Part shown: positions 1 through 64,000 of the stretch, piece after piece
Position numbering within the stretch: position 1 is the stretch's first letter
How the letters are laid out: each line of letters opens with the position of its first letter
NCBI GenBank assembly: GCA_963648975.1
Contig: CAVJFW010000001.1
Coordinates: 4,199-68,198 of the forward strand
Length of the DNA stretch: 64,000 nt
From: a bacterium
GTDB lineage: Bacteria; Bacillota_I; Bacilli_A; RFN20; CAG-288
Reading direction: 5' to 3'
The notes under the pieces: model-generated
Told to the model about the DNA's origin: nothing
Seen by the model: the letters and a program-made list of their open reading frames with translations, nothing else
The model's database searches: none
Program-made: the position numbers and the translations under genes

Positions 1-570
1 ATCATCTTCAATCCCGACTATACGGGAAGTGATGTCTATCAGACCTATATTGACACATGCTATGAGCCTTACATCGACAACCAGTGCAGAAGTTATCTTC
101 TTTCCCTCTTCCCGGAATATATGAGTTCCAACAGGTTCATGTCCGACATGATCGTGTTTGTCGAGTTGCCTGTTTCGGTCCTGCTTTCCGGAATCATCAC
201 CTTTGTCGTGCCACCTTTGATTTTCAGAAGGAACAGGCAGACCATCGGAATGCTTGTCTATCATATCGGAAAGGCGGATTCAGCCCTTCTTAGCGTCAAG
301 ACGGGAAGGTTCCTTGTCTATGAGACAATCTATGTCGTAGGCATACTGCTACTATCCTTCTTCACTCTTGGTGTTCCCTTGTTTGTCTCTGCCACGATGC
401 TGATATGTACCAAGGAAAAACAGACTTTCCCGGAATATATGTGTCAGCTTTATGACCTGGACGTCACCAATGACAAGATCTATCATTCCATCAGCGAAAT
501 CGCCATGGAACATGAAAAGGATGCCTTGCTCAGCCAGTCATTCAATCCAGACAGCCGTCTCAACGACTGA
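1..570 (+). CDS. C-terminal part of a membrane protein of unknown function; the 5' end lies outside the window
   Basis: Reading frame 1 is open from nt 1 to the stop at 568-570. Several hydrophobic helix-length segments are present (e.g. IVFVELPVSVLLSGIITFVVPPLIF, VVGILLLSFFTLGVPLFV). No recognisable catalytic motif. Confidence 0.4.
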   Translation: MIFNPDYTGSDVYQTYIDTCYEPYIDNQCRSYLLSLFPEYMSSNRFMSDMIVFVELPVSVLLSGIITFVVPPLIFRRNRQTIGMLVYHIGKADSALLSVKTGRFLVYETIYVVGILLLSFFTLGVPLFVSATMLICTKEKQTFPEYMCQLYDLDVTNDKIYHSISEIAMEHEKDALLSQSFNPDSRLND

Positions 571-651
571 GATGATAAAAGAAAAATGTCTGAAAAATGT
601 AAAACATTTCAAAAAAATATCCATGTTCATGCCATTTGCCATATAAATGTT

Positions 652-679
652 TTGCGTTGTAGGCATTTCTTGCTAAAAT
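652..679 (+). promoter_or_regulatory. Candidate sigma-A promoter (TTGCGT, 16-nt spacer, TAAAAT) for the nine-gene locus
   Basis: TTGCGT at 652-657 and TAAAAT at 674-679, about 50 nt upstream of the ATG at 731. Lies in an AT-rich intergenic region after the upstream gene's stop. Confidence 0.3.
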
Positions 680-730
680 AGATGGACGAGACGATTCCAA
701 TACGCTTTTCAAAAAAAGGAAACTTATCTT

Positions 731-2233
731 ATGAAAATGAGAAAGATTTGGACGTTGATGACGACATTGCTTTTGGGATTCTGTTCCACCTTGGGGGTCA
801 AGACCATGTCTTATTCATTGACTGGCTCAGTGGAAAAGAAGGCAAATCAGGTTACGGAATCCTTATGCGATCCTGACGCTGTGGAAATCACTGATGTCGA
901 TGAGAATTTCAAGGTTACGGTCACGAATGCCACTAAAACGGATCATTCCCAATCCTTTACCATTCGCTTCAAGGCGGAGGAGAGTGAGAATGATTATATT
1001 TTAGGTTATGTTTCTGAAGACGAGAACGGCCTTCATTACCCGCTTGTTGCATCCTATCAGCTGAAGGACAAGGAAACGAAGAAAACGAAGAAGGTTGAAG
1101 AAAAAATACCTATCATTTCGGAAACGAATGCCTTCGATGGCATCGGACCTGGCATGGGTACGACATCCCTGACCTACAATTTTGATTTTGCCTATTCCTC
1201 GGAGTACGAGTTTGTGGATGGCTCCCTGGTCGTCTATAACATCTATGGCGACAAGCGTGATGCCGACGGTTCGGTCATCATCAACAAGGAAGAATCCTAT
1301 AAGTGTGCCATCGACAACAAGGCCAGCGATACCATCGATGTCCAACCTTACTTCAGCGCCAATCTCGAAAATGTCTCGACTTTCGGAAGTTATGTCACCT
1401 TCAATGTGAAGTATGAAAACAAGACAGATGAGCTTTATAAGGTCAAGAAGGCATCGGCCTATAAGAAAAACAAGGAAGAGATCGATAACGGCAAAGCCAT
1501 CATCCAGTCTTCCATCTCCAATGTCCAGTCAGCCTTCTTCCGTCTTGAGTACAAGGACGGAAACATCATTGAATATAACATCTTTGATTATTCCATCACT
1601 TCCACCCAGACGATTCCGATGGGTGAATCGACATCCTGCTATCTGATCAAGGGTATCTCCTTGGAAAATCTCAAGAGCTTCTCTCTTCGTGGTGTATCCC
1701 TTACCGTCCAGGTCTATTCCGTCTTCGATGACGGTGTCACCAAGGTCAAGCCGAATACCAGCCTTGTCGCCAGAGTCGGATGCGTCTACTTCGCAAATGA
1801 GAACGATGATGTCACCAAGGTTTCCACGACAAACGTCATCCTTGTCTATGTGATCGCCGTCCTTGTCTATCTCCTTCTTGTCGGTGGACTTATTGCCGGT
1901 CTCTACTTCTATCAGAAGAACAAATACAAGAATGATGAATTCCGCAGAGTCGATGACAGACGCTTCTTCAAGACTGCCACCATCGCATATGTCGGAGGTC
2001 TTGACTTGCTTCTTGCCATCCTCTCCATTGTCTTCAGGGCCAATGGATTCAACAATACCTATACGACCTTCAATCCACTCGACAACATCATCGTTGTCAC
2101 TTGTATCCTCCTCATCTTCTTCATCGGATACTTCGTCAAATACTTCATCAATTTCTTCAAGGACAGAAAGTCCAGGAAAGAAAGCGAAAAACTCAAATTG
2201 AACGAATCCACTGACAGTGATGGAACCAAATAG
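731..2233 (+). CDS. Surface-exposed membrane protein of unknown function (signal peptide/lipobox-like N-terminus, large beta-rich ectodomain, three C-terminal TM helices)
   Basis: N-terminus MKMRKIWTLMTTLLLGFCSTLG. C-terminal hydrophobic helices VILVYVIAVLVYLLLVGGLIAGLYF, LDLLLAILSIVF and IIVVTCILLIFFIGYFVKYF. Stop lies 12 nt before the ABC ATPase gene. Confidence 0.55.
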   Translation: MKMRKIWTLMTTLLLGFCSTLGVKTMSYSLTGSVEKKANQVTESLCDPDAVEITDVDENFKVTVTNATKTDHSQSFTIRFKAEESENDYILGYVSEDENGLHYPLVASYQLKDKETKKTKKVEEKIPIISETNAFDGIGPGMGTTSLTYNFDFAYSSEYEFVDGSLVVYNIYGDKRDADGSVIINKEESYKCAIDNKASDTIDVQPYFSANLENVSTFGSYVTFNVKYENKTDELYKVKKASAYKKNKEEIDNGKAIIQSSISNVQSAFFRLEYKDGNIIEYNIFDYSITSTQTIPMGESTSCYLIKGISLENLKSFSLRGVSLTVQVYSVFDDGVTKVKPNTSLVARVGCVYFANENDDVTKVSTTNVILVYVIAVLVYLLLVGGLIAGLYFYQKNKYKNDEFRRVDDRRFFKTATIAYVGGLDLLLAILSIVFRANGFNNTYTTFNPLDNIIVVTCILLIFFIGYFVKYFINFFKDRKSRKESEKLKLNESTDSDGTK

Positions 2234-2244
2234 GAGTAAGAAAA

Positions 2245-4170
2245 ATGGAAATCAAATTAAAGAACTTAACCAAAATCTTCCCAGGCAATCCAAAGAAGAA
2301 CATCCGTGACACAATCGCCGTCAACAATCTCGATTTCGAAGTACCGGACGGACAGCTCGTCGGTCTTTTGGGCCCTTCCGGATGCGGTAAATCCACGACT
2401 TTGTATATGATTGCCGGTCTATTGAAGCCGACTTCCGGCGAAGTCTGGTTCGGCGACCAGGAAGTCACCAACCTTCCACCGGAAAAGAGAGGCATCGGAC
2501 TTGTCTTCCAGAACTATGCCCTCTATCCTCACATGACCATCTACAAGAACATCGAATTCCCGCTCACGAACCTCAAGGTCGAGGTCCCGTTGGTCACTTT
2601 CTTTGATTTCACATTGAACTTCACCTACAGGATGAAGGAAAACGATGATGCCGAAGGAATTCTTCTTTCCGTCACATCCCTGGCCAAGAAAATCGGTCTC
2701 AACAAGAAACAGTACACTATCTCCTATCAGACGGAAAACGGTGATCTCAAGCTGACTGCCGCCCTCCATAATGTCTCTGAGGAGGTCAGAAGAATCTTCG
2801 TCGAGAACATGGCCAAGGTTCTTGATGACTACAAGCTTGATGAAGAGAAGGTGCAGACAAGCGAAGCTCTCTTCGATTCCAAGATCAGAGCCGATGTCAT
2901 GGTCAAGAGCGAACTCGAGAAATGCGATGTCAACTTCACGGCCAAACTTACCAGTGACTTCACTACCTCCAAGATGGACGAAATCATCACTGCCATACGC
3001 AATGTTGCCAATAAATACGGAAAGGCCGAAGCCGTCACCATCATCAAGTCAAAGACCGGATATGAGCTTATCGCACGTGTCAAATCCATAAGAAGCGTCG
3101 ATAGGGAAAAGATGGAAGAGGAATTCAAGACAAGTGTGAATTTTGCCTCTTCAAGTCTTGCCGTTACCCATGTCGAGAGCAAGGAATTCGCACTCTCCAT
3201 AAAGAATACCCTCAAGAATCTCAATCTCAGCTTCTCCGACCTGAAGCTCTATTATGAAAAGAACCAGCTGAAGATCTTCCTCATCATCACCAAATCGACA
3301 AAGGATGATGTACAGAAAGGTCTTGACGCCCTTACCACATCCTTGGGTCTTGTCAACATCCAAAACGATACCAGGACTGCCATCACCCACAGAAAGCTCA
3401 CCAAGGCCGAGAGACAGGAAATCGTCTATGAGACGGCCAAGCTTGTCCAGGTCGACGAATATCTCGAAAGAAAGCCGAGTCAGCTCTCCGGTGGTCAGCA
3501 ACAGCGTGTCGCCATCGCCAGAGCCTTGGTCAAGAAGCCGAAGATGCTTCTTCTCGATGAGCCATTGAGTAACCTCGATGCCCGTCTGAGACTTCAGACG
3601 AGAGAGGAAATCAGAAGAATCCAGCAGACGACCGGCATCACCACCGTCTTTGTCACACACGATCAGGAAGAGGCTATGTCCATTTCCGACAAGATTGTCG
3701 TCATGAAGCTCGGTGAGGAACAGCAGATCGATTCTCCACAGAACGTCTATAATTCCCCAGCCAATCTCTTCGTCGGACAGTTCCTTGGAACGCCTCCGAT
3801 CAATGTCTTCGAAGGTGAAATCAAGGATAAGACCGTCTATATCGGAAATGAACCAATCTATAAGACGACGAGCGACATCAAGGACCAGAAGCTCTTTGTC
3901 GCCATCCGTCCGGAAGGCATGATTGCCAATTCGGAAGAGGAATTAGGCTTCACTGCCGATGTCGAACAGGTTCAGGTCCTCGGAAGAGACCTGTTCATCG
4001 TCGCAAGGAACGATGCATGCACGAAGCCGACATTCAAGTCCATCATCTCCTCTGATGAGAAGATCAGTGTCGGCAAGATACGTCTCAGCGTCAAGAAGGA
4101 CAAGTTCTTCCTCTTCGACCATGAGACCGAGCAGCGTATCTATCTTTCCGAAATCAATGAAGGTAAATAG
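2245..4170 (+). CDS. ABC transporter ATP-binding protein, MalK/MsmX (CUT1) type, with a ~270-aa insertion in the ATPase core and a C-terminal TOBE-like domain
   Basis: Walker A GPSGCGKST; Q-loop LVFQNYALYPHMT; signature LSGGQQQRVAIARAL; Walker B MLLLDEP; H-loop VTHDQEEA. The motifs are separated by an unusually long insert (roughly aa 113-385). The C-terminal tail resembles the MalK regulatory/TOBE domain. Confidence 0.85.
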   Translation: MEIKLKNLTKIFPGNPKKNIRDTIAVNNLDFEVPDGQLVGLLGPSGCGKSTTLYMIAGLLKPTSGEVWFGDQEVTNLPPEKRGIGLVFQNYALYPHMTIYKNIEFPLTNLKVEVPLVTFFDFTLNFTYRMKENDDAEGILLSVTSLAKKIGLNKKQYTISYQTENGDLKLTAALHNVSEEVRRIFVENMAKVLDDYKLDEEKVQTSEALFDSKIRADVMVKSELEKCDVNFTAKLTSDFTTSKMDEIITAIRNVANKYGKAEAVTIIKSKTGYELIARVKSIRSVDREKMEEEFKTSVNFASSSLAVTHVESKEFALSIKNTLKNLNLSFSDLKLYYEKNQLKIFLIITKSTKDDVQKGLDALTTSLGLVNIQNDTRTAITHRKLTKAERQEIVYETAKLVQVDEYLERKPSQLSGGQQQRVAIARALVKKPKMLLLDEPLSNLDARLRLQTREEIRRIQQTTGITTVFVTHDQEEAMSISDKIVVMKLGEEQQIDSPQNVYNSPANLFVGQFLGTPPINVFEGEIKDKTVYIGNEPIYKTTSDIKDQKLFVAIRPEGMIANSEEELGFTADVEQVQVLGRDLFIVARNDACTKPTFKSIISSDEKISVGKIRLSVKKDKFFLFDHETEQRIYLSEINEGK

Positions 4171-4172
4171 AC

Positions 4173-5249
4173 ATGAGCGATCCTACTCTTGAACTGAGAG
4201 AGCAGAAAAGTCTGACCGCCACGAATGATTTCTTCGAAGCACGTCCGGAATATCAGGACAGCTACAACGAAGAAAACAACACGATCGTCAGACTTGTGAA
4301 AGCTCCAAAGGCAAATGAAAAGCCTTATAAGATCACCGGCATCGAGGATGTGGCCGCCAAGAACAACTGGAAGGCATGGCTATATATCGCACCGGTCCTG
4401 ATTCTTCTTGTCGTCTTCCTTCTCTATCCGCTCATCAACACCATCTTCATCTCCTTCCTGGACAACTATTCCTACATCGATGGAAGCTTCGATGGTGTCA
4501 CTCTCAACAACTTTGGTGTCATCTTCGGCCTTACCACAACAGCCAGTGGCGGTAAGGAAGTCAACTTCGTGACTTACGCCATTCCGAACACCTTCCTCAT
4601 TGTCTTCATCACCGTTCCTCTGGCCACGTTGATTGCACTTCTCATCTCCGTCGCCCTCAATCAGCTGCCGTTCTTCAAGAAGTTCCTTCAGACGGTCTTC
4701 TTCCTTCCGTATGTCACCAATGCCATCGCCATCGGTATGGTCTTCTCGGTCATCTTTGATCAGAATGGTGTCATCAACTATCTCTTCAACACGGATATCA
4801 CTTGGATCTATGGCGCCAAGAGGGAAGTCGCATTCATTCCACTTTGCATATACATCATCTGGTCCAGTCTTCCCTTCAAGATTCTCATCTTCCTCAGCGG
4901 TCTTCAGGGTATCGACAAGCAGTACTACAACGCGGCCAAGATCGATGGTGCCGGAAGTCAGAAGATCTTATGGAAAATCACTGTTCCTCTCATGTCTCCA
5001 CAGATTCTCTACATCGTCGTCACCAGTTTCATCGGTGCCTTCAAGGAATACACTTCCATCGTTGGCTTATTCAACGGTCCTGGTACCAGCAATGGTTCCT
5101 ACAACATGTACACCATCGTCTACTACATCTACGAATATCTCTCCAAGCAGACCAGTTTGGCTGCAGCCGCAGCCGTCTTCCTCTTCGTCGTCATCCTCAT
5201 CTTCACCGGACTGCAGTTCCTTGTCAGCAAGAAGAGAGTGCATTACTAA
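4173..5249 (+). CDS. ABC transporter permease, MalF/UgpA-like (CUT1 family)
   Basis: Multiple TM helices and the EAA-loop-like segment AAKIDGAGSQKILWKITVPL. Starts 3 nt after the ATPase stop. Confidence 0.85.
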   Translation: MSDPTLELREQKSLTATNDFFEARPEYQDSYNEENNTIVRLVKAPKANEKPYKITGIEDVAAKNNWKAWLYIAPVLILLVVFLLYPLINTIFISFLDNYSYIDGSFDGVTLNNFGVIFGLTTTASGGKEVNFVTYAIPNTFLIVFITVPLATLIALLISVALNQLPFFKKFLQTVFFLPYVTNAIAIGMVFSVIFDQNGVINYLFNTDITWIYGAKREVAFIPLCIYIIWSSLPFKILIFLSGLQGIDKQYYNAAKIDGAGSQKILWKITVPLMSPQILYIVVTSFIGAFKEYTSIVGLFNGPGTSNGSYNMYTIVYYIYEYLSKQTSLAAAAAVFLFVVILIFTGLQFLVSKKRVHY

Positions 5250-5262
5250 GGAGAAATGAAAA

Positions 5263-6228
5263 ATGGAAAAGAAAACTTACATTGATTTCTCCAAGGTCAA
5301 GGTCAATGACAACATCGTCTTATCCTTGGCTGAATCCGACCGCACCGTCGAGGTGATTCAGAAGAGACAGAAGGTCACCAACGTCGTTTCGACAGTGATC
5401 TTATATGTCATCATATTGGCTCTTGCCCTGTTCATGATCTTCCCGTTCTATTGGATGATCATCACATCCCTGAAGAACAATACGGAAGTCATCTCTCCGA
5501 CGCAGACCTTCTATCCGACCATCGTCATGTGGTCCAATTATGTCTATGTCTTCCAATACTTCGATTTCGGCGAATACATGCTCAACACCATCGTCGTCGC
5601 AGCCGTTTCCACTCTGGGAACATTGATCACCACCATTCTTGCCGGCTATGCCTTCGGCAGACTTCAGTTCAAGGGAAGGGAAGCCCTGTTCATGGTCTTC
5701 CTTACCACGATGATGATTCCTGGTGAAATGATGGTCATCTCAAACTACATCACCGTCGCATCCTTCGGTTGGATTGGATCAGGTCAGACAAGACTTCAGG
5801 CTTATGCAGCCATGATCGTTCCGTTCTGGATCAGCGTCTTCTACATCTACCTTCTGAGACAGAACATCAAGCAGATTCCGAATGAACTTTATCTTTCCGC
5901 CAAGGTCGACGGAAAGTCCGATTGGTCCTTCCTTTGGAAGGTTGTCGTTCCGCTTGTCATGCCGACATTGATTTCCATCACCATCCTCAAGTTCATGGGT
6001 ACATGGAACTCCTATGTCTGGCCTAACCTCGTCACCAATGATGCAAGCTACAGACTTATCTCCAATGGTCTTAGAGGTTCGACATTCACGGATTCCGATA
6101 CGGGTATGACTTCCTATGGCTATCAGATGGCAGCCACGGTCTTGGTTACTGTTCCTCTGTTCCTTCTCTTCGTCATCTTCCGCAAGTACATCATGCGCGG
6201 TGTCGGTCGTGCCGGTATCAAAGGTTAG
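5263..6228 (+). CDS. ABC transporter permease, MalG/UgpE-like (CUT1 family)
   Basis: Six predicted TM helices and the EAA-like motif LSAKVDGKSDWSFLWKVVVPL. Tightly linked to the upstream permease. Confidence 0.85.
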   Translation: MEKKTYIDFSKVKVNDNIVLSLAESDRTVEVIQKRQKVTNVVSTVILYVIILALALFMIFPFYWMIITSLKNNTEVISPTQTFYPTIVMWSNYVYVFQYFDFGEYMLNTIVVAAVSTLGTLITTILAGYAFGRLQFKGREALFMVFLTTMMIPGEMMVISNYITVASFGWIGSGQTRLQAYAAMIVPFWISVFYIYLLRQNIKQIPNELYLSAKVDGKSDWSFLWKVVVPLVMPTLISITILKFMGTWNSYVWPNLVTNDASYRLISNGLRGSTFTDSDTGMTSYGYQMAATVLVTVPLFLLFVIFRKYIMRGVGRAGIKG

Positions 6229-6280
6229 TCGATTTGTCACTTCATAAATCTAGATTTAATTAAAAGGGGGTTAGATATTT

Positions 6281-7795
6281 ATGAACAAGAAATTTATTTC
6301 CGTCATCACTTTGCCGTTGATGGTTGCTGCCATGGTGGGCTGCAGCAAGACGGCGACTTCTGCTGCTTCCAATTCTGCCGCACCTTCTGAATCTTCATCT
6401 GCCACCACTGGTCCTCTCATCAAGGAAAAGACCGAAATCACCTTATGGTCCATCACCGGTAAGAACAACCAGGCTCAGCTTCAGTCCTATATCGATAAAT
6501 TCATGAAGGCTGAACCGAATGTCACCGTCAACAATGTCATTCAGACCGGCATGAGCTACAACGAGCTCAAGGAAGCCGTCATCAAGGGCTTCTCTGCCAA
6601 CAACTATCCGGATATGGTTCAGTGCTATGCCGACCACGTCGCCGAATACATCAAGTATGGCAAAGCCGTCAATCTTGATTCCTATATCGACAATGCCGAG
6701 TATGGCTGGACAGCCGAAGACAAGGCCGACATCTATCAGTCCTTCATCACTGAAGGTCAGGAATATGCCACTGCCGGTACCTATTCCGTTCCATATTGCA
6801 AATCCACTGAAGCCATGTATTACAATGCCGATATTCTCATCGGCCTTGATCTTTCCAAGTATGACAGCTCCATCAATGGTGGCAAGAAGCTTTCTGCTGC
6901 CTATCTTGACGATCTGACTTGGGAAGAGCTTTTCGAGCATCTCTGCCCTGCCATTGTCGCCTACAACGATTCCCTTCCGGACAACAAGAAGATTCTCAAG
7001 AACGATCAGGATTATTCTGCTGTCTTTGCCTATGATTCCGATGACAACCTCTTCATTACCTTGGCCAAGCAGTATGGCATCAACTATACTTCCGTCGACA
7101 CGACTACCGGAAAGGGAAAATTCAATTTCGGTGAAGGTGAAGACAAGACCAAGATGGAAACACTTCTCAAGAAGTTTGCTGAGTATGCAAAGAAGGGTTA
7201 CATCATCTCCAAGGGTAGTGCCGGCAACAACTACACCAACACCTACTTCACCAAGCAGAACACCCTCTTCAGCGTCGGTTCCACCGGTGGCTACAAGTAT
7301 CAGTTCGATTCCACCAACCCGATGAATGTCGGTGTCGCAAAGATTCCACATGCCGAAGGAAAGAGCCAGTACACCATCAACCAGGGTCCATCCCTTTCCA
7401 TCCTTGATCATTCCGATGCCAACAAGAAACTTGCTTCTTGGTTGCTCTACAAGACCATCACTGATGAAGAATGCTCTCTTGACTGGGCTTTGAACTCCGG
7501 TTACATGGGTATCAGAAAGTCCAACACCAGCAACGACGAATATAAGGATGCATCTGACTATGAAAGCAAGGATGCAAAGACCATCGACAGACTCTCTGCC
7601 TACAACATGACCTATTCCGGCAGAAGTGATGTTCTCAATTCTCTCTATGTTTCTCCTGCCTTTGTCGGCTCCTCCACGGCCAGAACCCAGGTCGGTGCCA
7701 TCATCACCAAGGTTCTCACCAAGACCAACGATGCCGAAAAGGATATAGATTCCTGGTTCGAGGACGCCTATAACCAGTGTCTCCTTGCCCTTTAA
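6281..7795 (+). CDS. Extracellular solute-binding lipoprotein (SBP family 1-like), copy 1, oversized at 504 aa
   Basis: Lipoprotein signal with lipobox MVGCSK, followed by a Ser/Ala-rich linker. Paralogous to the next gene (shared blocks NYP..YADHVA.Y, SVGSTGG, ARTQVGAIIT). GGAGG-like RBS (aagggggttag) upstream. Confidence 0.75.
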   Translation: MNKKFISVITLPLMVAAMVGCSKTATSAASNSAAPSESSSATTGPLIKEKTEITLWSITGKNNQAQLQSYIDKFMKAEPNVTVNNVIQTGMSYNELKEAVIKGFSANNYPDMVQCYADHVAEYIKYGKAVNLDSYIDNAEYGWTAEDKADIYQSFITEGQEYATAGTYSVPYCKSTEAMYYNADILIGLDLSKYDSSINGGKKLSAAYLDDLTWEELFEHLCPAIVAYNDSLPDNKKILKNDQDYSAVFAYDSDDNLFITLAKQYGINYTSVDTTTGKGKFNFGEGEDKTKMETLLKKFAEYAKKGYIISKGSAGNNYTNTYFTKQNTLFSVGSTGGYKYQFDSTNPMNVGVAKIPHAEGKSQYTINQGPSLSILDHSDANKKLASWLLYKTITDEECSLDWALNSGYMGIRKSNTSNDEYKDASDYESKDAKTIDRLSAYNMTYSGRSDVLNSLYVSPAFVGSSTARTQVGAIITKVLTKTNDAEKDIDSWFEDAYNQCLLAL

Positions 7796-7853
7796 CTGAT
7801 CTGTTTTGATTCAATCGGGATAGCTAGCCCATCCGATTGGGAAAGAGGTAAAA

Positions 7854-9287
7854 ATGAAAAATAAAAAAATATTCTCACTTATCGCTTCATTCACCCTTTT
7901 GGGTGGGCTTTGCTCCTGTTCCGGGACCAAGACTTCCACTTCGAGTGACAACAATTCATCCAGTGGAAAAGTCTCCATTGAATTCTGGCATACCTTCGGT
8001 AAGACGGTCACTGCCGCTTTCGAGTCCAAGATCGATAAGTTCGTCAAGCTTGTCAAGGAAAACGAAAATGTCGATGTCGAAATCAAGATGACATATCAGG
8101 GTGGCTATGATGACCTGCTTGAAAAAGTCCACAAAGGCTTTGCCACGGGAAATTATCCGAACCTTGCCATCGCCTATCCGGATCATGTCGCCCAGTATCT
8201 CAAGGATGAGGGAACCACTGCCGGAAAATATGTCGTTGACCTTTCACAGTACATCAATTCCGAGGAATATGGATTCGGAAAGGAATCCTATTTGGGAGAT
8301 GATGCGTCTTCTGATTTCGTCGATGCCTTCTACAAGGAAGGACAAAGCTATGCAAGAAGCGGCATCTATTCCCTTCCGGTCATGAAGTCGAGCGAAGTCC
8401 TCTTCTACAACAAGACGCAGGTGGCCAAATATGCTGCCCAGTATGATTCCACACTGAACACCGATGCCAAGGTCGAGAAGTTCATGTCCACCCTCACATG
8501 GGACAAGTTCATGGATTTCTGCAGATTCATCAAAAATAAGGCTACGAGCATCGAGGTTCCATTTGTATACGACTCTGATTCCAACCTCTTCATCACCAAG
8601 TGCTATCAGAATGACATAGACTTCCTCTCCATCAACGATGATGGTCAGGGACAGGTCCTCTTCAACAACGATAAGGCCAAGGCAATGGTCACATCATTGA
8701 AATCCTGCTATAACGAAGGACTTATCGCCACTAAGGGCACCTACGGCACTTATTCTTCCGAAAAGTTCACGAATGAGAAATGCTTCTTCACCGTCGGCTC
8801 CACAGGTGGTGCTGGATACAATTACCCATCAGGTGATTCCTTCACCGTCGGTGTCGCTCCGGTTCCCTATGACAACAAGCAGACTTATGTCACCCAGGGT
8901 CTTACCGCAACAGTCCTCAAATATAAGGATACGGATGGAAAGAAGGCCTTGTATTCCTATAAGTTCCTGAAGTATATCACAAGCGCGGAAGTAAATGCCG
9001 ATTTATGTGTCAACGGTTCTGAAGGTTATTCCCCGGTAAGAAATAGTGCCTATGAGACGGACCTCTATCAGGAATACCTGAAGAATGAAGATGACGACTT
9101 TATGCCGAAGGTTGCCAACATCGTCTATAAGGACATCAATGGCAAATACTTCACGACACCTTGCTTCTCTGGCTCTGCAACAGCAAGAGACCAGGTCGGT
9201 GGCATCATCACCCAGGTATTCACCGGTGACAAGACCGTCGACAAGGCATTTGAAGATGCTGAGAACCAGACTAAACTGGCAATGTAG
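7854..9287 (+). CDS. Extracellular solute-binding lipoprotein, copy 2 (paralog of 6281-7795)
   Basis: Lipobox LLGGLCSCSG. Conserved blocks shared with copy 1 (NYPNLAIAYPDHVAQY, TVGSTGGAGYNY, ATARDQVGGIIT). Confidence 0.75.
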   Translation: MKNKKIFSLIASFTLLGGLCSCSGTKTSTSSDNNSSSGKVSIEFWHTFGKTVTAAFESKIDKFVKLVKENENVDVEIKMTYQGGYDDLLEKVHKGFATGNYPNLAIAYPDHVAQYLKDEGTTAGKYVVDLSQYINSEEYGFGKESYLGDDASSDFVDAFYKEGQSYARSGIYSLPVMKSSEVLFYNKTQVAKYAAQYDSTLNTDAKVEKFMSTLTWDKFMDFCRFIKNKATSIEVPFVYDSDSNLFITKCYQNDIDFLSINDDGQGQVLFNNDKAKAMVTSLKSCYNEGLIATKGTYGTYSSEKFTNEKCFFTVGSTGGAGYNYPSGDSFTVGVAPVPYDNKQTYVTQGLTATVLKYKDTDGKKALYSYKFLKYITSAEVNADLCVNGSEGYSPVRNSAYETDLYQEYLKNEDDDFMPKVANIVYKDINGKYFTTPCFSGSATARDQVGGIITQVFTGDKTVDKAFEDAENQTKLAM

Positions 9288-9296
9288 GTACAAATT

Positions 9297-10694
9297 ATGA
9301 AAAAATTGAAATTATTGTTGATTTCCGGGCTTCTCTTCTCTCTTGCATCCTGTAAGACAACCGGAAATGTGACTGCGTCAGAAAACTTAAAATCTCATGT
9401 CGATTATTATCTTTCCGACAATGTGAGACTCAATCTTGACTATGCCAAGAAATCCTTCTGGACGGATGGCGTCGAGAAGGTGTCCCTGAAGACCTGTATC
9501 GATGGAGATACCGCTCACTTCACTACCTCCACGGGAGACACCCTCAAGGCAAGATTCTATGGCATCGATACCCCGGAATCCACCGGCTCCGTCGAGATGT
9601 GGGGAAAGGATGCAAGCGACTTCACCAAGGCAAAGCTGAAGGAAGCTGATGAGAAAGGAACCATCGTCATCTCCTCTCCTTCCACAGCATATGGTGCTCC
9701 GACTCCGGATTCCACCGGTTCAAGATATGTCTCCCTGGTCTGGATCAACCTCACCAAGAAGGACGCTCCTCTCAGCGAACTATATCTGCTTAACCTCTGG
9801 ATTGTCCAGGAAGGTCTCAGCTATGTGAAGAATGTTGCTGACATGCCAGCCCTGTCGGATACATTCTATGCCGCGGAACAGCAGGCCAAGGATGAAAAAC
9901 TCTGTCTCTTCTCCGACAAGACTCCGGACAGCTGGAATGGCGGTGATTATGAGACGGTATCCCTTCTTGACATCAAGAAGGAAATCGAGAAGACGCTTGC
10001 TGATTCCACTCACGAGAACGCCTACAACAACAAACGAGTCAAAATCGTCGGAACGGTTGCCGGGTATGCAAACAATACCCTTTATATCCAGAACTTCTAT
10101 TCCAAGGAAGATGGCGGAAGATATGATTACGGAGAATATGCCGGAATCAATGCCTATACGGGTATGTCCACGATATCCAGCAAATACTCCAAGACGAATA
10201 CCTACATTCAGGTTTGTGGACTATGCCAGGATTCCGAGAACTTCGGCTTCCAGCTCACGGATACACAGTTCAAGCCTTATCCTTCGGATGATGACGAGAA
10301 GAACGCAAGAGTCCTTATCTCAGCCGCTGACAATGTCGATGAGTTCAAGCTTCACACCTTTGAAAAGAAGGCTGCGGAACTTTCCGCTGAAGTCCTCAAC
10401 TGTTCCGTCAAGGTTACGGATGAAGTCACAATCACCGGCGGATATAAGAGTGAGGATGGTGAATATACGCTATATGCTGAAGACTCATCAGGGAAGAAGT
10501 TGGATTGGGATATCTTCATTCCATTCAACTATCATCCGGTCGGAAACGAGACCCTCAACATCGACGATTACGAATACTTTGTCGGTAGGACCTACAAAGT
10601 CGAAGGTGTGTATACCTTCCACAAGTTCTCTTCTGGAAGAATCGGTTATCAGATCGTATTGAACAACAATGCGGGATTGACGGAGGTAATATGA
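9297..10694 (+). CDS. Surface lipoprotein nuclease with an SNase (thermonuclease) domain plus an OB-fold domain and a C-terminal domain of unknown function
   Basis: Lipobox FSLASCKT. SNase active-site-type motif CIDGDTAHF...KARFYGIDTPES. A downstream segment (KRVKIVGTVAGYANNTLYIQNF) resembles the OB-fold nucleic-acid-binding module found in YhcR-type extracellular nucleases. Confidence 0.7.
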   Translation: MKKLKLLLISGLLFSLASCKTTGNVTASENLKSHVDYYLSDNVRLNLDYAKKSFWTDGVEKVSLKTCIDGDTAHFTTSTGDTLKARFYGIDTPESTGSVEMWGKDASDFTKAKLKEADEKGTIVISSPSTAYGAPTPDSTGSRYVSLVWINLTKKDAPLSELYLLNLWIVQEGLSYVKNVADMPALSDTFYAAEQQAKDEKLCLFSDKTPDSWNGGDYETVSLLDIKKEIEKTLADSTHENAYNNKRVKIVGTVAGYANNTLYIQNFYSKEDGGRYDYGEYAGINAYTGMSTISSKYSKTNTYIQVCGLCQDSENFGFQLTDTQFKPYPSDDDEKNARVLISAADNVDEFKLHTFEKKAAELSAEVLNCSVKVTDEVTITGGYKSEDGEYTLYAEDSSGKKLDWDIFIPFNYHPVGNETLNIDDYEYFVGRTYKVEGVYTFHKFSSGRIGYQIVLNNNAGLTEVI

Positions 10695-11170
10695 TGTATT
10701 GCTGTCATTGTGGAAAAGAAGTCGACGAGAATAAGATCGAAGACAAGCGCATGTCAGAAACCATGCATGAAGAGAAGATAGACGAAAATACCACAATCGA
10801 ATATGTCTGCCCGAGATGTGGTCATCTCATCCATCATGATGTCACCAAACAGGAAATCAAGACGTTGGCAGCTGCAAGCCATGCCGAAATCCAAAAGGGA
10901 AGAAACGCCTTCTCCAATGGTATGTCACTCAACTGTGTCGGTGTCATCATTCTGATTTTGGCCATCATCTTCTTCCAGTTATCAAAGAAACCGGCACAGA
11001 ACTTCGCCCTTGTGACGACATGCCCGGAATTCATGGTTTCCATGTTCGCGTTTGCCGTCGGAGGTGTACTTCTCATACTCGGACTTGTCTTCACCTTCAT
11101 CGGTGTCATCAACAAGCATAAATATCAGAAGCTTCTGGAAGACATCCAGGACGATGTCTTCCATCAGTAG
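10691..11170 (+). CDS. Small membrane protein with an N-terminal zinc ribbon (CxxC...CxxC) and two TM helices
   Basis: CHCGKEV...CPRCGH, followed by hydrophobic helices VGVIILILAIIFF and FAFAVGGVLLILGLVFTFIGVI. Start overlaps the nuclease stop by 4 nt. Confidence 0.45.
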   Translation: MMYCCHCGKEVDENKIEDKRMSETMHEEKIDENTTIEYVCPRCGHLIHHDVTKQEIKTLAAASHAEIQKGRNAFSNGMSLNCVGVIILILAIIFFQLSKKPAQNFALVTTCPEFMVSMFAFAVGGVLLILGLVFTFIGVINKHKYQKLLEDIQDDVFHQ

Positions 11171-11213
11171 TCGATGGTTCATGAAATAACGAAAATCAAA
11201 GGAGGTTTAGTTC

Positions 11214-14006
11214 ATGAAAAAGAAAGTGATTCTCAGTGTTGTTTCTTTGTTCTCCCTCTTGGGCATTGCTGGCTGCAACCAAACGGCCACATCCTCTGCT
11301 TCCGATAGTGTATCATCCTCTACTCCGGTTTCCTCTTCTGCAGTTACATTAAGCAAGCTTGCCATCTCCAACAAATCTGATCTTACCAGCTTCTTCTATA
11401 CTTCGGATTCCAACCGTTCCCTTTCCATCGATGTTGATGCCGACAAGAACGTTTCCCAGCTCATTGCCGATGGCGTCATCAAGATCACATCCAGCAATAC
11501 CAGTGCTGTCAATGTCCTGGGTGTCTATGTTGTTCCAGTCGGCGTAGGTGCTTCCACAATCACCGTCACTGGTGGTGGACTTTCCGATACTGTCGACGTC
11601 TATGTCGGAAACCCGACCACCATCGTTCCTGAGGATACGGAAGTCGGTGTTGGCAATACTCTTGCCGTCAGTATTTCTTCCGAGAAGAATTCCAAGACTT
11701 TGACTGATTACAACTGGTCTTCCAGCAACACTGCTATTGCCACCGTTGATGCCAATGGTGTCATCACCGGTGTTGCCAACGGCTCGGTGACCATCACCTG
11801 CAAGCTCAAGAGCAATGAAAAGGAAGGCGCCAGTGTCACTCTGACCGTTAGCGACGATGCTAAGGCTCCTGTTGCCATCAATACCCTTAAGGCAGCTGGA
11901 AACTATACCGTCCGTGGCAAGGTCGTTGCCATCAATACCAATTCCTATATCCTTGATGACGGAACCGGAACCATCATGGTCTATAAGACCTGCAAATTCA
12001 GCATCGGTGACATTGTCAAGGTCAGTGGTGCCGTTGTTGTCTATGGCGCACAGAAACAGCCGGAATTCTCTGGCTCATTCACCGAAACAAAGGTCGGTGG
12101 CTCCGTTACAGCCATGTCTGCCGTCGATCTGACTGTCGATATTCTCAAGGCCGCCAAGAATTCCACTGCCGACACATATTACACTTATGCAAAGCTCTAT
12201 AAGTGGAACGCTACGGCTGTCGTCAACTCTTCCGGTTATTTGGTTTTGAATCTTGCTGATGGCGGCGATGTTGAACCAATCAAACTCAACACAACGACCT
12301 TCCCATACACTGCAGGTCATTATTATTCCGTTGAAGGTTATTGGTGTGGCTGGAACTCTTCCTATAACTATCACGCTTTCGTCATTTCCAAGCTTGAGGA
12401 AGTTGATCCTCCGACTACCATCGTTGAGATTTCCGATTCTGCACTTCAGGTCGACGCCAAGAACACCAGAAAGCTTTCTGCAACCTATGTTCTTTCCAAG
12501 GCTGATGCAGCCGTAAATGCCGTCACTTGGTCTTCCAGCGACACTGCCGTTGCCACCGTTGATCAGAATGGTGTCGTCACCGGTGTTGCCAAAGGTACCT
12601 GTGAAATCATCGCCACTGTCGGTGGCGGAAGCGCAAAATGCAAATTGACCGTCATTGACGAAGTCTCTTTGTCTGCCATCAATACCGTCACGGAGGGTAA
12701 TAAGCTTTACAGAGTCAAGGGTGTCATCACCGAAATCGGAGCCAATGGTTACCTCATCAATGACGGAACTGGTTCCATCTATGTCTATATGCTCAACAGC
12801 TCTGCCTTGGCATATAAGAAGGGTGACTATATCGAAGTTACTTCCAAGACCGCTCTCTTCAAGGGGTCATTGATGTTTGAGAATGTCACCAAGAATGACA
12901 AGAATAAGAGTCAGTATGGTGTCCTTGATGCCGAAGTCTATAAACTTGATGATACTGCCCCGGAGACCGGTGATACCACCAAGGCCACAGCCATGACAAA
13001 GGATATTTTCAATAGTCTTGTCAAGACGACTGAGGCCTCTTCCGTCGCCGCCATCAAGAAGTATTCCTTCACGGCAACCGTCAATGGAGACTATCTTAAT
13101 CTTGAACTTGATGGTTGGGAAGGAAGTAGTGCCGCAACTGTCAAATTCAGTGATTTCACTTCTTCTTCCATGAAGGCCACTTTGAAAGATACCTATAAGT
13201 TCAAGGTTGAAGGCTATTTCATGGGCGCTGATGACAGGAATAAGGAGTTCCTCATCTCCAAGGCAACCAGTGTTGCCCAGACAAGAATCGATCCGACTGA
13301 ATCCAGTGTCATCGTTGTCAAGGGTGGTGATGCCAAGGCTGTCACCTATACATGGTCTTTGGCTGATGATGTTGCAACTGGAAGCGTCGATGTTTCCATT
13401 GACGATACCTCCATTGCCACCATTGCACATGATGCTGGCAAGAAGGAAATCGCCATTACTCCAGTTGCTGCCGGTAAGACAACTATCAATCTTGCCATCA
13501 AGGGAGCTGATGGAAATTCCATTGCCACCAATAAGATTGCCGTCACCGTCGTCTCTTCCAAGGTTGAAATCAAGGCTTCCACGCTTGGCCTTTCCAAGAG
13601 TGCCAAGGATAGCGCAACCGAGGCTACCAAGGATGCAGGTGGCGTTACCTATGCATACACTGCCCTGGGAACGGATTCCAGCAACAACATGATCTTCAGC
13701 TCCGTTAAAAAGAATTCGAATTCCAGTACTGCTTCTGTCCTCAGAAATACGACTGAAATGTCCTCTGGCATCATCGGTTTCGGCATCACCCTCAAGAGCA
13801 ACAGCTATTCCAATAGCGATATCCTTGAATTTAGCTTCGGTGATGATGTCAACTGTGATAAGGGTTCTGTAAAACTCTCTACCACAGCCAATGTCGTTGA
13901 TTACACCATCTATGCTCCAGCATCGACCTATAAATTCTTCAAAATCTCCTATATTGCCTCTGACTACAACCTTTACGTCAAATCACTTTCCGTTCTTCTC
14001 GCCTAA
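11214..14006 (+). CDS. Large surface lipoprotein built from Big_2 (bacterial Ig-like group 2) domains alternating with OB-fold-like modules
   Basis: Lipobox LLGIAGCNQT. At least three Big_2-type signatures (NWSSSNTAIATVDANGVITGVANGSVTITCKL; VTWSSSDTAVATVDQNGVVTGVAKGTCEIIA; SIDDTSIATIAHDAGKKEIAITPVAAGKTTINL). Two OB-like repeats (VRGKVVAINTNSYILDDGTGTIMVY and YRVKGVITEIGANGYLINDGTGSIYVY). Strong RBS AAAGGAGG upstream. Confidence 0.7.
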   Translation: MKKKVILSVVSLFSLLGIAGCNQTATSSASDSVSSSTPVSSSAVTLSKLAISNKSDLTSFFYTSDSNRSLSIDVDADKNVSQLIADGVIKITSSNTSAVNVLGVYVVPVGVGASTITVTGGGLSDTVDVYVGNPTTIVPEDTEVGVGNTLAVSISSEKNSKTLTDYNWSSSNTAIATVDANGVITGVANGSVTITCKLKSNEKEGASVTLTVSDDAKAPVAINTLKAAGNYTVRGKVVAINTNSYILDDGTGTIMVYKTCKFSIGDIVKVSGAVVVYGAQKQPEFSGSFTETKVGGSVTAMSAVDLTVDILKAAKNSTADTYYTYAKLYKWNATAVVNSSGYLVLNLADGGDVEPIKLNTTTFPYTAGHYYSVEGYWCGWNSSYNYHAFVISKLEEVDPPTTIVEISDSALQVDAKNTRKLSATYVLSKADAAVNAVTWSSSDTAVATVDQNGVVTGVAKGTCEIIATVGGGSAKCKLTVIDEVSLSAINTVTEGNKLYRVKGVITEIGANGYLINDGTGSIYVYMLNSSALAYKKGDYIEVTSKTALFKGSLMFENVTKNDKNKSQYGVLDAEVYKLDDTAPETGDTTKATAMTKDIFNSLVKTTEASSVAAIKKYSFTATVNGDYLNLELDGWEGSSAATVKFSDFTSSSMKATLKDTYKFKVEGYFMGADDRNKEFLISKATSVAQTRIDPTESSVIVVKGGDAKAVTYTWSLADDVATGSVDVSIDDTSIATIAHDAGKKEIAITPVAAGKTTINLAIKGADGNSIATNKIAVTVVSSKVEIKASTLGLSKSAKDSATEATKDAGGVTYAYTALGTDSSNNMIFSSVKKNSNSSTASVLRNTTEMSSGIIGFGITLKSNSYSNSDILEFSFGDDVNCDKGSVKLSTTANVVDYTIYAPASTYKFFKISYIASDYNLYVKSLSVLLA

Positions 14007-14017
14007 TTGATTTCATA

Positions 14018-14050
14018 GGCCCACCACATGGTGGGCCTTTATATTTTTTC
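14018..14050 (+). terminator. Rho-independent terminator closing the nine-gene locus
   Basis: GC-rich hairpin GGCCCACC-ACAT-GGTGGGCC followed by a T-rich tract (TTTATATTTTTT), 12 nt after the stop codon. Confidence 0.75.
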
Positions 14051-14101
14051 TTGACTATTTGACAATAAACTCTCATAATAAATAAGCTTTTCAGCGTTTT
14101 T

Positions 14102-14192
14102 GGAGTAGTACTCAAGTTGGTGAAGAGGAGTCCCTGCTAAGGACTTAGTGCGAGAAATCGCAGCGGGAGTTCAAGTCTCCCCTACTCCGCCA
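14102..14192 (+). tRNA. tRNA-Ser (anticodon GCU), with long variable arm and encoded CCA
   Basis: 7-bp acceptor stem GGAGTAG/CTACTCC. Anticodon stem AGTCC/GGACT with loop CTGCTAA. Long variable arm GTGCGAGAAATCGCAGC. T-arm GGGAG-TTCAAGT-CTCCC. Discriminator G then CCA. Confidence 0.88.
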
Positions 14193-14202
14193 TGAAAAAA
14201 AT

Positions 14203-14227
14203 GAGTCCCGCAAGGGACTCTTTTTTT
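14203..14227 (+). terminator. Rho-independent terminator after the tRNA-Ser
   Basis: GAGTCCC-GCAA-GGGACTC hairpin followed by TTTTTTT. Confidence 0.7.
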
Positions 14228-14298
14228 GTCTTGTAGTTTCTTTGTATTCATGTATATCGGCTTTTTTACAAAGTTTTTTCATAAAAACCGTAAAAAAG

Positions 14299-14315
14299 CT
14301 GTATAATATATACAG
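14299..14315 (+). promoter_or_regulatory. -10 region (TATAAT) embedded in a 7-3-7 palindrome CTGTATA-ATA-TATACAG; candidate promoter/operator of the CarD-like gene
   Basis: TATAAT sits inside the inverted repeat, about 85 nt upstream of the ATG at 14401. Confidence 0.35.
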
Positions 14316-14400
14316 TTGTATAAATAGAGATGGTTACCTATCTATAACGTAAATTAATGAATGACCAAGGTCAATCTCGGTTTTATGGAAAGGAGAAATC

Positions 14401-14913
14401 ATGTTTGGAATCAATGACAAGGTGATGGACAAAAACGGAAAGATTTTTTCCATTGTTTCCATTGAGAAAAAAGACTTTGGCACAGGCGATGAGGATTATT
14501 TTGTCATGGAACCATCCTTCAGATATGACTTCAACCCAGGATACATGGCTTTCATCCCGGTTGCCAAATCGGAATTGCTTCTTAAACCGATCATGACAAA
14601 GGAAGAGGCACTAGCCCTTGTCGACCTTCTTCCCGCGCTTGAACCCCTGCCTGAGGTGTCTCCCAGGGAAAGAAGAGTCTTCTTTGCCAAAATCATCGCT
14701 TCCGGTGACAGGAAGGAAATCATGAAGGTCATCAAGTCGCTTGTCACATACCGTGAGGAAAGAAGAAAGACGAACAAACCTTTCTCTGATTATGACAGAA
14801 GACTTCTCGACAGTCTGAAGGTGATGGTCGACAATGAATTTTCCATCGCTTTGGGTGTCTCTCCGGAATCTGTCGGTTCATTCATTTATGAAAGGACCGG
14901 TTATAGTCTTTAG
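14401..14913 (+). CDS. CarD/CdnL-family RNA-polymerase-binding transcription factor
   Basis: N-terminal CarD_CdnL_TRCF-like block (FGINDKVMDKNGKIFSIVSIEKKDFGTGDEDYFVMEPSF) and a C-terminal helical region. RBS AAAGGAGAAATC upstream. Confidence 0.55.
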   Translation: MFGINDKVMDKNGKIFSIVSIEKKDFGTGDEDYFVMEPSFRYDFNPGYMAFIPVAKSELLLKPIMTKEEALALVDLLPALEPLPEVSPRERRVFFAKIIASGDRKEIMKVIKSLVTYREERRKTNKPFSDYDRRLLDSLKVMVDNEFSIALGVSPESVGSFIYERTGYSL

Positions 14914-14933
14914 TCAAAAAACAACCCTTCTGT

Positions 14934-15206
14934 TCATTTTTGAACGGAGGGGCTGTTTTCATTCATGTCTTTTTCCTTGTCTTCATGTTTTGATTCTTTT
15001 GGTTTCTTCGGTTCATGGAAGACAAGCTCGTCAAGTGAGATTCTGAAATAGTCCGCATAGCGGATGAGTATGGGAAGACTCGGTTCGATTCTTCCTGTCT
15101 CATAGTCGGAGATGGTGTATTGCCTGAGATGTAGTTTTTTGGCCAACTCCTTCTGGGTTAGTCCATGATTCTTTCTATGGGTCTTGAGTGCGGTTTTCAG
15201 TAACAT
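14934..15206 (-). CDS. XRE-family helix-turn-helix transcriptional regulator (about 90 aa)
   Basis: HTH signature GLTQKELAKKLHLRQYTISDYETG with a lysine-rich acidic C-terminal tail. The start was chosen at the internal Met (MLLKTALKTHRK). The listed ORF's upstream extension lacks any protein-like features. Confidence 0.55.
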   Translation of the reverse strand: MLLKTALKTHRKNHGLTQKELAKKLHLRQYTISDYETGRIEPSLPILIRYADYFRISLDELVFHEPKKPKESKHEDKEKDMNENSPSVQK

Positions 15207-15320
15207 TTTTCTATCCTTGAGGGTATTATATCCGATTCTGATTTCATGGATTCCTTTTGTCTTTCTTTTTGTTTCTTTGCAATTGCATTTTCGTGATTTT
15301 GTCTTTATTCTATAGACATT

Positions 15321-16169
15321 ATGAATCAAATACATGAAATAAACTGGTATCCCGGACATATGCAGAAGGCAATCCGCAGGATACAGGAAAAACTGAAACA
15401 ATGTGATGGCGTCATCGAGATATGTGATGCCAGGGCTCCGTTTTCTTCCTATCCGGATTATCTTGACAAGATCACTCAGGGAAAGGCGAAGGTCATCGTC
15501 TTTTCCAAGATTGACTTAGCCGATCCTGTGGTCTTTGCCAAGCATAAGGCTGCGTTGAAGGAAAAGGGTGTGGAACCTTTTGCCTTCGATCTCAGGGACA
15601 GGAAATCCGGAAAGGAACTGCTCAGATATCTTTCCCAGGTCAGGACGAGCCAGGACAGAAGATTCGAGAAACTCAACCTCCCCTTGCCGACAAAGAGGTT
15701 CATGGTTCTGGGCATTCCGAACGTCGGAAAGTCCACCTTCATCAATTCTCTCTCCCAGAAGAAGAAGGCAGCGGTCGAAAACAAGCCCGGAAAGACCCGT
15801 GCAGAGACTTTGATTCACGTCACCGATAAAATATTCATCTTCGACACTCCCGGCGTTCTGGAGCCGAATTACGAGGATAAGAACGTCATTGCCAAGCTTG
15901 CCCTGTTGGGTAGCGTCAAGCAGGATATCCTCCCGATCGTCGCACTCAGCGACTATCTCCTTTCCTTCATCCATGAACATTATCCGGATGCCTTGGACAA
16001 TCGATATGGGAAGCTTGACTTCTCCGTGGATGAGGAGCATGTGTTTGCCCAGATTGCCATAAACAGGCAGTTTGCCATAAATGGAAGAGAGGATACCGAC
16101 AGGGCGAGAATCACCCTGATGAGCGAATTCCGTTCCGGTGTATTGGGGAGGATGTCCCTCGATGAGTGA
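15321..16169 (+). CDS. rbgA: Ribosome biogenesis GTPase A (YlqF/RbgA)
   Basis: Circularly permuted GTPase motifs (DARAPFSS; GIPNVGKST; DTPG), N-terminal WYPGHM. Synteny with rnhB as in Bacillus. Confidence 0.85.
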   Translation: MNQIHEINWYPGHMQKAIRRIQEKLKQCDGVIEICDARAPFSSYPDYLDKITQGKAKVIVFSKIDLADPVVFAKHKAALKEKGVEPFAFDLRDRKSGKELLRYLSQVRTSQDRRFEKLNLPLPTKRFMVLGIPNVGKSTFINSLSQKKKAAVENKPGKTRAETLIHVTDKIFIFDTPGVLEPNYEDKNVIAKLALLGSVKQDILPIVALSDYLLSFIHEHYPDALDNRYGKLDFSVDEEHVFAQIAINRQFAINGREDTDRARITLMSEFRSGVLGRMSLDE

Positions 16170-16815
16170 GAAGATGAGCCTCAAGGCCTTTGATGACGAG
16201 CAGAGAAGACTTCATCAGGTAAGCTATATCGCCGGCTTTGATGAGGCTGGACGTGGTCCGCTCGCGGGTCCTGTGAGCTGTGCCGGGTGCGTGCTTCCTC
16301 CGGATTATGACAATCCTCTCATCAATGATTCAAAGAAGCTGAGTGATAAACAAAGAAGGGAACTCTTTGAGGAAATCAAAAAAGTCAGTCTTGCCTACAA
16401 GGTGATTCTCGTCGATGTGAAGACCATCGATGAGATCAACATCCTTGAGGCTGACAGGAAAGGCATGGAAGAATGCCTTCTTGACATTGCCAGAAGACAA
16501 CAGGTCGACTATATCATCACCGACTACATGAAGCTTCATACCGATGTCGAGCTTCTCTCCATCGCCAAGGGTGATGCGACATCCCTGTCCGTCGCTGCCG
16601 CATCCATATTGGCCAAGGTCACCAGGGACGACTACATGATTGCCCTGGATGAAAAATATCCGGCCTATCAGTTCAAAAAGAACAAGGGCTATGGGACCAA
16701 GGCACATCTTGATGCCCTGGAGAAATATGGATACATCGAAGGCATCCACCGGCTGAGCTTCGAACCGGTCAAAAGCATGCATCTTGGAATAGAACAATTG
16801 AAATTATTTTCCTGA
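16162..16815 (+). CDS. rnhB: Ribonuclease HII
   Basis: GFDEAGRGPLAGPV active-site motif. Start placed at MSEKMS, overlapping the rbgA stop. The longer ORF beginning at 16138 is also possible. Confidence 0.8.
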   Translation: MSEKMSLKAFDDEQRRLHQVSYIAGFDEAGRGPLAGPVSCAGCVLPPDYDNPLINDSKKLSDKQRRELFEEIKKVSLAYKVILVDVKTIDEINILEADRKGMEECLLDIARRQQVDYIITDYMKLHTDVELLSIAKGDATSLSVAAASILAKVTRDDYMIALDEKYPAYQFKKNKGYGTKAHLDALEKYGYIEGIHRLSFEPVKSMHLGIEQLKLFS

Positions 16816-16868
16816 AGTTCGTAAATTTGCCTCCAATCCGCACATATTAGGATAGGAGGCTTTTTTAT

Positions 16869-17669
16869 ATGAGCTATACGGCACGTCAGGTCTTGTTGTC
16901 TTTGTGTATGCATTTTGAGGGTGACTATTCAAAAATGCTCGACGAACTCTCCACCAGGAGACATTCCCTTTCAAATGAGGAGATGGATGGGATTCTGTCC
17001 CAGAAGATGGAATCCAGCTATTGCTGCATCACCGATTCGGATTATCCGGCATGCTTCAAGGAGGTCGTGAAACCACCTCTTGTTTTCTTCTACTATGGGG
17101 ATATATCCCTTCTTTCGAAGAAATACCGTCTCACATGCGTGGGAACGAGGAAACCGACAATCTATCAGAATGAGACCTGCTACAGGTTCATCTCCGAGAT
17201 GGAAGAGAAGATGAAGGATGAGGTCGTCATCGTCTCCGGCATGGCCAAGGGACTTGACCAGACCTGCATGAAGGCAGCGATGACCAGAGGCGCACCTCTT
17301 GTCAGCATCATCGGATCGGGAATCGATGACCCGTATCCGGAGGACAATGGTGGAATCTATGAGTACTGCAAGTCCGGTAAGGGACTTGTCATTTCGGAAT
17401 ATCCTCTGAAGATGAAGGCAAAGCCGGAGAACTTCCTTTTCCGCAACCGCCTTCTTGCCGCAGCCGGGAAGGCTCTTTTTGTCGGTGGTGCGAAGAAGAG
17501 ATCCGGTACTTCCTCGACTGTCAGCTATGCCCTCGAGGATGGGAAAAATGTCATGGCACTACCATGCAATGTGTCAGGTGATGACCTGACAAATCTGATC
17601 ATCAAGGATGGCGCATATCCTGTTCTCGACAGCGATGATCTTGTCAATGAGATCAAAGAAACCAAATAG
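16869..17669 (+). CDS. dprA: DNA processing protein DprA (Smf)
   Basis: Rossmann-fold DprA motifs (VSGMAKGLDQ...; GSGIDDPYP; SEYP...P.NF.RNR). Lies immediately upstream of topA as in Bacillus smf-topA. Confidence 0.75.
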   Translation: MSYTARQVLLSLCMHFEGDYSKMLDELSTRRHSLSNEEMDGILSQKMESSYCCITDSDYPACFKEVVKPPLVFFYYGDISLLSKKYRLTCVGTRKPTIYQNETCYRFISEMEEKMKDEVVIVSGMAKGLDQTCMKAAMTRGAPLVSIIGSGIDDPYPEDNGGIYEYCKSGKGLVISEYPLKMKAKPENFLFRNRLLAAAGKALFVGGAKKRSGTSSTVSYALEDGKNVMALPCNVSGDDLTNLIIKDGAYPVLDSDDLVNEIKETK

Positions 17670-17711
17670 AAAAATTCTTCTTAACTATATAGTTAAGAGG
17701 TTATAAACCGC

Positions 17712-17740
17712 TTGACAAGGCTTACTAACCTAATAATAAT
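17712..17740 (+). promoter_or_regulatory. Candidate sigma-A promoter of topA (TTGACA, ~17-nt spacer, TAATAAT). A perfect palindrome TCTTAACTATATAGTTAAGA lies just upstream.
   Basis: Consensus -35 TTGACA at 17712-17717. AT-rich -10 about 17 nt downstream. Located about 30 nt before the topA ATG. Confidence 0.45.
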
Positions 17741-17771
17741 AGTAAGGAAATTTTTAAGGACGTGTGCTCAT

Positions 17772-19934
17772 ATGAAACTTATTATCGTTGAATCTCCTCA
17801 TAAGAGTGAAACCATCGAACATTTTTTGGGCTCTGACTTCAAGGTCCTGGCCTCAAAGGGACATATCCGCGATCTTGCCTCCAACGGCAAGATGGGATTG
17901 GGTGTCGACATCGAAAATGGATTCGTGCCGAATTACAAGATATCTCCGGACAAGACCCAGATCGTCAAGGAACTCAAGGCTGCCGTCAATAAGGCGGATG
18001 TCGTATATCTCGCAACCGACCCTGACCGTGAGGGAGAAGCCATCTCCTATCATTTGGCGACCGTTCTCGGCCTTGACATCAAGTCAACTCCAAGACTCGA
18101 ATTCCATGAAATCACCAAGACGGCCATCCTGAAGGCCTTGGAAAATCCAAGACACATCGACATGGATCTTGTCGAATCCCAGGAAGCCAGAAGAATCATC
18201 GACAGACTCATGGGTTATCGTCTTTCCTATCTTCTCCAGAAGAAAATCAAATCCAGAAGCGCCGGAAGAGTCCAGTCCGTCGTACTGAAGTTCATCGTCG
18301 ACAAGGAGAGGGAAATTCAGGCTTTCGTTCCGGTCGAATATTGGACGATCACAGGTCAGTTCGGTTCCGAGAATGAGAAATTCAAGGGCGAACTTGCCTC
18401 TCATGACGGTAAAGCCGTCAAGATCAACAACGAGATGGAAGCGGATGACATCATGAAGAATCTTCCTTCTGAGATGACTGTCACCAGTGTGAAGAGCCAG
18501 GTCACGAAGAACGAGCCTAAGCCACCGTTCATCACCTCAACCATGCAGCAGGAAGCCTATTCCCAGTGCCATTTCTCCACCAAGAAGACATCATCCCTTG
18601 CCCAGCTTCTTTATGAAGGTAAGGAAATCGATGGTGCCTTGACCGGTCTTATCACCTACATGAGAACCGACTCCACGAGACTTGCCGATGAATTCGTCAC
18701 CCAGGCCAATCAGCACATTCTTGCAAGATATGGCAAGGAATATCTCGGCCATGCCCATATGCAGAAGGCCGGAAAGAACATCCAGGATGCCCACGAAGCC
18801 ATCCGTCCTACCGACATCACCCTGACCCCGGAGAGAGTCAAGCCGTATCTCACACGTGATGAGCTTGCCCTATATACCTTGATCTATGATCGCGCCGTAA
18901 GTTCACTCATGGCCGCAAGAAAGAATCAGGTCACGACCATCACCATCAGCGGAAACGGCTATGACTTCACCAGCACCGAGACCAGGAACATCTTCCCAGG
19001 CTATTATGCCATCTATGGCAAATACGAGGAGAAGGAAGAGGTCAGCAAACTTCCCAAGGACATCAAGGAAGGAGATATCTTCCCTCTTGGCGATGTCGAG
19101 AAGCTTCAGCACTTCACCAAGGCTCCTTCAAGATACACGGAAGGAAAAATCGTCAAGCTCATGGATGATTCCAAGATCGGAAGACCATCCACCTATGCCA
19201 GCACCGTGTCCACACTCCTGACCAGAGATTATGTCGTCAGCCAAAAGGGTTCTTTTGTTCCGACAGAACAGGGCACTCTGACGGTCGACAAGCTTGAGGA
19301 ATATTTCCCGAAGTACATGGATGCCGGATATACGGCAGCCATGGAAGAATCACTCGACAACATCGCCGACGGAAAGACGGATCGCAATCAGCTTCTAAGT
19401 GACTTCTGGGAGGAATTCACGAATTATTTCGAATCTGCCGAGAACAACATGGAGAAGCTTCAGCCAAAGGTCGTCGAGGGAAGAGTCTGCCCGAACTGCG
19501 GAAAACCGCTTGTCTACCGCAAAGGCAAATATGGAGAATTCATCGGCTGCTCCGATTATCCCAACTGCACCTATATCGAAAAGGATAAACCGGATGTCAT
19601 CGTCGACCACGTCTGCCCGGTCTGCGGTGGCCAGCTTGTCTTAAGAAAAGGCAAGAGAGGTGAATTTGTCGGCTGCATGAACTATCCGAAGTGCACCTAC
19701 ATGGAAGACAGGGAAGGTCATCCGATTTCCAAGGAAAAGAAGCCTGTCGAAATCCCTGCCGATGCTCCGATATGCCCACAGTGTGGTGTCGGACATCTCA
19801 TCGAGAAGAAGAGCAGATGGGGAAAGACCTTCATCGGCTGTTCCAATTATCCAGCCTGCCATTACATCCAAAAGGATGAAAATGAGAAAGCTGAGACCAA
19901 GACGACGAAGAGACGTTATTCCAAAAAGAAATAG
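17772..19934 (+). CDS. topA: DNA topoisomerase I with three C-terminal C4 zinc-ribbon modules
   Basis: Toprim N-terminus MKLIIVESPHK...E..D...LATDPDREGE. Catalytic region GLITYMRTDSTRL (Tyr). Three repeats of the form CPxCG...GEF.GCS.YP.C. Confidence 0.9.
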   Translation: MKLIIVESPHKSETIEHFLGSDFKVLASKGHIRDLASNGKMGLGVDIENGFVPNYKISPDKTQIVKELKAAVNKADVVYLATDPDREGEAISYHLATVLGLDIKSTPRLEFHEITKTAILKALENPRHIDMDLVESQEARRIIDRLMGYRLSYLLQKKIKSRSAGRVQSVVLKFIVDKEREIQAFVPVEYWTITGQFGSENEKFKGELASHDGKAVKINNEMEADDIMKNLPSEMTVTSVKSQVTKNEPKPPFITSTMQQEAYSQCHFSTKKTSSLAQLLYEGKEIDGALTGLITYMRTDSTRLADEFVTQANQHILARYGKEYLGHAHMQKAGKNIQDAHEAIRPTDITLTPERVKPYLTRDELALYTLIYDRAVSSLMAARKNQVTTITISGNGYDFTSTETRNIFPGYYAIYGKYEEKEEVSKLPKDIKEGDIFPLGDVEKLQHFTKAPSRYTEGKIVKLMDDSKIGRPSTYASTVSTLLTRDYVVSQKGSFVPTEQGTLTVDKLEEYFPKYMDAGYTAAMEESLDNIADGKTDRNQLLSDFWEEFTNYFESAENNMEKLQPKVVEGRVCPNCGKPLVYRKGKYGEFIGCSDYPNCTYIEKDKPDVIVDHVCPVCGGQLVLRKGKRGEFVGCMNYPKCTYMEDREGHPISKEKKPVEIPADAPICPQCGVGHLIEKKSRWGKTFIGCSNYPACHYIQKDENEKAETKTTKRRYSKKK

Positions 19935-19982
19935 ACTATAAGGAGGCTACCATGAAGGTGGTCTCTTTTTGGAGGCAAAAAG

Positions 19983-20921
19983 ATGACAAAAACAGAATTT
20001 GTCGAGGCCAAGAAGGGCTTGGCTGTCGATAGGGATGAAAGAATCGAAAACAGCAGACAGAATCTCCTTCTCGACAAGAAAGCCTACAAGGAAAAGAAGA
20101 AGTTCTACCGCGAACAGAAGAAGCTCTACAAGCAGGAATATCTTGCCAAGAAGCAGTTTCTGAAGAATGATTTTTCCGGAAACCACGAAAAGGAGACCAA
20201 GATCAAGGAAAGATATCTTTCTCAGGAGGAAATTTCCCAGCTCAGGAAGAAACAGTTGCTTCCTTTCTATCTGCATAGCGAGGAAATCTTCAACATGGTC
20301 ACCCATATCGTCGGTGGTGGCCTTTCCGTCATAGGTCTGATCCTGGGTGTCATCTTTTCCGTGTTGAAGAAGCCGGGAGACATGGTCTCACTTATTTCCA
20401 TGATCATCTTCGGAATCACAAGTATCACCCTGTATGTGATTTCTTCCATCTATCATGGACTACATATCAACAGGGGAAAGAGAGTCTTTCAGGTTCTTGA
20501 CCACTGCACCATCTATATCCTGATTGCCGGAACATATGTTCCGATCACATTGATCGGTTTGGCTGACCATATGCCGTATAACGTCATACTTCTTTCCGTC
20601 GTCGTATTGCTTGCCGTTCTTGGTGTGGTCCTCAATGCGACCATGATGAGAAAGATTCTCGTCAAGGTCATATCCATGATTCTTTATATCGCCATCGGCT
20701 GGGGAATCATCTTCTTCTATCCTTGGCTTGTCACGGGATCATTAGGTATATCCGGTACATGGCTTCTCATCGGTGGAGGTATCACCTATACCGTCGGTTC
20801 CATCCTTTATGGCATAGGTTCAAAGAAGAGATACTGGCATTCCATCTTCCATATCTTTGTCATTGGCGGAACCTTGCTGCAGTATCTCTGTGTCCTTCTT
20901 TATGGCATCATCGGACTATGA
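19983..20921 (+). CDS. Hemolysin-III / PAQR-family 7-TM protein with a ~100-aa lysine-rich N-terminal extension
   Basis: Seven hydrophobic helices. Conserved HlyIII-type motifs (HIVGGGLSVIGLI; SSIYH; HSIFHIFVIGG). Confidence 0.7.
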   Translation: MTKTEFVEAKKGLAVDRDERIENSRQNLLLDKKAYKEKKKFYREQKKLYKQEYLAKKQFLKNDFSGNHEKETKIKERYLSQEEISQLRKKQLLPFYLHSEEIFNMVTHIVGGGLSVIGLILGVIFSVLKKPGDMVSLISMIIFGITSITLYVISSIYHGLHINRGKRVFQVLDHCTIYILIAGTYVPITLIGLADHMPYNVILLSVVVLLAVLGVVLNATMMRKILVKVISMILYIAIGWGIIFFYPWLVTGSLGISGTWLLIGGGITYTVGSILYGIGSKKRYWHSIFHIFVIGGTLLQYLCVLLYGIIGL

Positions 20922-22552
20922 CGGAGAAGAAAAAAAAGAGTCGCATCGAAAGAGTCCAGGACGAGGAATTTTCCTCTTTCCTGGATTATCTTGTCTCTGT
21001 CAGGGGGTACTCTGAAAAGACGGCCATATCCTATGGAGAGGATGTCGCCGCCTTTCTTATTTTTCTTTCTGAGCAGGGAAAGACGAAGGGACAGGTGGAC
21101 AAGGATGTCATAAGGACATATCTTTTGGAACTGAACCTGAAAAAGATGGATAAATCCTCCATCAAGAGAACTCTTTCCTCCCTCAGACATTTCTACAGAT
21201 ATCTCTATACCTTCAAGGGCTATGTGGGAAATCCTTTTGAGACGGTGTCCACACCAAAGAAGGACAAGAAGTTGCCAGGCTTTCTTTCCTATGATGAAAT
21301 CTGTGACTTCCTTGACGGAAATCTGAAAAGAACCGACTTTCTTGCCTCCAGGGATCAGGCTATACTGGAACTGCTTTTCGCTTCTGGGCTGAGATGTGCG
21401 GAAATCATCTCTCTTGATGTCTCCGACATCGATTATGACGTCAGGAGGGTCAAGGTCAGGGGAAAGGGAAACAAGGAAAGAATCGTTCCTTTTTCCATGA
21501 CATGTCTTGAAGCCTTGCGTTCCTATCAGACGATACTGAGAGAAAGAATCGTTGCCGACAAGAATGAGAATGCCTTCTTCCTCAATGCAAGAGGAAAAAG
21601 GATGACGGAACGGGGATTGGAATATATTGTCTCCGAGGCGGCGCTGAAGTCTGGTTTCCCATTGAAGATACATCCTCACATGCTCCGACATTCCTTTGCG
21701 ACTGAATTGCTCAACAACGGTGCTGATTTGAGAACAATCCAGGAATTCCTCGGCCATTCCTCCATCCGTACCACATCCATCTATACCCATGTCAGTTATG
21801 CTGAACTGAAAGATACATACGAAAGGTGCTTCCCAAAAATCATGAATCAGGAAAAGAAAAAAGCCGTCATCTTCGATTTCAACGGAACGATGTTCTTCGA
21901 CGAAGACAAGCACGTCGTCTCCTGGCGTGAGTTTGCCATGGAAAAATATGGGTTGGAAATCAAGGATGAGGATTTTCCTTGTCATATCCATGGCTTCAAC
22001 AACAAGGCCATCCTGGAATGGATGAGTGGAAAGAAACTTTCTGAGGAGGAAGTCGAAATCCTTTCCACCGAGAAGGAACTCATGTATCAGAAACTATGTG
22101 AACATGACAGGAAGAATCTGCATCTCGTATCCGGCCTGACCGAATTTCTTGACCTGCTGAAGAAAAACGGCATTGTTTTAGGTATCGCCACGGCCAGCCG
22201 GAAACCGAATGTGGATTGGTATATAAGGACATTCGGCCTTCTTGATTGGTTTGATGAAAAGAACATCATCTATGATGACGGAACCTTGACCAAGGGAAAA
22301 CCAGATCCGATGATCTATCTTCGTGCCTATGAGAGGTTAGGTGTGAAAAAGGAAGATACGATAATTTTCGAGGATTCCATCTCAGGGATCGAAAGCGCCA
22401 GCAAGAGCAATCCTCATATGGTCATCGGCATTAGGCCCATGGAAGACCTTCATCTGATAGAAGACAAGGAGGAATTGGCCTTTGCCATCAGTGACTATCA
22501 GGATATTCCTGAACAAGTGATGTCATTTCTTGGCCTGAAGGATGCAAAATGA
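20918..22552 (+). CDS. xerC: Tyrosine site-specific recombinase XerC/CodV ortholog fused to a C-terminal HAD-superfamily hydrolase domain
   Basis: N-terminal SAM-like domain and catalytic R...K...HxxR...Y motifs (LRCAEI; HMLRHSFATELL; SIRTTSIYTHV). C-terminal ~230 aa carry HAD motifs I-IV (VIFDFNGT; ...GIATAS; ...KGKPDP; ...FEDSISGIESA). ATGA overlap with the hlyIII stop. Conserved dprA-topA-xerC neighbourhood. Confidence 0.7.
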   Translation: MTEKKKKSRIERVQDEEFSSFLDYLVSVRGYSEKTAISYGEDVAAFLIFLSEQGKTKGQVDKDVIRTYLLELNLKKMDKSSIKRTLSSLRHFYRYLYTFKGYVGNPFETVSTPKKDKKLPGFLSYDEICDFLDGNLKRTDFLASRDQAILELLFASGLRCAEIISLDVSDIDYDVRRVKVRGKGNKERIVPFSMTCLEALRSYQTILRERIVADKNENAFFLNARGKRMTERGLEYIVSEAALKSGFPLKIHPHMLRHSFATELLNNGADLRTIQEFLGHSSIRTTSIYTHVSYAELKDTYERCFPKIMNQEKKKAVIFDFNGTMFFDEDKHVVSWREFAMEKYGLEIKDEDFPCHIHGFNNKAILEWMSGKKLSEEEVEILSTEKELMYQKLCEHDRKNLHLVSGLTEFLDLLKKNGIVLGIATASRKPNVDWYIRTFGLLDWFDEKNIIYDDGTLTKGKPDPMIYLRAYERLGVKKEDTIIFEDSISGIESASKSNPHMVIGIRPMEDLHLIEDKEELAFAISDYQDIPEQVMSFLGLKDAK

Positions 22553-22566
22553 AGTCACAAAAAAAT

Positions 22567-22612
22567 TGCGATGTCCCAACCGGATGCTATCCGGATGAGA
22601 CATCGCTTTTTT
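22567..22612. terminator. Bidirectional rho-independent terminator between the convergent xerC-HAD gene and the lipoprotein gene
   Basis: Nested hairpin GCGATGTC...CCGGATGCTATCCGG...GACATCGC followed by TTTTTTT. An A-tract lies on the other side. Confidence 0.65.
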
Positions 22613-22620
22613 TCAGAAAA

Positions 22621-23106
22621 TCAGTCGCCTAATATTGTCTTCAGGGCCGTGCCTTTGTAAAGCAGTTCGTATGAGATTGATGAATCAGATGGCTTTGTAT
22701 CGAATGTGACATGAATGTTTTCCATGGATACGATGCCGCTTTCGTCGGCCTTTGCCTTGCTGATGTCAATTGTGTCGACATGAGAACTGATATAGCTATA
22801 GGTCTCCGTGACACCGTTTGTGGAGATGTAGCCAGCTTTGAATCCCTCTGCAAAAAAGATACAGTCATAAGTCTTGCCATCGAATTTGAGCTTGAAGTCT
22901 GTCTTGTTGAGAGTGACGGTCTGTTCACCTTCGTTCAAGACGTTGACGGTCAGATAACTGACTTCCTTCTTGCTTTTGGCACTTTCATAAAATGTCTGGA
23001 AACCAGTGCGTTCATCCCTGTAAATCCTGAAATCACTGCTGTTTCCTGTTTCGGAACATGAACATAAAAATAATGGTACGAATGCCAATAATGCTAATCT
23101 TTTCAT
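22621..23106 (-). CDS. Small lipoprotein of unknown function
   Basis: Lipoprotein signal MKRLALLAFVPLFLCSCSE. No recognisable enzymatic motifs. Confidence 0.5.
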   Translation of the reverse strand: MKRLALLAFVPLFLCSCSETGNSSDFRIYRDERTGFQTFYESAKSKKEVSYLTVNVLNEGEQTVTLNKTDFKLKFDGKTYDCIFFAEGFKAGYISTNGVTETYSYISSHVDTIDISKAKADESGIVSMENIHVTFDTKPSDSSISYELLYKGTALKTILGD

Positions 23107-23360
23107 TTTGATACCTCTTTGCAGCAACTTATTATACAATTTATTTGATTTGTTTCAACTGAATAAATCAGTTCTTTATGAATGGTGGCTTGATGACTTG
23201 TGAACAAAAATGTTTGTGTCTGCTAACCTGCTTTTTTGGCAATTGTTCATTCATATACAAGTTGTTTTTGAGATTTTTTGATATGAAAATCTATGAAAAG
23301 ACTTTATTTGCACGGTTTGAGTATGTATACTAAATATAGACTAAATGTAAAAGAACAGCC

Positions 23361-24161
23361 ATGAAAACAATGAATGAATTATTGAATGCTTCTCTCAGAA
23401 GCTTACAGGCGACCGTGACATTCACCGGATGGACGATTGCTGATATTGTCATATGTACTCTCATCGTCGGAGTGATATCCTTCTTCATCTGCTTCAGGAT
23501 CAGAAGAATGTGGGTCATCATCGGATATTCCGTCCTTGATGTACTGTTCGTCCTAAGCATGTTCCTTGTCGATCTGAAATATCTTCCTTTCCTTGCCCTA
23601 TCCCTGCTTATCGTTCTTTCCATCATCTGTCTTACCATCAATGCAGGTGTCCTCAGAAAATATCTTGCAAAGTCACTGAAGGGAACGACCATCGCCGCTG
23701 GTTCCGTCGGCAAGAAGAAATTCGATCAGGAACAGCTTGTGAAGAATCTTGTCGTTGCTGTCAACTGGCTGAGCGAAAACAAGGTCGGTGCCCTGATCAC
23801 CTTCGAAAAGGATACTCCGCTTGATGATTTCATGAAATCAGGCACATACATCAATTGCCCGTTCACTCCGGAAATCGTCGAAACCATATTCTATGAAGGC
23901 ACAAGGCTTCATGATGGTGCCATCATCATCAAGGATGATACGATTGTTGCCGCTGCCGTCTATTATCCGCCGTCAACCAAGGCTGTCGTCGGAAAGTTCG
24001 GTGCCAGACATAGAGCTGCCCTAGGTATCAGTGAAGTCACGGATTCCATCACGATTGTCGTCTCTGAGGAAACCGGACGTATCTCCATTGCCCATGGCGG
24101 CATGCTTGATAACATCAAGACTGCAGACTTCGAGAAATATTTCAGAAACCAGCTTAACTAA
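23361..24161 (+). CDS. cdaA: Diadenylate cyclase CdaA (c-di-AMP synthase), membrane-anchored
   Basis: Three N-terminal TM helices followed by a DAC domain with the hallmark motifs LHDGAIII and GARHRAALGISE...VVSEETG. Confidence 0.75.
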   Translation: MKTMNELLNASLRSLQATVTFTGWTIADIVICTLIVGVISFFICFRIRRMWVIIGYSVLDVLFVLSMFLVDLKYLPFLALSLLIVLSIICLTINAGVLRKYLAKSLKGTTIAAGSVGKKKFDQEQLVKNLVVAVNWLSENKVGALITFEKDTPLDDFMKSGTYINCPFTPEIVETIFYEGTRLHDGAIIIKDDTIVAAAVYYPPSTKAVVGKFGARHRAALGISEVTDSITIVVSEETGRISIAHGGMLDNIKTADFEKYFRNQLN

Positions 24162-24165
24162 AAAT

Positions 24166-24205
24166 AGCCATCCCCTTACAGATGTAAGAAAAGGATGGCT
24201 TTTTT
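24166..24205. terminator. Bidirectional terminator between the convergent cdaA and WYL-regulator genes
   Basis: AGCCATCC...GGATGGCT hairpin, flanked by an A-tract on one side and TTTTT on the other. Confidence 0.65.
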
Positions 24206-24216
24206 CATGGAATGGA

Positions 24217-25740
24217 TTATTTGTTTCTAGGCTTCCTGGCTTCAAAGAGAAAGAAGCAATAACGCGTATCCGGAATTTTCTTTATGGTGAAATGATAATT
24301 GTGATTGAAGGTGAAGCTTGTCGTCTGATCCATGACATAAGGTGTTTCCTTGATTATGTTTTGGTCAACCAGAAGACTGCGCAATTTCTGACTGCTGTTT
24401 GCCTGGTTGAAAAGTTCATCTTCGACAAAGACGAGCTCATAGGACTTCTTCACATCCTTTCCCATGTTCTCATCCTCCATAAGGGAATTGAAGAAATGGA
24501 TGAAGTCGTTTTTTCTTGTGGAGGATCTCAATTGTGAGATTCTGATGTTTGTTGCTTCGTTGTGATAGGTTATCAGCAATGCGTCATCCTTGAGCTGAAG
24601 GATGTTCCCTTTTGTGATCATGCTCTCCATATATTCCTTCAATAGGGAGGTGATGGAACTGTTTTCTATTTTTTTTGGAAGATGATGGTAGATGAAGTTT
24701 GAAAAAATGAGGGAATAGTTAGGCCTTACCTCATTTGCGTCGAATACATTTTCGTATCTGTCAGCCATGAGTCTATAGTTGGTGGCCAGTCTTTCGGCAA
24801 CACTTTTAGGTTCTATGACTTCTATCAGTTCTCCATACTGAAGGGACCAATAATAGAATGCTGCCTCGTCACAATAGAAGGAAACGAAGGTGTTTCCGTC
24901 TTTTGTCTTGAATTCAGCCTTCTTGCCAAACCAGTCGATGATGTCAGAATATGCCTTTTCATCGTGGACCAATAGCTTACAGAAGGATACTTTGTCTCCG
25001 AAGATGTAGACATGACGGTTTATGTAGTCATAGATGTCAAACTTGTTTCCGTTGTTGACGCTTTCAATGTTGATGCAGTCTGCTTCTTCGATTTTGATGT
25101 TGCGGATATAGTCGACGCGGAATGTTGAAATATTCCTATGGTTCTTCATGCTTGCAAGGAGATAGTATTTGCCGAAGTTGTTGACAAGATAGAATGGTGA
25201 GACCTGATAAATGAATCCATGCATTCTCAGGGTTTCATTCCCATCCCTGTCATAGTCTGCATATTGGAAGGATATCTGTTTTTTCTGCTCGACGGCTTCG
25301 TTGATGATTTCGATGTTCAAAAAGAAATCCGCATCGGAGTTTCTGTTGATGTCTTCCGATTTGTAGAGATAGGCATACTTTTTCCTTTGATTCCTGGAAA
25401 GCATTCCATATAGGACGTTGGACAAATCCTGAGCCTGTTTTCCGGTGATGTTCTTTGAGGAGAAGATGGCGTCGACCAGAAACTGGATCTGCGACTCATC
25501 CAGTTCCCTTGAAAGGAGAGCAACTCCGCCTTTCGTTCCCTTCTGGTTGATGTCATAGCCGAGCTCGGAAAGAAGACTGATGTATTTTCCGACCGTCTTT
25601 CTTTCCAAGGTGATTCCTGAATCGTTTTCCACTTTCTGGATAATGTCCTTTTGGGTAAGATAGTGATCTTTGTCGCTGTATTCCTTCAATGTGTTGAGAA
25701 TCAATAGGATGGTTGCGCTCTTTGTGTCTTGAATAAACAT
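24217..25740 (-). CDS. HTH-WYL-WCX type transcriptional regulator (YafY/PafBC-like) with an additional ~175-aa C-terminal domain of unknown function
   Basis: N-terminal winged HTH (ILLILNTLKEYSDKDHYLTQKDIIQKVE...GITLERKTVGKYISLLSELGY). WYL-domain signature (ISFQYADYDRDGNETLRMHGF...YYLLA...RNISTFRVDYIRNIKI). A WCX-like segment, then an extra C-terminal region. Confidence 0.65.
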   Translation of the reverse strand: MFIQDTKSATILLILNTLKEYSDKDHYLTQKDIIQKVENDSGITLERKTVGKYISLLSELGYDINQKGTKGGVALLSRELDESQIQFLVDAIFSSKNITGKQAQDLSNVLYGMLSRNQRKKYAYLYKSEDINRNSDADFFLNIEIINEAVEQKKQISFQYADYDRDGNETLRMHGFIYQVSPFYLVNNFGKYYLLASMKNHRNISTFRVDYIRNIKIEEADCINIESVNNGNKFDIYDYINRHVYIFGDKVSFCKLLVHDEKAYSDIIDWFGKKAEFKTKDGNTFVSFYCDEAAFYYWSLQYGELIEVIEPKSVAERLATNYRLMADRYENVFDANEVRPNYSLIFSNFIYHHLPKKIENSSITSLLKEYMESMITKGNILQLKDDALLITYHNEATNIRISQLRSSTRKNDFIHFFNSLMEDENMGKDVKKSYELVFVEDELFNQANSSQKLRSLLVDQNIIKETPYVMDQTTSFTFNHNYHFTIKKIPDTRYCFFLFEARKPRNK

Positions 25741-25783
25741 ATATGTACCTCTTTTTTCTCATATTCTATCATCATTAGATGTA

Positions 25784-25793
25784 TATGTACATA
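25784..25793. promoter_or_regulatory. Perfect 10-bp palindrome TATGTACATA in the divergent intergenic region; candidate operator for the HTH-WYL regulator
   Basis: Seen directly in the sequence, between the regulator start (25740) and the small-ORF start (25846). Confidence 0.3.
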
Positions 25794-25845
25794 ATTTTAC
25801 ACATAAAAATGAGTATTATATCCTTGTCAGATGGAGGTAATCATT

Positions 25846-26031
25846 ATGGTACAGGTATTGAAGGACAATCATGGAAGAGTCTTGGGAATGACAAGACCAG
25901 AGGGCAACAGGGAAAACATCTATGATCCGGAAGGAAGAAGACTTGGCTATTTTGATGGAAGCAGGACATTTGATATCTATTCCAATCTTGTGGGAGAAGG
26001 AAACCTGTTGGCGTTGCTTCTTAGAATCTGA
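25846..26031 (+). CDS. 61-aa hypothetical protein with three YD/RHS-repeat-like motifs
   Basis: ORF preceded by a strong SD (GGAGGT, 8 nt spacing). The protein contains DNHGRVLGM, YDPEGRRLGYF and DGSRTFDIY. Divergent from the WYL regulator. Confidence 0.4.
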   Translation: MVQVLKDNHGRVLGMTRPEGNRENIYDPEGRRLGYFDGSRTFDIYSNLVGEGNLLALLLRI

Positions 26032-26165
26032 AGCGGATGACTGATGAATATCCATTCATTCCGTTTTGAAAACATGGACTGAATTTCATTGTGAGGCGAT
26101 TTTTACCCCTCTATAAAAATGCTTCGGGAATTTGTATAATAATATCTTGAGGTAAATTTATCATT

Positions 26166-27302
26166 GTGGACAGTTCAGACTTTATACTAGCCGAAGATGT
26201 TACATCAAAACCATTGGTCTGGGGAATGCCGATGTGGTTGGCATTCGTCGTCATTGGAATATTATTGCTTTTGACAGGTACGTTCTCCGCATGCGAGAAC
26301 GCATATTCCACCTGTAACAAATATCATTTCAGGGCAGAGGCGGAAAAAGGAAAGAGATATGCAAAGATCATAACAAGCCTGGTCGACAAGTTCGACAATA
26401 CGCTTGTCGCGATTTTGGTTACATCAAATACCTTATCCACCATCATGTCTTTCATCTCCGCGATGCTGTGGCTCAATATCGCCGAGATGAATCATTGGGC
26501 AGATGGCATGGAAGCCATATTCTCCACTGTTGTCATGGGTTTTCTTTTCTATGTCGTTGCCGATACGATACCCAAGGTCATCTCCAGGGCGATTCCGGAT
26601 ACTGTTGCCATATTGATGGCATATCCCTTGAAGACATTGCAGATAATTCTTTTCCCAATCATCTTTGTATTCCAAAAACTTCTTTCCCTGATACACCGCC
26701 TTCTTCATCTTCATGACGAAAACCTGTTGAGCAAGGAGGATCTTCTCTTTGAGGCAAACCAGGCCATCAATGAGGACGTGGAGCTCATTGGCGATGAGAA
26801 CCAACCGGAAGAAAAGGAAAAACTATTTGAAAACGATGAGACGGAAATCCTCAATCATGTCCTTACATTCGATGAGATGACGGTCCAGCAGGTCTATGTG
26901 CCATTGGACAAGGTATTCTCGCTTGACATCAACGGACTGACGGCAGACAAAATCAACAAGGCGATTTCGGAAACGGAATTCAGCCGTATTCCGATCTATG
27001 ATGAGAAAAAGGACAACATCATCGGAATTCTTGTCCTCAGAATCTATTTCGAAGAATATATCCAGGATCCACATTTGAGCATCCCATCCATATTGGAACA
27101 GGTTGTGGAAATTTCCTGTGACATGAAACTGGATGATGCCTTACATGAACTCAACAGTCAAAAAGAACATATGGGTATCGTCAAGAAGGATGGTGCCATC
27201 TTAGGCATCGTCACCATGGAGGATATCCTCGAGGAAGTCGTCAACGACATCTCCGAGGACCCAACGTTGGAACCGGATGGTGAGGTAAGCGAAAATGAAT
27301 GA
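26166..27302 (+). CDS. CNNM/CorC-family transporter (DUF21 TM domain, CBS pair, CorC_HlyC domain), copy 1
   Basis: N-terminal multi-TM region, tandem CBS-like segments, and a C-terminal HlyC/CorC transporter-associated domain (GIVTMEDILEEVV). The listed start is a GTG; the real start may be the internal Met at about 26226-26232. Confidence 0.7.
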   Translation: MDSSDFILAEDVTSKPLVWGMPMWLAFVVIGILLLLTGTFSACENAYSTCNKYHFRAEAEKGKRYAKIITSLVDKFDNTLVAILVTSNTLSTIMSFISAMLWLNIAEMNHWADGMEAIFSTVVMGFLFYVVADTIPKVISRAIPDTVAILMAYPLKTLQIILFPIIFVFQKLLSLIHRLLHLHDENLLSKEDLLFEANQAINEDVELIGDENQPEEKEKLFENDETEILNHVLTFDEMTVQQVYVPLDKVFSLDINGLTADKINKAISETEFSRIPIYDEKKDNIIGILVLRIYFEEYIQDPHLSIPSILEQVVEISCDMKLDDALHELNSQKEHMGIVKKDGAILGIVTMEDILEEVVNDISEDPTLEPDGEVSENE

Positions 27303-28605
27303 AATCGTGAAAATCATCATCTATACCATCGTTCTCCTCATCTGTCTATGTCTGTCATTCGTCTTTTCCAGTGCCGACATGACATATGGGAGCGTCTCCG
27401 TACATAAACTGGATGAACAGATTTCCCTTAACCCGGGAAAGAAATCACTGGTGCGTGCAAAGAAGCTTACCATGGATTATGACAGAAGCATTGCCACGAT
27501 TCTCTTCGGAAACGATATCGTCAATGCAGGTTTGGATTCCTTTGCCACTCTTCTTGGCGTCAATCTCTGCTTTTTGATCCTTGGATCAGATTCGACTTTG
27601 AGCGAGACATGGGGTCTTGTCGCCTCTCTTGTCGTCTTGGTCTTCAAAATCTGCTTCGGTGAGATTGTCCCCAAGTCCATCTCGAAGATCAACAATCTGA
27701 AACTTGCGAGAGTTTATGCAAACTTCATCACCTCTCTTACCTATATCTTCTTTGTCATCACATATCCCGTCTCTCTTTTGGGCAAGGGAGTGTCAAAGGT
27801 GTTCTCCCATAGCCCTGCAGAGGAACCGATTGCCCAGGAAGAACTTCATGAGATGATCGATGACATTGAGGAACATGGCCAGGTGGATGAAGAAAAGGCT
27901 GACATGCTTCATGATACCATCAAGTATACACAGACACAGGCCAATGAAATCATGACGCCGAGAGTCAATCTTTATGCGATTGACATCGATGACCCTCTTG
28001 AGGAAATCATCAAGGAGCCTGAACTCTATCAACACGGAAGAGTCCCGGTCTATCAGGACACGATTGACAACATCATCGGCTATATCCAGACAAAGACATT
28101 GATGAAGGAATATCTTGCCAATCCTGAATTCTCCATCAGGGATATCCTTCTTGAACCGATGAGATTCCCGGATACGGCGGAAATCAATGATATTCTCAGG
28201 GAATTCAAGAAGACAAAGAAGCAGTTTGCCCTGGTCATGGACGAATATGGTGGATTGGATGGTGTCATCACCATGGAAGACATCCTTGAGGAAATCGTCG
28301 GAGAAATCTGGGACGAGAATGATCGCACCCAGGAACCGATTGTCAACTGCAAGGATGGCTCCTATATCATCGACGGAAACGTCACTTTGGAAGATTACTG
28401 TGATCTGTTCGACATCGATTTCAGTTCCATCAATACGGATTATCTGACCATCGGTGGATTCATCATCGAGCTGCTTGACGACCACTTTGCCAATGTCGGA
28501 GACGAGGTCGACTTCGAGAACACGCATATCAAGGTCATCGCCGTGGATGAGAACGATGCCATCAACCGTGTCCAGGTCAGAAGATTGGAAGAAACGGAGG
28601 AATGA
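27295..28605 (+). CDS. CNNM/CorC-family transporter (DUF21, CBS, CorC_HlyC), copy 2; paralog of the upstream gene
   Basis: Same architecture (GVITMEDILEEIVGEIWDE). Start overlaps the upstream stop by 8 nt. Confidence 0.75.
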   Translation: MNEIVKIIIYTIVLLICLCLSFVFSSADMTYGSVSVHKLDEQISLNPGKKSLVRAKKLTMDYDRSIATILFGNDIVNAGLDSFATLLGVNLCFLILGSDSTLSETWGLVASLVVLVFKICFGEIVPKSISKINNLKLARVYANFITSLTYIFFVITYPVSLLGKGVSKVFSHSPAEEPIAQEELHEMIDDIEEHGQVDEEKADMLHDTIKYTQTQANEIMTPRVNLYAIDIDDPLEEIIKEPELYQHGRVPVYQDTIDNIIGYIQTKTLMKEYLANPEFSIRDILLEPMRFPDTAEINDILREFKKTKKQFALVMDEYGGLDGVITMEDILEEIVGEIWDENDRTQEPIVNCKDGSYIIDGNVTLEDYCDLFDIDFSSINTDYLTIGGFIIELLDDHFANVGDEVDFENTHIKVIAVDENDAINRVQVRRLEETEE

Positions 28606-28758
28606 ACGTGGATGGGGAAACCCATCCATTTTTGATTCCTTCAGCATGGCATAATGGAAACATAGGATGTAAAAAGAGAGTCAATTTTCCATCCATCCAT
28701 CGAAAATTCGAGAAAACCCGGCGTATATGTCTTATAATTCTTGAAAGAGGAAAAAACA

Positions 28759-30690
28759 ATGAGAGATCTTGATTACCTGAAATTGCTTTCCAAGTCGTTT
28801 CCGAATGTGAAGAGTGCGACTACGGAAGTCATCAATCTTTCTGCCATCAGCGAGCTTCCGAAGGGAACCGAATTCTTTCTTAGCGATGTCCATGGCGAAT
28901 ATGAATCATTCTCCTATCTCATGAGGTCATGCTCCGGAGTCATCTATACGAAGATGAGGAAAGCTTTGGGTTCCACCCTTTCCGATGAGGAATATGACAG
29001 GATGGCTGATCTCATCTATTATCCGGAAGAGAACATCGCCAGGATATTCCGTGAGAATCCGACTGCGGAATGGCAGAAATCGACCATGGAAAATCTTGTC
29101 AGGATTGCAAGATTCGTCTCCAGCAAATATACAAGAAGCAAGGTCAGAAAGAGAATGCCAAGTCCATTCAGCTATACGCTTGATGAACTTATCAATTCCA
29201 ATTCTGAGGATCTCAACACCCAGACATATCATGGGGCAATTCTGAATGCGGTCGTTGAAGCCGGATATTCCTCATCCTACATTCTGGCTTTATGCAAACT
29301 TATACAGGCTTTGTGTGTCGATCACCTTCATATCGTCGGCGATATCTTTGACAGAGGACCACGTGCGGACAAGATCCTTGATGAACTGATGACATTCCCC
29401 GAAATCGATATTCAGTGGGGAAACCATGATGTCACATGGATTGGCGCATCCCAAGGTAACATGACATGCATCGCCAATGTTCTTCATATTGCGACTCTGT
29501 ACAATTCCTTCGATGTCATCGAATCCGGATACGGCATCAACTTAAGACCTTTATCCATGTATGCGGAAGCACTGTACAAGGATGATCCGTGTCTTCAGTT
29601 CAGACCACATCTGCTGGATACCAACGTATCGGATTCCGTGTCACCGGATCTTGCAGCCAAGATGTGCAAGGTCATTACCATCATCATGTTCAAGCTTGAA
29701 GGCCAACTCATCAAACGCCATCCGGAATACCACTTGGGAACGAGACTTCTTCTCGATGGACTGGATGTAAAGAATGGAACCATCACATTGAACGGAAAAA
29801 CATTCGAATTGAAAGATAAAAACCTTCCGACCTTTGATGAAGATGACATCAGAAGGCTGACTGATGAGGAAGAGGAACTGATGAAGAACCTCCAGTATAG
29901 TTTCACCCATTCCGAAAAACTGAAGAAGCACATCAAATTTCTTCTCAAGAGGGGAAATATCTATAAGGTTCATAATGGAAACCTTTTATATCATGCCTGC
30001 GTTCCGATGAATGAAAACGGAACCTTCATGGACGTCGAGACTCCGGAAGGTACCTTCTCAGGCAAGGAATACATGGATCATTGCGAAAGAAAGATACGTC
30101 ACGCCTGCAATCTTCCTTTCGATGATCCAAACAAGGAGAACGAGACGGATTATCTTTGGTATATGTGGTGTGGACCAAAGTCACCGCTTTTCGGAAAAGA
30201 CCAGATTACTACCTTCGAAAGGACATTCATCGATGATGCCTCTCTATATCATGAGGACTACAATCCATATTATGAATTCTCAAAGGACAAGAAATATGTC
30301 GAGATGATTCTTGAGGAATTCCATGCCGACAAGGAACGTGGACATATCATCAACGGACATGTGCCTGTCCTGGTCAACAAGGGTGAATCTCCGATCAAGG
30401 CGGAGGGAAGACTCTTCAAGATCGATGGCGGACTTGCAAAGTCCTTCCATTCCAAGACCGGTATTGCCGGATATACACTTATCAGCAACTCCCATCATAT
30501 CGCCCTTGTCCAGCATAAGAACTTTGCCAGGGGTGAAAGCAACCTCTCCAAGGTGAAAATCGTCGAGGAGTTCCCGGAAAGAATCTTTGTCAAGGATACC
30601 GACAAGGGAACGGAAATCAAGGAGCAGATTGCCGACTTGAAGGAACTTATCCAGGCTTACGAGGACGGCAAAATATCCGAAACCAAATAA
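28759..30690 (+). CDS. fbp: Fructose-1,6-bisphosphatase, class 3
   Basis: Typical class-3 FBPase N-terminus (DLDYLKLLSKSFPN...) and metallophosphatase motifs (GDIFDRGP; GNHD). Start chosen at the ATG after the AAAGAGGA RBS. The listed ORF begins at an upstream TTG. Confidence 0.85.
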   Translation: MRDLDYLKLLSKSFPNVKSATTEVINLSAISELPKGTEFFLSDVHGEYESFSYLMRSCSGVIYTKMRKALGSTLSDEEYDRMADLIYYPEENIARIFRENPTAEWQKSTMENLVRIARFVSSKYTRSKVRKRMPSPFSYTLDELINSNSEDLNTQTYHGAILNAVVEAGYSSSYILALCKLIQALCVDHLHIVGDIFDRGPRADKILDELMTFPEIDIQWGNHDVTWIGASQGNMTCIANVLHIATLYNSFDVIESGYGINLRPLSMYAEALYKDDPCLQFRPHLLDTNVSDSVSPDLAAKMCKVITIIMFKLEGQLIKRHPEYHLGTRLLLDGLDVKNGTITLNGKTFELKDKNLPTFDEDDIRRLTDEEEELMKNLQYSFTHSEKLKKHIKFLLKRGNIYKVHNGNLLYHACVPMNENGTFMDVETPEGTFSGKEYMDHCERKIRHACNLPFDDPNKENETDYLWYMWCGPKSPLFGKDQITTFERTFIDDASLYHEDYNPYYEFSKDKKYVEMILEEFHADKERGHIINGHVPVLVNKGESPIKAEGRLFKIDGGLAKSFHSKTGIAGYTLISNSHHIALVQHKNFARGESNLSKVKIVEEFPERIFVKDTDKGTEIKEQIADLKELIQAYEDGKISETK

Positions 30691-30695
30691 ATGAA

Positions 30696-30746
30696 AATAT
30701 CCGCATGTCATCTTTCTTTGCTGAAAGAATGACTGCGGATATTTTG
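30696..30746. terminator. Bidirectional terminator between the convergent fbp and dnaJ genes
   Basis: Long imperfect hairpin AATATCCGCATGTCAT...ATGACTGCGGATATT followed by TTTT. Confidence 0.6.
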
Positions 30747-30747
30747 A

Positions 30748-31878
30748 TTACTTCTTTTTCTTGAACCAGTTGAAGAATCCACCCTTCTTGGATTCGAGGT
30801 CGTCAAGCTTCTTGATGAGATCCTTCTGTTCCTGGGTCAGACTCTTCGGGAACTTGACGTTGATGGTGACATATTGGCTTCCTACCTTGCCATTAGGTGT
30901 TGTGATACCTTTGCCGTTCATCTTGAGAATGGTGTTTGGTTCCGTGCATGGTGGAATGACCAAGTCACAGTCTCCGGTCACCGTCGGAACGGTGACGGTT
31001 GCACCAAGAAGTGCATCCGTGTAGGAAATCGGTGCGTTGATATAGACGTCGGCACCTTTTCTGATGAATGTCTGGGATGGGGAGACGCTGATCTGAATGA
31101 TGAGATCACCGTTTTCTCCGCCGTTCACACCCGGTTCACCTTTGCCGGTGATGCGGATTTTGTCATCCGTGTCGACACCATGTGGAATGTTCACCGTGAT
31201 GGTCTCGTTGACTTGGACTCTTCCTGAACCATGGCAATGGTCACAGGCATGTTTCACCGTCTTGCCTTTTCCGTGACATGTCGGACACTCTTCTTCGCTT
31301 TCCATGACGCCGAAGATGGTTTGGCGACGGGCTCTTACCCTACCTGAACCATGGCAAGTCTTGCATGTCTCGACATCGCTTGCGGATTTGGCTCCCGAAC
31401 CGTGGCAGTCCGGACATACACCCACATAGGAAAGGGGAATATCGACCTTGGTACCCTTGACCGCCTGGTCAAAGTTGATCTTGATCTGGACGAGTCTGTC
31501 GTTTCCCTTATGTGGCATGTTTCCTCTTCTCTGACGGGAACTTCCACCGCCGAAGAAGGAGGAGAAAATGTCATTGATGTCGCCGAAGTCTTCAAATCCT
31601 CCGCCCTGGAATCCATTGAATCCCTGCTGGAATCCGTTGGCTCCATTGTTGTCGAAGGCGGCATGTCCGAATTGATCGTACTGTGCTCTCTTCTGTTGGT
31701 CGCTTAAGACTTCGTAAGCTTCCTGGACTTCCTTGAACTTTGCAGGGGCGTCCGGCGATTTGTTGAGGTCCGGGTGATATTGTTTGGCAAGTTTTCGATA
31801 GGCGCTTTTGATTTCGTCCTGAGTGGCAGTCTTGTTGACGCCAAGGACTTCATAGTAATCACGTTTTTGATCTGCCAT
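30748..31878 (-). CDS. dnaJ: Molecular chaperone DnaJ
   Basis: J-domain with HPD (YHPDLNK), a G/F-rich linker, and four CxxCxGxG zinc-finger repeats. Confidence 0.95.
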
Positions 31879-31937
31879 TGCAAAATCCTCCTATTGAAGG
31901 AAGAAGCCCGGAACGTTCCGGGCTTGATCCGTATTGA

Positions 31938-33803
31938 TTAGTTGTCCTTCTTTTCGGTGAAGGTTGCATCCACAACATGTGGATCGTTGTTGTCAGCGGC
32001 AGTGGACTGTTCGTTTCCACCGGCGGTCTGACTGGAGGCGTTGGCAGTATTGTTGGCCTGTGCCTGATAAACCTGGTTGGCAGCCTGCTGGAGCTGGGCA
32101 ATCTTGGCTCTGACGGTTTCGAGATCGTTCTTGTCGAGAGCTTCCTTGATTTCATCTCTGATCTTCAAAGCGGACTGCTTTGTATTTTCATCGACTGGAT
32201 GATCTTTGTCATTGACCTGACGATCGATGCTGTCGATGAGCTGCTGAGCTTCGTTTCTGGTGTCGGCATCTTTCTTTCTCTTGTCATCAGCATCCTTGTT
32301 GGCTTCGGCTTCCTTGACCATACGGTCGATTTCATCCTTGCTGAGACCAGAGGAGTTGGAAATTGTGATATGCTGTTCCTGATTTGTATCCAAATCCTTT
32401 GCGGAGACGGAGACGATGCCGTTGACATCGATGGAGAAGGTAACCTGAATTCTCGGTTCGCCACGACGTGCCGGACGGATGCCTTCGAGCTTGAATCTGC
32501 CTAAGAACTTGTTGTCCTGGGCCATTGGACGTTCACCCTGGAAGACCTGGATTTCGACGCCTGGCTGATTGTCTTCGGCAGTGGAGAAGACCTGGCTTCT
32601 GGTGGTAGGAATGGTTGTGTTTCTTGGAATGAGTGGAGTCATGACGCCACCTAAGGTCTCAAGGCCCAAGGTAAGTGGAGTGACATCGAGAAGGACGACA
32701 TCCTTGACGTCGCCGCGGATGACACCGCCCTGAATGGCGGCACCGACGGAAACGGCTTCATCCGGGTTGACGGACTGATTTGGCTTCTTGCCGTTGCAGA
32801 GACGTGTGACAAGGTCGACGACGGCTGGCATACGGGTGGAACCACCGACCAAAATGACATCGGTGAGGTCAGCGACAGAGAGCTTTGCATCGCTTAAGGA
32901 TTTTTCGAATGGGGTCTTGCAGCGATCGATGAGGTCAGCTGTGAGATCCTGGAACTTGGCTCTTGTGAGCTCGGTTTCGAAGTTGACAGGTGCGCCATCC
33001 TTGAATCCGATGTATGGCAAGGAAATGGTTGTCTGAGTCTGGGCGGAAAGGTTGATCTTGGCCTTTTCGGCTTCGTCTCTGAGACGCTGAAGGGTTGGCT
33101 TGTCGGCTGGGTTGGTCTTGGAGATGTTGATGCCGCATTCAGCGGAAATCTGGGAAATCAACCAATCGATGATATGGTTGTCCCAGTCATCGCCACCGAG
33201 TTCGGTATCACCGGAGGTGGAGAGAACTTCGAATGTTCCATCACCGATATCGAGGATGGAGACATCGAGTGTACCACCACCCAAATCGAAGACAAGGATC
33301 TTGCCGGACTTCTTGGAATCCATACCATAGGCCAAGGCGGCTGCGGTTGGTTCGGAGATGACACGGACGACATCAAGACCGGCGATGGTACCGGCATTCT
33401 TGGTTGCCTGTCTCTGATCATCGTTGAAGTATGCAGGGCAGGTGATGACAGCCTTGCTTACGGTCTGACCGAGATACTTCTCGGCATAGCTCTTCATATA
33501 GGTAAGGATCTTTGCGGAGATTTCTTCCGGAGTGAAATCCTTGTTGATGCAATTGATGTGGGTCATGTTTCTGGTACCCATCTTTCTCTTGATGGAGTGA
33601 ACGGTGTCTGGGTTTGTCAGAAGCATACGCTTTGCGGCGTTACCGACGATTTCTTCGCCGTCTTTCTTGAATGAGACGACGGAAGGGCATGTGTTGGTTC
33701 CTTCCGGGGATGGGATGACCTTGACGGTGTGATCATCCTGCATGTAAGATGCGACAGAGTTTGTAGTACCCAAATCGATACCTAAGATAATTTCTTTAGC
33801 CAT
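31938..33803 (-). CDS. dnaK: Molecular chaperone DnaK (Hsp70)
   Basis: Hsp70 signatures (IDLGTTNS; DLGGGTLD; [11 protein letters not shown]). Confidence 0.97.
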
Positions 33804-33823
33804 AATATTTAATCCTCCTATGA

Positions 33824-34519
33824 TTAATCTTTCTTTTCGGAATCAGCTTCAGCTGGTTTCTCTTCGGCTTTGACTTCCTCGACTTCCTTCTTCTTGGTCA
33901 CGATGACTCCGCATGGACGGAGAAGATGATCGAACATCTTGTATCCCTTGGTGAAGACATCGGCGACCTTGTTGTCTTCCTCACCCTCGACGGTGGAGAA
34001 GGCCTGCATCGTATCCGGATCGTATTCATCACCCTTCTTCGGGTCGATGATGGTGACATCCTGCTGCTTGAGTACGGCAATCAGCTTGGAGTGGATCATG
34101 ACGAAGCCCTGAAGGTATTTCTTCACGACTTCATCCTTCGGCTCATTCTTCAAAGCCATGTCGAATCCATCCAATGCCGGTATGAGTTCCTCGATCAGGG
34201 ACTGCTTTGCGTATTTCTTGAAATCGGATGTTTCTTTCTCGACCTGCTTTCTGGTGTTGGACATATCGGCATAGGCCTGGAAATATTTGTTCTTCCATTC
34301 ATCTGCCTTCTTGTCTGCTTCCTCGAACCTGTTCTGGTAATCTCTGACCTTTTTCTTCAGGTCCTCGATTTCCTTTTCATAATGTTTTTTCAGTTCCTTG
34401 GAAGAATCTTCCTTCTTTTCTTCCTTGGCTTCTTCCTTTTTATCGGTGACGGGGATTTCCTCGGCTTCAGGCTTGGTTTCCTCTTCTACCTTTTTTTCTT
34501 CTTTCTTTTCTTCGCTCAT
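33824..34519 (-). CDS. grpE: Nucleotide exchange factor GrpE
   Basis: Lys/Glu-rich coiled-coil N-terminus and a conserved GrpE C-terminal domain. Lies between hrcA and dnaK. Confidence 0.9.
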
Positions 34520-35640
34520 TTCTTGGCTCCTTTCTTGGTGGCCGCCTTCTTTTTGGCTGTCGATTTCTCCGTCTTTACTTCCTCAGGCATGGATATCGGA
34601 ACCAGGGATGATGTCTGACTTCCACCCTGGAAGAAATATCTGTCGAGCATATAGACGGTGTATTCCAATGCGGATAGGACTTTCTTGTAGTCCATTCTCT
34701 TTGGGCCGACGACTGCCAACTGATCCTTGCCGTTGAACTTCTTCGATACGATGGCAAAGTCCCCTTTGTTTTCGTTCGTGAAGGCGACATTGACATTCCC
34801 TAGGTCATCCTTTCCGGATAGGTTCTTTTCCAGTCCGTTGGGATCCTGCAAGGCTGAGAAGGCATTCATGAATGATTCCTTGCTGCTGCTGAATTCCGGA
34901 AGGGAAAGAAGGTTCTTTTCACCATATACCTCGTATCTTTTCCTGGTGAAGGATACAAGCGCCTGCAGGAAGGCCTGCATGATGATGTCTCCACCCTTTC
35001 CGAATGTCTCTGTGACAAGAGGCTGAAGCGCCTTTGCCTTGGCTTCGAGATCAACGATTTTCGTTCCGGCAAGTCTTTCATTGAGCATTGCCATGGTGTT
35101 TGACAACTGCTGGAATGTCGTGCCATCCTTCGGATTGATGAAGAATGTCTTCTTTTCGACATAACCGGAATCGGTGATGAAGATGCCCATGGCACTTTTC
35201 TCCGTCAGCCTGAGGAGCTGTACGGAAACGAGTGTTTCGTTTGAGGTTTTCGAACCTAGCACGACTGTTGCCATGTTGGTCATCTCGGAAAGCATCTCAC
35301 AGGACTTTGCAATGACATCCTCGACGGATTTCGATTTGTTGCGAAGAACGTCCTGGAACTCCCTCTGGAACTCCATGTCAACGGAATTCATCAGAGAAGA
35401 ATTGTCGAGATGATCCAGATAATATTGATAGCCTTTGGCGGAAGGGACTCTGCCGGAAGACACATGTGTCTTTTCGAGCATACCTTCCTTTTCAAGCTCC
35501 ATCATGGCGTTTCTGATTGTCGCACTGGAACAGTCCATGTTGTAGACTTTCAATATCGTCTTGCTACCGACCGGCTGAGCGGTCTTGATGAATTCTTCGA
35601 CGATGCATTTGAGTATTTCGTCTTTTCTTTCCAATTTCAT
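34516..35640 (-). CDS. hrcA: Heat-inducible transcription repressor HrcA
   Basis: HrcA N-terminal wHTH (ILKCIVEEFIKTAQPVGSKTI). Heads the hrcA-grpE-dnaK-dnaJ operon. Start placed at MKLERKDEIL. Has a Lys-rich C-terminal tail. Confidence 0.85.
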   Translation of the reverse strand: MKLERKDEILKCIVEEFIKTAQPVGSKTILKVYNMDCSSATIRNAMMELEKEGMLEKTHVSSGRVPSAKGYQYYLDHLDNSSLMNSVDMEFQREFQDVLRNKSKSVEDVIAKSCEMLSEMTNMATVVLGSKTSNETLVSVQLLRLTEKSAMGIFITDSGYVEKKTFFINPKDGTTFQQLSNTMAMLNERLAGTKIVDLEAKAKALQPLVTETFGKGGDIIMQAFLQALVSFTRKRYEVYGEKNLLSLPEFSSSKESFMNAFSALQDPNGLEKNLSGKDDLGNVNVAFTNENKGDFAIVSKKFNGKDQLAVVGPKRMDYKKVLSALEYTVYMLDRYFFQGGSQTSSLVPISMPEEVKTEKSTAKKKAATKKGAKK

Positions 35641-35697
35641 GCCGCCCTCCCTGGCACTCACTGTTTTCGAATGCCAAGAAATATTATATACGGAAAT

Positions 35698-35724
35698 TTA
35701 GCAAATGCAAGACTTGAGTGCTAA
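35698..35724 (-). promoter_or_regulatory. CIRCE operator (HrcA binding site) upstream of hrcA
   Basis: TTAGCAAAT-N9-GAGTGCTAA against the consensus TTAGCACTC-N9-GAGTGCTAA. The right arm is perfect and the left arm matches 6/9. An additional TTAGCA half-site follows 3 nt downstream (TGCTAA-AAA-TTAGCA). Confidence 0.75.
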
Positions 35725-35751
35725 AAATTAGCAGTACATATCCAGGCCAAG

Positions 35752-35772
35752 AAAAAAGTGCCTATAAGGCAC
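35752..35772 (-). terminator. Rho-independent terminator of trmB
   Basis: GTGCCT-TATA-GGCAC hairpin followed, on the minus strand, by TTTTTT, immediately after the trmB stop. Confidence 0.6.
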
Positions 35773-35774
35773 TC

Positions 35775-36401
35775 TTATTTCCTGTGGGCGATGATGACGT
35801 GGATATCCACACCCTGGGAACGGAACTTCTTTTCATATTCCGTCGGTGGGAGATAGTCGACATTCTCGCTGTAGAAAGGCTCGATGATTTCGATGTCGAA
35901 GAGTCCGGTTTCGTTGAAATATTCCACGGAATCATGGAATAGGTCGACATTGTCCGTCCTGAAGTAGAGCGTACCCTCATCACTTAGGATTCTGTGGTAT
36001 TCTTTCTGAAGCGTCGGATAAGTCAGTCTTCTATGATGTTGCTTTTTCTTTGGCCATGGGTCAGAGAAGTTGAGGTAGATTTTCTTCAGCTGACCATCCT
36101 TGATCAAGGGAAAGATTCTTTCAATCGGTGCGTTGAGAATCATGAAGTTGGAATGGTCTTCCTTGATGGCGGAAAGATGCTTTACCGCCAAGGCAAAGGC
36201 GTTTCTGTTGATTTCCACGCCAAGATATTTTTCGCTTGGTTCGAGTTTGCTGACTTCAAGAAGGAATCCACCCTGCCCGGAACCGATTTCGAGGTTGTCG
36301 AAGGTCTTTATGGATTCAGGGTCGAAATCAGAGAGATTTCTGGCGATGTCCTTGTTTGCCTCAAGGACGTCATCCGCCCATTTGCGATGTCTCAGTCTCA
36401 T
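35775..36401 (-). CDS. trmB: tRNA (guanine46-N7)-methyltransferase
   Basis: SAM-binding motif (DIGSGQGGFL) and a TrmB family C-terminal region. Confidence 0.85.
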   Translation of the reverse strand: MRLRHRKWADDVLEANKDIARNLSDFDPESIKTFDNLEIGSGQGGFLLEVSKLEPSEKYLGVEINRNAFALAVKHLSAIKEDHSNFMILNAPIERIFPLIKDGQLKKIYLNFSDPWPKKKQHHRRLTYPTLQKEYHRILSDEGTLYFRTDNVDLFHDSVEYFNETGLFDIEIIEPFYSENVDYLPPTEYEKKFRSQGVDIHVIIAHRK

Positions 36402-36402
36402 C

Positions 36403-37824
36403 TTAGAAAGGCTTCTTTCCGCTTCTCAGATATTCGCTGATGTCATAGATGGCATGGGCATAGATCTGCATATTGTCGTAGAAGTCGGAAAGAGGGAAGA
36501 ATTCGTCATCGCCGTGCATACGATAATCCCTGTTGGGGAACTGGGCACCGAAGGCCACGGAATTTTTGCTTTCACGGGCATAGGTTCCTCCGCCGATGGC
36601 AAGAGGTGTGGATTCAAGATCACCGGTTTCCTTCTGGTAGGCATTGAGAAGAATCTTGACGAAGTCAGACTTTGGATCAGCGACAAATCCATCGCTTCCA
36701 CCTAGGAGAGTCACTTCGGCATGTGTTTTCTCGCTGACGTTGTCGATGACTTTCTTGACATCCATGTCACTTGGGAAACGGACATTGACGGCGATGGTCA
36801 GTTTGTTCTGATCATAGCTGATTCTTCCGACATTGTAGGAAGTCTCAGTGAAGAATTCGTTTTTGAAGTTGCCGTTGAATGTTTCGCCGACACCATCATG
36901 ATAGGCAAAGAAGACATCCTGGAATATCTTGCTGTTGAAGACTTTTCCAAGGAAATGGAGCATGTAGAGACCGGCATTGACACCATTCCATGGCATGGAA
37001 CCATGATATGGCTTTCCGAAGAACTTCAATGTCTTTCCATCAAAGCTTGCCTTGACGTTCTTATGTCTTTCAAGATAGGAGGGAAGCTCTTTTTCTATGT
37101 CGTCCTGATGGAGAGAGACTTCACAGCTTGCCTCGGCAGGAACGATGTTCAGTGCGGAGCCCAAGCTGAAATTACTGATGCCTAAGACGGTGACAGGATA
37201 GCTTGCCTCATAGGCATAGATGGATTTTTCTCCGTAAATCAGAGGATAATCCGCATCCGGAGAGATGCCGAGAGTCGGATATTCCTTCTTCATTTCCTCG
37301 AAATAATGCTTGAGGCAGAGGGAATCGTTCTCTTCGTTTCCACCGAAGAGGAATCTCATCTTATATCCACCTAACATGTTGTTGTCCATCAGTGCCTTGA
37401 CGGCATAAAGACAGGCAAGGGCAGGGCCTTTGTCATCGGATGTTCCTCTTCCATAGAGAATGTTGCCATCCACCACCCTGATTTTGAATGGATCACCGGT
37501 CCAGTTTTCCTTCTTGACGGGAACGACGTCACAATGACCATAGATGTCGAAGATCTTCTTGCCTTCGCCATAGGTCAGCTCCGTGACATAATTGTCGCAA
37601 CGGTCTACCTTGAAGCCTAACTTCTTTCCTAACTTTGCGACATATTCCAAAGCCTCGTCGACGCCTTTGCCGAAAGGCATATCCTTGGACTGCGTCTTTG
37701 GATCAAGGACGGAGTCGATGGAAACAAGTTCCTTAAGGCTCTGAAGTGCCTCTTCCTTGTATGGTTCGACGAGCTTCTTCCATTCTGTGTCGTTCATATG
37801 AACCGGCATTGCGTTTTCTTTCAT
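36403..37824 (-). CDS. M20-family dipeptidase (PepV/Sapep-like)
   Basis: M20 metal-binding motifs (HCDVVP; GRGTSDDKG) and length typical of PepV. Confidence 0.8.
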   Translation of the reverse strand: MKENAMPVHMNDTEWKKLVEPYKEEALQSLKELVSIDSVLDPKTQSKDMPFGKGVDEALEYVAKLGKKLGFKVDRCDNYVTELTYGEGKKIFDIYGHCDVVPVKKENWTGDPFKIRVVDGNILYGRGTSDDKGPALACLYAVKALMDNNMLGGYKMRFLFGGNEENDSLCLKHYFEEMKKEYPTLGISPDADYPLIYGEKSIYAYEASYPVTVLGISNFSLGSALNIVPAEASCEVSLHQDDIEKELPSYLERHKNVKASFDGKTLKFFGKPYHGSMPWNGVNAGLYMLHFLGKVFNSKIFQDVFFAYHDGVGETFNGNFKNEFFTETSYNVGRISYDQNKLTIAVNVRFPSDMDVKKVIDNVSEKTHAEVTLLGGSDGFVADPKSDFVKILLNAYQKETGDLESTPLAIGGGTYARESKNSVAFGAQFPNRDYRMHGDDEFFPLSDFYDNMQIYAHAIYDISEYLRSGKKPF

Positions 37825-37839
37825 TTCTGTTTTCCTTTC

Positions 37840-38601
37840 TTAATCGTCCTTGTCTTTCAGAATCCTTGCGATACCCTTCAGACATAACTGTGGATCGTAT
37901 GTGAATGAAGGAAGATAATGTTCCCTCAGTTGTTTTTCTATCAATGTGCAGCAACCACCTGTCAGATAGATGTGGTACGGCTTTGACTGTGGATTCTCTT
38001 CCATGATCCTTTTGACCAAACCACCGACAAGTGCGGCCATGCCATTTATGGCACCGGAGGAGATGCATTCCCCTGTCTTCAGGGAGACAAGAGGAGGATT
38101 CTCCTGAAGTGCGGATGCGCTAAGCATGTCAGTGGACATATCCATCATGCTGGTAAACTGTTCCACATCCGGGAAAATTGCAGCACCATGGAACACTTTG
38201 TTTTCATCAACGAAGATAATCTTCCCGACAGTGCCTAGGTCGATGACGATGGAAGGCTCTTCCTCGGCACCGATGAAATCACAGAAAAGATCGGTTCCAA
38301 GATAGCTTGTGTTGTCAACCTTATAGTTGTGTTGGCTGCAGAAGTTATCCATGACATAGGAAGAAATCTTCTCATGGCGTATTTTGTATCTGTCCAGGCA
38401 TTCGGCGATGTCGACAAGACCTTTGTGATTGACACTGGAAATCATGGCAAAATCTACCTCATCCTTTATGGATGAAATATATTTGTCCAATTCTGCCGTC
38501 TTGGAAAGAAGCATTTTCTTCGTCGGATGGATTTCTCCATCGTAGAGAGCTAAATCAAATGCGGTATTGCCGATGTCGGCCAAAAGATATGTCTTGTTCA
38601 T
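37840..38601 (-). CDS. coaX: Type III pantothenate kinase
   Basis: LLADIGNT N-terminal phosphate-binding motif and ASKHA fold signatures (LVVDLGT-like IDLGTVGKI). Start placed at MNKTYLL. Confidence 0.75.
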   Translation of the reverse strand: MNKTYLLADIGNTAFDLALYDGEIHPTKKMLLSKTAELDKYISSIKDEVDFAMISSVNHKGLVDIAECLDRYKIRHEKISSYVMDNFCSQHNYKVDNTSYLGTDLFCDFIGAEEEPSIVIDLGTVGKIIFVDENKVFHGAAIFPDVEQFTSMMDMSTDMLSASALQENPPLVSLKTGECISSGAINGMAALVGGLVKRIMEENPQSKPYHIYLTGGCCTLIEKQLREHYLPSFTYDPQLCLKGIARILKDKDD

Positions 38602-38680
38602 GATGACATCATTATATCGATTACTTCTTTTCATTACAAATGATACATATTCGAAAATGGGATGTCTTCATGTGTTCAGG

Positions 38681-40696
38681 CTAAACTTTCACCGTATATG
38701 TCCCTTTTAGGTCGGTCCTGACATACGGAATACCTAAATCCGACAATGTCTTTAAGGTTTCCTTATGAGGGTGTTTATAGGAATTGTTGGTTCCACAGGA
38801 AATGATGGCCAGGGACGGACTGACCTTGGAAAGAAAGTCCTTCGATGAGGATGTGTTTGAGCCATGATGTCCGACTTTGATGACATCACAGGACAAATCA
38901 GGTTCGGCTGCGATGATTTTTTCTTCTATTTCCTTTGGTGCGTCTCCCATGATGAGAAATGTCTTTTTTCCTAAGGTGAACTGATAGACTCCGGAAGCAT
39001 AGTTGTTGTCATCCTTGTTTTCATCTGAGAACGTGTTGTGGTCGATGATGTCAAGCCCGTAAAAGGAGTATGTGTTCTTATCCATGGAAAGAAAGTCTTC
39101 GTGATAGTAGGTGTTTCGAACATCGAAGTTCTTCACAAGGGTTTCCAAGGCCCCATTGTGGTCATAGTCGGTGTGGGTGATGATGACCATGTCGAGATAT
39201 CTTATCTTCCTTTTTTCGAAATAGGGAATGAGGCAGTCCTTGGCGATGTCGGTTTTGATGTTTCCACCTGTGTCAATCAGAAAATTGTGGTTTTTGTATC
39301 TCACCAAGGTACAGTCCCCCTGCCCGACATCGATGAAGGTGACTTCCTGATGATAGGTGAAGTCCGGCATGAAGGATGTCGAAAATGTCAAAATGGTGCA
39401 TAGCTGGCATATCTTCATCTCCCTCGTGAAATGATATGTCCTGAAGAGATAGGACAGGAACAGGAAAGAATAGAAGAAAACGAGAAACAGGATTGTCGGA
39501 ATGCCTGTGTTGACACAAAATGGAACATCACCGATGTAATTGAGGGCTTTGAGAAGCCCGCCAGTGATCATCGAAAGAAGAACACCGACCTGCGGAATGA
39601 GGAAAAGAAGCATGGACAGAAGGAAAAGTCCATGACTGATGGGGATGAACACTATGTTCAGCAGCGGTGTGAGAAAATGAAAATTCGGCGTCTGAAACAT
39701 CCTGAAGGGAAGATAGAAAAGGAAGATGGATAGGGTGAAGACAATCTTCTTTTCCTTTTTCCTGCCTTGAAAAAGTGCCCTGACGAAAAGAAGTGGAAAC
39801 GGATAATAGAATGCCCCACTGAGAAGTGCATATGGTTCAAAAAGCAATAGGATGATGGCGACTACGGAGATTCTGTCCAGATAGGAAACTGGGAGCTTCT
39901 TCCTCTCTGCCGTCAATCTGATGATTTCCATCAGCAGGATTCTTCTGATGGAGAAACGGAAATTGGACAGGAAAAGGAAGAATAGCAGGATAGCTATCTT
40001 GAACAAGGGAAAATATCTCTTCTGCTTTTCCTTCAGAAATGATTCGATCATATGAAAGAAGAAGGAGAGATGGAAACCGGAAAGGGAGAGGGCGGATAAA
40101 ATCCCCAGCTGATTGAGCGTCCTGCTCTCGGTGATGGAATATAGTGAATCCCCACATAACAGCGCGGATATGAAGACTTTGGTCTTTTCATCCATGTATT
40201 GGAATATGTAATTCTTCAGTCCATCCGGGGATATGGGGTTATCAAACAATGTTTCACTTTTTGTGGCCTTGAATTCGTAAAACACCCCTTTTGATTTCAG
40301 ATAGTCCTTGAAATTGAATACCGATTCATAGTGGGTGAATGCCAACTCCTTTGAATATCCCTGGATTTTCATCACACTGAAAAGGCTTGGTGAATCACTT
40401 TTCACGGACACATAGTATTTTCCTTTCAAAGTCAGCAAAAGATAATATGTATCTTTCCGGTAAACCACGATTCCTTCAAGCGAGGTCATATCCGCATTTC
40501 CCTTGGGCAAAAGAAGACATAATAGGTAGCCAACCCCTGTGAAAAGAAGAAACAGGCAGGATTTCTTTTCTTTTTTATGGAAAAAGAGAAAAAGAAACAT
40601 GGGTATGGACAAAAGAAGGAGAAACGGAGAAAGAATATATCCCATCACTCCGACAAGAAAGAAAAGAAAAGAGAAGAATATGACTAGGCGATGCAA
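38681..40696 (-). CDS. comEC: DNA internalization-related competence protein ComEC/Rec2
   Basis: Multi-TM ComEC domain followed by a metallo-beta-lactamase domain (HTDYDHNGAL; GDAPKEIE; HHGS). Overlaps comEA. Confidence 0.8.
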   Translation of the reverse strand: MHRLVIFFSFLFFLVGVMGYILSPFLLLLSIPMFLFLFFHKKEKKSCLFLLFTGVGYLLCLLLPKGNADMTSLEGIVVYRKDTYYLLLTLKGKYYVSVKSDSPSLFSVMKIQGYSKELAFTHYESVFNFKDYLKSKGVFYEFKATKSETLFDNPISPDGLKNYIFQYMDEKTKVFISALLCGDSLYSITESRTLNQLGILSALSLSGFHLSFFFHMIESFLKEKQKRYFPLFKIAILLFFLFLSNFRFSIRRILLMEIIRLTAERKKLPVSYLDRISVVAIILLLFEPYALLSGAFYYPFPLLFVRALFQGRKKEKKIVFTLSIFLFYLPFRMFQTPNFHFLTPLLNIVFIPISHGLFLLSMLLFLIPQVGVLLSMITGGLLKALNYIGDVPFCVNTGIPTILFLVFFYSFLFLSYLFRTYHFTREMKICQLCTILTFSTSFMPDFTYHQEVTFIDVGQGDCTLVRYKNHNFLIDTGGNIKTDIAKDCLIPYFEKRKIRYLDMVIITHTDYDHNGALETLVKNFDVRNTYYHEDFLSMDKNTYSFYGLDIIDHNTFSDENKDDNNYASGVYQFTLGKKTFLIMGDAPKEIEEKIIAAEPDLSCDVIKVGHHGSNTSSSKDFLSKVSPSLAIISCGTNNSYKHPHKETLKTLSDLGIPYVRTDLKGTYTVKV

Positions 40697-41238
40697 ATCT
40701 TGTTCTTGACCTTGTTGAAGGTGCTGGCTCCGATTCCGGAAACGTTGAGGATGTCCTCGATGGCTCCGAAGGCTCCGTTTTCATTTCTGTAGGTGATGAG
40801 GGATGATGCCTGGGTCGTCTTCAGTCCGACGCTTACAAGCTCGTCCTGGGTTGCCGTGTTGATGTTCGTCTTCTGACTGTCGGTATCGACACAGACGCCG
40901 CTTTCGACAAGAAGCGGAGCGATATAGAAGGATGTCCTGGTGTTGATGACAAGGGAAGTGTTGTATGCGCTTGGGTCTGCGCTTGTGGTGACTCCGCCAG
41001 CCAGGGTTATCAAGTCTCCCAATGTCTCTTCCGGTGAGATGTAATAGGATCCCGGATGGTTGATTTCACCGGAGATGGCGACACTCACCGTGTTGGAATC
41101 CGTGCTGGATGAGACTTTCGTCTGATATCCGTTTACGCTGTTGCTCGACGAATTTCCGGATACCACCTTGTTTACTGCTGCCAAAGAAAAAAGACCGACT
41201 ACCGTAACGACAATGCCAATGATGATTGTTTTTAGCAT
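40684..41238 (-). CDS. comEA: Competence protein ComEA (membrane-anchored helix-hairpin-helix DNA-binding protein)
   Basis: N-terminal TM anchor, SLBB-like region (ISGEINHPGSYYI) and C-terminal HhH motifs (INTATQDELVSVGL...ILNVSGIGASTFNKV). Confidence 0.8.
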   Translation of the reverse strand: MLKTIIIGIVVTVVGLFSLAAVNKVVSGNSSSNSVNGYQTKVSSSTDSNTVSVAISGEINHPGSYYISPEETLGDLITLAGGVTTSADPSAYNTSLVINTRTSFYIAPLLVESGVCVDTDSQKTNINTATQDELVSVGLKTTQASSLITYRNENGAFGAIEDILNVSGIGASTFNKVKNKICIA

Positions 41239-41311
41239 TATTATGTCCTCCTACTTATTTATTTACCTGTAGGAAGGAAAATTACGATATTCGGTCTAAC
41301 TTTTTTTGTTT

Positions 41312-41794
41312 TTAGTCGAGATTGATGGAATCGATTCTCAGATCGTATGGGTTCTTGGTTGGAATCGTGACGGTGTCACCGACCTTCTTTCCCAGAATGG
41401 CCTGGGCGACAGGACAGGTGTTGGAAATCTTTCCGTTGACTGGGTCAGCCTCGGTGGAACCGACGATGGAGAACGTGTAGTTCTTGTTGGTGCTGAGGTT
41501 TGTGACGGTGATGACGCCGCTTCCCATACGGACGATGTCCTTGTTGGAACCGGTGCTGTTTTCCTCGATGATGACATGATGATCAAGAATGTTCTGGATG
41601 CGGGCGATTTCGGCTTTGATGGCCTCGGTCTTTTCTCTGGCGGCATCATAGTCGCTGTTTTCGGACAAGTCACCCTGTGATCTGGCGAAATTGAGTTCTT
41701 CGAAAGCCTTTGGCTGTTCGACTTCGACTAAATTCTTAAGCTTCTGCTCCAGTTCTTCCTTACCTTTTTTGGTCAAGACATTATTATCTGCCAT
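41312..41794 (-). CDS. greA: Transcription elongation factor GreA
   Basis: GreA N-terminal coiled coil (LTKKGKEELEQKLKNL) and C-terminal FKBP-like domain (DSINLD...). Confidence 0.9.
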   Translation of the reverse strand: MADNNVLTKKGKEELEQKLKNLVEVEQPKAFEELNFARSQGDLSENSDYDAAREKTEAIKAEIARIQNILDHHVIIEENSTGSNKDIVRMGSGVITVTNLSTNKNYTFSIVGSTEADPVNGKISNTCPVAQAILGKKVGDTVTIPTKNPYDLRIDSINLD

Positions 41795-42012
41795 ATGTTC
41801 AATCTCCTTGCTTACTTCTCGATGTTTATCGCAACGGTAATTATAGCATAAATGTTTTCATATTTATTCCAAGTTTCATATTAGTTTCGTCATTTTTCTG
41901 AATTTCGTGACAAATGACCCCGTTACAGGCATGGTTTTGGATGTTGAATTTGTATTGATGAAACGGAAAATACTATAATATTGTCAAATATTTACGAAAG
42001 GATTACCTACCA

Positions 42013-43647
42013 ATGAGCACAACGCATGTTTTGAAAGGCACATCTTTGGCTTCCCTTCTTGATAATCCGGATGAAAAGGAAGTGTTCTGTGCCAAAGTCG
42101 ACGGAAAAATTCATGACCTTGAATACTGTTTTGATGTGGAAGGAGACCATGAAATCGAATTTCTGACCCTGTCAAGCGAGGATGCCTCGAAGATATATAA
42201 CGCCAGCATCCGTTATCTTCTCATGATGGCATGCAAGGAACTTGTCCCCGACGTTCAGTTCAAGATGTTCTATAACATTTCCAGGACCATGTTTGCCAAA
42301 CCTGTCGGTGGAAAATACTTCTCTGTCACGCCATCCTTTGTTCAAAAACTGAATGCCAAGGCTGAGGAACTGGTAAGGAAGGATATTCCGTTATGCAAGA
42401 AGAAGCTGACGAAGGAAGAGGCAGTCAGGATATACAAGGAACTTGACATGAAGGACAAGATTCAGGTCCTGAAATATCGCAGTGAACCTGAGGCCCATGT
42501 CTATGAGGCCAAGGATGGTGACTTCACCTATTGTGACTATCTTTATTCCTATCTGGTCCCATCGACTGGATATCTGAGAAAGTTCAGAATCACCTATTAT
42601 GAACCAGGCTTCCTTGTTCATGTCCCAAGAAGCGAATGCCATGGTGAAATACCTACGTTTGTCGATGAAAAGAAGTTTGCCCAGTCTTTGAGCAGAAACT
42701 ATCTTTGGGAAGAGAAGAACCATCTGGATACCGTCTATTCCATCAATCGTTTCCTGAAGAAATATTCGGCAATGGAACTTATCAATCTCTGTGAAACAAG
42801 GATGAATGACACGCTCTCCAATCTTGGAAACGAAATCGTCTCGGCTGAGACACCGATCCGACTCATCTGCATCGCCGGTCCTTCCTCTTCCGGAAAGACG
42901 AGTTTTTCCAATCGCCTTGTATTCGAACTGATGTCGAAGTTCCTCCGTCCGGTGAGAATTTCCATGGATGACTATTTCCTTCCTTTTGATCAGCTCAAAC
43001 CAGGCACTTCCATCGAGAGCATCGAGGCCCTGGACATTGAACTTTTCAACAGACAGATGGATGAACTGATCCGTGGAGAAAAAGTCACTTTGCCGATGTA
43101 TGATTTCAGGACACATACAAGAAAGAACGGCAAGACGCTGACACTTATGGAAAACCAGCCTCTTATCGTTGAAGGCATACACGCTCTGAATTCCCTGACC
43201 TGTGCAAATATTCCGAGTTCAAGAAAATACAAGATCTATATTTCCCCGCAGCCCCAGATCAACATCGACAACCATACTCCGATATCCATGACGGACATCA
43301 GGCTTCTCAGACGTATTGCCCGTGATGCAAGAACAAGGGGGACTGATGCCATAAGGACGATTCAGATGTGGCCGGATGTCAGATACGGAGAATTCCATTA
43401 CATCTATCCGACACAGGAAAATGCTGATTTCGTATTTGATACCTTCATGCCTTATGAGCTCTGTGCAATAAGAAAAATCGTCATGCCGTTGCTTGCCCAG
43501 ATTCCTTCCAACAGGGAAGAATACATGGTTGCCTCCAGATTGAAGGGAATAATCAAATATTTCGTTCCGATAGGTATCGAGGATATCCCCTGCAACTCCA
43601 TAATCAGGGAATTTGTCGGAGGTTCATCCTTCAAGGATGCAAGATAG
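42013..43647 (+). CDS. Uridine/cytidine-kinase-like P-loop nucleoside kinase fused to an N-terminal ThrRS-type TGS domain
   Basis: P-loop IAGPSSSGKTSFSNRL plus uridine kinase family motifs, in the C-terminal half. The N-terminal ~250 aa is TGS/ThrRS-N-like. Confidence 0.65.
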   Translation: MSTTHVLKGTSLASLLDNPDEKEVFCAKVDGKIHDLEYCFDVEGDHEIEFLTLSSEDASKIYNASIRYLLMMACKELVPDVQFKMFYNISRTMFAKPVGGKYFSVTPSFVQKLNAKAEELVRKDIPLCKKKLTKEEAVRIYKELDMKDKIQVLKYRSEPEAHVYEAKDGDFTYCDYLYSYLVPSTGYLRKFRITYYEPGFLVHVPRSECHGEIPTFVDEKKFAQSLSRNYLWEEKNHLDTVYSINRFLKKYSAMELINLCETRMNDTLSNLGNEIVSAETPIRLICIAGPSSSGKTSFSNRLVFELMSKFLRPVRISMDDYFLPFDQLKPGTSIESIEALDIELFNRQMDELIRGEKVTLPMYDFRTHTRKNGKTLTLMENQPLIVEGIHALNSLTCANIPSSRKYKIYISPQPQINIDNHTPISMTDIRLLRRIARDARTRGTDAIRTIQMWPDVRYGEFHYIYPTQENADFVFDTFMPYELCAIRKIVMPLLAQIPSNREEYMVASRLKGIIKYFVPIGIEDIPCNSIIREFVGGSSFKDAR

Positions 43648-43651
43648 AAAA

Positions 43652-43690
43652 AAGGCCACCCGCGAAATGCGAATGTGGCCTTTCTTTTTC
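43652..43690. terminator. Bidirectional terminator between the kinase gene and the csp gene
   Basis: AGGCCAC...GTGGCCT hairpin followed by TTTCTTTTT. Confidence 0.6.
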
Positions 43691-43733
43691 CTAGCAATAT
43701 TCAAAAAAGTAGAATAGCTAAGTTCGATGGGAA

Positions 43734-43934
43734 TTAGTCAGCGAACTTGATGTTGTTGGCTCTGAGACCCTTTTCGGTGGAGGCTGCTTCATAATCAACC
43801 TTCTGTCCGACTTCGGCGGTCTTGAAGCCTTCCATCATAAGCTGGCTGTAATGGAAGAAATAATCCTTGCCATCTTCACCAGTGATGAAGCCATAGCCCT
43901 TTTCTTTGTCGAATTTTTTAACTGTACCCTTCAT
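43734..43934 (-). CDS. Cold-shock protein (CspA family)
   Basis: RNP1/RNP2 motifs (KGYGFI; DYFFHYS). 66 aa. Confidence 0.9.
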   Translation of the reverse strand: MKGTVKKFDKEKGYGFITGEDGKDYFFHYSQLMMEGFKTAEVGQKVDYEAASTEKGLRANNIKFAD

Positions 43935-44037
43935 AGTCTAAACCCTTTCTTCGCATTGACGCTTCAATGCTCTTTAGAATATATCATGTTTTTTTTCCAT
44001 TCGTGATAAAAAATTGCCTGTGATTTGATGTAAGCGG

Positions 44038-46875
44038 TTACTGCCGGGAAGCGTCAAATGCATCCTTTACCGAGAAGTTCCTGATTCGTTTTGAAAGCAG
44101 GAAACCGACGCTTCCGCTAAGTATGATGGCGACAAGAAAACTGATGAGGAACGGCCCTATGTCAAAGGTATAGGTGGACAATAGGTCATTTAATGTGTTA
44201 GATAAAATTTTTTCGGCAAAAAGGGATAAAAGCATCGATAACAGGAAACCGACCAAGCCGATGAAAAGAGAGAAGGAAAGATAGAATCTCACGATTTCCT
44301 TCTTGCTGTACCCTAAGGAGAGAAGTATGCCGATTTCCTTTCTGTCCTTGCTGATGATGAGGAAAAGGGAGAGGCCGAGAAGCGATGCTGCCGAAAATAG
44401 GGACAGGATGGAAAAGGAAAGGAAGAGGACGGATAGGCTATTGAGTGTCTTCTTGATTTCCTGAATCATCAGATACATGGGAAAGCTACCTTCGTAATCT
44501 CCGTATTTCCTGATCAGGGATAGATAATAATCCGTGGAATGCTTTTCGATATCCACCTTCATGATGACCTGTTCGATTCTTGTCTCTTCCGGTTTCAGCT
44601 GACCATAGCTGAAGGAATAACATAAAGGGAAAAGGGAATCCTGATAGATGGCATACCTGTCGCTGTCGTAGATTCCTGAGATTTTCAGTTCTCCGGGGGT
44701 GAAATGGTTCTTGTATTTTCCGTTTGCCTTCACTGTCTCATCAAGAGTCAGAGTATATAACGTCTTGTTCAGTGCGTTTGACGAGCTATGAAAAAGCTCT
44801 TCAGCCATCTTTTTTGATATTCCGATTTCATCATGGCTTTTTGGATTTTTTCCATATGATGCCTTTATGCCACTGTTGTTCAGGGTAATGAATGACAGGG
44901 ATGAATCATGGTTCATGCTGCTTAACAGGTCACCTTTTATGACACCGGGTATCTCCTTTATGAGTGAGCCCTGGAAGGAGCCGAGGTTCTTGTCCGAATA
45001 AGCAGAATCATCCTCTATCTGGTTCAGTTTCTCCTTGTATTTGGAAAAGAAGAACGGCTTGGCAAATCCGGAAATGTAGCCGGATGCCGTATAGGTATAG
45101 ACCGGAGAGGAATAGCTGACGGAACTGATGAGATCACTGTTCTTTTCGATGAAGTGGTTGATTTCGCTTAAGTTTATCTTCGGAAGGTAGTCTTTTATGA
45201 TGGCGATGTGATTGTGTGTCTCTTTTTCATCGACCGAGAAATAGTTTTCTTCCTTGACCATCTTCAGGGTATAGCCGTTGTTGGCTTCTTCTTCAAGGAA
45301 TGACTTCAGAAAGGTGGCTTCCCTATAGGGATATAACCTGAAACCATCAAGCTTTTTCAGTGTCCAGGGTTTATCCGGGTTGGATTTTTCCTCTTCCCCT
45401 GTCTGCTCGAAATGCATGATATCCAGGACAAAGTGCTCCGAGAATGTGTCTGATGGACTGACGATGTAATTCTTTTCATCCACGAGGAATCCGACGATCC
45501 GGAAGGAATAGTCATGGAAATATCCCCATTCCGATTTGTTCGCCTGCAATCTCAGTTCCACGATGTTTCCTTTCAGTTGGTTGCCAAGCTTTTCCATTGT
45601 CTTTTCATCGATGGATGAAGCCATGGAATCAAAAAGCATCATGTACAGGGCTTTGATCTGATCTTCCTTCATTGCCAGAATCAGTTCCTCCTCCTCAAGA
45701 TTCTCGTTTTTTCCGTAAATCGTTTTTCCAGGTAGTTCCTCAGGCATCCTGTAGGAGAGGAAATGGTCAAGTGAGAACTTTTCCATGGGCAATGTCTTCT
45801 TGTTGAACTTCAGTTCCAATGCCTGATTGTCGGTGAAGATGGCATCAAGGGAAGAGGTGTAGAAAGTGGAGATGGAAATGATTTCGTCCTTGTGCCTGTT
45901 TTTCATCTTTGCCAGCGTCGCATAATCGACACTGCTGAAGCCGTTGTCAGTGATGGTGGAATCCTTTTTGGATATGACCAGTGAATTCTCGTCCATATAG
46001 GATGACATCGATTTTGCAAGCGCCCTTGATACCGATGAACTGAGCTGAAAGGAGAAAGTGATGGAAAAAAGGGATATCATCAGACTGAAAAGGACAATCA
46101 GGAGAAACTCCTTCTTTGCTTTCAGAAGACTGAGCAGTGGCTTTATAATCACCTTCCCCCTGAATTCCTTTCTTTGATAAGAAAAGGTGGAAGGCACATT
46201 TTCCCTATGCCTTCCTGACTTTATGAGATGAAGATTCCCGTTGACAAGTTCATGGACGAATGAATTGGCTGGGATTTCATCTTTCTCGTGGGTGATGACG
46301 ATGACAAGCCTTCTTCTGCTTTCCTCCTCGAGCATTGCCGTAATGCTTTTTCTCAATGCTGGATTGAGATTGGACAGAGGCTCATCAAGCAAGAGTATCG
46401 GACAGTCCCTTATCAATGCTCTGACTAAGGAGATTCTTTTCTTTTCTCCACCGGAGAGATTCTTGAAGATTGTGCTTTCCTTATCTAGTAGTCCCACCTT
46501 TCTTAGTCCATCCCTGATTCTTTCTTCCTTTTGTCTGGCTGTCAGAGTGGTTATGGACAAGGCTTTCAGAAGATTGTCCCTGACAGTCTCCCAATCTTCA
46601 GCCTGGTATGACTGAAAGGCAAAGCTGACGGTTCTGAATCGATAGTCGTCTTTTTTTCTTTCATCCAATTGCCTTAGCTCCTCGCCGTTGACGATCAAGG
46701 AACCTTCGTATTTCTCATCCATGAGTCCGATGAGGTTCATGAGGGTTGATTTTCCTGCTCCGGATTTTCCGATGAAATAGACGAGTCCCGTGTCCGGCAG
46801 GTCAAACGAGATGTTGCTCAATGTGTTGTTTTTGTTTCCGTCATATTTTTTTGACAGATTTCTTGCTCTTATCAT
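44038..46875 (-). CDS. Fused ABC transporter ATP-binding/permease protein, MacB/FtsX type, with a ~520-aa extracytoplasmic domain
   Basis: N-terminal ABC ATPase (GKSGAGKST; LSGGEKKRISLVRAL; ILLLDEP; ITHE), one TM, a large hydrophilic domain, then three C-terminal TM helices of FtsX type. Confidence 0.75.
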   Translation of the reverse strand: MIRARNLSKKYDGNKNNTLSNISFDLPDTGLVYFIGKSGAGKSTLMNLIGLMDEKYEGSLIVNGEELRQLDERKKDDYRFRTVSFAFQSYQAEDWETVRDNLLKALSITTLTARQKEERIRDGLRKVGLLDKESTIFKNLSGGEKKRISLVRALIRDCPILLLDEPLSNLNPALRKSITAMLEEESRRRLVIVITHEKDEIPANSFVHELVNGNLHLIKSGRHRENVPSTFSYQRKEFRGKVIIKPLLSLLKAKKEFLLIVLFSLMISLFSITFSFQLSSSVSRALAKSMSSYMDENSLVISKKDSTITDNGFSSVDYATLAKMKNRHKDEIISISTFYTSSLDAIFTDNQALELKFNKKTLPMEKFSLDHFLSYRMPEELPGKTIYGKNENLEEEELILAMKEDQIKALYMMLFDSMASSIDEKTMEKLGNQLKGNIVELRLQANKSEWGYFHDYSFRIVGFLVDEKNYIVSPSDTFSEHFVLDIMHFEQTGEEEKSNPDKPWTLKKLDGFRLYPYREATFLKSFLEEEANNGYTLKMVKEENYFSVDEKETHNHIAIIKDYLPKINLSEINHFIEKNSDLISSVSYSSPVYTYTASGYISGFAKPFFFSKYKEKLNQIEDDSAYSDKNLGSFQGSLIKEIPGVIKGDLLSSMNHDSSLSFITLNNSGIKASYGKNPKSHDEIGISKKMAEELFHSSSNALNKTLYTLTLDETVKANGKYKNHFTPGELKISGIYDSDRYAIYQDSLFPLCYSFSYGQLKPEETRIEQVIMKVDIEKHSTDYYLSLIRKYGDYEGSFPMYLMIQEIKKTLNSLSVLFLSFSILSLFSAASLLGLSLFLIISKDRKEIGILLSLGYSKKEIVRFYLSFSLFIGLVGFLLSMLLSLFAEKILSNTLNDLLSTYTFDIGPFLISFLVAIILSGSVGFLLSKRIRNFSVKDAFDASRQ

Positions 46876-48839
46876 CAGTCCTCGCCCTCCAATTCCTTGC
46901 TGATCATGTTGTCTTTTATTTTTCTTAGTGGGAGAAGACAGGAAAAAAGGGACACCGCCATGGATATGAGGATTATGAGAATATGGCTTTTCATGTCGAT
47001 TACGGATAAAAAGGAAGGGTAATCCATTCTTTGCAGAACTTGATTTATCAGTATCGAAAAGAAAAAAGAGAACAGAAAAGTGGAAAGCATGCAGAGAAGA
47101 AGAAATATCACCTGCATGGACATGGCACAGGTAAAGAGGTTCCGTTTTTTTCTGGTGAATGCCTTGATCAGGGCAAAAAGACGGATGTTGTCCTGATAGA
47201 AGGAATAAACGGTAAGGAAGAGAAGCATCGTGGAAACGAGTGTGTTCAGTGAGAGAAAGAGTGTCAGTACCTTAAGCAGATTGGAAATGATTTCCTTCGT
47301 ACTTTCTTCGACATCAAGAGATGGGGAGGAAATGGATACCTTCTTCTTGAATAGCGCAGTGCAGCTTTCCTTTATCTTTCCAGGCTCAGAATGACGGATA
47401 TAAAGCATGGAGCTCTTGAAGTCATCATTATCATATTTCGCATCTGAAATCATGTCATGGAGATTTGTTTCCAATCCGAGTTCATCGGATATTCCTGGAA
47501 GTGAAATCTTTTTCATGTCAGATAGGATTGATTCATAATTGTAATACACGATAGCTTTATTGAATGCTTTCAGTTCCTTTGATATTCCGGTGATGTGAAA
47601 CTGATAGTCGAGAATCACTGGGTCCGTTGCCTCAAACGAAGTCGAATACAAAAGAGTCTCCCTTGAAAAGGCAAAACTGGAATTCAGGGCTGTCTTTTCA
47701 TCTATCTGAAACTCGTTCAGGAAGGATTGGTTGACTATGACCTCATCGGATTTTGTGCTTGCTTTCCCACATTTCAGATTCGAACCGTCCGGCCTTATGG
47801 ATGGGTAGAAGCTGACGGATACGGATTTGTTCTTCACTGTCACTTCGTTGACCGAAGGGATGAAATAATCCAGTGAATAATAGCTTTCCCTGAGATAGAG
47901 TATGGATAGGATCTCGTCATCCGGAATGGATTTCTTTTTCAGATGAAGACTTCCGGCAGAGGCTATTTCCTCTTCCATGGACATGGAAAAGACATCATGG
48001 GAATAGTATTGCCTGGATAGGTCAGCCATCGTCTCATCCATGTGAAAGTTCAGATTCAGTCCAAGGTAGATCAGTGTCAGGTTGAAGGACAGGAATAGAA
48101 CGGAGAAGAAAGTACGGAACTTTTTCCTTAAAAGAAATTTCCTGTTCAGGTATATTGCATCCCTGAGCCTCATATTCTTTTCCTCGACTGGAATCTTTTG
48201 TTCCCTGTAGGGTGTGTGGAACTGATTTCCTTTTTCCTTCTTCAGCGTCTTCTTTTCAAGTCGATAGATGTAATCGGCGATTCTGATGGCATTGATTTCA
48301 TCATGCGTGACCATGATGATGAGATGATCCTTCGACAGTTCCTTGAGTATGGAGTATATGGTTGCCGAATTTGTCTCATCCAATTGTCCGGTCGGTTCAT
48401 CGAGTATCAACGTTTTCGAGCCTTTGGCAAGTGCCCTGCAGATGGAAACCCTGACCATCTCTCCTCCACTGAGCTGGTAAGGATATTTGTCCTTCAAATG
48501 GTCAAGAGAGAGCCTCTTCATGTTTTCCTGACTTTCTTTCCTTCTCTCCTCGGATTGATCGTCAAGAAGCCTGTTTACAAGATTCACGTTTTCTTCGACC
48601 GTGAGGTAGTTCAATAGAAGCGGAGACTGAAAAACCATGGACAGGGAATTCCTGTCTATGATGATATCGCCTTCATTTTGCCTGAGGAATCCGTTCAGGA
48701 GAGACAGGAACGTTGTCTTTCCGGAACCCGAGGAACCTAAAATGACCACGAATCCAGTATCCGGCAGATGTAGATTCAGATTTTCGAAGATGGTGTTGTC
48801 ACCATATGAGAAATAGAGATTTGAAATATCAATCGACAT
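46875..48839 (-). CDS. Fused ABC transporter ATP-binding/permease protein, MacB/FtsX type (partner of 44038-46875)
   Basis: ABC ATPase motifs (GSSGSGKTT; LSGGEMVRVSICRAL; LILDEPTGQLD; VTHD) followed by a permease domain with four TM helices. 1-nt overlap with the downstream gene. Confidence 0.75.
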   Translation of the reverse strand: MSIDISNLYFSYGDNTIFENLNLHLPDTGFVVILGSSGSGKTTFLSLLNGFLRQNEGDIIIDRNSLSMVFQSPLLLNYLTVEENVNLVNRLLDDQSEERRKESQENMKRLSLDHLKDKYPYQLSGGEMVRVSICRALAKGSKTLILDEPTGQLDETNSATIYSILKELSKDHLIIMVTHDEINAIRIADYIYRLEKKTLKKEKGNQFHTPYREQKIPVEEKNMRLRDAIYLNRKFLLRKKFRTFFSVLFLSFNLTLIYLGLNLNFHMDETMADLSRQYYSHDVFSMSMEEEIASAGSLHLKKKSIPDDEILSILYLRESYYSLDYFIPSVNEVTVKNKSVSVSFYPSIRPDGSNLKCGKASTKSDEVIVNQSFLNEFQIDEKTALNSSFAFSRETLLYSTSFEATDPVILDYQFHITGISKELKAFNKAIVYYNYESILSDMKKISLPGISDELGLETNLHDMISDAKYDNDDFKSSMLYIRHSEPGKIKESCTALFKKKVSISSPSLDVEESTKEIISNLLKVLTLFLSLNTLVSTMLLFLTVYSFYQDNIRLFALIKAFTRKKRNLFTCAMSMQVIFLLLCMLSTFLFSFFFSILINQVLQRMDYPSFLSVIDMKSHILIILISMAVSLFSCLLPLRKIKDNMISKELEGED

Positions 48840-48897
48840 GAAAAAGACCCTCTCATAAGTAATATTTACCTATGAAAGGGTAAATTACGAAAAAAAG

Positions 48898-49695
48898 TTA
48901 TTTTTTGAGATGAATGGCGTTCAGCAACAGGCAATAGGAAGTCAGACAACCGACACCCCCTGGTACCGGAGTATAGGCCAAGAGCTCATCTTCCTCTGGG
49001 ATGAATCCCAAATCACCGCCGTTTGGATTGAATCCACAGTCGATGACGGTCTGATTGGAATTGAAGCAATTTCTGTCTATTAGATTGGATTTTCCTGTGG
49101 CAAAGATGATGATGTCAGCCTCTTTTACATATTCTTCCATCGTCATTTTGTCTACACCGGAATGGAGAAGCGTTGTTGCCGCATTCATCCTGTTGAGGAG
49201 CTGGAAACAGGGATAGCCGACTTCCGTGCTTCTTCCGATGACAACGGCTTTCTTTCCCTTTGTCTGGATATGGTATTGTTCAAGTATGACTTTTACGGAA
49301 CGGCTTGTGGCGGTCAGATACATCAGATTTCCGCCGAAAAGCTTTCCTCGGTTGTAGGTGGTAAGCATGTCGGGATCCTGGCTTGACGGAATAAGGGAGA
49401 GGAAATCCTCTTCGTAGGAGACATGAAGTGGTCTTGCCATGAGGACGCTATGGTCCTTGATTGACTCCCTGAATTCCATGAGATTCTCTTCCCTGCTTTT
49501 TTCCTGGTCGATGAATCCTTCCACGTAGGGGATGCCAAAGCCATCCAATGACTTCTTGATTCCCCTAAGATAGGCCTGTGACGGGAAATCATTTCTGTCA
49601 GAATAGAGGTAGAAGGAAACTTTTGTATCCTTCAGTTCCTGCTCAATCTGATTTTTGAGCAGTGGGCGTAATTCTTTTCCTGATAATATTTTCAT
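48898..49695 (-). CDS. folD: Bifunctional methylenetetrahydrofolate dehydrogenase/cyclohydrolase
   Basis: FolD motifs (VIGRSTEVGYP; HSGVD; ADIIIFATG). Adjacent to and overlapping fhs. Confidence 0.8.
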   Translation of the reverse strand: MKILSGKELRPLLKNQIEQELKDTKVSFYLYSDRNDFPSQAYLRGIKKSLDGFGIPYVEGFIDQEKSREENLMEFRESIKDHSVLMARPLHVSYEEDFLSLIPSSQDPDMLTTYNRGKLFGGNLMYLTATSRSVKVILEQYHIQTKGKKAVVIGRSTEVGYPCFQLLNRMNAATTLLHSGVDKMTMEEYVKEADIIIFATGKSNLIDRNCFNSNQTVIDCGFNPNGGDLGFIPEEDELLAYTPVPGGVGCLTSYCLLLNAIHLKK

Positions 49696-51302
49696 TTTGT
49701 GTTCATTTTCTTGCTGGCTGGTACTTTCGGCAGACCGGGCATGGTGAATACGTCACCGGTGAGAGGCACGATGAACTGAGCGCCAGTGAAAAGTCTCAGT
49801 TTCTTTACATGAAGCGTGTGACCTTTTGGAGCATTGAGCAGATGTGGGTCATCGCTAAGTGAATTCGGAACCTTGGAGATGCAGATGTTGAAATCCTTGT
49901 AGGGGCCTTCTTCGTACTGCTTTAGTTCCTTATAGGCCTCAGGAGAGTATTCGACATCCTTGCATGAATACATGGTGGTGGCAATCGTCTTGATTTTTTC
50001 TTCCAAGGACATTCCCTTTCTGACGATGGGAGCGTAATGATCTTCATCGTCTTCGAGTTCCTTCTTTACCACCTTGGCAAGTTCGATTGCACCATCCGGG
50101 CCATCGGCATAGGATGTGTTGAGTGCGTAAGGAATGTTTTCCAAGTTGAGGAAATCCTTGATCACATTGATTTCAGCCTCTGTATCATCCTTGAAGTTGT
50201 TTATTCCGACGACGACCTTGACACCAAAGGATTTTACATTGCTGATATGATGAGAAAGATTTTCAAGACCGATCTTTGTTGCCTCGACATTTTCCTTGGA
50301 GAGATCCTCGAAGCTGACTCCGCCATGGAGTTTCAGTGCACGGACGGAACAGACAAGGACGACGAGAGATGGATGGAAGGAAGAAAGTGGGGATACGATG
50401 TCCATGAACTTCTCCATGCCAAGGTCACTTCCGAATCCACTTTCCGTGATGACATAATCGGAAAGCTTCAGGGCGAGGTCTGTTGCAATGATGGAATTCG
50501 TTCCATGGGCGATGTTTGCAAATGGTCCACCATGGACAAGGGCTGGCGTATGGTATTTCGTCTGGACAAGGTTTGGAAGAAGTGCAACATGCATGAGCTT
50601 TCTTATGGCTTCAGTGCACTCAAGCTGTCTGACGGTTATGGGCTCTCCGGATTTGGAATATGCCACGGTGATGTTGTTGACTCTTTCAAGGAATTCTTCC
50701 TCGTTGTTGCTAAGACAGAAGCAGGCCATGATTTCGCTTGCTGCCGTGATGACAAAGCTGGAGTGATGTGGAATTGCCTTCTTATCGTTCTGGGATGTTG
50801 TGATATCCCTTAGGGAACGGTCGTTCATGTCCATGCAGCGTGGGAATATGACTCTTTCCGGGTCAACATCCAGTTCGGAGTGCTGGAAGAGTTCATTGTC
50901 AATCAGTGCAGCTATCAGGTTGTTTGCACTGGTGATGGCATGCATGTCGCCTGTGAAATGAAGGTTGATGTCATCTTCCGGATAGAGTGTGGCTTCACCT
51001 CCGCCGGCTCCTCCACCCTTGACTCCGAAGACAGGACCTAAGGATGGCTCTCTTAGACAGGCGATGGCGTTGAGATTCAGTTTCCTCATGCCGTCAGCCA
51101 GGCCGATTGCCGTGGTCGTCTTTCCTTCACCGGCTTTGGTTGGGGTGATGGCAGTGCAGAGGATGAGTTTGCCTTTTCTCTTCATATTGCCATCCAGGGT
51201 TGAAATGTCAATCTTGGCTTTGTCGTTTCCATAAAGAATCAGATTATCTTCGCATAGACCCAATTTTTCGGCTACCGGTCTGATGTCATATTCTTTGTTC
51301 AT
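49692..51302 (-). CDS. fhs: Formate--tetrahydrofolate ligase
   Basis: PTKAGEGKTTTAIGL and GPVFGVKGGGAGGGEA signatures. Confidence 0.93.
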   Translation of the reverse strand: MNKEYDIRPVAEKLGLCEDNLILYGNDKAKIDISTLDGNMKRKGKLILCTAITPTKAGEGKTTTAIGLADGMRKLNLNAIACLREPSLGPVFGVKGGGAGGGEATLYPEDDINLHFTGDMHAITSANNLIAALIDNELFQHSELDVDPERVIFPRCMDMNDRSLRDITTSQNDKKAIPHHSSFVITAASEIMACFCLSNNEEEFLERVNNITVAYSKSGEPITVRQLECTEAIRKLMHVALLPNLVQTKYHTPALVHGGPFANIAHGTNSIIATDLALKLSDYVITESGFGSDLGMEKFMDIVSPLSSFHPSLVVLVCSVRALKLHGGVSFEDLSKENVEATKIGLENLSHHISNVKSFGVKVVVGINNFKDDTEAEINVIKDFLNLENIPYALNTSYADGPDGAIELAKVVKKELEDDEDHYAPIVRKGMSLEEKIKTIATTMYSCKDVEYSPEAYKELKQYEEGPYKDFNICISKVPNSLSDDPHLLNAPKGHTLHVKKLRLFTGAQFIVPLTGDVFTMPGLPKVPASKKMNTK

Positions 51303-51353
51303 GTCATTTTCCTCCGTTGATGAATATTGTATAGGATTTGGATGGCAGTAAAG

Positions 51354-52247
51354 TCAGTTTGTTTTTCTTTCTGAGATTTTCTTTCTCAGCATTTTAGTTA
51401 TTTCTTCCTTTGTCCCAGATGTGATGTCGGAAAACTGATGATTCAGGAAGGTACGTTGCTTCTTTGCATATTGATGCGTATGGATCTTGATGAGATCGAT
51501 GACCTTGTCATCTATTGGGCTTCCGGATTTCATCGCTGAGATGATTTCCGCATACCCGATGGTGGAAAAGGGCCTTGATTTCTCATCATATTTCCCATAG
51601 AGTGATTTAACTTCCTCGATGAGTCCGTTTTTGACCATTTCATCGATTCTCCTGTCTATCTTCAGATTTCCTTCTTCCTTCGATATGTCGATGCGATAGA
51701 ATTCGACCGGATATATCGGCTTTCCGTCATTCTGATTCTGGATTTCCGCCTTGTTGGTTCCTTCGTCCAGCTGTATCAGTGCACGGATGACTCTTCTGGG
51801 ATTTCTGTTGTCTATGGAATTGAACGTTTCAAACGAACGCTTCTTCAATATTTCCTGCATCTCCTCAAGAGACATGTTCTCATAGATGCTGTTTCTTTTT
51901 TCATCTTCCTTTCGAAAGACATAATTGAAGAGAAGTGCCTTGACATAGAGGAAATTTCCACCGACGACGATGATGTCCTGATTCTTCCTGAGGGATTCTT
52001 CGATGATGGGTCTGCATTTCACCTGGAAGTCATAGACGGAGACATCCTCATCTGGCTCATATTCGTCATAAAAATAATACTGAAGGCCCTCGATTTCCTT
52101 TCTGGAAGGCTTGTCTGTTCCTATCTGCATGATTTTGTAGCACTGATAGGCATCTGCGGAAATGATGGGAATGGAAAACTCTCGTGCCAATTTTATGGCA
52201 ATGGAGGTCTTCCCGCTGGCAGTCTGGCCGAGTAGACAGTAAATCAA
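51354..52247 (-). CDS. miaA: tRNA dimethylallyltransferase
   Basis: P-loop GQTASGKTSIAIKLA and the MiaA family fold. Overlaps mutL. Confidence 0.85.
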   Translation of the reverse strand: MIYCLLGQTASGKTSIAIKLAREFSIPIISADAYQCYKIMQIGTDKPSRKEIEGLQYYFYDEYEPDEDVSVYDFQVKCRPIIEESLRKNQDIIVVGGNFLYVKALLFNYVFRKEDEKRNSIYENMSLEEMQEILKKRSFETFNSIDNRNPRRVIRALIQLDEGTNKAEIQNQNDGKPIYPVEFYRIDISKEEGNLKIDRRIDEMVKNGLIEEVKSLYGKYDEKSRPFSTIGYAEIISAMKSGSPIDDKVIDLIKIHTHQYAKKQRTFLNHQFSDITSGTKEEITKMLRKKISERKTN

Positions 52248-54166
52248 AATCCGCTTCTCCTGAATATCTTTTCGACGTCAGCCTTGGTAATCTTGATGAT
52301 TGTCGGACGGCCATGAGGGCAGTTGGCTGGGTTCTGACATTTGGAAAGGTCCTTCAATAGGGCCTCAATCTCTGGAAGTGACATCTGATGGTTGGCCTTG
52401 ATGGATTTCTTGCAGGCGATGTTTGCAATCGTAAGATGCAACAGGGACAAAGGGTCGCTCGATTCGTTGTTCAGACAGGAATGGACGCAGTCAAGGATGA
52501 CCTCCTCATCATTCTGTGTGTTTAGGAATGATGGGATTTCGGTGACCTTGATGGTATTCATGCCAAACTCCTCGGTGGTGATGCCGATGCTGGAAAGCCT
52601 GTTTATATGTTCTTCGTCATAGTTGATTTGTTCCTTCGGGGAAAGTTCGATGGTGATTGGGAACAAAGGCACGATTCGACTCTTGATGGAGGCGAAAAGA
52701 GCTTGGGTCTTCTCATAGTTGACTCTTTCGGCAGCCGCATGCTGGTCGAGGATGTAGAAGCAGTCTATTCCATCACAAATGATATAGGTCTGCAAGACCT
52801 GTCCGATAGGATGCATTTCCGGTAATTTATATGAAATCGTTTCTTTTTCGAATACGGTTGAATAATAATCCTCACTTGTATAATTTGCCTGAGGCTTATC
52901 AACGGCTTTTGCCGTTGGTTCATCTTGTGCGGAAACTGGCTCTGTTTTCTTTTCGGTAATTATGCCATGTGATTCATAGGTAGGCTCAAAAGGCAGGGAA
53001 TCCTGGACATATTCAGGATAGGTTTCCCTTTCGAATACGGGTTGTATGGTGGAATAGTCCTGGCTGACACTGTTTAGTGTCTTCTCCTCTTCCTGTATGT
53101 CAGAGACATCGAAGGCTTCCTCATCCTTGGCCATGAGGGTCGAACTTTTTTCATCCTCACCGGCGAAGTATATCGGTTTTTTATATGTCAGGGTCTTGAG
53201 AATTTCTTCCCTTACATCCCTTGCGATATCCTCTTCCATGGAAATTCTCACTTCCTTCTTCGTCGGATGGACATTGACATCCACAAGAGAGGAATCAAGG
53301 CTCAGATCGATGATGCAGAAAGGATATCTCAACGGGGGCAGATAATCCTTATAGGCATCCTCTATTCCCTTGTTGATCTTGTAGTCATAGATGCAGCGAT
53401 TGTTGAGGAAGGTAAGCATATCCTTCCTTTTTGAATAATTGATTTCCGGTTTTGCGATATATCCGCTGAAGGAATAACAGACTCCTTCCTTTTTGATGGG
53501 ATAGAGGGATTGGGCGATGACATTACCGTAAATCTTCTGTATGGTCTCAAGCAGGTCTCCTCTTCCGCTGGTGCGGAAAATTTCCTTTCCGTCGATGGCA
53601 AGGGAAATGGAGACACCTGGGAATCCCAAGGCGAGATGTTCGACCGTCTCGATGATGGCATAGACTTCAACCTTCGTCGATTTCAGGTACTTGAGTCTGG
53701 CTGGCGTGTTGAAAAATAAATCCTTCACCTCAAAGATGGTGCCCTTTCTGACAGGGGCATCCATCACCTCCAGGTCCTGATTGGGAACGGAAATCACCTT
53801 TGTTCCGGTATCGGATTCTGCTGTCGAGGTCGTCATCGTCACTTTGCTGACGGCAGCGATGGATGGAATGGCTTCTCCTCTGAATCCGAGAGTATGGATT
53901 CTGGTGAGGTCATATTCCGTCTTGATCTTGCTCGATGCATGTCTGAGGAAGCACGTTTTTGCATCCAGCCTATCCATGCCGATGCCATCATCCTTGACCA
54001 TGATGGTTCCTCTTCCGGCATCGACGACGCCGATATAGATGTTCTTTGCCTTGGCATCGATGGAATTCTCCACCAATTCCTTGATGACGCTGGCAGGTCT
54101 TTCGATGACTTCACCGGCAGCGATGAGGTTAGCCAGCTCTGGCTTCATTAACTGTATCTGGGACAT
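52244..54166 (-). CDS. mutL: DNA mismatch repair protein MutL
   Basis: GHKL ATPase N-terminus (IAAGEVIERPASVIKELVENSIDA) and a C-terminal dimerisation domain. Confidence 0.92.
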   Translation of the reverse strand: MSQIQLMKPELANLIAAGEVIERPASVIKELVENSIDAKAKNIYIGVVDAGRGTIMVKDDGIGMDRLDAKTCFLRHASSKIKTEYDLTRIHTLGFRGEAIPSIAAVSKVTMTTSTAESDTGTKVISVPNQDLEVMDAPVRKGTIFEVKDLFFNTPARLKYLKSTKVEVYAIIETVEHLALGFPGVSISLAIDGKEIFRTSGRGDLLETIQKIYGNVIAQSLYPIKKEGVCYSFSGYIAKPEINYSKRKDMLTFLNNRCIYDYKINKGIEDAYKDYLPPLRYPFCIIDLSLDSSLVDVNVHPTKKEVRISMEEDIARDVREEILKTLTYKKPIYFAGEDEKSSTLMAKDEEAFDVSDIQEEEKTLNSVSQDYSTIQPVFERETYPEYVQDSLPFEPTYESHGIITEKKTEPVSAQDEPTAKAVDKPQANYTSEDYYSTVFEKETISYKLPEMHPIGQVLQTYIICDGIDCFYILDQHAAAERVNYEKTQALFASIKSRIVPLFPITIELSPKEQINYDEEHINRLSSIGITTEEFGMNTIKVTEIPSFLNTQNDEEVILDCVHSCLNNESSDPLSLLHLTIANIACKKSIKANHQMSLPEIEALLKDLSKCQNPANCPHGRPTIIKITKADVEKIFRRSGF

Positions 54167-54167
54167 A

Positions 54168-56711
54168 TCATTTCACCTTCTTCTTGAGATTGATGAGATA
54201 ATTCAAAGCATCGAGAGGAGATAGTGCCATAGGATCGAGCTTCTTTATTTCTTCCCTCAGTTCGTCCTTTTCCTCTTTCTTGATGTCTATCTTCTTCACC
54301 TGTGACTTATCGATGGCGGATTGAGCCTCCAATGCATAAAGCAGTTCGGCGGCGCGGGAGACGATTTCCTCGGGTAGTCCGGCCAATTTGGCGACGTTGA
54401 CACCATACGATCTATCCATGCTTCCGTCCTTCATCTTGTAAAGGAAGGTAACTTTTCCTTCATCCTCGCTGACTTCGCAATGTATGTTCCTGACAGCGGA
54501 AATCTTTTCGCTGAGCTTTGTGATTTCATGATAATGGGTGGAGAAGAAAGTCTTGGCATGTACGTTCTGGACGATATATTCGATGATGGACTGGGCGATG
54601 GCCATGCCGTCGAAGGTGGCTGTGCCACGGCCGATTTCATCAAAGAGGAAAAGGGAATTGCTCGTCGAGGATTCCAGAGCCTCGGCGACTTCGCTCATTT
54701 CCGTCATGAAGGTAGACTGACCCTTGATGAGATTGTCGGAGGCACCGATTCTGGTAAACAGGGAATCGAAGACGGGAATGGAACAGGAATCGGCGGAGAC
54801 GAAGCATCCGATCTGTGCCATGATGACAAGAAGACCGAATTCCTTCATGTAGGTGGATTTACCACCCATGTTCGGGCCTGTGATGATGAGGATATCGGTG
54901 TTTTCATCCATGATGTAGTCATTGGAGACGAAGACTTTTTCAGGAGCTGCCTTCTCAATGATTGGATGACGGGCATTCTTTATTTCAATCTTTCTCTGAC
55001 CATTGAAGGTTGGTCTGATGTAGTTGTTCTCTGAACTTACATAGGCTAGGTCGAGATAGTAGTCGAGTTCGGATAATGCGTCACTGGTCTGCTGAATCTG
55101 AAGCGTGAACTGGGAAACATATTTCCTGAGTTCCTTGAAGAGCCTGTATTCCAAGGAAAAACGGTCTTCCCTGGCACGGAGAATCCTTGATTCCTTTTCC
55201 TGAAGCTCGGCGGTGACATACCTTTCTCCCGTCGTCAGAGTCTGCTTTCTGATGTATCCGTATTCCGGTTTGACCAGATCCAGCTGTCCCTTGGTGACTT
55301 CGATGTAATAACCGAAGACGGAAGTATATCCGACCTTCAGCTTGTTGATTCCGGTGCGTTCCTTTTCCTTGGCTTCAAGCTGGGTGATCCATTCCTTGGC
55401 ATCTGTGGTCAGAAGAATCAGTTCATCAAGTTCGGGATTGTATCCCTTCTTGAAGATTCCGCCTTCCATGATGGTCAAAGGGCAATCCTCGCTGATGGAT
55501 TTTTCAAGGAGAGCGACGAGTCCATCGTATTCTCCAAGCTTTGTCTTCAGGCCATTGAGTTCCTTGCAGTCATCGATGCGGGATATGTGTTCCTTGATTG
55601 TCGGGATGATCTGAAGTGACTTCTTCAGCTGCAAAAGGTCATGACCGTTGCAGTTTTCGTATCCCATCCTGGCGATGAGTCTTTCCATGTCAAAGACGGA
55701 TTCCAGGTCTTTCCTGAGCGTTTCCCTTTCTATGTAATGGTTGACAAAACATTCGGTGATGTTGAGTCTTCTTTCGATTTCCATCTGATCTGCGCTTGGA
55801 AGGGTAAGCTGTGCCTTGAGGTATCTGGCACCCATTGGGGTCTTGGTCTGGTTGAGCAGCCAGTACAATGTTCCGAAATTCTTCCCATCGAGAGATTTGA
55901 CAAGTTCCATGTTGGCTTGGGCGGAGTAGTCGAGCTTCATGTTCTTCTGCTCCATGATGTTCTCGACTGGCTTGAAGTAGGCCAAGTCTCTTCTTTCCAT
56001 GTTCTTGAGGTAGTTGTACAGCCTGGCTGAGGCTTCTATCTGTCTTTCGTCCTTCAGGGATCCGAAAAGGGCATCCGTCTCAATCGAAGTCGAGGCGTCG
56101 TTATAATAGGAAACGCAGACATTGGAGTTGGATTTGACATAAAGAATCAGTGACGCATCGATGTTGGTCGGTACGACAAGCTCCTTTATGTCCAGGGAAA
56201 GAAGCTTTTCGAGGATTCTTGCCTGACTGTTTTCCAAGGATATGGCCTTCATCTCACCGGTGGAGATGTCAGCATAGGAAAAGAAAGCCAATTGACCATT
56301 GAGATTCAATGAAGCGATGAAATTGTTGTCGTTGTTGCTTAAGTCCAGATTGGCTCCTGGTGTGATGATCTGTATGACATCTCTCTTGACGAGCTTCTTG
56401 GTGAGTTTCGGATCTTCGACCTGTTCGCATATGGCGACCTTGTAGCCATGGTCGATGAGTTTCTGGGCATACTGGAGATAGGCGTGATGCGGAATGCCGC
56501 ACATCGGTATTGTCTGACCGTTTCCGCAGGCTTTCTTGGTAAGGAAAAGCTGCAGTTCCCTGCTGGCAATCTGGGCATCCTCAAGGAACATTTCGTAGAA
56601 GTCCCCGACACGGAAGAACAGAATGATGTCACCATACTGTTTCTTGAAATTCAAATATTGTTCAATCATCGGCGTTGTGCCGGTTTCTTTTGTTTTTGTG
56701 GCCATATGCAT
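54168..56711 (-). CDS. mutS: DNA mismatch repair protein MutS
   Basis: Mismatch-binding N-terminus (TPMIEQYL...GDFYE). Walker A GPNMGGKST. Full MutS domain series. The start may be one of the internal Mets near the N-terminus. Confidence 0.93.
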   Translation of the reverse strand: MHMATKTKETGTTPMIEQYLNFKKQYGDIILFFRVGDFYEMFLEDAQIASRELQLFLTKKACGNGQTIPMCGIPHHAYLQYAQKLIDHGYKVAICEQVEDPKLTKKLVKRDVIQIITPGANLDLSNNDNNFIASLNLNGQLAFFSYADISTGEMKAISLENSQARILEKLLSLDIKELVVPTNIDASLILYVKSNSNVCVSYYNDASTSIETDALFGSLKDERQIEASARLYNYLKNMERRDLAYFKPVENIMEQKNMKLDYSAQANMELVKSLDGKNFGTLYWLLNQTKTPMGARYLKAQLTLPSADQMEIERRLNITECFVNHYIERETLRKDLESVFDMERLIARMGYENCNGHDLLQLKKSLQIIPTIKEHISRIDDCKELNGLKTKLGEYDGLVALLEKSISEDCPLTIMEGGIFKKGYNPELDELILLTTDAKEWITQLEAKEKERTGINKLKVGYTSVFGYYIEVTKGQLDLVKPEYGYIRKQTLTTGERYVTAELQEKESRILRAREDRFSLEYRLFKELRKYVSQFTLQIQQTSDALSELDYYLDLAYVSSENNYIRPTFNGQRKIEIKNARHPIIEKAAPEKVFVSNDYIMDENTDILIITGPNMGGKSTYMKEFGLLVIMAQIGCFVSADSCSIPVFDSLFTRIGASDNLIKGQSTFMTEMSEVAEALESSTSNSLFLFDEIGRGTATFDGMAIAQSIIEYIVQNVHAKTFFSTHYHEITKLSEKISAVRNIHCEVSEDEGKVTFLYKMKDGSMDRSYGVNVAKLAGLPEEIVSRAAELLYALEAQSAIDKSQVKKIDIKKEEKDELREEIKKLDPMALSPLDALNYLINLKKKVK

Positions 56712-56769
56712 ATCCTTTGAAGTCGTGTAAACATTATAAACTTTTCATCTATGAAAAATGGAGACGAAT

Positions 56770-57099
56770 TTATAATTTCGTCTCCGTAAGTGGCTCTGTC
56801 AGTTTCAGTATTTCTTCCTTTAGGGAGAGGAAATTGATGATGAGAGGGTCATTGTCATATTCTATCTGAAGTTGCTTGCATGCCTTGATTGCTTCATCCT
56901 TCTTTTCGTTCTTCAAATAACGGAGGGAAGCCTGAAGCGTCTCACGCTGTTTCTTGATTTTGGTGAGATGTTCATCTTTTGCGATGGCAAGAGAGATTTC
57001 CTGATACCGTCTTACCACAGGAAGGCAGTGGAAGGAAGCAATCAGTGAATCTGCCTTTTCGTAGAGACTCTCAAGTTCAGTCATCCACGATTTCTCCAA
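56770..57099 (-). CDS. YmcA/YlbF-family regulatory protein (RicA-like)
   Basis: 109-aa helical protein in the position YmcA occupies in Bacillus, near miaB, spoVS, ymdB and rny. Confidence 0.5.
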   Translation of the reverse strand: MEKSWMTELESLYEKADSLIASFHCLPVVRRYQEISLAIAKDEHLTKIKKQRETLQASLRYLKNEKKDEAIKACKQLQIEYDNDPLIINFLSLKEEILKLTEPLTETKL

Positions 57100-58441
57100 T
57101 CAGGGAATAGGTATGCGATTCCGTGATCTTTACGTTTTTGATCTGTCCGATCAAAGAGGCATCTCCGGTAGCGTGGACAAGTTTGTTATGTGGATCATAT
57201 CCAGAAATTCTGTTTGGATCCCTATCCGAGACTTTCTCAAACAATACAGGAACAGTCTTTCCAAGGAATGTCTCTGCCCTCTTCATGGAGAGTTCATCAA
57301 TCAGTGCCTTCAGTTGGTCGAAATGCCTATGCTTGATTTCATCGGAATATTCGTCCTTCATCCTGGCGGCAGGGGTTCCCGGTCTCGGTGAATAGATGAA
57401 TGTGAAGGCGGCGTCATAGCCGACTTCCCTGACCAAGGACAATGTGTCCTGGAATTCCTCTTCGGTTTCGTTTGGGAATCCGACGATGATATCCGTGCTT
57501 AAGAAGACATCCGGTAATCTTTTTCTGAGTTCATGGACGATGGAAAGGTATTGTTCACGGGTGTATCTTCTGTTCATCCTTTTGAGGACGGAATCGGAAC
57601 CCGACTGGACAGGAAGGTGCATGTATGGCATGATGTTTGGATATTTTGCCATGACATCGAATACCTGTGTCCTGAAGTCGCTTGGATATGGAGTGACGAA
57701 TCTGACTCTTTCGATGCCTGTCTTGGCCACTTCCTCAAGTAGGGTGGCAAAGGCATAGTCATCTCCGAAGTCCTTTCCATAGGCATCTACGTTCTGACCA
57801 AGCAGGGTCACCTGCTTATATCCATTGTCCTTGAGACAGTTGACTTCGGCGATGATGTCTTCCATCTTTCTCGAGCGTTCCCTTCCACGGGTGTAGGGAA
57901 CGATGCAATAGGTACAGAATTTGTTGCATCCGTACATGATGTTGACGAAGGCGGTGTATTTGGACATTCTTCCGTTCTGGTCTTCCGGAAGTCCTTCAGG
58001 AACGAGATCGGAGTTGCTTCTGACATCGACGATGGATTCCTTATGTGTGATGCAGTCGCTTAGCAATGGATAGAATTCCACAAGGTTGTTCGTACCGAAG
58101 ATGAGGGAAACAAACGGATAGTGTTTCAATACATGCTTCACGGCAAATTCTTCCTGCATGACACATCCACATATGGATATGATGGTGTCAGGATTCTTGT
58201 CGACCTGTTCTTTGGCTCTTCCCAATTCTCCGTAGAGATGGTTTTCTGCATTTTCCCTGACGGCGCAGGTGTTGAAGAGAATGAAATCGGCACCCAAAAA
58301 ATCATCTTGCTCCTTCATTCCGATGGCTAACAACATGCTGCGGATGATTTCGGAATCACGAACGTTTGCCTGACAACCATAGGTTTTGATACAAAAAGTC
58401 TTTCCCTGACCCCAGGAGACAAGGAAAGACGTAGGTTTCAT
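57077..58441 (-). CDS. miaB: tRNA-i6A37 methylthiotransferase MiaB (radical SAM)
   Basis: UPF0004/MTTase N-terminus (KTYGCQAN), radical-SAM CxxxCxxC (CNKFCTYC), and a TRAM domain. Start placed at MKPTSF. The listed ORF extends to 58531. Confidence 0.85.
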   Translation of the reverse strand: MKPTSFLVSWGQGKTFCIKTYGCQANVRDSEIIRSMLLAIGMKEQDDFLGADFILFNTCAVRENAENHLYGELGRAKEQVDKNPDTIISICGCVMQEEFAVKHVLKHYPFVSLIFGTNNLVEFYPLLSDCITHKESIVDVRSNSDLVPEGLPEDQNGRMSKYTAFVNIMYGCNKFCTYCIVPYTRGRERSRKMEDIIAEVNCLKDNGYKQVTLLGQNVDAYGKDFGDDYAFATLLEEVAKTGIERVRFVTPYPSDFRTQVFDVMAKYPNIMPYMHLPVQSGSDSVLKRMNRRYTREQYLSIVHELRKRLPDVFLSTDIIVGFPNETEEEFQDTLSLVREVGYDAAFTFIYSPRPGTPAARMKDEYSDEIKHRHFDQLKALIDELSMKRAETFLGKTVPVLFEKVSDRDPNRISGYDPHNKLVHATGDASLIGQIKNVKITESHTYSLIGEIVDD

Positions 58442-58540
58442 ATTAACCTTTTCGTAACGTACAGACTGTTTGAGATTCCGTCCTGCAGCTGCCTTGAGAT
58501 CAGGCATGGATACGAGACGGCGGTTTTTCATGATCTGTAA

Positions 58541-58888
58541 TTACTCGCTGACGGTTTCTTCGTGCTTTGGAAGGTCGGAAGAAACAGCGTTTGCTGGATC
58601 GAAGTCGGCTTTCTTGATGTGGAGCAGGATGGTGGTGACTTCTCTGGATTCCGGAGCGGATGGCTCAGAGAAATTCTGCATCATGAATTCAGGCTGAATG
58701 GAGATGTCAGACGGATTCTCATCATCCTTTAAGAAGCGACGTGCAACGATGCAGGCTTTGATGGCCTGATTCAAGGCAGATGCGCCAACCAAAGAAATCT
58801 GCACGGCGCCTTCTTGACGAATGTTACCGGCGATAGCTCCAGCCAACTTCTGGATTTGTGTGTTTCCACTAGCTTTTAATGTAGTCAT
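58541..58888 (-). CDS. spoVS: SpoVS-family protein with a ~30-aa C-terminal extension
   Basis: SpoVS core (LKASGNTQIQKLAGAIAGNIRQEGAVQISLVGASALNQAIKA). Confidence 0.7.
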   Translation of the reverse strand: MTTLKASGNTQIQKLAGAIAGNIRQEGAVQISLVGASALNQAIKACIVARRFLKDDENPSDISIQPEFMMQNFSEPSAPESREVTTILLHIKKADFDPANAVSSDLPKHEETVSE

Positions 58889-59028
58889 ATAGAAAATCCT
58901 CGTTTCTAAGTCTTATTATATCGCATTTTCCACAGATTTTTGTATTTTTTTGTTTCATGACTTGTATTGTAATGTAGGAATTGATGACAACTAAAATTGT
59001 TTGTTAAATAAAATACATGTCACGAAAA

Positions 59029-59056
59029 AGGACGACTCATCAATTTGAGTCGTCCT
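59029..59056 (-). terminator. Rho-independent terminator of ymdB, overlapping its stop codon
   Basis: AGGACGACTCA...TGAGTCGTCCT hairpin followed, on the minus strand, by TTTTT. Confidence 0.6.
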
Positions 59057-59846
59057 GATATGTTTCGTTGATCAGCCTGAAGGCAATGACCTGTCTTGTT
59101 TCCTTCTTCACATCGAATTGGATTGCATTGACGAGCATTTTTCCGGTTCTCGGAACGGATAGGGCTGTCGGCATTCCGGTGATGGTTCTGCGCATGGCTG
59201 GCTGAATGTCATCTCCGAGAGAAGAATAATAGGCACCATTCATGCCGACATCAGTGACAAAGAGTGTTCCTTTCGGAAGAATCTTTGCGTCGTTGGTCTG
59301 GACATGTGTGTGTGTTCCAAAGACGCAGGTCACCTTTCCGTCAAGATATTCGCCCATGATTCTCTTCTCAGCCGTGGCTTCGGCATGGAAGTCAAGAACA
59401 TGGATGCAGTCGCAGTCATTCTTAAGGATGTCATCCATGTCATAGAATGGATTTGTCTGGACACCATTCATGTAGATGCGTCCCATCATGTTTGTGACAC
59501 GGATTGGTGTCTCATCACTGGTCTTCAGGAGGATTGTTCCTTTTCCGGGACAGTCCCTGTCGAAATTGTATGGCCTTATCTGCTTATCCATCTCGGATGC
59601 GTAATGGGTGGCATCGGGTGAATTGAAGAAATGGTTTCCACTTGTCAGACAATCGATGCCATAGGAGAGCAGTTCCTTGTAATGTACCAAGGACAGGCCA
59701 TGACCATGGGTGGTGTTTTCACCGTTGGCGATGACAAAGTCGATTTCATCCTTTTCCTTATGCAGGGAAAGATATTTTTTTACGGCTTTTCTGCCCAATG
59801 GACCGACGATGTCACCGAAGAATAGGATTCTGACAAAATCTTTCAT
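59040..59846 (-). CDS. ymdB: YmdB-family metallophosphoesterase (2',3'-cNMP phosphodiesterase, TIGR00282)
   Basis: ILFFGDIVG and GNHFF calcineurin-like motifs. Conserved position directly downstream of rny. Confidence 0.85.
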   Translation of the reverse strand: MKDFVRILFFGDIVGPLGRKAVKKYLSLHKEKDEIDFVIANGENTTHGHGLSLVHYKELLSYGIDCLTSGNHFFNSPDATHYASEMDKQIRPYNFDRDCPGKGTILLKTSDETPIRVTNMMGRIYMNGVQTNPFYDMDDILKNDCDCIHVLDFHAEATAEKRIMGEYLDGKVTCVFGTHTHVQTNDAKILPKGTLFVTDVGMNGAYYSSLGDDIQPAMRRTITGMPTALSVPRTGKMLVNAIQFDVKKETRQVIAFRLINETYQDDSN

Positions 59847-59860
59847 GTTGTGATTGAATT

Positions 59861-61468
59861 TTACTTTGCAACTTCGACGGCTCTGGTTTCACGGATGACG
59901 GAAACCTTGATCTGACCAGGATACTGCATTTCTTCCTCGATCTTTTCACGGATCTGGACGGCTAAGACCTTGGCATCCTCATCGGAGACCTTCTCCGGAA
60001 CGACAAGGACACGGACATCTCTGCCGGACTGGAGTGCATAGGAAGACTGGACTCCATCGAAGGACTTGCAGATGGTTTCCAGCTGCTCAAGACGTTTGAT
60101 GTATGTCTCAAGGGTTTCGCTTCTGGCACCAGGTCTGGCGGCGGAAAGGGTATCGGCTGCCGTGACAAGTTCGGAGATGAGGAACTTCTTCGGAGCATCG
60201 CCATGGTGGGAATCGATGGCGTTGATGACGACTTCAGGTTCGTTGAACTTCTTTGCCAACATGGAACCTAACTGGACATGTGAACCTTCCTGCTCGGCAT
60301 CGATGGATTTACCGATATCATGGAGCAAGCCAGCTCTCTTGGCAATGACCGGGTCAAGGCCAAGTTCGCTTGCCATGACGCTGGAGAGATAGGCTACCTG
60401 GATGGAATGGTCAAGGACGTTCTGTCCATAGGACGTTCTGTACTTCAGTCTGCCGATATATGGAAGAAGACCTGAGTTGATTCTCGGAAGACCGAGCTTG
60501 AAGACGGTCTGTTCACCGATTCTCTTGAGGGATTCATCGAATTCATCGGAAATCTTCTGATACAGATCTTCGATTCTTCCCGGCTGGATTCTTCCATCCC
60601 TGATGAGAGCTTCGAGGGTAAGCTTGGCTTTTTCTCTTCTAATTGGATCGAAGCAGGAGACGGTGAGAGTCTCAGGTGTGTCGTCGATGATGAGGGAAAC
60701 ACCGAAGAGCTGTTCCATGGACTTGATGTTTCTGCCTTCACGTCCGATGATTCTGCCTTTCATCTCATCGCTTGGAAGGGAAACCGTGGAGGAGTTTCTC
60801 TCGCAGGTGACATCCTGGGCATATTTTTCCATGGCTACTGTGAGCATGGTCTTTGCCTTGTCTTCAACCTGGGACTGGGCTTCTTCTTCCATCTGCTCCT
60901 TATAAAGGGCAATGCGCTTCATCTCTTTTTCTTCGACTCTGGCCATCAATTCATCCTTGGCCTGATCGATTGTCATCTTGCTGACTTTCTCGAGTTCGCT
61001 GACGATGGAGTCGAGCTTGGTCTGAAGTTCCTTGTCCTTCAGATCGAGAGCCTGAAGACGTTCTTCGTATTCAGTTCTCTTCTGGTCGATCTGGGCTTCT
61101 CTTGAGATGATGGCATCTTCTCTCTTGTCGAGGGAGGCTTCGCGGTTGTCAAGTTTGGCCTGAGTCTGTGCGGCTGCTTCCTTCTTTTCGTTGATGTCCT
61201 TCTCGGCAGTGGCCTTCTTTTCCCTGATGTCGGCTTCTGCAGCCTTCTTCAGGTCATCGGCTTCCTTCTTTCCTTCTGTTTTGGCATCGGCGATGATCTT
61301 GTCAGCCTTGTTGTTGGCTGCAGCGATGATGTCATCTGCTCTCTTGGATGCATTTTCGTTGTCCTTCTTTGGCTTGATCTTCATGAAGTAGAGAGAGATG
61401 AGATAAGATGCGACTCCACCGAGAATGAGACAACCTAAGGCAATCAAAACGACGTATATGGCTTCCAT
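59861..61468 (-). CDS. rny: Ribonuclease Y
   Basis: N-terminal TM anchor, coiled coil, KH domain (IGREGRNI) and HD domain (HSIQVAY...LLHDIGK). Confidence 0.93.
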   Translation of the reverse strand: MEAIYVVLIALGCLILGGVASYLISLYFMKIKPKKDNENASKRADDIIAAANNKADKIIADAKTEGKKEADDLKKAAEADIREKKATAEKDINEKKEAAAQTQAKLDNREASLDKREDAIISREAQIDQKRTEYEERLQALDLKDKELQTKLDSIVSELEKVSKMTIDQAKDELMARVEEKEMKRIALYKEQMEEEAQSQVEDKAKTMLTVAMEKYAQDVTCERNSSTVSLPSDEMKGRIIGREGRNIKSMEQLFGVSLIIDDTPETLTVSCFDPIRREKAKLTLEALIRDGRIQPGRIEDLYQKISDEFDESLKRIGEQTVFKLGLPRINSGLLPYIGRLKYRTSYGQNVLDHSIQVAYLSSVMASELGLDPVIAKRAGLLHDIGKSIDAEQEGSHVQLGSMLAKKFNEPEVVINAIDSHHGDAPKKFLISELVTAADTLSAARPGARSETLETYIKRLEQLETICKSFDGVQSSYALQSGRDVRVLVVPEKVSDEDAKVLAVQIREKIEEEMQYPGQIKVSVIRETRAVEVAK

Positions 61469-61751
61469 AACAAAATAATACCTTTCTAGGGTTCAGTCCG
61501 TTTATAAGGTTCACTGTGCCCTGTTTGAACCTACTCACAGCAAAAGATATAGATTTAAATATATAAAGTAAAATTAAATCAAAGGAATCTTTTATATATA
61601 AAACATGAAGCGAGTGACTTCATGCACAAAAGAATTATAAACCAAAAGCCTATCTTTTGAAAGTTATTTCAGCTAATTAGTGGGATAAACACATATATCG
61701 GGAAGTACATGTTTCCGGTAGCCTTCACACAAATGAAAGTTGGTAATGAAA

Positions 61752-61776
61752 ATAGCTCCGAATGAATCGGAGCTAT
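61752..61776 (-). terminator. Rho-independent terminator of recA
   Basis: ATAGCTCCG-AATGAAT-CGGAGCTAT hairpin just after the recA stop. Confidence 0.5.
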
Positions 61777-61788
61777 TGTGGATTTCTG

Positions 61789-62850
61789 CTAAAGGGTTTC
61801 TTCCTCTTCGACGGCACCGGACTTGTTTGACAGCTTTGCCCTGACAGCCTCCTCGATGGTGGCTTCAATGCTGCTGTCTGACTTCAGGAAGTCATAAACG
61901 GATGTGATGCCCTGACCGATTCTCTCTCCCTGATAGGAGAACCAGGAACCGGATTTCTCGATGATGGAATAATCAACGGCGAGCTGGGCGATTTCGTGTT
62001 CCTTGGAAATGCCGTCTCCGAACATGAGTTCCACCTTGCAGCTTCTGTACGGCGGAGCGACCTTGTTCTTGACGACTTTGACGTTGACGATGTTGCCCAA
62101 AGCCTTGTCACCCTGCTTGATTGTCTCGGCACGTCTGATTTCGATACGGATGGTGGAATAGAATTTCAGTGCCCTGCCACCGGTGGTCGTTTCCGGATTT
62201 CCGTACATGACGCCGACTTTCTCACGGAGCTGGTTGATGAAGATGACGGTGCAGTTGGATTTGTCAAGGACACCGGCAATCTTTCTGAGCGACTTGGACA
62301 TGAGTCTGGCCTGAAGACCTACGGATGAGTCCTCGAATGTTCCTTCGAGTTCAGCCTTAGGAATCAAGGCGGCGACGGAATCGACGATGATGAGGTCGAT
62401 GGCGTTTGACTTGGCAAGCATGTCGACGATTTCCATGGCCTGTTCACCATAGTCTGGCTGGGAAAGAATGAGTTCGTTGATGTCTACGCCAAGATGCTTG
62501 GCATATTCCGGGTCGATGGCGTGTTCGGCATCGATATAGGCGGCCCTGCCTCCGAGCTTCTGTACTTCGGCGATGGCTTCAAGGGCAAGAGTTGTCTTGC
62601 CGGATGATTCCGGTCCATAGATTTCGATGATTCTTCCCTTCGGATATCCTCCGACACCTAAGGCGGCATCGATGAGCATGCTTCCGGTTGGGATGACACC
62701 GACATCGACGGTGGGCTTGTCACCCATCTTCATGACGATACCCTTGTCGTTGTAATAATTTCGGATATCCTTCAATGTTGCTTCTACTGCACTGTCCTTC
62801 TCGTCCTTGCTTGGATTTTCGTTTGGTGTGTTATTTGGTTTTTTTGGCAT
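61789..62850 (-). CDS. recA: Recombinase RecA
   Basis: Walker [10 protein letters not shown] and RecA L1/L2 loop regions. Lies downstream of a cinA-like gene, as in many Firmicutes. Confidence 0.97.
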
Positions 62851-62893
62851 GATTTGATTCCTCCATTATATATTTCCTGATTCGATGGAAAAA

Positions 62894-63364
62894 TTACGAA
62901 CTTTTTTTGGAAAAATGTTCAACGAGGGTCGAAAAGGCGAAATCAACACACTGTTTTCTGATCTGATTCCTTGTTCCTTCGAGATGAAGCTCATAGACTT
63001 TGACTTCATCTTCTGTCTTGATTCCGATGTAGACAAGACCGACTGGCTTGTTCTCGCTCTCGCCAGGGCCCGCGTTTCCACTGAAGGAAACGGCGATGTC
63101 GCTGTTGAAGAACTTGGATGATTCGATTGCCATCTCCTTGACACATTCCTTGGAAATGGCACCGTGTTCCTCAATCGTCTTCCTGCTCACCCCGAAGCTT
63201 TCCTTCATTTCGTCGGTATAGGTTATCGCACCACCATGAAACACCTTGCTGGCATTGGGGATGGAGGTGAAAGTTGAGGCAAACATGCCTCCGGTCAGTG
63301 ATTCCATCGAAGAGAGCGTAAGTCCCTTTTCAGTCAATACGTCCAATAAATCCTTGTATTCCAT
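62894..63364 (-). CDS. cinA: CinA-family C-terminal domain protein (PncC-like nicotinamide-nucleotide amidohydrolase)
   Basis: CinA_C motifs (ESLTGGMFAS; SGNAGPGE...KPVGLVYIG). Confidence 0.75.
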   Translation of the reverse strand: MEYKDLLDVLTEKGLTLSSMESLTGGMFASTFTSIPNASKVFHGGAITYTDEMKESFGVSRKTIEEHGAISKECVKEMAIESSKFFNSDIAVSFSGNAGPGESENKPVGLVYIGIKTEDEVKVYELHLEGTRNQIRKQCVDFAFSTLVEHFSKKSS

Positions 63365-63366
63365 AT

Positions 63367-63996
63367 CTATTTGTCATCCTTTAGGACATTTCTGTTCTGC
63401 ACGAAGTATATGACCATTGAAAGAAGCGAGAAGAAAAGCGTGATTCCAACCAAAACGTTGGTGATGATGTAGGTGTAGGAGAATCTTGTGGACATCCAGG
63501 TGTCAAGGGAACCGAAATTGAACATGGAGAAGGGGAATCCCTTGAGAAAGAGAACAGGTATCAATCCCATCTGGATGGCTGTCTTGACCTTTCCGTAGAT
63601 GTTTGCGGCAAGTACCTTTCCATTTGCTGCGGCAATGCTTCTGAGTCCATCCATGGCCAAGTCTCTTCCGATGAAGAGCACGGGGAAGAGAGGGAATACC
63701 TGGAAGTGACCGGCAAAGTCAAGCTTTGTGGCCAATAGGATGAAGGCTGAGTCGACAAGAAACTTGTCGGCTAGCGGATCCATGAATTTTCCGAGGCTTG
63801 TCACGAGATTCCTGCTTCTTGCGATATGGCCGTCCAAGGCATCGGTGACGGAACCGATGATGAAGATGATGCAACACACCAGGTCAATCCAGGAGAATCC
63901 GGTGTGGAATCCACCCAAAACGATTTCCGGTGCGAATGTCGTGGAAGCGCAAGGAATGTAGGACAAACTGAAAATGGCAATCATCAGAACTGCCAT
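63367..63996 (-). CDS. pgsA: CDP-diacylglycerol--glycerol-3-phosphate 3-phosphatidyltransferase. The N-terminus is possibly incomplete or extended beyond the window edge.
   Basis: CDP-alcohol phosphatidyltransferase motif DALDGHIARSRNLVTSLGKFMDPLADK. Multiple TM helices. Confidence 0.7.
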   Translation of the reverse strand: MAVLMIAIFSLSYIPCASTTFAPEIVLGGFHTGFSWIDLVCCIIFIIGSVTDALDGHIARSRNLVTSLGKFMDPLADKFLVDSAFILLATKLDFAGHFQVFPLFPVLFIGRDLAMDGLRSIAAANGKVLAANIYGKVKTAIQMGLIPVLFLKGFPFSMFNFGSLDTWMSTRFSYTYIITNVLVGITLFFSLLSMVIYFVQNRNVLKDDK

Positions 63997-64000
63997 GACC

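Follow-up and report, generated by a model that had tools for sequence, protein, structure and literature searches.

A conserved surface nuclease and ABC importer locus of small-genome Bacilli with a probable role in scavenging extracellular nucleic acid

A run of nine co-directional genes, found between positions 731 and 14006 of the window (the whole stretch of DNA analysed, 64,000 nt), is a genuine, tightly conserved unit which joins a surface nuclease, a candidate nucleic-acid-binding lipoprotein and an ABC importer. Judging by its sequence, the locus probably serves the scavenging of extracellular nucleic acid at the cell surface and the import of the resulting phosphate-bearing fragments by the bacterium carrying it, a host-associated member of the Bacilli with a small genome, probably of the lineage named RF39 in GTDB. 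By analogy of gene content, the locus represents an expanded relative of the MslA/P80-SNase-ABC "nucleotide transporter" operon of Mycoplasma. The observation made earlier in a sequence-only reading of this DNA was confirmed, and its interpretation was supported in part.

Organization of the Locus

All nine open reading frames were recovered on the + strand with unchanged coordinates; together with the flanking elements, the features are as follows.

1..570, +, up344: last 189 codons (3' end) of a gene for a conserved membrane protein, the frame being open to the stop at 570
653..680, +, candidate sigma-70-type promoter (TTGCGT, 16 nt, TAAAAT), inferred by eye
731..2233, +, g1: 500-aa membrane protein with a signal/anchor, an ectodomain and three C-terminal TM helices
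2245..4170, +, g2: UgpC/MalK-type ABC ATPase, 641 aa (ABC_tran split in two stretches; NCBIfam UgpC)
4173..5249, +, g3: CUT1-type permease, UgpA/MalF-like (BPD_transp_1 1.5e-20; UgpA 3.3e-18)
5263..6228, +, g4: CUT1-type permease, UgpE/MalG-like (BPD_transp_1 9.3e-18; UgpE 1.2e-28)
6281..7795, +, g5: substrate-binding lipoprotein assigned to the UgpB/U3GBP branch (SBP_bac_1 5.8e-12; NCBIfam lipo_P68 1.4e-11)
7854..9287, +, g6: second substrate-binding lipoprotein, paralog of g5 (similarity to g5; PDB 7C0x series)
9297..10694, +, g7: SNase-type lipoprotein nuclease (Pfam SNase 2.2e-8; alignment to staphylococcal nuclease)
10691..11170, +, g8: 159-aa membrane protein, zinc ribbon (CxxC ... CPxCG) at the N terminus, two predicted TM helices
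11214..14006, +, g9: 930-aa lipoprotein (AF2 model; Big_2 9e-19; weak tRNA_anti-codon OB match, 2.3e-5)
14017..14048, +, intrinsic-terminator-like hairpin (9 bp, 7 G-C) and T-run at the end of the cluster
14102-14192, tRNA-Ser(GCT), the next feature after the terminator-like hairpin

The genes are closely spaced (gaps of 2-58 nt), as had been noted, but the "several" overlaps reported with them reduce to one, that of the g8 start with the g7 stop (4 nt). The 160-nt AT-rich gap preceding g1 gave no match to an Rfam family or riboswitch, and the promoter candidate residing in it is absent from the listing of the consensus scan. At the other border, where a strong terminator and a tRNA-Ser gene had been described, a terminator-like hairpin was found to precede the tRNA gene, its hairpin portion spanning 14017-14038 and the T-run following it. 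In the families of g5/g6, g7 and g9, the lipobox Cys does not vary.

Conservation of the Unit

The cluster is more than a chance assembly, since the order g1-g2-g3-g4-g5-g6-g7-g8-large lipoprotein, searched with the nuclease as bait, is kept in ~80 species-level genomes at a nuclease identity of 43-76%. The carriers are uncultured gut and rumen Bacilli with small genomes. Synteny is strict both ways: with the binding protein as bait, the SNase gene was present in 56 of the 57 independent loci from metagenomes, g8 in 50/50, and the ATPase and g1 in 45/45, so the nuclease does travel with the transporter, a point which the sequence-only reading had proposed to check by comparative genomics. In the search with the nuclease, g8 was found in 79 of the 80 genome loci. 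The conserved neighbourhood also reaches upstream of g1, into the membrane-protein gene ending at window position 570. This gene (positions 1-570 here), like the ATPase insertion described below, had been overlooked.

The Transporter and Its Binding Lipoproteins

Two CUT1-type permeases had been predicted, and BPD_transp_1 is matched by both g3 and g4; the "MalK-like" ATPase, however, finds its best NCBIfam match in UgpC (6.9e-104) and harbours an insertion of ~260 aa (~residues 118-380) within the nucleotide-binding domain, between the Q-loop region and the ABC signature. According to the conservation profile, the insertion evolves fast and includes a partial internal repeat; only 10 relatives of it were found among 1.8 billion representatives. 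The protein also possesses a C-terminal regulatory-type domain, and its orthologs measure ~636 aa in all loci.

The paralogy of the two substrate-binding lipoproteins, recognized earlier, is ancient: g6 is 33% identical to g5 (E 6e-67) and, unlike g5 with its SBP_bac_1 domain, has no Pfam match. The best PDB matches are 7C0F for g5 (1e-8) and the 7C0x series for g6 (3e-13), 7C0F being a binder of the dinucleotide U3G from Thermus (PMC12718374). The Tyr/Ser/Ser/Tyr phosphate signature of the UgpB/GPC/U3G branch (PMC12718374) is invariant in all 144 g5/g6 orthologs; it corresponds to Y93, S175, S334 and Y408 (plus G369 and R468) in g5, all invariant in 70 orthologs, and to Y85, S179, S316 and Y392 (plus G349) in g6, invariant in 74 orthologs, with R445 represented by Arg in 72 of them. 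The g5/g6 family profile retrieved the U3G-binding protein with E 8e-27 (97 bits), E. coli UgpB with 8e-18 and the M. tuberculosis GPC binder with 1e-11, the sugar binders falling far below these phosphate-ester binders. On this sequence evidence, g5 and g6 are assigned to the phosphate-ester-binding UgpB/U3GBP branch. Within NCBIfam, 33 of 44 family members match the P68 family surface lipoprotein (NF045826), which we take to be a mycoplasma family, and 27 of 44 the UgpB family.

These affinities are shared with a Ugp-like importer of glycerol-3-phosphate or glycerophosphodiesters (lipid head groups), in which case the nuclease and g9 would be mere neighbours, or else broad phosphodiesterase and polyanion binders. 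UgpC, UgpA and UgpE are the best NCBIfam matches of the ATPase and permeases, and the UgpB family is matched by 27 of 44 binding proteins. The phosphate signature, common to the binders of G3P and GPC, cannot by itself separate nucleotides from glycerophospho-compounds. A mutant in M. pneumoniae MPN133, a lipoprotein from a homologous context, is impaired on glycerol, and together with the presence of the signature in glycerophosphodiester binders this counts against a nucleic-acid substrate. Still, the glycerol-specific Glu66 and the Trp169 clamp of UgpB are replaced in 144 of 144 orthologs (Trp172 is Phe, and Gly284 and Arg374 are kept), the U3G binder outscores UgpB by 30 bits and the GPC binder by 47-50 bits, and the cluster has no GlpQ-type gene, its constant or recurrent partners being SNase(s), the RPA-like OB protein and, in some loci, a 5'-nucleotidase. 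Hence, we consider import of glycerophospho-compounds unlikely, and a nucleic-acid-derived substrate the most likely one.

The Nuclease and the OB-Fold Lipoprotein

The identification of g7 as an SNase lipoprotein stands: the domain occupies ~residues 60-210, and the Ca-binding and catalytic residues D69, D71, R86, D91, T92, E94 and R143 show no variation among 25 relatives. The OB fold also ascribed to this protein found no support, its 250-aa C-terminal region yielding no Pfam, PDB-profile or hhalign match. A second SNase lipoprotein is encoded in 14 of 80 genome loci, and a 5'-nucleotidase-family lipoprotein adjoins the cluster in 14 of the genome and 6 of the metagenome loci, the cluster of the window having none. 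Surface 5'-nucleotidases in these relatives would make nucleosides, which lack the phosphate for a g5/g6-type site, a point against the import of phosphate-bearing fragments.

The architecture anticipated for g9, i.e., Big_2 domains with two OB-like modules, was borne out by the AF2 model (pLDDT 85.8), in which the order is Ig-like, Big_2, [OB + X], Big_2, [OB + X], Ig-like and, at the C terminus, a beta sandwich. The [OB + X] modules are duplicates of one another (by hhalign, probability 99.8% and E 1e-27), and their OB profile matches RPA subunits (down to E 3.8e-6), the top nine PDB matches all being RPA-type ssDNA binders. With Pfam, the OB match of the window's g9 (24.7 bits) is under the cut-off of 27 bits; position 9 is held by a lipoprotein in nearly all loci, and PF01336 is matched by 12 of 56 of these proteins (best 6.4e-10). 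The HMM searches suggested earlier thus found SNase, Big_2 and SBP_bac_1 in the expected proteins, the OB match being weak and g6 escaping detection.

Proposed Function

Synteny, the branch of the binding proteins, the OB matches and the added SNase and 5'-nucleotidase genes support the earlier idea of a unit of nuclease, nucleic-acid-binding lipoprotein and importer. First, g9, spaced off the membrane by its Ig-like domains, would bind DNA or RNA via the two RPA-like OB modules. The bound polymer would then be cut by g7, which, by established SNase chemistry, would release mono-, di- and short oligonucleotides with a 3' phosphate. Phosphate-bearing fragments may be captured by g5 and g6, probably with differing specificities, and handed to the g3/g4 permease pair, presumably powered by the g2 ATPase, as the family membership of these proteins suggests.

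Alternatively, digestion at the surface by nuclease and nucleotidase could be complete and the importer could take up unphosphorylated nucleosides or bases. The 5'-nucleotidase-family lipoproteins adjoining the cluster in ~20 related loci, along with a uridine-kinase-family gene elsewhere in the window (42013-43647), agree with such a route; the missing nucleotidase of the window's cluster and the invariant phosphate-coordinating signature of the binding proteins do not, and the binding proteins of known nucleoside ABC importers are of the Bmp/PnrA type, with a different fold, which makes this route improbable. An ordinary CUT1 importer of oligosaccharides, accompanied by a Big_2 adhesin or glycan-binding lipoprotein and only incidentally by the nuclease, would be in line with the SBP_bac_1 and CUT1 components typical of sugar systems and with Big_2/beta-sandwich domains, common in glycan-active surface proteins (e.g., the match to bglH). 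It is very unlikely, given the nuclease in 56/57 loci, the low profile scores of sugar binders and a cluster devoid of glycoside hydrolase genes. A role in supplying the ComEA/ComEC competence route with DNA for transformation, raised earlier on the mere presence of comEC, comEA, dprA, cinA and recA in the same window, is hardly credible, as these genes lie 3-50 kb off (comEA, comEC, cinA and recA on the other strand) and occur neither in the cluster nor among its conserved neighbours in ~160 related loci, an SNase would destroy transforming DNA, and the ligands of binding-protein-dependent ABC importers are small.

Accessory Membrane Proteins

The earlier description of g1 and g8 as membrane proteins, with three C-terminal TM helices and a zinc ribbon, respectively, holds. 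Following its N-terminal signal or anchor, g1 displays a tandem beta-sandwich ectodomain (~residues 45-368); its cytoplasmic motifs KxKYxNDEFxR and NPxD are invariant and the C-terminal DGT is near-invariant. The Cys motifs of g8 are kept in 78 orthologs. The full up344 gene is present in a 99.5% identical contig; up344 and its paralog up366 accompany the cluster, lying either before g1 or beyond the last gene, and their homologs border it in most loci. Their similarity to the RDD family is weak (E 0.002 and 0.015, sub-threshold for Pfam). Together with g1, g8 and the ATPase insertion, the two RDD-like neighbours make up the conserved accessory parts; in view of the conserved cytoplasmic motifs, one may speculate that these parts act in assembly or regulation at the transporter.

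Comparison with Known Systems

For the Mycoplasma operons in which MslA/P80 and SNase are combined with an ABC transporter, the same capture-cleave-import model has already been published, with P80 modelled as the solute-binding protein; MslA binds both ss and dsDNA (PMC4045577, PMC3585158). The sequence-only reading was correct about SNase-ABC operons in Mycoplasma but, on the accessory roles, allowed for too little of what is known. The "putative nucleotide transporter operon" of M. agalactiae is polycistronic; the M. pneumoniae lipoprotein whose mutant grows poorly on glycerol, MPN133, is among the SNase lipoproteins of these MslA/P80/P81 operons, along with mhp379, MAG_5040, MGA_0676 and MBOVPG45_0310. 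In both systems an SNase lipoprotein adjoins a periplasmic-binding-protein-II type lipoprotein, an ABC ATPase and two CUT1-type permeases; the oversized ATPase (gene of 2103 bp in M. bovis) and the NF045826 match of the g5/g6 family are further likenesses. In contrast to Mycoplasma, here the transporter genes are 5' of the binding-protein and nuclease genes, two paralogs of ~490 aa replace one binding protein of ~730 aa, the candidate polymer binder is a separate Big_2/OB lipoprotein, g1, g8 and the RDD-like pair come in addition, and the host is of another lineage using the standard genetic code. The idea itself is therefore not new in kind; the novelty lies in the paired binding proteins with their structural kinship, in the OB-fold lipoprotein, in the ATPase insertion and in three or four conserved accessory membrane proteins.

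The solved structure closest by sequence to g5, g6 and their family profile is that of the Thermus thermophilus U3G-binding protein (7C0F series; Chandravanshi et al., FEBS J 2021). It shares the phosphate set and has a dinucleotide as its own ligand, but it is distant (97 bits with the profile) and not a lipoprotein. E. coli UgpBAEC, the source of the best NCBIfam matches for g2 and both permeases, shares with the locus the phosphate signature, Gly284 and Arg374 of UgpB, and differs in the Glu66, Trp169 and Trp172 positions, in the lack of the ~260-aa ATPase insertion and in that the transporter here is always coupled to a nuclease. For the Thermus protein, we know of no nuclease partner. The YhcR/YfkN-type surface nucleases of Bacillus subtilis combine OB folds, SNase and 5'-nucleotidase in one wall-anchored polypeptide; the same modules (PF01336-type OB, SNase and, in some relatives, 5'-nucleotidase) occur here as separate lipoproteins in a transporter operon.

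Architecture and Boundaries of the Cluster

The sequence-only reading placed nine co-directional open reading frames (ORFs) at 731–14006, and ORF calling recovered all of them at their positions on the + strand. The short gaps that it described measure 2–58 nt, whereas the several overlaps proposed came down to a single one of 4 nt, between g7 and g8. A terminator and a tRNA-Ser were said to close the cluster, and both were found.

Features of the cluster and its flanks (positions in the window)
1–570, + strand: 3' end of up344, a neighboring membrane protein gene cut by the window edge
653–680: plausible promoter, read by eye in the 160-nt AT-rich gap before g1
731–2233, + strand: g1, membrane-anchored surface protein
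2245–4170, + strand: g2, ABC ATPase, top NCBIfam match UgpC (6.9e-104)
4173–5249, + strand: g3, BPD_transp_1 permease, UgpA-like
5263–6228, + strand: g4, BPD_transp_1 permease, UgpE-like
6281–7795, + strand: g5, binding lipoprotein, SBP_bac_1 (Pfam)
7854–9287, + strand: g6, binding lipoprotein
9297–10694, + strand: g7, SNase lipoprotein, PF00565 at 2.2e-8
10691–11170, + strand: g8, zinc-ribbon membrane protein
11214–14006, + strand: g9, 930-aa lipoprotein, Big_2 and a below-threshold tRNA_anti-codon OB match (Pfam)
14017–14038, + strand: terminator-like hairpin, 7 of 9 pairs G-C, followed by a T-run
14102–14192: tRNA-Ser(GCT), ARAGORN

The signs of a transcription unit are, from sequence only, the short gaps, the one overlap, and the one terminator. 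The Rfam scan of the whole window at gathering thresholds returned zero matches, the tRNA family included, despite the tRNA-Ser(GCT) called by ARAGORN; likewise, it yielded neither a riboswitch nor any other Rfam element in the 160-nt gap before g1. The earlier domain calls were mostly borne out by Pfam and NCBIfam (g2, g3, g4, g5, g7, and g9). The CUT1-type permease pair and the UgpC/MalK-type ATPase are adjacent and co-directional, and this arrangement is kept in all related loci with enough sequence. The lipobox Cys is invariant across the g5/g6, g7, and g9 families; g1 is no lipoprotein.

The most far-reaching reading, tentative and possible rather than probable, is that in uncultured small-genome gut Bacilli a dedicated surface machine of about eleven genes imports phosphorylated nucleic-acid fragments (3'-nucleotides, dinucleotides, or short oligonucleotides) directly via a Ugp-related ABC importer. 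It would employ twin specialized binding proteins, an RPA-like OB “DNA catcher” at the surface, and a new regulatory insertion of the ATPase communicating with g1, g8, and RDD-like proteins as membrane partners not described before. The mechanism that we infer for the g1–g9 system is well motivated, and the core of the sequence-only reading (a nuclease plus an importer, with a nucleic-acid substrate) is supported, although the system is less novel than it appeared and some details were wrong.

Binding Proteins and Their Predicted Ligands

Two lipoproteins of the binding-protein fold, g5 and g6, are encoded directly upstream of the nuclease g7; g6 lacks a Pfam match and is a paralog of g5 (33% identity, E 6e-67). 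The closest solved relatives of both belong to the 7C0F–7C1B series (E 1e-8 for g5 and 3e-13 for g6), with UgpB proteins next. According to SI Table S5 of PMC12718374, 7C0F is a Thermus thermophilus binder of uridylyl-3'-5'-phosphoguanosine (U3G), a dinucleotide, for which that paper cites Chandravanshi et al. 2021.

Matches of a profile built from 44 g5/g6 family members in PDB sequences
U3G binder (Thermus): E 8e-27, 97 bits, best of all PDB sequences
E. coli UgpB (glycerol-3-phosphate, G3P, binder): E 8e-18, 67 bits
M. tuberculosis glycerophosphocholine (GPC) binder: E 1e-11, 47 bits
Sugar binders: E 1e-6 or worse

The NCBIfam family of P68 surface lipoproteins (NF045826, lipo_P68), which we take to be a mycoplasma family, matches 33 of these 44 members.

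PMC12718374 describes a set of two Tyr and two Ser residues, coordinating phosphate, that UgpB and the binders of GPC and U3G conserve strictly, in contrast to glucose binders. When 70 g5-type and 74 g6-type proteins were aligned to E. coli UgpB (its sequence checked against 4AQ4), the equivalents of Y42, S121, S247, and Y323 turned out to be invariant in 144/144 proteins, as was that of G284, and the R374 equivalent is Arg in all but two. At the same time, the glycerol-moiety ligand Glu66 is replaced by Pro or Ala; in the UgpB clamp, Trp169 is replaced by Asp, Ser, or Ala, and Trp172 mostly by Phe, otherwise by Tyr or Ile. Hence, g5/g6 have the phosphate-coordinating Tyr/Ser/Ser/Tyr set in common with the UgpBAEC system but not Glu66 and the Trp169/Trp172 clamp, whereas the U3G binder, likened to them by sequence, is their closest solved homolog and has the phosphate signature in common. 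Since the signature is kept and the glycerol ligands are gone, g5 and g6 are predicted to be phosphate-ester binders, not G3P binders, and the clade-wide retention of both paralogs suggests two specificities.

The main rival explanation, a Ugp-like importer of glycerophosphodiesters, draws on the family names and the common phosphate signature as well as on the glycerol phenotype seen in M. pneumoniae when MPN133 is mutated, but the absence of the glycerol ligands, the closer match to a dinucleotide binder, and the constancy of the nuclease and OB partners make it unlikely.

Nuclease and OB-Fold Lipoproteins

In g7, residues D69, D71, R86, D91, T92, E94, and R143 are invariant among 25 diverse relatives, together with the lipobox Cys19; in the alignment, they correspond to D19/D21, R35, D40, T41, E43, and R87 of staphylococcal nuclease. 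A search of the C-terminal 250 residues (215–465) for the OB fold that the sequence-only reading assigned to g7 gave no Pfam match at E<=1 and, with the family profile, no PDB match at E<=10; comparison of this region with the g9 modules was negative in BLASTP and reached an hhalign probability of <4%. Its strand-like sequence pattern is nevertheless compatible with an OB fold.

The large lipoprotein g9 gave an AF2 model with a mean pLDDT of 85.8.

Domains of g9 in the AF2 model (residues)
45–132: Ig-like
135–213: Big_2
225–396: module 1, OB barrel 225–296 (strands 229–294) and small second domain 300–396
400–481: Big_2
495–686: module 2, OB 495–555 (strands 498–555) and second domain 575–686
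690–780: Ig-like
782–930: beta sandwich

Modules 1 and 2, each with an OB domain, are duplicates of one another (hhalign probability 99.8%, E 1e-27). The g9 OB profile matched, in the PDB, yeast Rfa2 (3.8e-6), archaeal RPA14 and RPA32, and Methanococcus RPA, the top nine matches all being ssDNA-binding OB folds. The earlier description of g9 as a Big_2/OB-fold lipoprotein holds with respect to two OB modules, five-stranded barrels by the AF2 model and RPA-like by the profile, although its own Pfam OB match is sub-threshold. The whole-model Foldseek search against the PDB returned multi-Ig chains only, with low TM-scores, and was uninformative on the OB modules. The protein at position 9 is fast-evolving, yet nearly every locus encodes a lipoprotein there; Big_2 was detected in 28/56 of these proteins and PF01336 in 12/56 (best E 6.4e-10), g9 of the window falling below the cut-off.

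Further enzymes of this kind occur in the relatives. A second SNase lipoprotein of ~380 aa (PF00565 at 3.5e-11) lies between g7 and g8 in 14/80 genome loci (L016:11410-12540, L019:11452-12591, L022:3489-4628, and 11 further loci). A 5'-nucleotidase-family lipoprotein (Metallophos + 5_nucleotid_C) adjoins the cluster in 14 genome and 6 metagenome loci (e.g., L015:13537-14964, L028:13935-15362, L039:15554-16996, and L051:15318-18437), directly downstream of the position-9 gene in the loci inspected and as two tandem genes in L051; the cluster of the window itself lacks it. Because of these finds, OB fold, SNase, and nucleotidase are seen to recur as separate lipoproteins around the transporter, whereas in the YhcR/YfkN-type enzymes of Bacillus the same three modules are fused in one protein. 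Import of nucleosides after full digestion would fit the relatives possessing a nucleotidase but is at odds with the invariant phosphate site of the binding proteins, so we regard it as decidedly unlikely.

ATPase Insertion and Accessory Membrane Proteins

The ATPase g2 (641 aa) carries an insertion of ~260 aa (residues ~118–380, window 2596–3384) inside its nucleotide-binding domain, splitting the ABC_tran match between the stretch that follows the Q-loop and the segment ahead of the LSGGQ signature. Present in all orthologs, the insertion is much less conserved than its flanks and contains a partial internal repeat; among 1.8 billion representative proteins, only 10 relatives were retrieved, all close.

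The model of g1 (pLDDT 82.9, pTM 0.72) consists of an ectodomain built as a tandem beta sandwich, plus three TM helices, and a structure search with it gave no informative neighbor. Its most conserved residues are cytoplasmic, i.e., KxKYxNDEFxR after TM1 and DGT at the extreme C-terminus. The small protein g8 combines a conserved CxxC...CPxCG zinc ribbon with two TM helices. One may speculate that these features of the accessory parts point to assembly or regulation at the transporter.

Conservation of the Unit and Its Neighborhood

A nuclease-profile search with one genome per species gave 80 loci (nuclease identity 43–76%), with identical gene order wherever the contig was long enough: a g1-type protein (500–730 aa), the ATPase (~636 aa), permeases (~360 and ~325 aa), binding proteins (~495 and ~485 aa), SNase (~480 aa), g8 (~158 or ~228 aa), and, as the last gene, a large lipoprotein of variable size (~400–1220 aa). 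Since this search had been baited with the nuclease, a reverse test was carried out in metagenome contigs using the binding-protein family as bait. Among the loci with enough flank, the SNase was at its expected place in 56/57, g8 was present in 50/50, and the ATPase and g1 in 45/45. Locus L120 (OHQF01003832.1) is the sole one found with this bait in which a g5-type gene is followed by three unrelated ORFs instead of a second binding protein and nuclease, which could reflect rearrangement or misassembly. A plain sugar importer, a highly improbable reading, was rejected on account of the binding-protein signature and because the nuclease is so strictly coupled to the unit.

In most related genomes, the cluster is accompanied by the genes of two paralogs, the multi-pass membrane proteins up366 (366 aa) and up344 (344 aa), whose similarity to the RDD family (Pfam) is weak and sub-threshold. 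The pair lies upstream of g1, as it does in the window, or follows the last gene in other lineages. Because they accompany the cluster, the conserved neighborhood comprises about eleven genes and is cut by the window; the full genes are found at L081:7713-8813 and L081:8806-9840. The contig of locus L081, CAVEUQ010000006.1 (GCA_963618855.1), is 99.5% identical to the window over 12.3 kb, differing by 35 substitutions and one gap. Comparison of the gene coordinates puts this gap within g5 as an indel of 27 nt, the protein being 504 aa long in the window versus 495 aa in the contig; we infer its site to be the linker, rich in Ser and Ala, that follows the lipobox. Just upstream of the RDD-like genes of L081, ~3 kb before the window start, lies a gene for a 429-aa SIR2_2-domain protein (L081:6427-7716), which may be a defense gene and is not kept with the cluster in other loci.

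The relatives are gut and rumen metagenome-assembled genomes, including Candidatus Enterosoma and Candidatus Onthovivens (both placed by NCBI in Bacilli incertae sedis) and Clostridium sp. CAG:288; further record titles read “uncultured Mollicutes” and “Bacilli bacterium”. The lineage is presumably the order RF39 of GTDB.

Mycoplasma Precedent and Significance

In mycoplasmas, an SNase lipoprotein (mhp379, MAG_5040, MGA_0676, MBOVPG45_0310, MHO_0730, or MPN133) has been described together with an ABC transporter and an upstream lipoprotein, P80, P81, or MslA. In PMC3585158, P80 is modeled as a periplasmic-binding-protein-II solute binder, and overlapping transcripts are reported for M. agalactiae; the capture, cleave, import model is stated outright in PMC4045577 and also in reviews. 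By gene content and family matches, the SNase lipoprotein, CUT1-type permeases, UgpC/MalK-type ATPase, and binding-fold lipoprotein are common to both settings, but the mycoplasma operon has one P80/MslA-type lipoprotein beside the nuclease where the window cluster has two directly upstream of it. The M. bovis ATPase gene, at 2103 bp (PMC4045577), makes that ATPase oversized, like g2; the insertion search, which retrieved close relatives only, gave no link to Mycoplasma. In view of these SNase-ABC operons and the published model, the cluster is a variant of a known, still unproven mycoplasma system and not new in kind.

The mycoplasma operons have been cited for >10 years without a defined substrate, and the question bears on the supply of nucleotide precursors in wall-less and small-genome bacteria. 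The locus shows the same core to be kept, fixed and strongly conserved as a unit, across a large lineage of uncultured gut and rumen bacteria, and it links the binding proteins to a phosphate-binding signature and to a solved dinucleotide binder, to our knowledge the only one. It also names candidate partners: the RPA-like OB lipoprotein, the insertion in the ATPase, and conserved membrane proteins, three or four in number. Mycoplasma genes use UGA as a sense codon, which makes their expression in E. coli harder; since the present lineage uses the standard genetic code, its proteins can be expressed there directly for ligand and nuclease assays. If the tentative reading of fragment import is true, a bacterial ABC importer of oligonucleotides or nucleotides would be defined for the first time, and the substrate long sought for the homologous transporters of mycoplasmas would be identified with it. 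Confirmation would explain how extracellular nucleic acid sustains abundant gut bacteria that are as yet uncultured and could guide the design of media for their cultivation.

Other Genes of the Window

The presence of comEC, comEA, dprA, cinA, and recA within the window would favor the cluster as a feeder for competence, but these genes are unlinked to it, so this route, its probability next to negligible, was dropped. Elsewhere in the window, a 544-aa protein (42013–43647, + strand) is a nucleoside-salvage enzyme with an unusual extension: its C-terminal half holds a uridine-kinase/PRK domain, and its N-terminal half has no assigned domain. A 609-aa ORF starting with TTG (20723–22552, + strand) joins a tyrosine recombinase (Phage_integrase, XerC/D-like) to a hydrolase domain of the HAD family; this may be a genuine fusion, or the mechanical ORF calling may have run two genes together.

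Follow-up and report, generated by a model that had tools for sequence, protein, structure and literature searches.

The window analyzed here, a 64,000-nucleotide stretch of a bacterial contig, carries a gene for a MalK/MsmX/UgpC-type ABC importer ATPase that raises a simple question: what lies between the Q-loop and the signature motif, and what could it do there? The compact helical subdomain, with about 50 aa from Q-loop to signature, is absent from this protein, in which NYALYPHM and SGGQ are 325 aa apart. We compared this distance in 58 MalK-like genes from many phyla, fetched by the NYALYPHM pattern. The spacing was 52 to 56 aa in 53 of the 58 and 62 aa in one, with 78, 175, 192, and 325 aa in four Bacilli/Mollicutes-like MAGs. 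A preliminary description of the locus had called attention to the unusual separation of the two motifs, and the survey bears this out; the region is not a long variant common to all homologues.

The limits of the extra sequence were set by alignment to MalK-type structures. The best PDB sequence match of the ATPase (phmmer, PDB chains) was PH0203 of P. horikoshii (2it1; E = 5.5e-86), and the match fell into two stretches, with ATPase residues 3-108 aligned to residues 4-101 and residues 385-635 to residues 102-360, which leaves approximately 276 ATPase residues without a counterpart. In BLASTP against E. coli MalK, the alignment broke between MalK L100 (equivalent to L107) and K101 (equivalent to K384), which places the insert at T108-R383, nt 2566-3393. 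The junctions read FPL/TNLKV and THR/KLT. The helical subdomain receives the insert in the loop that follows its first helix; this helix closes the N-terminal part of the nucleotide-binding domain and ends in EFPL. The alignments confirm a domain insertion into the helical subdomain, and the bounds proposed earlier (2581-3400) were essentially right. Features of the gene and its neighbors are collected in Table 1.

Table 1. Coordinates in the window of the ATPase gene, its insert, and the surrounding co-directional genes.
Feature	Position (nt)	Strand	Basis
Upstream membrane protein, 500 aa	731..2233	+	Stop 12 nt before ATPase start
Whole gene, MalK/MsmX/UgpC-type ABC importer ATPase with insert, 641 aa	2245..4170	+	ORF list
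N-terminal part of nucleotide-binding domain, residues 1-107	2245..2565	+	Aligns with 2it1 4-101, MalK 4-100
Walker A GPSGCGKST, residues 43-51	2371-2397	+	Motif present
Q-loop region, Q89	2506-2535	+	Motif present
Insert T108-R383, 276 aa	2566..3393	+	Without counterpart in any PDB MalK-type chain
N-terminal stalk strand NLKVEVPLV, residues 109-117	2569..2595	+	Strand predicted at 111-115
Module 1, about residues 117-205	2593..2859	+	DSSP on AF2 models
QTSEALFDSKIRA, residues 204-216, module 1/2 junction	2854..2892	+	Conservation in 28 sequences
Module 2, about residues 206-299	2860..3141	+	DSSP on AF2 models
Module 3, about residues 300-378	3142..3378	+	DSSP on AF2 models
Conserved motif FSDLKLYY in module 3	3232-3255	+	S331, D332, K334, Y336 in 26-28 of 28
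C-terminal stalk strand TAITHRKL, residues 378-385	3376..3399	+	Strand predicted at 380-384
Rest of nucleotide-binding domain, residues 384-525	3394..3819	+	Aligns with 2it1 from residue 102
Signature LSGGQ, residues 414-418	3484-3498	+	Motif present
Walker B MLLLDE, residues 434-439, including catalytic Glu	3544-3564	+	Motif present
D-loop SNLD, residues 442-445	3568-3579	+	Motif present
H-loop, H472	3652-3666	+	Motif present
C-terminal MalK-type regulatory (beta-sandwich/TOBE-like) domain, residues 526-641	3820..4167	+	2it1 alignment, fold match
Permease 1 (BPD_transp_1)	4173..5249	+	Pfam
Permease 1 clade-specific cytoplasmic N-terminal extension, residues 1 to about 66	4173-4370	+	Locus comparison
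Permease 2 (BPD_transp_1)	5263..6228	+	Pfam
Substrate-binding protein 1	6281-7795	+	SBP_bac_1
Substrate-binding protein 2	7854-9287	+	Homologous to SBPs in related loci; no Pfam match
SNase-domain (staphylococcal-nuclease-like) protein	9297..10694	+	Pfam SNase, E = 2.2e-8
159-aa protein, 930-aa Big_2 surface protein, terminator-like hairpin (14017-14038)	10691..14038	+	

Outside the insert, the gene is predicted from its sequence to encode a complete MalK/MsmX-type ATPase of a binding-protein-dependent ABC importer. An AGGAG ribosome-binding site lies 8 nt 5' of the ATG. The N-terminal part (residues 1-107) has 92% mean identity to 42 family members; residues 384-525 have 90% mean identity across the ATPase family and 50% identity to residues 101-240 of E. 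coli MalK (BLASTP). As had been proposed, Walker A, Walker B, the H-loop, and the TOBE-like C-terminal domain are intact, and all were located by motif and alignment. The alignment to 2it1 covers residues 526-635 of the C-terminal domain and reaches position 360 of the 362 in that chain; in the AlphaFold2 (AF2) model this domain has a pLDDT of 77-90, and its fold matches MalK, MsmX, and SugC. The full-length model gave TM-scores of 0.62-0.74 against the same three proteins (normalized to target). Compared with the CUT1 (MalK/MsmX/UgpC/SugC-type) ATPases PH0203 (2it1), B. subtilis MsmX (6yir), and E. coli MalK (1q12, 2r6g), the protein shares all ATP-binding motifs, the MalK-type C-terminal regulatory domain, and a core that is 40-50% identical to E. 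coli MalK, and like CUT1 importers it is encoded in an operon with two BPD_transp_1 permeases and SBP_bac_1 binding proteins. The solved MalK-type relatives differ in that they are 340-393 aa long and all lack the 276-aa three-module domain.

The insert is conserved in a family of ATPases. The identical protein is present in 3 assemblies, and a full-length search (NCBI, JGI, ENA, Logan) found more than 120 homologue clusters of 634-666 aa with the same architecture, so that orthologous ATPases do carry the same insert and a sequencing or assembly artefact, named at the outset as what might undo the observation, does not explain it. Of 43 aligned family members, 42 have an insert of 273-292 aa. 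A word-indexed search with the insert alone returned 19 proteins, mostly truncated, and badly under-counted the family compared with the full-length search. The insert is restricted to one clade of small-genome gut/rumen Bacilli, and an insert profile run against 1.84 billion representative proteins gave 17 matches and no relatives outside the ATPase family; 16 of these were family members or fragments, and one marginal match (E = 8e-4) to a Big_2-like repeat protein was judged spurious. In the PDB, the insert profile had no match with an E-value under 0.18, and a Pfam scan of 28 insert sequences yielded scattered sub-threshold noise, with no ACT-family match at E <= 1 and no NIL match in any of them. 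We found no explicit description in the literature of an insertion in mollicute MalK-like ATPases. The insert represents an uncharacterized domain family, without a Pfam or PDB sequence match, that is predicted to fold with high confidence.

In a comparison with the closest homologue (L064), the insert had a dN/dS of approximately 0.09, the C-terminal regulatory domain 0.10, and the cores 0.004-0.007; values for more distant pairs are unreliable because dS is saturated above 1. Judging from this codon comparison, purifying selection acts on the insert about as strongly as on the C-terminal domain. The site itself is a lineage-specific hot spot for unrelated inserts: orthologues in sister lineages have 0, 25, 122, or 139 unrelated residues at the position where 276 aa are found here, and L003 has the same tuf-SIR2_2-...-ATPase locus with a different insert. 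Sister lineages work with other inserts or with none, so that a transporter of this type can do without the contribution of the insert. The series of 0, 25, 122, 139, and 276 aa amounts to a natural experiment on the tolerance of a coupling element. Across the family, the net charge of the insert ranges from -15 to +13 and its pI from 5.1 to 9.5 (median 8.3).

Structure prediction and a structural search, which had been suggested as checks, were both informative. Modelled alone by AF2, the insert reached a pLDDT of 92.3 and a pTM of 0.69 (pLDDT of 91.4-92.3 over all five models), and within the full-length model its pLDDT was approximately 88-92; the pTM of the full-length model was 0.56, and how the insert is oriented against the ATPase is therefore uncertain. 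DSSP assigned 12 strands and 6 helices to the insert model, which form three beta-alpha-beta-beta-alpha-beta units. The models show an autonomous domain within the helical subdomain, in which three ferredoxin-like (ACT-like) modules are predicted to follow one another on a stalk of two conserved strands, and the inserted, repeated alpha/beta domain envisaged in the preliminary description thereby takes a predicted form. Module 1 comprises strand 120-129, helix 136-150, strands 157-164 and 167-177, helix 179-189, and strand 197-204; it is the most variable module (dN/dS of 0.13 against L064). Module 2 comprises strands 210-218 and 226-235, helix 241-258, strands 260-269 and 272-283, and helix 284-297, the whole being a prediction in which the assignment of strand 210-218 is uncertain. 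In the variant proteins P0013 and P0014, module 2 is lost and a helical segment takes its place. Module 3 comprises strand 300-311, helix 313-325, strands 329-338 and 341-351, helix 353-367, and strand 369-378.

The two stalk strands are near-invariant. Each position of NLKVEVPLV is conserved in 24 to 28 of 28 sequences, and the motif NL(K/R)(V/L)E is also present in orthologues with other inserts. TAITHRKL leads the chain back to the helical subdomain, with A379, H382, R383, and L385 conserved in 27-28 of 28; the two strands exit and re-enter the ATPase side by side. The best-conserved motif within the insert is QTSEALFDSKIRA, with Q204, A208, and D211 in 28/28 and R215 in 27/28, and it is retained in the P0013 variant that lacks module 2.

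Two or three similar sub-segments had been read from the sequence of the insert. At the sequence level this did not hold, given that self-BLAST found no internal repeats and module-versus-module profile-profile comparisons were not significant (P = 0.002-0.07, probability <=5%), though the alignments were in register; three units are clear in the predicted structure, of which the three-fold repeat is a property. Foldseek against the PDB matched the insert to tandem ferredoxin or ACT proteins (E = 1e-6 to 1e-4), including the designed ferredoxin folds 4hhu/4nez, the SerB2 ACT domains, aspartate-kinase regulatory subunits, GcvR-like 1u8s, and an AHAS regulatory subunit. The TM-scores were 0.2-0.39 because only single modules superpose, indicating that the arrangement of the modules differs from that in ACT tandems. 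The ACT tandems (aspartate kinase, SerB2, AHAS small subunit, GcvR-like 1u8s) resemble the insert in their repeated beta-alpha-beta-beta-alpha-beta modules and differ in having another host protein and no sequence-level relationship to it, and the term ACT-like is used here for the predicted fold. No ligand-binding motif was identified in the insert. The ferredoxin-like fold serves many unrelated functions.

Two neighboring elements occur together with the insert. The protein encoded upstream has an N-terminal anchor, an ectodomain of approximately 340 aa, and three C-terminal TM helices, and had no Pfam or NCBIfam match. Its homologues lie directly 5' of the ATPase in L001, L061, and L064-L066, an unannotated protein of approximately 500-720 aa occupies the position in L067-L069, and no homologue was detectable in L002-L004 or L018; the protein is limited to loci with the three-module insert. 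The N-terminal tail of permease 1 (approximately 60 aa), which contains a conserved strand-like VVRLV motif, is kept in insert-bearing loci and absent in L003/L004. In L067 the tail differs, and the ATPase carries a variant insert. The insert, the tail, and the upstream membrane protein co-occur in 9 loci and not in L003/L004; these observations come from one clade and thus count as effectively a single evolutionary event.

Downstream, binding protein 1 has an N-terminal hydrophobic segment ending in MVGCSK, by eye a lipoprotein-type signal, and gives a weak match to the mycoplasma P68 lipoprotein family NF045826 (E = 1.4e-11), whose 43.6 bits fall far short of the curated cut-off of 200. A gene for an SNase nuclease shares the co-directional cluster with this sugar-type importer, and the gene string ends at the terminator-like hairpin. 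The SNase gene keeps its place in L061, L064-L066, L068, and L069; in L067 the Pfam SNase match at this place is faint, and an SNase homologue is also present downstream in L004. The conserved nuclease points to degradation products of nucleic acids, or some other scavenged nutrient, as the possible cargo.

Within ABC nucleotide-binding domains, the helical subdomain varies the most; it forms the cleft that docks the EAA coupling helices of the permease and rotates upon closure (PMC6906923). Given this location, regulation of coupling or recruitment of a partner, as proposed earlier, is the natural reading. We infer, with a probability of roughly 0.4, that the insert serves as a regulatory or docking module built into the ATPase. 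Its partner would be a ligand in the cytoplasm and/or one of two proteins, permease 1 (through its N-terminal tail) or the upstream membrane protein, and by binding it the insert would restrain or license rotation of the helical subdomain against the RecA-like subdomain at closure of the ATPase dimer, which could gate ATP-driven import. The logic would be that of MetN C2, the ModC regulatory domain, or EIIA-Glc on MalK, acting from within the helical subdomain. These are likewise accessory domains on type I importer ATPases: the MetN regulatory domain has a ferredoxin-like fold, the class shared with the insert, and mediates trans-inhibition, and ModC and EIIA-Glc prevent dimer closure (PMC4245157). 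In contrast to the single C-terminal modules of MetN C2 and ModC, the insert has three predicted modules inside the helical subdomain and is additional to an intact MalK-type C-terminal domain, and it has no sequence similarity to MetN C2/NIL and no NIL or ACT Pfam match.

Other explanations were weighed against the regulatory or docking module. We considered that the insert could be a structural or assembly module and not a sensor, with modules that pair across the two ATPases of the complex or take up the permease-1 tail by strand addition, so that the complex is held together or an extra membrane subunit is anchored without ligand-dependent control. This is possible, if doubtful: ACT and ferredoxin-like modules often dimerize via their sheets, as in the tandem ACT proteins matched by Foldseek, the insert co-occurs with the VVRLV-bearing tail and the upstream membrane protein, and the stalk is conserved while the module surfaces vary. 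However, MalK-type ATPases are already joined by their C-terminal domains, which is intact here, and the conserved, buried-looking polar residues (Q204, D211, R215, R278, D332, K334, Y336) would also suit a binding site. Binding of nucleic acids or oligonucleotides by RRM-like ferredoxin modules, which would receive or sense imported nuclease products in the cytoplasm, is improbable in our view. The SNase nuclease conserved in the operon, the occurrence of the ferredoxin-like fold in RRM-type binders (a likeness at fold level only), and the proposal that mycoplasma SNase-linked ABC operons import nucleotide precursors (PMC3585158) are consistent with it. We down-weighted it because the net charge of the insert, given above with its pI range, is not conserved and shows no lasting basic character; RNP-type aromatic motifs and Pfam RRM or KH matches are also lacking, and the transporter has permeases and binding proteins that belong to the sugar (CUT1) type.

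The variety of inserts at this site, an insert dN approximately 20 times that of the core, the drift in net charge, and the dispensability of module 2 in P0013 could all be expected of a largely neutral, lineage-specific expansion of a tolerant surface loop in reduced-genome Bacilli, one that folds by chance and is kept to avoid misfolding. We regard such an origin as unlikely, given that insert length is tightly kept in more than 40 diverse members, that its dN/dS (approximately 0.09-0.2) equals that of a bona fide regulatory C-terminal domain, that about fifteen polar residues and the stalk are near-invariant, and that the clade-specific permease-1 tail co-varies with the insert. An artefact or selfish element, whether a chimeric assembly join, two fused gene halves, or an intein, is close to negligible as an explanation, its sole support being that the Pfam ABC_tran match on the ORF falls into two stretches. 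A chimera or fusion was rejected on the recurrence of the protein in 3 independent assemblies and of its architecture in the clusters described above; base composition is also uniform along the gene, and the reading frame is continuous and under purifying selection. An intein was rejected because there was no Hint Pfam match and the predicted fold is ferredoxin-like, not Hint, and by our own reading the junction residues of an intein are missing, with T108-N109 at the start and K384, not Cys/Ser/Thr, after the insert.

The post-translational control known for type I ABC importers is exerted by C-terminal regulatory domains or by separate proteins, and a folded three-module domain in the helical subdomain would offer another route to controlling or extending such a transporter. 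A more elaborate version, which we offer as a long shot, is that the insert, the permease-1 tail, and the upstream membrane protein might act together as a regulatory unit not described before in type I ABC importers, in which the insert would sense a cytoplasmic metabolite (e.g., a nucleotide/nucleoside pool signal), clamp the helical subdomain via the permease tail, and switch a nuclease-coupled scavenging importer on or off. Control would then come from within the coupling interface and not through a C-terminal regulatory domain. Appendages at this point of the ABC fold have precedents outside transport, given that the coiled coils of Rad50/SMC, the insertion domains of UvrA, and the arm of ABCF proteins also lie between the Q-loop and the signature and carry a function. 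These proteins are not transporters, and their inserts are coiled coils, zinc modules, or helical hairpins and not ferredoxin-like tandems.

The host transporter belongs to a nuclease-linked operon type that is thought to let wall-less bacteria scavenge nucleic-acid precursors. The system we compared, the mycoplasma SNase-linked ABC operons (M. agalactiae MAG_5030-5070 and the M. hyopneumoniae mhp379 locus), combines a surface SNase nuclease, a lipoprotein binding protein, a MalK-like ATPase, and two permeases (PMC3585158), a gene content that the present operon resembles, and such operons with sugar-type ABC components have been proposed to import nucleotide precursors (PMC3585158, PMC12115388). 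The M. agalactiae ATPase MAG_5050 is said to contain "two ATP-binding domains" (PMC3585158). A split ABC domain would look like this. We take M. genitalium MG185-189 and M. pneumoniae MPN133-136 to be operons of the same type, and the length of MG187 and MPN134, presumably approximately 585 aa, would also imply an insert. Any mycoplasma insert is not detectably homologous to the one described here, given that the insert profile found no mycoplasma relatives. A last observation concerns composition: the insert had been described as rich in Lys and Glu, and it is not enriched in Glu (8.0%, versus 8.5% in the rest of the ATPase) but is enriched in Lys (11.3% versus 8.5%).

The 641-aa ATPase encoded in the window is a MalK/MsmX-type protein by every criterion that we tested except compactness of the helical subdomain. 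When all PDB chains were searched by sequence, its best relatives were importer ATPases of the MalK/MsmX/SugC type, and P. horikoshii PH0203 (2it1) matched at E = 5.5e-86. These matches always came in two pieces (for 2it1, window residues 3-108 with 4-101 and 385-635 with 102-360), Pfam recognized ABC_tran as two separate stretches, and BLASTP against the E. coli MalK sequence, which aligns at 40-50% identity, broke between MalK L100 (window L107) and K101 (window K384). We set the insert at T108-R383 given this BLASTP break; it comprises 276 residues and lies immediately past the first helix of the helical subdomain. The Walker A, Q-loop, LSGGQ, Walker B, D-loop, and H-loop motifs were all found, and the MalK-type C-terminal regulatory domain aligned through to its end. 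The spacing baseline was the distance from NYALYPHM to SGGQ, measured across 58 MalK-like genes that a Q-loop pattern retrieved from many phyla. This distance was 52-56 aa in 53 genes, 62 aa in one, and 78, 175, 192, and 325 aa in four Bacilli/Mollicutes-like MAGs; the window ATPase, at 325 aa, falls far beyond the normal range. The preliminary description had claimed a domain of ~270 aa within a MalK-like ATPase core, with the ATP-binding motifs and C-terminal domain intact, and these results confirm it.

The preliminary description had also allowed for an assembly artefact. However, the same protein (100% identical) is present on three independent contigs with the same neighbors (including GCA_963618855.1 and GCA_963632695.1), and a full-length query recovered more than 120 clusters (90% identity) of 634-666 aa from NCBI, JGI, ENA, and Logan. 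Cluster members, where their source is named, are labeled as "Bacilli bacterium" MAGs, and the contig of one family member measures 1.63 Mb, in keeping with a small genome. Base composition is uniform along the window gene, and the insert spans 273-292 aa in 42 of the 43 aligned members. We rejected both artefact and intein as almost certainly wrong. Across the 43-member alignment, mean identity to the window protein was 92% and 90% for the two core halves, 44% for the insert, and 52% for the C-terminal regulatory domain. Compared to L064, the closest homologue with DNA retrieved, dN/dS was 0.09 in the insert, 0.10 in the C-terminal domain, and 0.004-0.007 in the cores; these ratios are rough at a dS of 0.5-1.4, and more distant pairs were saturated. 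In the same gene pair, dS was ~1.4 in the insert versus 0.5-0.7 in the core halves, possibly through tighter codon- or nucleotide-level constraint on the core or through recombination.

Fragment queries in the word-indexed homology search under-report the size of the family: the insert alone returned 19 proteins, mostly truncated, and missed even the identical full-length protein that the full-length query found. A frameshift past the signature and Walker B divides the insert-bearing ATPase gene in two of the MAGs (L001, 5734-7630; L067, 9001-10834); it may stem from an error in sequencing or assembly or mark a pseudogene. In another related protein, P0031 (441 aa), module 3 of the insert and the C-terminal ATPase half are fused behind ~130 unrelated residues that begin like a signal peptide; this architecture probably reflects a chimeric metagenome contig.

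Beyond this ATPase family, we detected no relatives of the insert by sequence. An HMMER search of 1.84 billion representative proteins with an insert profile yielded 17 proteins, all of them family members or fragments except for one marginal match to a repeat protein, which we judged spurious. The same profile found nothing under E = 0.18 among PDB sequences, a Pfam scan of the insert from 28 members gave no consistent match, and NCBIfam holds no specific model for it. Modeled alone with AlphaFold2 from 28 sequences, the insert reached a mean pLDDT of 92.3 and a pTM of 0.69 (five models, 91.4-92.3), and within the full-length model, built from the 43-sequence alignment, it scored 88-92. In that full-length model, the highly conserved N-terminal core was modeled poorly, presumably because the alignment is nearly invariant there. 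The predicted insert consists of terminal strands at 111-115 and 380-384 plus 12 strands and 6 helices, arranged as three beta-alpha-beta-beta-alpha-beta units (~117-205, 206-299, and 300-378). The most conserved motif of the insert, QTSEALFDSKIRA, is carried on a strand at 210-218, an assignment that is uncertain in a predicted model. Conserved residues of the insert include Q204, D211, R215, D245, R278, S331, D332, K334, Y336, and K343. Among PDB structures, Foldseek matched the insert with proteins that have ferredoxin folds or ACT domains in tandem (E = 1e-6 to 1e-4), including the designed ferredoxin folds 4hhu and 4nez, SerB2 ACT domains, aspartate-kinase regulatory subunits, the GcvR-like protein 1u8s, and an AHAS regulatory subunit. 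The TM-scores were only 0.2-0.39, and thus single modules agree and their arrangement differs. The top 50 matches of the insert included no ABC ATPase, and the sole matches of the full-length model were MalK-type ATPases of 340-393 aa without an insert. The repeated alpha/beta domain proposed in the preliminary description is therefore supported by the three units of the predicted structure but is unprovable from sequence, where similarity between the modules was not significant.

The insert is present in more than 120 clusters, but related ATPases carry other inserts or none. Among ATPases with cores 55-66% identical to that of the window, the site holds no residues in an Acholeplasmataceae MAG (L018), 25 in Bacilli MAG191 (L002), 122 in Candidatus Enteromonas (L004), 139 in bacterium H07675 (L003), and the full three-module insert in Erysipelotrichaceae RUG14619 (L001). 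We found no similarity between the inserts of L002, L003, or L004 and that of the window; those of L003 and L004 look helix-rich by eye. All insert types share the flanks FPLTNL(K/R)(V/L)E... and ...(K/R)(K/R)LT(K/R)(D/A)E. The L003 gene order (tuf, a SIR2_2 gene, RDD-type membrane proteins, ATPase) is the chromosomal position of the window family, and L003 is therefore a positional orthologue with a different insert. A further variant, P0013/P0014 at L067, retains the stalk (the two conserved strands by which the insert leaves and re-enters the ATPase), module 1 with an extra helical segment, the QTSEALFD motif, and module 3, and lacks module 2. These comparisons mark the site as an insertion hot spot. 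In several related genomes, the gene of the SIR2_2-domain protein (433-434 aa) separates tuf from the RDD-type membrane genes on the upstream side of the transporter; it lies ahead of the window start.

The ATPase gene belongs to a tight co-directional string, and the same order recurs in L061, L064-L066, L068, and L069; L067 is similar but not identical, and downstream in L004 there is likewise an SNase homologue. The first binding protein gives a weak match to the P68 lipoprotein family of mycoplasmas, under the curated cut-off. The upstream 500-aa protein has an N-terminal signal anchor, a ~340-aa ectodomain, and three C-terminal TM helices, with no match in Pfam or NCBIfam, and may be an extra transporter subunit. 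Its homologues (27-63% identity) occupy the same place in every sequence-compared locus with the three-module insert (L001, L061, and L064-L066) and were undetectable at loci with other or no insert (L002-L004 and L018). Likewise, a conserved cytoplasmic N-terminal extension of permease 1 (...NDFF..RP.Y...VVRLV...YK.TGI.DVA.KNNWKAW) occurs only where the ATPase has the three-module insert and is a candidate binding partner for it; permease 1 of L003 and L004 lacks it and starts at MESKNNWKAW, and L067, with its variant insert, has a different, longer tail. Two binding proteins rather than one also occur only with the three-module insert. These co-occurrences all come from one clade and are correlations with little phylogenetic independence.

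Coordinates of the insert-bearing ATPase, its gene string, and the SIR2_2-domain genes of related loci
Feature	Sequence	Position (nt)	Strand	Remarks
500-aa membrane protein	window	731-2233	+	stop 12 nt ahead of ATPase start
MalK/MsmX-type ATPase, 641 aa	window	2245-4170	+	ORF; AGGAG ribosome-binding site 8 nt 5' of ATG
Insert, T108-R383	window	2566-3393	+	
Permease 1 N-terminal extension, ~60 aa	window	4173-4370	+	residues 1 to ~66
Two permeases, then two binding proteins	window	after ATPase	+	Pfam, gene order
SNase-domain nuclease	window	9297-10694	+	
159-aa protein, then 930-aa Big_2 surface protein	window	within 9297-14038	+	
Strong terminator-like hairpin	window	14017-14038		end of gene string
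SIR2_2-domain protein	L003	2022-3323		
SIR2_2-domain protein	L064	820-2121		
SIR2_2-domain protein	L065	3890-5191		
SIR2_2-domain protein	L066	3915-5219		
SIR2_2-domain protein	L068	3984-5288		
SIR2_2-domain protein	L069	3915-5219		

Mycoplasma homologues may carry inserts at the same site; M. genitalium MG187 and M. pneumoniae MPN134 are ~585 aa long. Given that the exhaustive insert profile search found no outside relatives, such inserts, if present, share no detectable homology with the one in the window. M. agalactiae MAG_5050 has been said to have "two ATP-binding domains" (PMC3585158). Mycoplasmas co-transcribe the genes for a surface SNase, a lipoprotein, and a sugar-type ABC transporter, and import of nucleic-acid precursors has been proposed (PMC3585158, PMC12115388). 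The window operon resembles these SNase-linked operons in its arrangement of nuclease and ABC transporter (PMC3585158), which by analogy suggests that products of nucleic-acid breakdown are scavenged.

Within ABC nucleotide-binding domains, the helical subdomain varies most; it rotates upon dimer closure and, with the RecA-like subdomain, forms the cleft that receives the EAA coupling helices (PMC6906923). Type I importers are controlled by accessory domains or proteins that keep the dimer from closing; in MetN, this domain is ferredoxin-like in fold (PMC4245157). Here, an intact MalK-type ATPase carries in its helical subdomain a conserved, folded three-module ferredoxin-like domain, mounted on a conserved stalk. 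We tentatively infer, with a probability of about 0.4, that the insert serves the ATPase as a built-in module for regulation or docking. Such a module would couple movement of the helical subdomain to a cytoplasmic ligand and/or to the permease 1 tail or the extra membrane protein. That the insert serves only structure or assembly is rather unlikely, and a near-neutral, lineage-specific expansion is improbable; the insert evolves like a true accessory domain and unlike junk. That the insert binds nucleic acid or oligonucleotides is very doubtful, given that its net charge is not conserved (-15 to +13).

In fold class only, the insert is like ACT-domain tandems and the MetN C2 domain; by sequence, it proved a member of neither. 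Insertions between the Q-loop and the signature occur elsewhere in the ABC superfamily, in Rad50/SMC, UvrA, and the ABCF arm. Among importer ATPases, we found no solved structure with such an insertion and no description of one in the literature searched. The insert is a real, conserved, and, as predicted, structurally well-defined domain at a mechanistically sensitive place. Elsewhere in the window (44038-48839, minus strand), two neighboring proteins of 945 and 654 aa each combine an N-terminal ABC_tran domain with a C-terminal FtsX-type permease domain and are thereby MacB-like fused transporters.

Follow-up and report, generated by a model that had tools for sequence, protein, structure and literature searches.

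A gene of the 64-kb window (the whole stretch of DNA analysed) raises the question of whether a XerC-type recombinase and a HAD domain have truly become one protein and, if so, whether the two parts work together.

One reading frame joins a Xer recombinase to a HAD domain

The initial annotation had described a xerC gene that runs in frame, without a stop, into a HAD domain. This description holds: the xerC::HAD fusion gene (20918..22552, forward strand) is a single uninterrupted open reading frame from the ATG at 20918 to the TGA at 22550-22552, encoding 544 aa plus stop, and ~70 protein clusters from independent assemblies, at 43-100% identity, carry both domain sets. Within an ATGA, this ATG shares bases with the stop codon of the preceding HlyIII gene. 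It is favoured over an in-frame TTG at 20723 because M1 is at least 90% conserved among the homologs. As the annotation had also supposed, the architecture is unusual, with only 2 representative clusters (50% identity level) among 1.84 billion. Of about 35 long two-stretch matches from an exhaustive protein search, ten were scanned with Pfam, and all ten were tandem Xer-Xer proteins rather than Xer-HAD. Mean pairwise identity was 0.557 for the Xer half and 0.558 for the HAD half, and dN/dS was 0.089 and 0.076 respectively. By these sequence measures, both halves are equally constrained and functional and the fusion is under selection. Mean identity to the query was 60% over the two domains and 25% over the poorly conserved C-terminal tail (residues 506-544, 22433..22549, forward strand), where dN is high.

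The scores of all three Pfam domains of the protein were far above the gathering cut-offs. The N-terminal core-binding (SAM-like) domain of the Xer half (Phage_int_SAM_1, PF02899, 64 bits; residues 20-97, 20975..21208, forward strand) is modelled by AlphaFold as a helical bundle with pLDDT >90, and it is followed by the tyrosine-recombinase catalytic domain (PF00589, 158 bits; residues 140-295, 21335..21802, forward strand). In agreement with the initial annotation, which had placed all tyrosine-recombinase catalytic residues in the N-terminal part, R159, K183, H254, R257, H280 and Y289 were all present; they are conserved in 106 sequences and in 68 fused homologs (invariant or at least 90% in the latter). 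Structure comparison matched the fold to XerA, XerD and XerH. The best NCBIfam match was XerC (TIGR02224) with 319.7 bits, 15 below an equivalog cut-off of 335.15 that is an annotation threshold and not a biological property; the XerD model scored 281.9 bits against a cut-off of 329.6, and the cut-off of the XerA/integron-integrase model was exceeded. Residues 20-308 form a complete XerC/XerD-type tyrosine recombinase. XerC works together with XerD, under activation by FtsK, at a dif site close to the terminus. An HMM search revealed no second Xer gene in the 64-kb window or in any of the loci compared, and no dif-like site was detected in the window when the Firmicutes/Proteobacteria core consensus was searched with up to 3 mismatches; dif is expected elsewhere in the genome.

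The HAD half carries a natural Asn in motif I

Residues 315-505 (21860..22432, forward strand), downstream of the recombinase, form a HAD-IA domain whose helical cap is of the C1 type. It matched Pfam HAD_2 over residues 317-501 with 87 bits (cut-off 23.8) and TIGR01509 (HAD-SF-IA-v3) with 45-49 bits (cut-off 29.4). The cap consists of four helices (residues 329-396) placed between motifs I and II in the AlphaFold model. Motif I, FDFNGT (residues 319-324, 21872..21889, forward strand), departs from the DxDx(T/V) pattern of HAD-IA proteins: the nucleophile Asp320 and the Thr are kept, and Asn322 replaces the general acid/base Asp at Asp+2. Both this substitution and the Lys/Thr and motif IV-like EDS elements had been recognized in the initial annotation, and T324, S427 (motif II), K461 (motif III) and E485-D486 (motif IV) are present. 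Motifs I-IV, N322 included, are invariant in 68 fused homologs.

The best PDB match of the HAD half was 6W04 (35% identity, E = 5e-34, TM 0.89, rmsd 2.4 A), a structural-genomics entry from Entamoeba histolytica described as HAD family IA variant 3. FDFNGT(M/L) is common to 6W04 and to all 44 free-standing relatives inspected, with motifs II-IV intact. The relatives are 216-248 aa long and come from Clostridium, Anaerofustis, Lachnospiraceae and Erysipelotrichaceae; unlike the HAD half of the fusion, they and 6W04 stand free and without a link to xerC. By these alignments, the Asn at Asp+2 is an invariant signature of a large and widespread free-standing HAD subfamily and not a sign of decay. 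The gene contexts of the free-standing members are unrelated to DNA, one being a PTS/GH1 beta-glucoside operon, and no consistent functional clue was seen in them. The fusion thereby draws attention to a HAD subfamily that is widespread in Firmicutes and has a solved structure, and for which no published function of 6W04 or its relatives was found in the literature.

The best characterised relative is the beta-phosphoglucomutase of Lactococcus lactis, with the same HAD-IA fold, C1 cap, nucleophile, and Ser, Lys and Glu-Asp motifs. The best NCBIfam match of the HAD half was the PGMB/YqaB subfamily. However, identity to beta-phosphoglucomutase is only ~24%, the bPGM equivalog cut-off is missed (TIGR01990, 86.5-89.4 against 189.4 bits), and the natural enzyme depends on Asp10 for general acid/base catalysis. 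Because the equivalent of Asp10 is absent from the fusion HAD, mutase activity by the beta-phosphoglucomutase mechanism is unlikely.

The fusion is real and occupies the codV locus

Since split versions of the gene pair exist in relatives and the junction contains A5-A6 runs, a spurious indel in this A-rich stretch might have joined two separate genes. This is scarcely credible. The identical 544-aa protein was recovered from NCBI and Logan assemblies, on at least two contigs, together with two further 544-aa cluster members, and its presence in independent assemblies excludes the read-through artefact of one assembly that had been named as a possible refutation. Moreover, the in-frame linkers of the ~70 clusters differ in length and sequence, and P0002 and P0004, the closest relatives, each show the fusion on a contig of their own. 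It is also very improbable that the gene is a mobile-element integrase with a cargo domain in place of a chromosomal Xer recombinase. The Xer half does fall below the XerC equivalog cut-off and above that of the XerA/integron-integrase model, and automated NCBI names include 'integron integrase'; such names reflect only one half of the fusion proteins, a warning for annotation. Against an integrase stand the housekeeping synteny shared with Bacillus codV, the lack of any phage or plasmid record covering at least 80% of the protein, and the absence of flanking repeats and mobile-element genes; the sole tRNA gene of the window (tRNA-Ser, 14102-14192) lies ~6.7 kb upstream. These results agree with the earlier assignment to a chromosomal XerC/CodV type.

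The synteny was established by tblastn across 8 Bacilli loci plus the window. The order (rbgA-rnhB-)dprA-topA-trmFO-xerC was found in Bacillus, Psychrobacillus, Coprobacillaceae, Onthovivens, Erysipelotrichaceae and Anaerorhabdus. The window carries the same block, as previously proposed for a dprA-topA-(x)-xerC position, with dprA (16869-17669), topA (17772-19934) and hlyIII (19983-20921), all assigned by Pfam on the forward strand, and with hlyIII standing where the Bacilli loci have trmFO. The order dprA-topA-hlyIII-fusion is repeated in relatives, and the unfused relative L091 retains trmFO-xerC. By gene order, the fusion gene is the positional ortholog of Bacillus codV/xerC. Like Bacillus subtilis CodV and XerC/XerD, it encodes a two-domain tyrosine recombinase with the full catalytic set, and it shares with CodV the position downstream of dprA-topA and XerC as best family match. 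It differs from CodV in the 230-aa C-terminal HAD domain and in scoring 320 bits against the 335-bit XerC cut-off, and its locus differs in having hlyIII for trmFO and no hslVU/codY after the fusion gene.

Fusion and splitting have occurred repeatedly

The junction comprises the Xer C-terminal helix (294-304) and a variable K/E-rich linker (309-314), which together span 21797..21859 (forward strand) as delimited by pLDDT, alignment and junction DNA. In the alignment of homologs the linker measures 6-20 aa, and the junction DNA is A-rich and includes an A6 run. Four relatives (L003, L005, L010 and L088), with 50-63% identity over the Xer half, carry xerC (307-313 aa) and, immediately downstream, a HAD gene of its own (226-231 aa) with the FDFNGT motif; the two genes overlap by 4-8 nt or stand 1 nt apart, with the Shine-Dalgarno sequence inside xerC. 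The existence of close relatives with overlapping or 1-nt-spaced xerC and HAD genes implies that the fusion arose via loss of the stop codon. Two genes kept apart by a stop codon in related genomes had been named in advance as evidence that would speak against the fusion; they do exist, but they leave it standing, and instead demonstrate its origin and its reversibility.

All xerC-linked HADs clustered apart from the free-standing HADs in a tree, which supports a single recruitment of the HAD next to xerC. Along the Xer tree, at least 10-12 switches between fused and unfused were counted; the trees were built by neighbour joining only, and frameshift errors in metagenomes may account for some of the 'unfused' calls. 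P0080 and P0101 lack the HAD, P0099 has motif I deleted and P0079 has a degenerate HAD, with the Xer half intact in all of them; more distant Bacilli have xerC without a HAD nearby. Together, these comparisons show that, in an ancestor of the clade, a DxN-HAD gene came to lie directly behind xerC and in translational coupling with it, that minor sequence changes in the A-rich junction abolished the stop codon to give one polypeptide, and that the fused and split states have flipped many times.

Probably two independent enzymes in one chain

Because relatives split, degrade or lose the HAD, the two parts probably work independently. Our preferred explanation, to which we assign a probability of about 0.65, is that the gene encodes the chromosomal XerC/CodV ortholog, fused to a DxN HAD-IA domain, in a Bacilli lineage that is uncultured and probably associated with the gut (its relatives bear the names 'Bacilli bacterium' and 'Candidatus Enterosoma'), and that the parts act independently. 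Residues 1-308 would serve as a conventional Xer recombinase that resolves chromosome dimers, and the HAD module, on its flexible 6-20-residue linker, would on its own catalyse phosphoryl transfer on small molecules as a capped, Mg-dependent enzyme. Candidate substrates are sugar phosphates, or phosphate esters or anhydrides with a good leaving group, given that Asn stands in place of the general acid/base Asp. The fusion would then provide at most co-expression and 1:1 stoichiometry, with no new recombination mechanism. The AlphaFold model of the fusion protein (pTM 0.46, with residues 295-311 at pLDDT <50) predicted no fixed Xer-HAD interface. A C1 cap marks small-molecule HADs, and macromolecule-directed HADs are without a cap; action of the HAD on a DNA 3'-phosphate or a phosphotyrosyl intermediate, as in PNKP-type enzymes, was rejected since the cap is present. 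Three considerations count against independence. Conserved fusions are classically taken as a sign of a functional link. In other tyrosine recombinases the Xer C-terminal helix mediates subunit contacts, and a 230-aa appendage right after this helix could, by analogy, affect synapsis. Finally, two unrelated XerC-HAD pairings, one here and one in Gammaproteobacteria, are an odd coincidence.

The second pairing is that of the E. coli dapF-yigA-xerC-yigB operon, where a HAD-IA gene directly follows xerC and is translationally coupled to it: in E. coli K-12 the xerC stop and the yigB start share 1 nt, and the pairing is also kept in other Gammaproteobacteria. Unlike the fusion, the E. coli genes are separate, and YigB keeps the canonical DxD in the form FDLDNT, its annotation being that of a phosphatase in the riboflavin pathway. 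YigB and the fusion HAD are only 21% identical across an aligned 145 residues (pairwise E = 0.004), and the two pairings most likely arose independently. Cross-domain matches from Gammaproteobacteria in a genome scan were rejected as fusions, as they corresponded to adjacent xerC and yigB-like genes 6 nt apart.

Two other views of the HAD half, both raised in the initial annotation, have to be weighed against independent catalysis. That it is a pseudo-enzyme without catalysis, serving for binding or scaffolding on account of the Asn at Asp+2, seems improbable to us. N322 is indeed invariant, the engineered D10N variant of beta-phosphoglucomutase, which reproduces DxN, cannot protonate the leaving group and keeps substrate trapped in complexes (PMC11283535), and the P0079 lineage keeps a fused C-terminal domain without any motif. 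However, the nucleophile Asp, the motif II Ser, the motif III Lys and the motif IV Glu-Asp are all invariant as well, DxN occurs with intact motifs in every free-standing relative inspected across Firmicutes and in 6W04, and such conservation, with a dN/dS of ~0.08 for the HAD half, is typical of an active site still doing chemistry. The other view is that the HAD regulates or assists XerC, for instance by sensing a metabolite or phosphoryl donor and so gating dimer resolution, or by supplying an activity needed at the recombination site; the gammaproteobacterial xerC-yigB operon and the fusion would then represent one unrecognised XerC-HAD partnership. In its favour, adjacency or fusion is kept across 43-100% identity, with translational coupling when the genes are split, a separate xerC-HAD-IA linkage exists in E. 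coli and other Gammaproteobacteria, the HAD is attached beside the Xer C-terminal helix, and an Asn in place of the general acid/base could make ligand binding tight or the phospho-enzyme long-lived (compare beta-phosphoglucomutase D10N, PMC11283535). We nevertheless regard such coupling as unlikely: several relatives retain an intact XerC without a working HAD, distant Bacilli do without a HAD near xerC, the low identity to YigB argues that the pairings are not homologous, DxN-HADs stand free in unrelated contexts, and the model offers no interface. Likewise, no paper joining Xer and HAD was found, and a literature search on the Xer-HAD fusion, 6W04 and xerC-yigB returned nothing mechanistic. 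The earlier idea that recombination is coupled to a phosphatase or phosphomutase activity thus gained no positive support. More specifically, it is improbable that XerC and HAD-IA form a true functional pair in which the Asn-HAD binds or holds a phosphoryl group without turnover, as a metabolite or phosphorylation sensor tuning dimer resolution, with the long-unexplained coupling of xerC to yigB in E. coli and other Gammaproteobacteria as a second case.

If the domains are independent, the locus offers a clear natural case of translationally coupled neighbours that fuse and split repeatedly. If instead the XerC-HAD pairing, fused here and operonic in E. coli, is functional, it would imply an unexpected metabolic input to chromosome-dimer resolution, and the fusion protein would be its most convenient test system.

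Transcription unit and surroundings

No strong terminator was found between the co-oriented upstream genes dprA, topA and hlyIII (16869..20921). The transcription unit ends at a bidirectional intrinsic terminator at 22559..22613, recognized in the sequence as A7, a GC-rich hairpin and T7 (-26.9 kcal/mol, z = -6.6), which is common to the fusion gene and a convergent DUF4352 gene. A GC-skew minimum at ~14 kb was considered as a possible replication origin and was not taken as evidence: the skew follows the coding strand, with C>G and A>T on the coding strands to either side of the strand switch at ~30.7 kb.

A single reading frame joins XerC to a HAD domain

The xerC::HAD gene (20918-22552, + strand) is one uninterrupted open reading frame of 544 codons. 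It starts at an ATG that shares bases with the HlyIII-family stop codon just upstream (ATGA), and its N-terminal Met aligns with the Met of homologs. Pfam searches placed Phage_int_SAM_1 at residues 20-97, the Phage_integrase catalytic domain at 140-295 and HAD_2 at 317-501, all far over the gathering threshold, which confirmed the in-frame fusion proposed in the initial annotation. The recombinase catalytic residues claimed there were all found (R159, K183, H254, R257, H280 and Y289), as were the HAD motifs (F-D320-F-N322-G-T324, S427, K461 and E485-D486). Among NCBIfam models, the N-terminal 308 residues matched XerC best (TIGR02224, 319.7 bits against a cut-off of 335.15 bits), with XerD second; the best match of the C-terminal 233 residues was the beta-phosphoglucomutase/YqaB subfamily of HAD-IA, under the equivalog cut-offs, and the general HAD-IA variant 3 model was passed. 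An AlphaFold2 model built with a 68-sequence alignment had a mean pLDDT of 87, most 10-residue blocks within the three domains averaging at least 90. Residues 295-311, covering the linker together with the C-terminal helix of Xer, had a pLDDT below 50, pTM was 0.46, and the prediction gave HAD no fixed placement with respect to Xer. Slippage could occur at an A8 homopolymer at 20930-20937 (codons 4-7, KKKK) and would truncate the protein.

The position dprA-topA-x-xerC had been read as marking the XerC/CodV ortholog, and this proved correct. The block (rbgA-rnhB-)dprA-topA-trmFO-xerC is shared by three Bacillus species, Psychrobacillus, a Coprobacillaceae MAG, Ca. Onthovivens, an Erysipelotrichaceae MAG and Anaerorhabdus; the order in the window is rbgA-rnhB-dprA-topA-hlyIII-xerC::HAD, and one unfused relative of the clade still carries dprA-topA-trmFO-xerC. 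The architecture was absent from the phage and plasmid records searched, where the best matches were ordinary xerC genes adjoining hslV. Neither a second Xer gene nor a dif-like site was found in the window. No convincing terminator lies between topA, hlyIII and the fusion gene, and a strong bidirectional terminator hairpin (22559-22613, -26.9 kcal/mol, z = -6.6) is located 3' of the fusion stop codon.

The fusion is real, rare and under constraint

The fusion is real, rare, restricted to one lineage and evolutionarily labile. The possibility that an assembly error had created a read-through was not borne out, since NCBI and Logan assemblies contain the identical protein, on two contigs or more, and about 70 clusters (90% identity) carry both domain sets, with 43%-100% identity to the 544-aa query and lengths of 519-567 aa. 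Their linkers, of 6-20 residues, differ in sequence and are always in frame, and each of the two nearest relatives has the fusion on a contig of its own, in the same context (topA-hlyIII-fusion-cdaA). At 50% clustering of 1.84 billion proteins, the architecture appeared in only 2 representatives. The literature searched held no description of an Xer-HAD fusion, and NCBI labels some members 'HAD-IA family hydrolase' and others 'site-specific tyrosine recombinase/integron integrase'.

Among 68 fused proteins, the Xer and HAD halves had mean pairwise identities of 0.557 and 0.558, and dN/dS against the closest relative, P0002, was 0.089 and 0.076, respectively (dS 1.3-1.5). FDFNGT, S427, K461 and E485-D486 are invariant in the fused proteins, and the last ~40 residues show only about 25% identity to the query. 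Judged from these comparisons, both halves are under selection.

Origin of the fusion and relation between its two halves

Relatives with a 50-63% identical XerC have two genes, xerC (307-313 aa) and, after it, one of 226-231 aa that starts ...(V/I)IFDFNGTMF. The two genes overlap by 4 nt (GTGA) in locus L003, by ATGA in L010 and by 8 nt in L088 (Ca. Enterosoma), and are 1 nt apart in L005; synteny is otherwise unchanged, and the Shine-Dalgarno sequence of the HAD gene lies inside the xerC 3' end. The junction DNA is A-rich, and several loci, the window among them, have A5-A6 runs in it, so a single-base indel suffices to switch between fused and split states. In a neighbour-joining tree of the HAD domain, computed without support values, xerC-linked HADs, fused and split, clustered apart from free-standing relatives, as would be expected if a HAD gene was recruited next to xerC once. 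Parsimony on the Xer-domain tree (69 fused, 37 unfused) required 10-12 state changes in the original and eight bootstrap trees, compared with ~31 for shuffled labels, indicating that the state is inherited yet has toggled repeatedly; metagenome frameshift errors may account for part of the toggles. We favour, with a probability of roughly 0.65, a mechanism in which the stop codon between the translationally coupled neighbours xerC and HAD was lost, placing two independent activities on one chain.

A functional coupling of XerC and HAD would gain from a parallel in E. coli, where the closest known arrangement, the dapF-yigA-xerC-yigB operon, has one base common to the stop codon of xerC and the start codon of yigB, which encodes a HAD-IA phosphatase; this type of arrangement also occurs in other Gammaproteobacteria. 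YigB, however, carries the canonical DxD motif and is only 21% identical to the HAD of the fusion, so that the pairings are analogous and not homologous. It is a noteworthy coincidence that two unrelated lineages couple XerC to a HAD-IA gene. Against coupling stand lineages with an intact XerC whose HAD is lost or degenerate. P0080 (331 aa) has no HAD and is directly followed by ODP and cdaA genes, as is the fusion of L001; no HAD was found downstream of P0101; in P0099, compared with its near-identical fused sister P0068, a deletion takes out the FDFNGT region and shifts the frame; and in the fused P0079 (512 aa, 10 member sequences) none of the four motifs survives in the C-terminal half, which aligns with HAD, but the Xer half is complete, so that an apparently decayed domain is kept on an intact recombinase. 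More distant Bacilli have xerC without a DxN-HAD (HAD-IA subfamily with Asn at Asp+2) nearby. HAD is thus dispensable for XerC in some lineages; functional coupling is unlikely, and we give a genuine XerC-HAD partnership a low probability. The regulatory coupling and the pseudo-enzyme suggested earlier both went unsupported.

Xer-Xer fusions of 618-870 aa, with two complete tyrosine-recombinase modules in tandem per chain (among them P0274, P0275, P0279, P0282, P0288, P0291, P0352 and P0377), made up ~30 of the 150 representatives among the matches listed by an exhaustive search.

The DxN-HAD subfamily

The closest solved relative, 6W04 from Entamoeba histolytica ('HAD hydrolase, family IA, variant 3'; E = 5e-34, 35% identity, TM 0.89, rmsd 2.4 A), is free-standing, has 231 aa and also carries FDFNGT. 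All 44 free-standing relatives read (35-60% identity to the query) have FDFNGT(M/L) and the remaining motifs; sources include Clostridium botulinum, C. pasteurianum, Anaerofustis, Lachnospiraceae, Erysipelotrichaceae and a Prolixibacteraceae MAG. The Asn at Asp+2 is therefore not decay from fusion. 6W04 is the only solved DxN-HAD, and its eukaryotic source among relatives that were otherwise all bacterial, mostly Firmicutes, suggests horizontal transfer into Entamoeba.

In the AlphaFold2 model, four helices between motifs I and II form a C1 cap; such a cap marks HAD enzymes acting on small molecules, not on macromolecules. Free-standing DxN-HADs occur in contexts unrelated to DNA, one of them 1 nt past a GH1 6-phospho-beta-glucosidase gene in a PTS operon. 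P0249 and P0254 (361 aa; clusters of 46 and 290 sequences) fuse a DxN-HAD to a C-terminal flavodoxin-like domain (PF12724/PF12641). A flavin-related substrate is a lead, since YigB, encoded next to xerC in E. coli, is annotated as a flavin-pathway phosphatase. Our literature search found no publication on the subfamily. The engineered D10N substitution of beta-PGM resembles a protonated Asp and is unable to transfer a proton to the leaving group (PMC11283535). A natural DxN enzyme would therefore probably use substrates that need no general acid, employ another residue in that role or hold a ligand tightly.

Other features of the neighbourhood

The HlyIII-family gene (19983-20921, + strand), which replaces trmFO between topA and xerC in this clade, encodes an extra ~95-aa K/E-rich N-terminal extension before its Pfam domain (residues 99-301). 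Between the fusion gene and cdaA, a DUF4352 lipoprotein gene (22621-23139, - strand) is inserted in convergent orientation to the fusion; this gene is missing there in L095, L096, L008 and L001, where cdaA or ODP is directly next. In part of the clade, the gene directly 3' of xerC or xerC::HAD is of the flavo-diiron type (Lactamase_B/ODP; L001, 11715-12920; L090, 5016-6218, with a weak flavodoxin match). A 507-aa WYL-WCX domain protein, of a class of nucleic-acid/ligand-sensing regulators, is encoded at 24217-25740 (- strand), with conserved counterparts at that position in L095 and L096. Upstream of rbgA, a 170-aa gene (14401-14913, + strand) has a CarD_C match below threshold only (21 bits against 23.1), and same-size genes (170-173 aa) without Pfam match occupy that position in L001-L006 where the region was seen. 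Genes of the window lie on the + strand to ~30.7 kb and on the - strand beyond (switch near 30700). GC skew tracks the coding strand (C>G and A>T), so that the cumulative-skew minimum near 14 kb is no replication signal.
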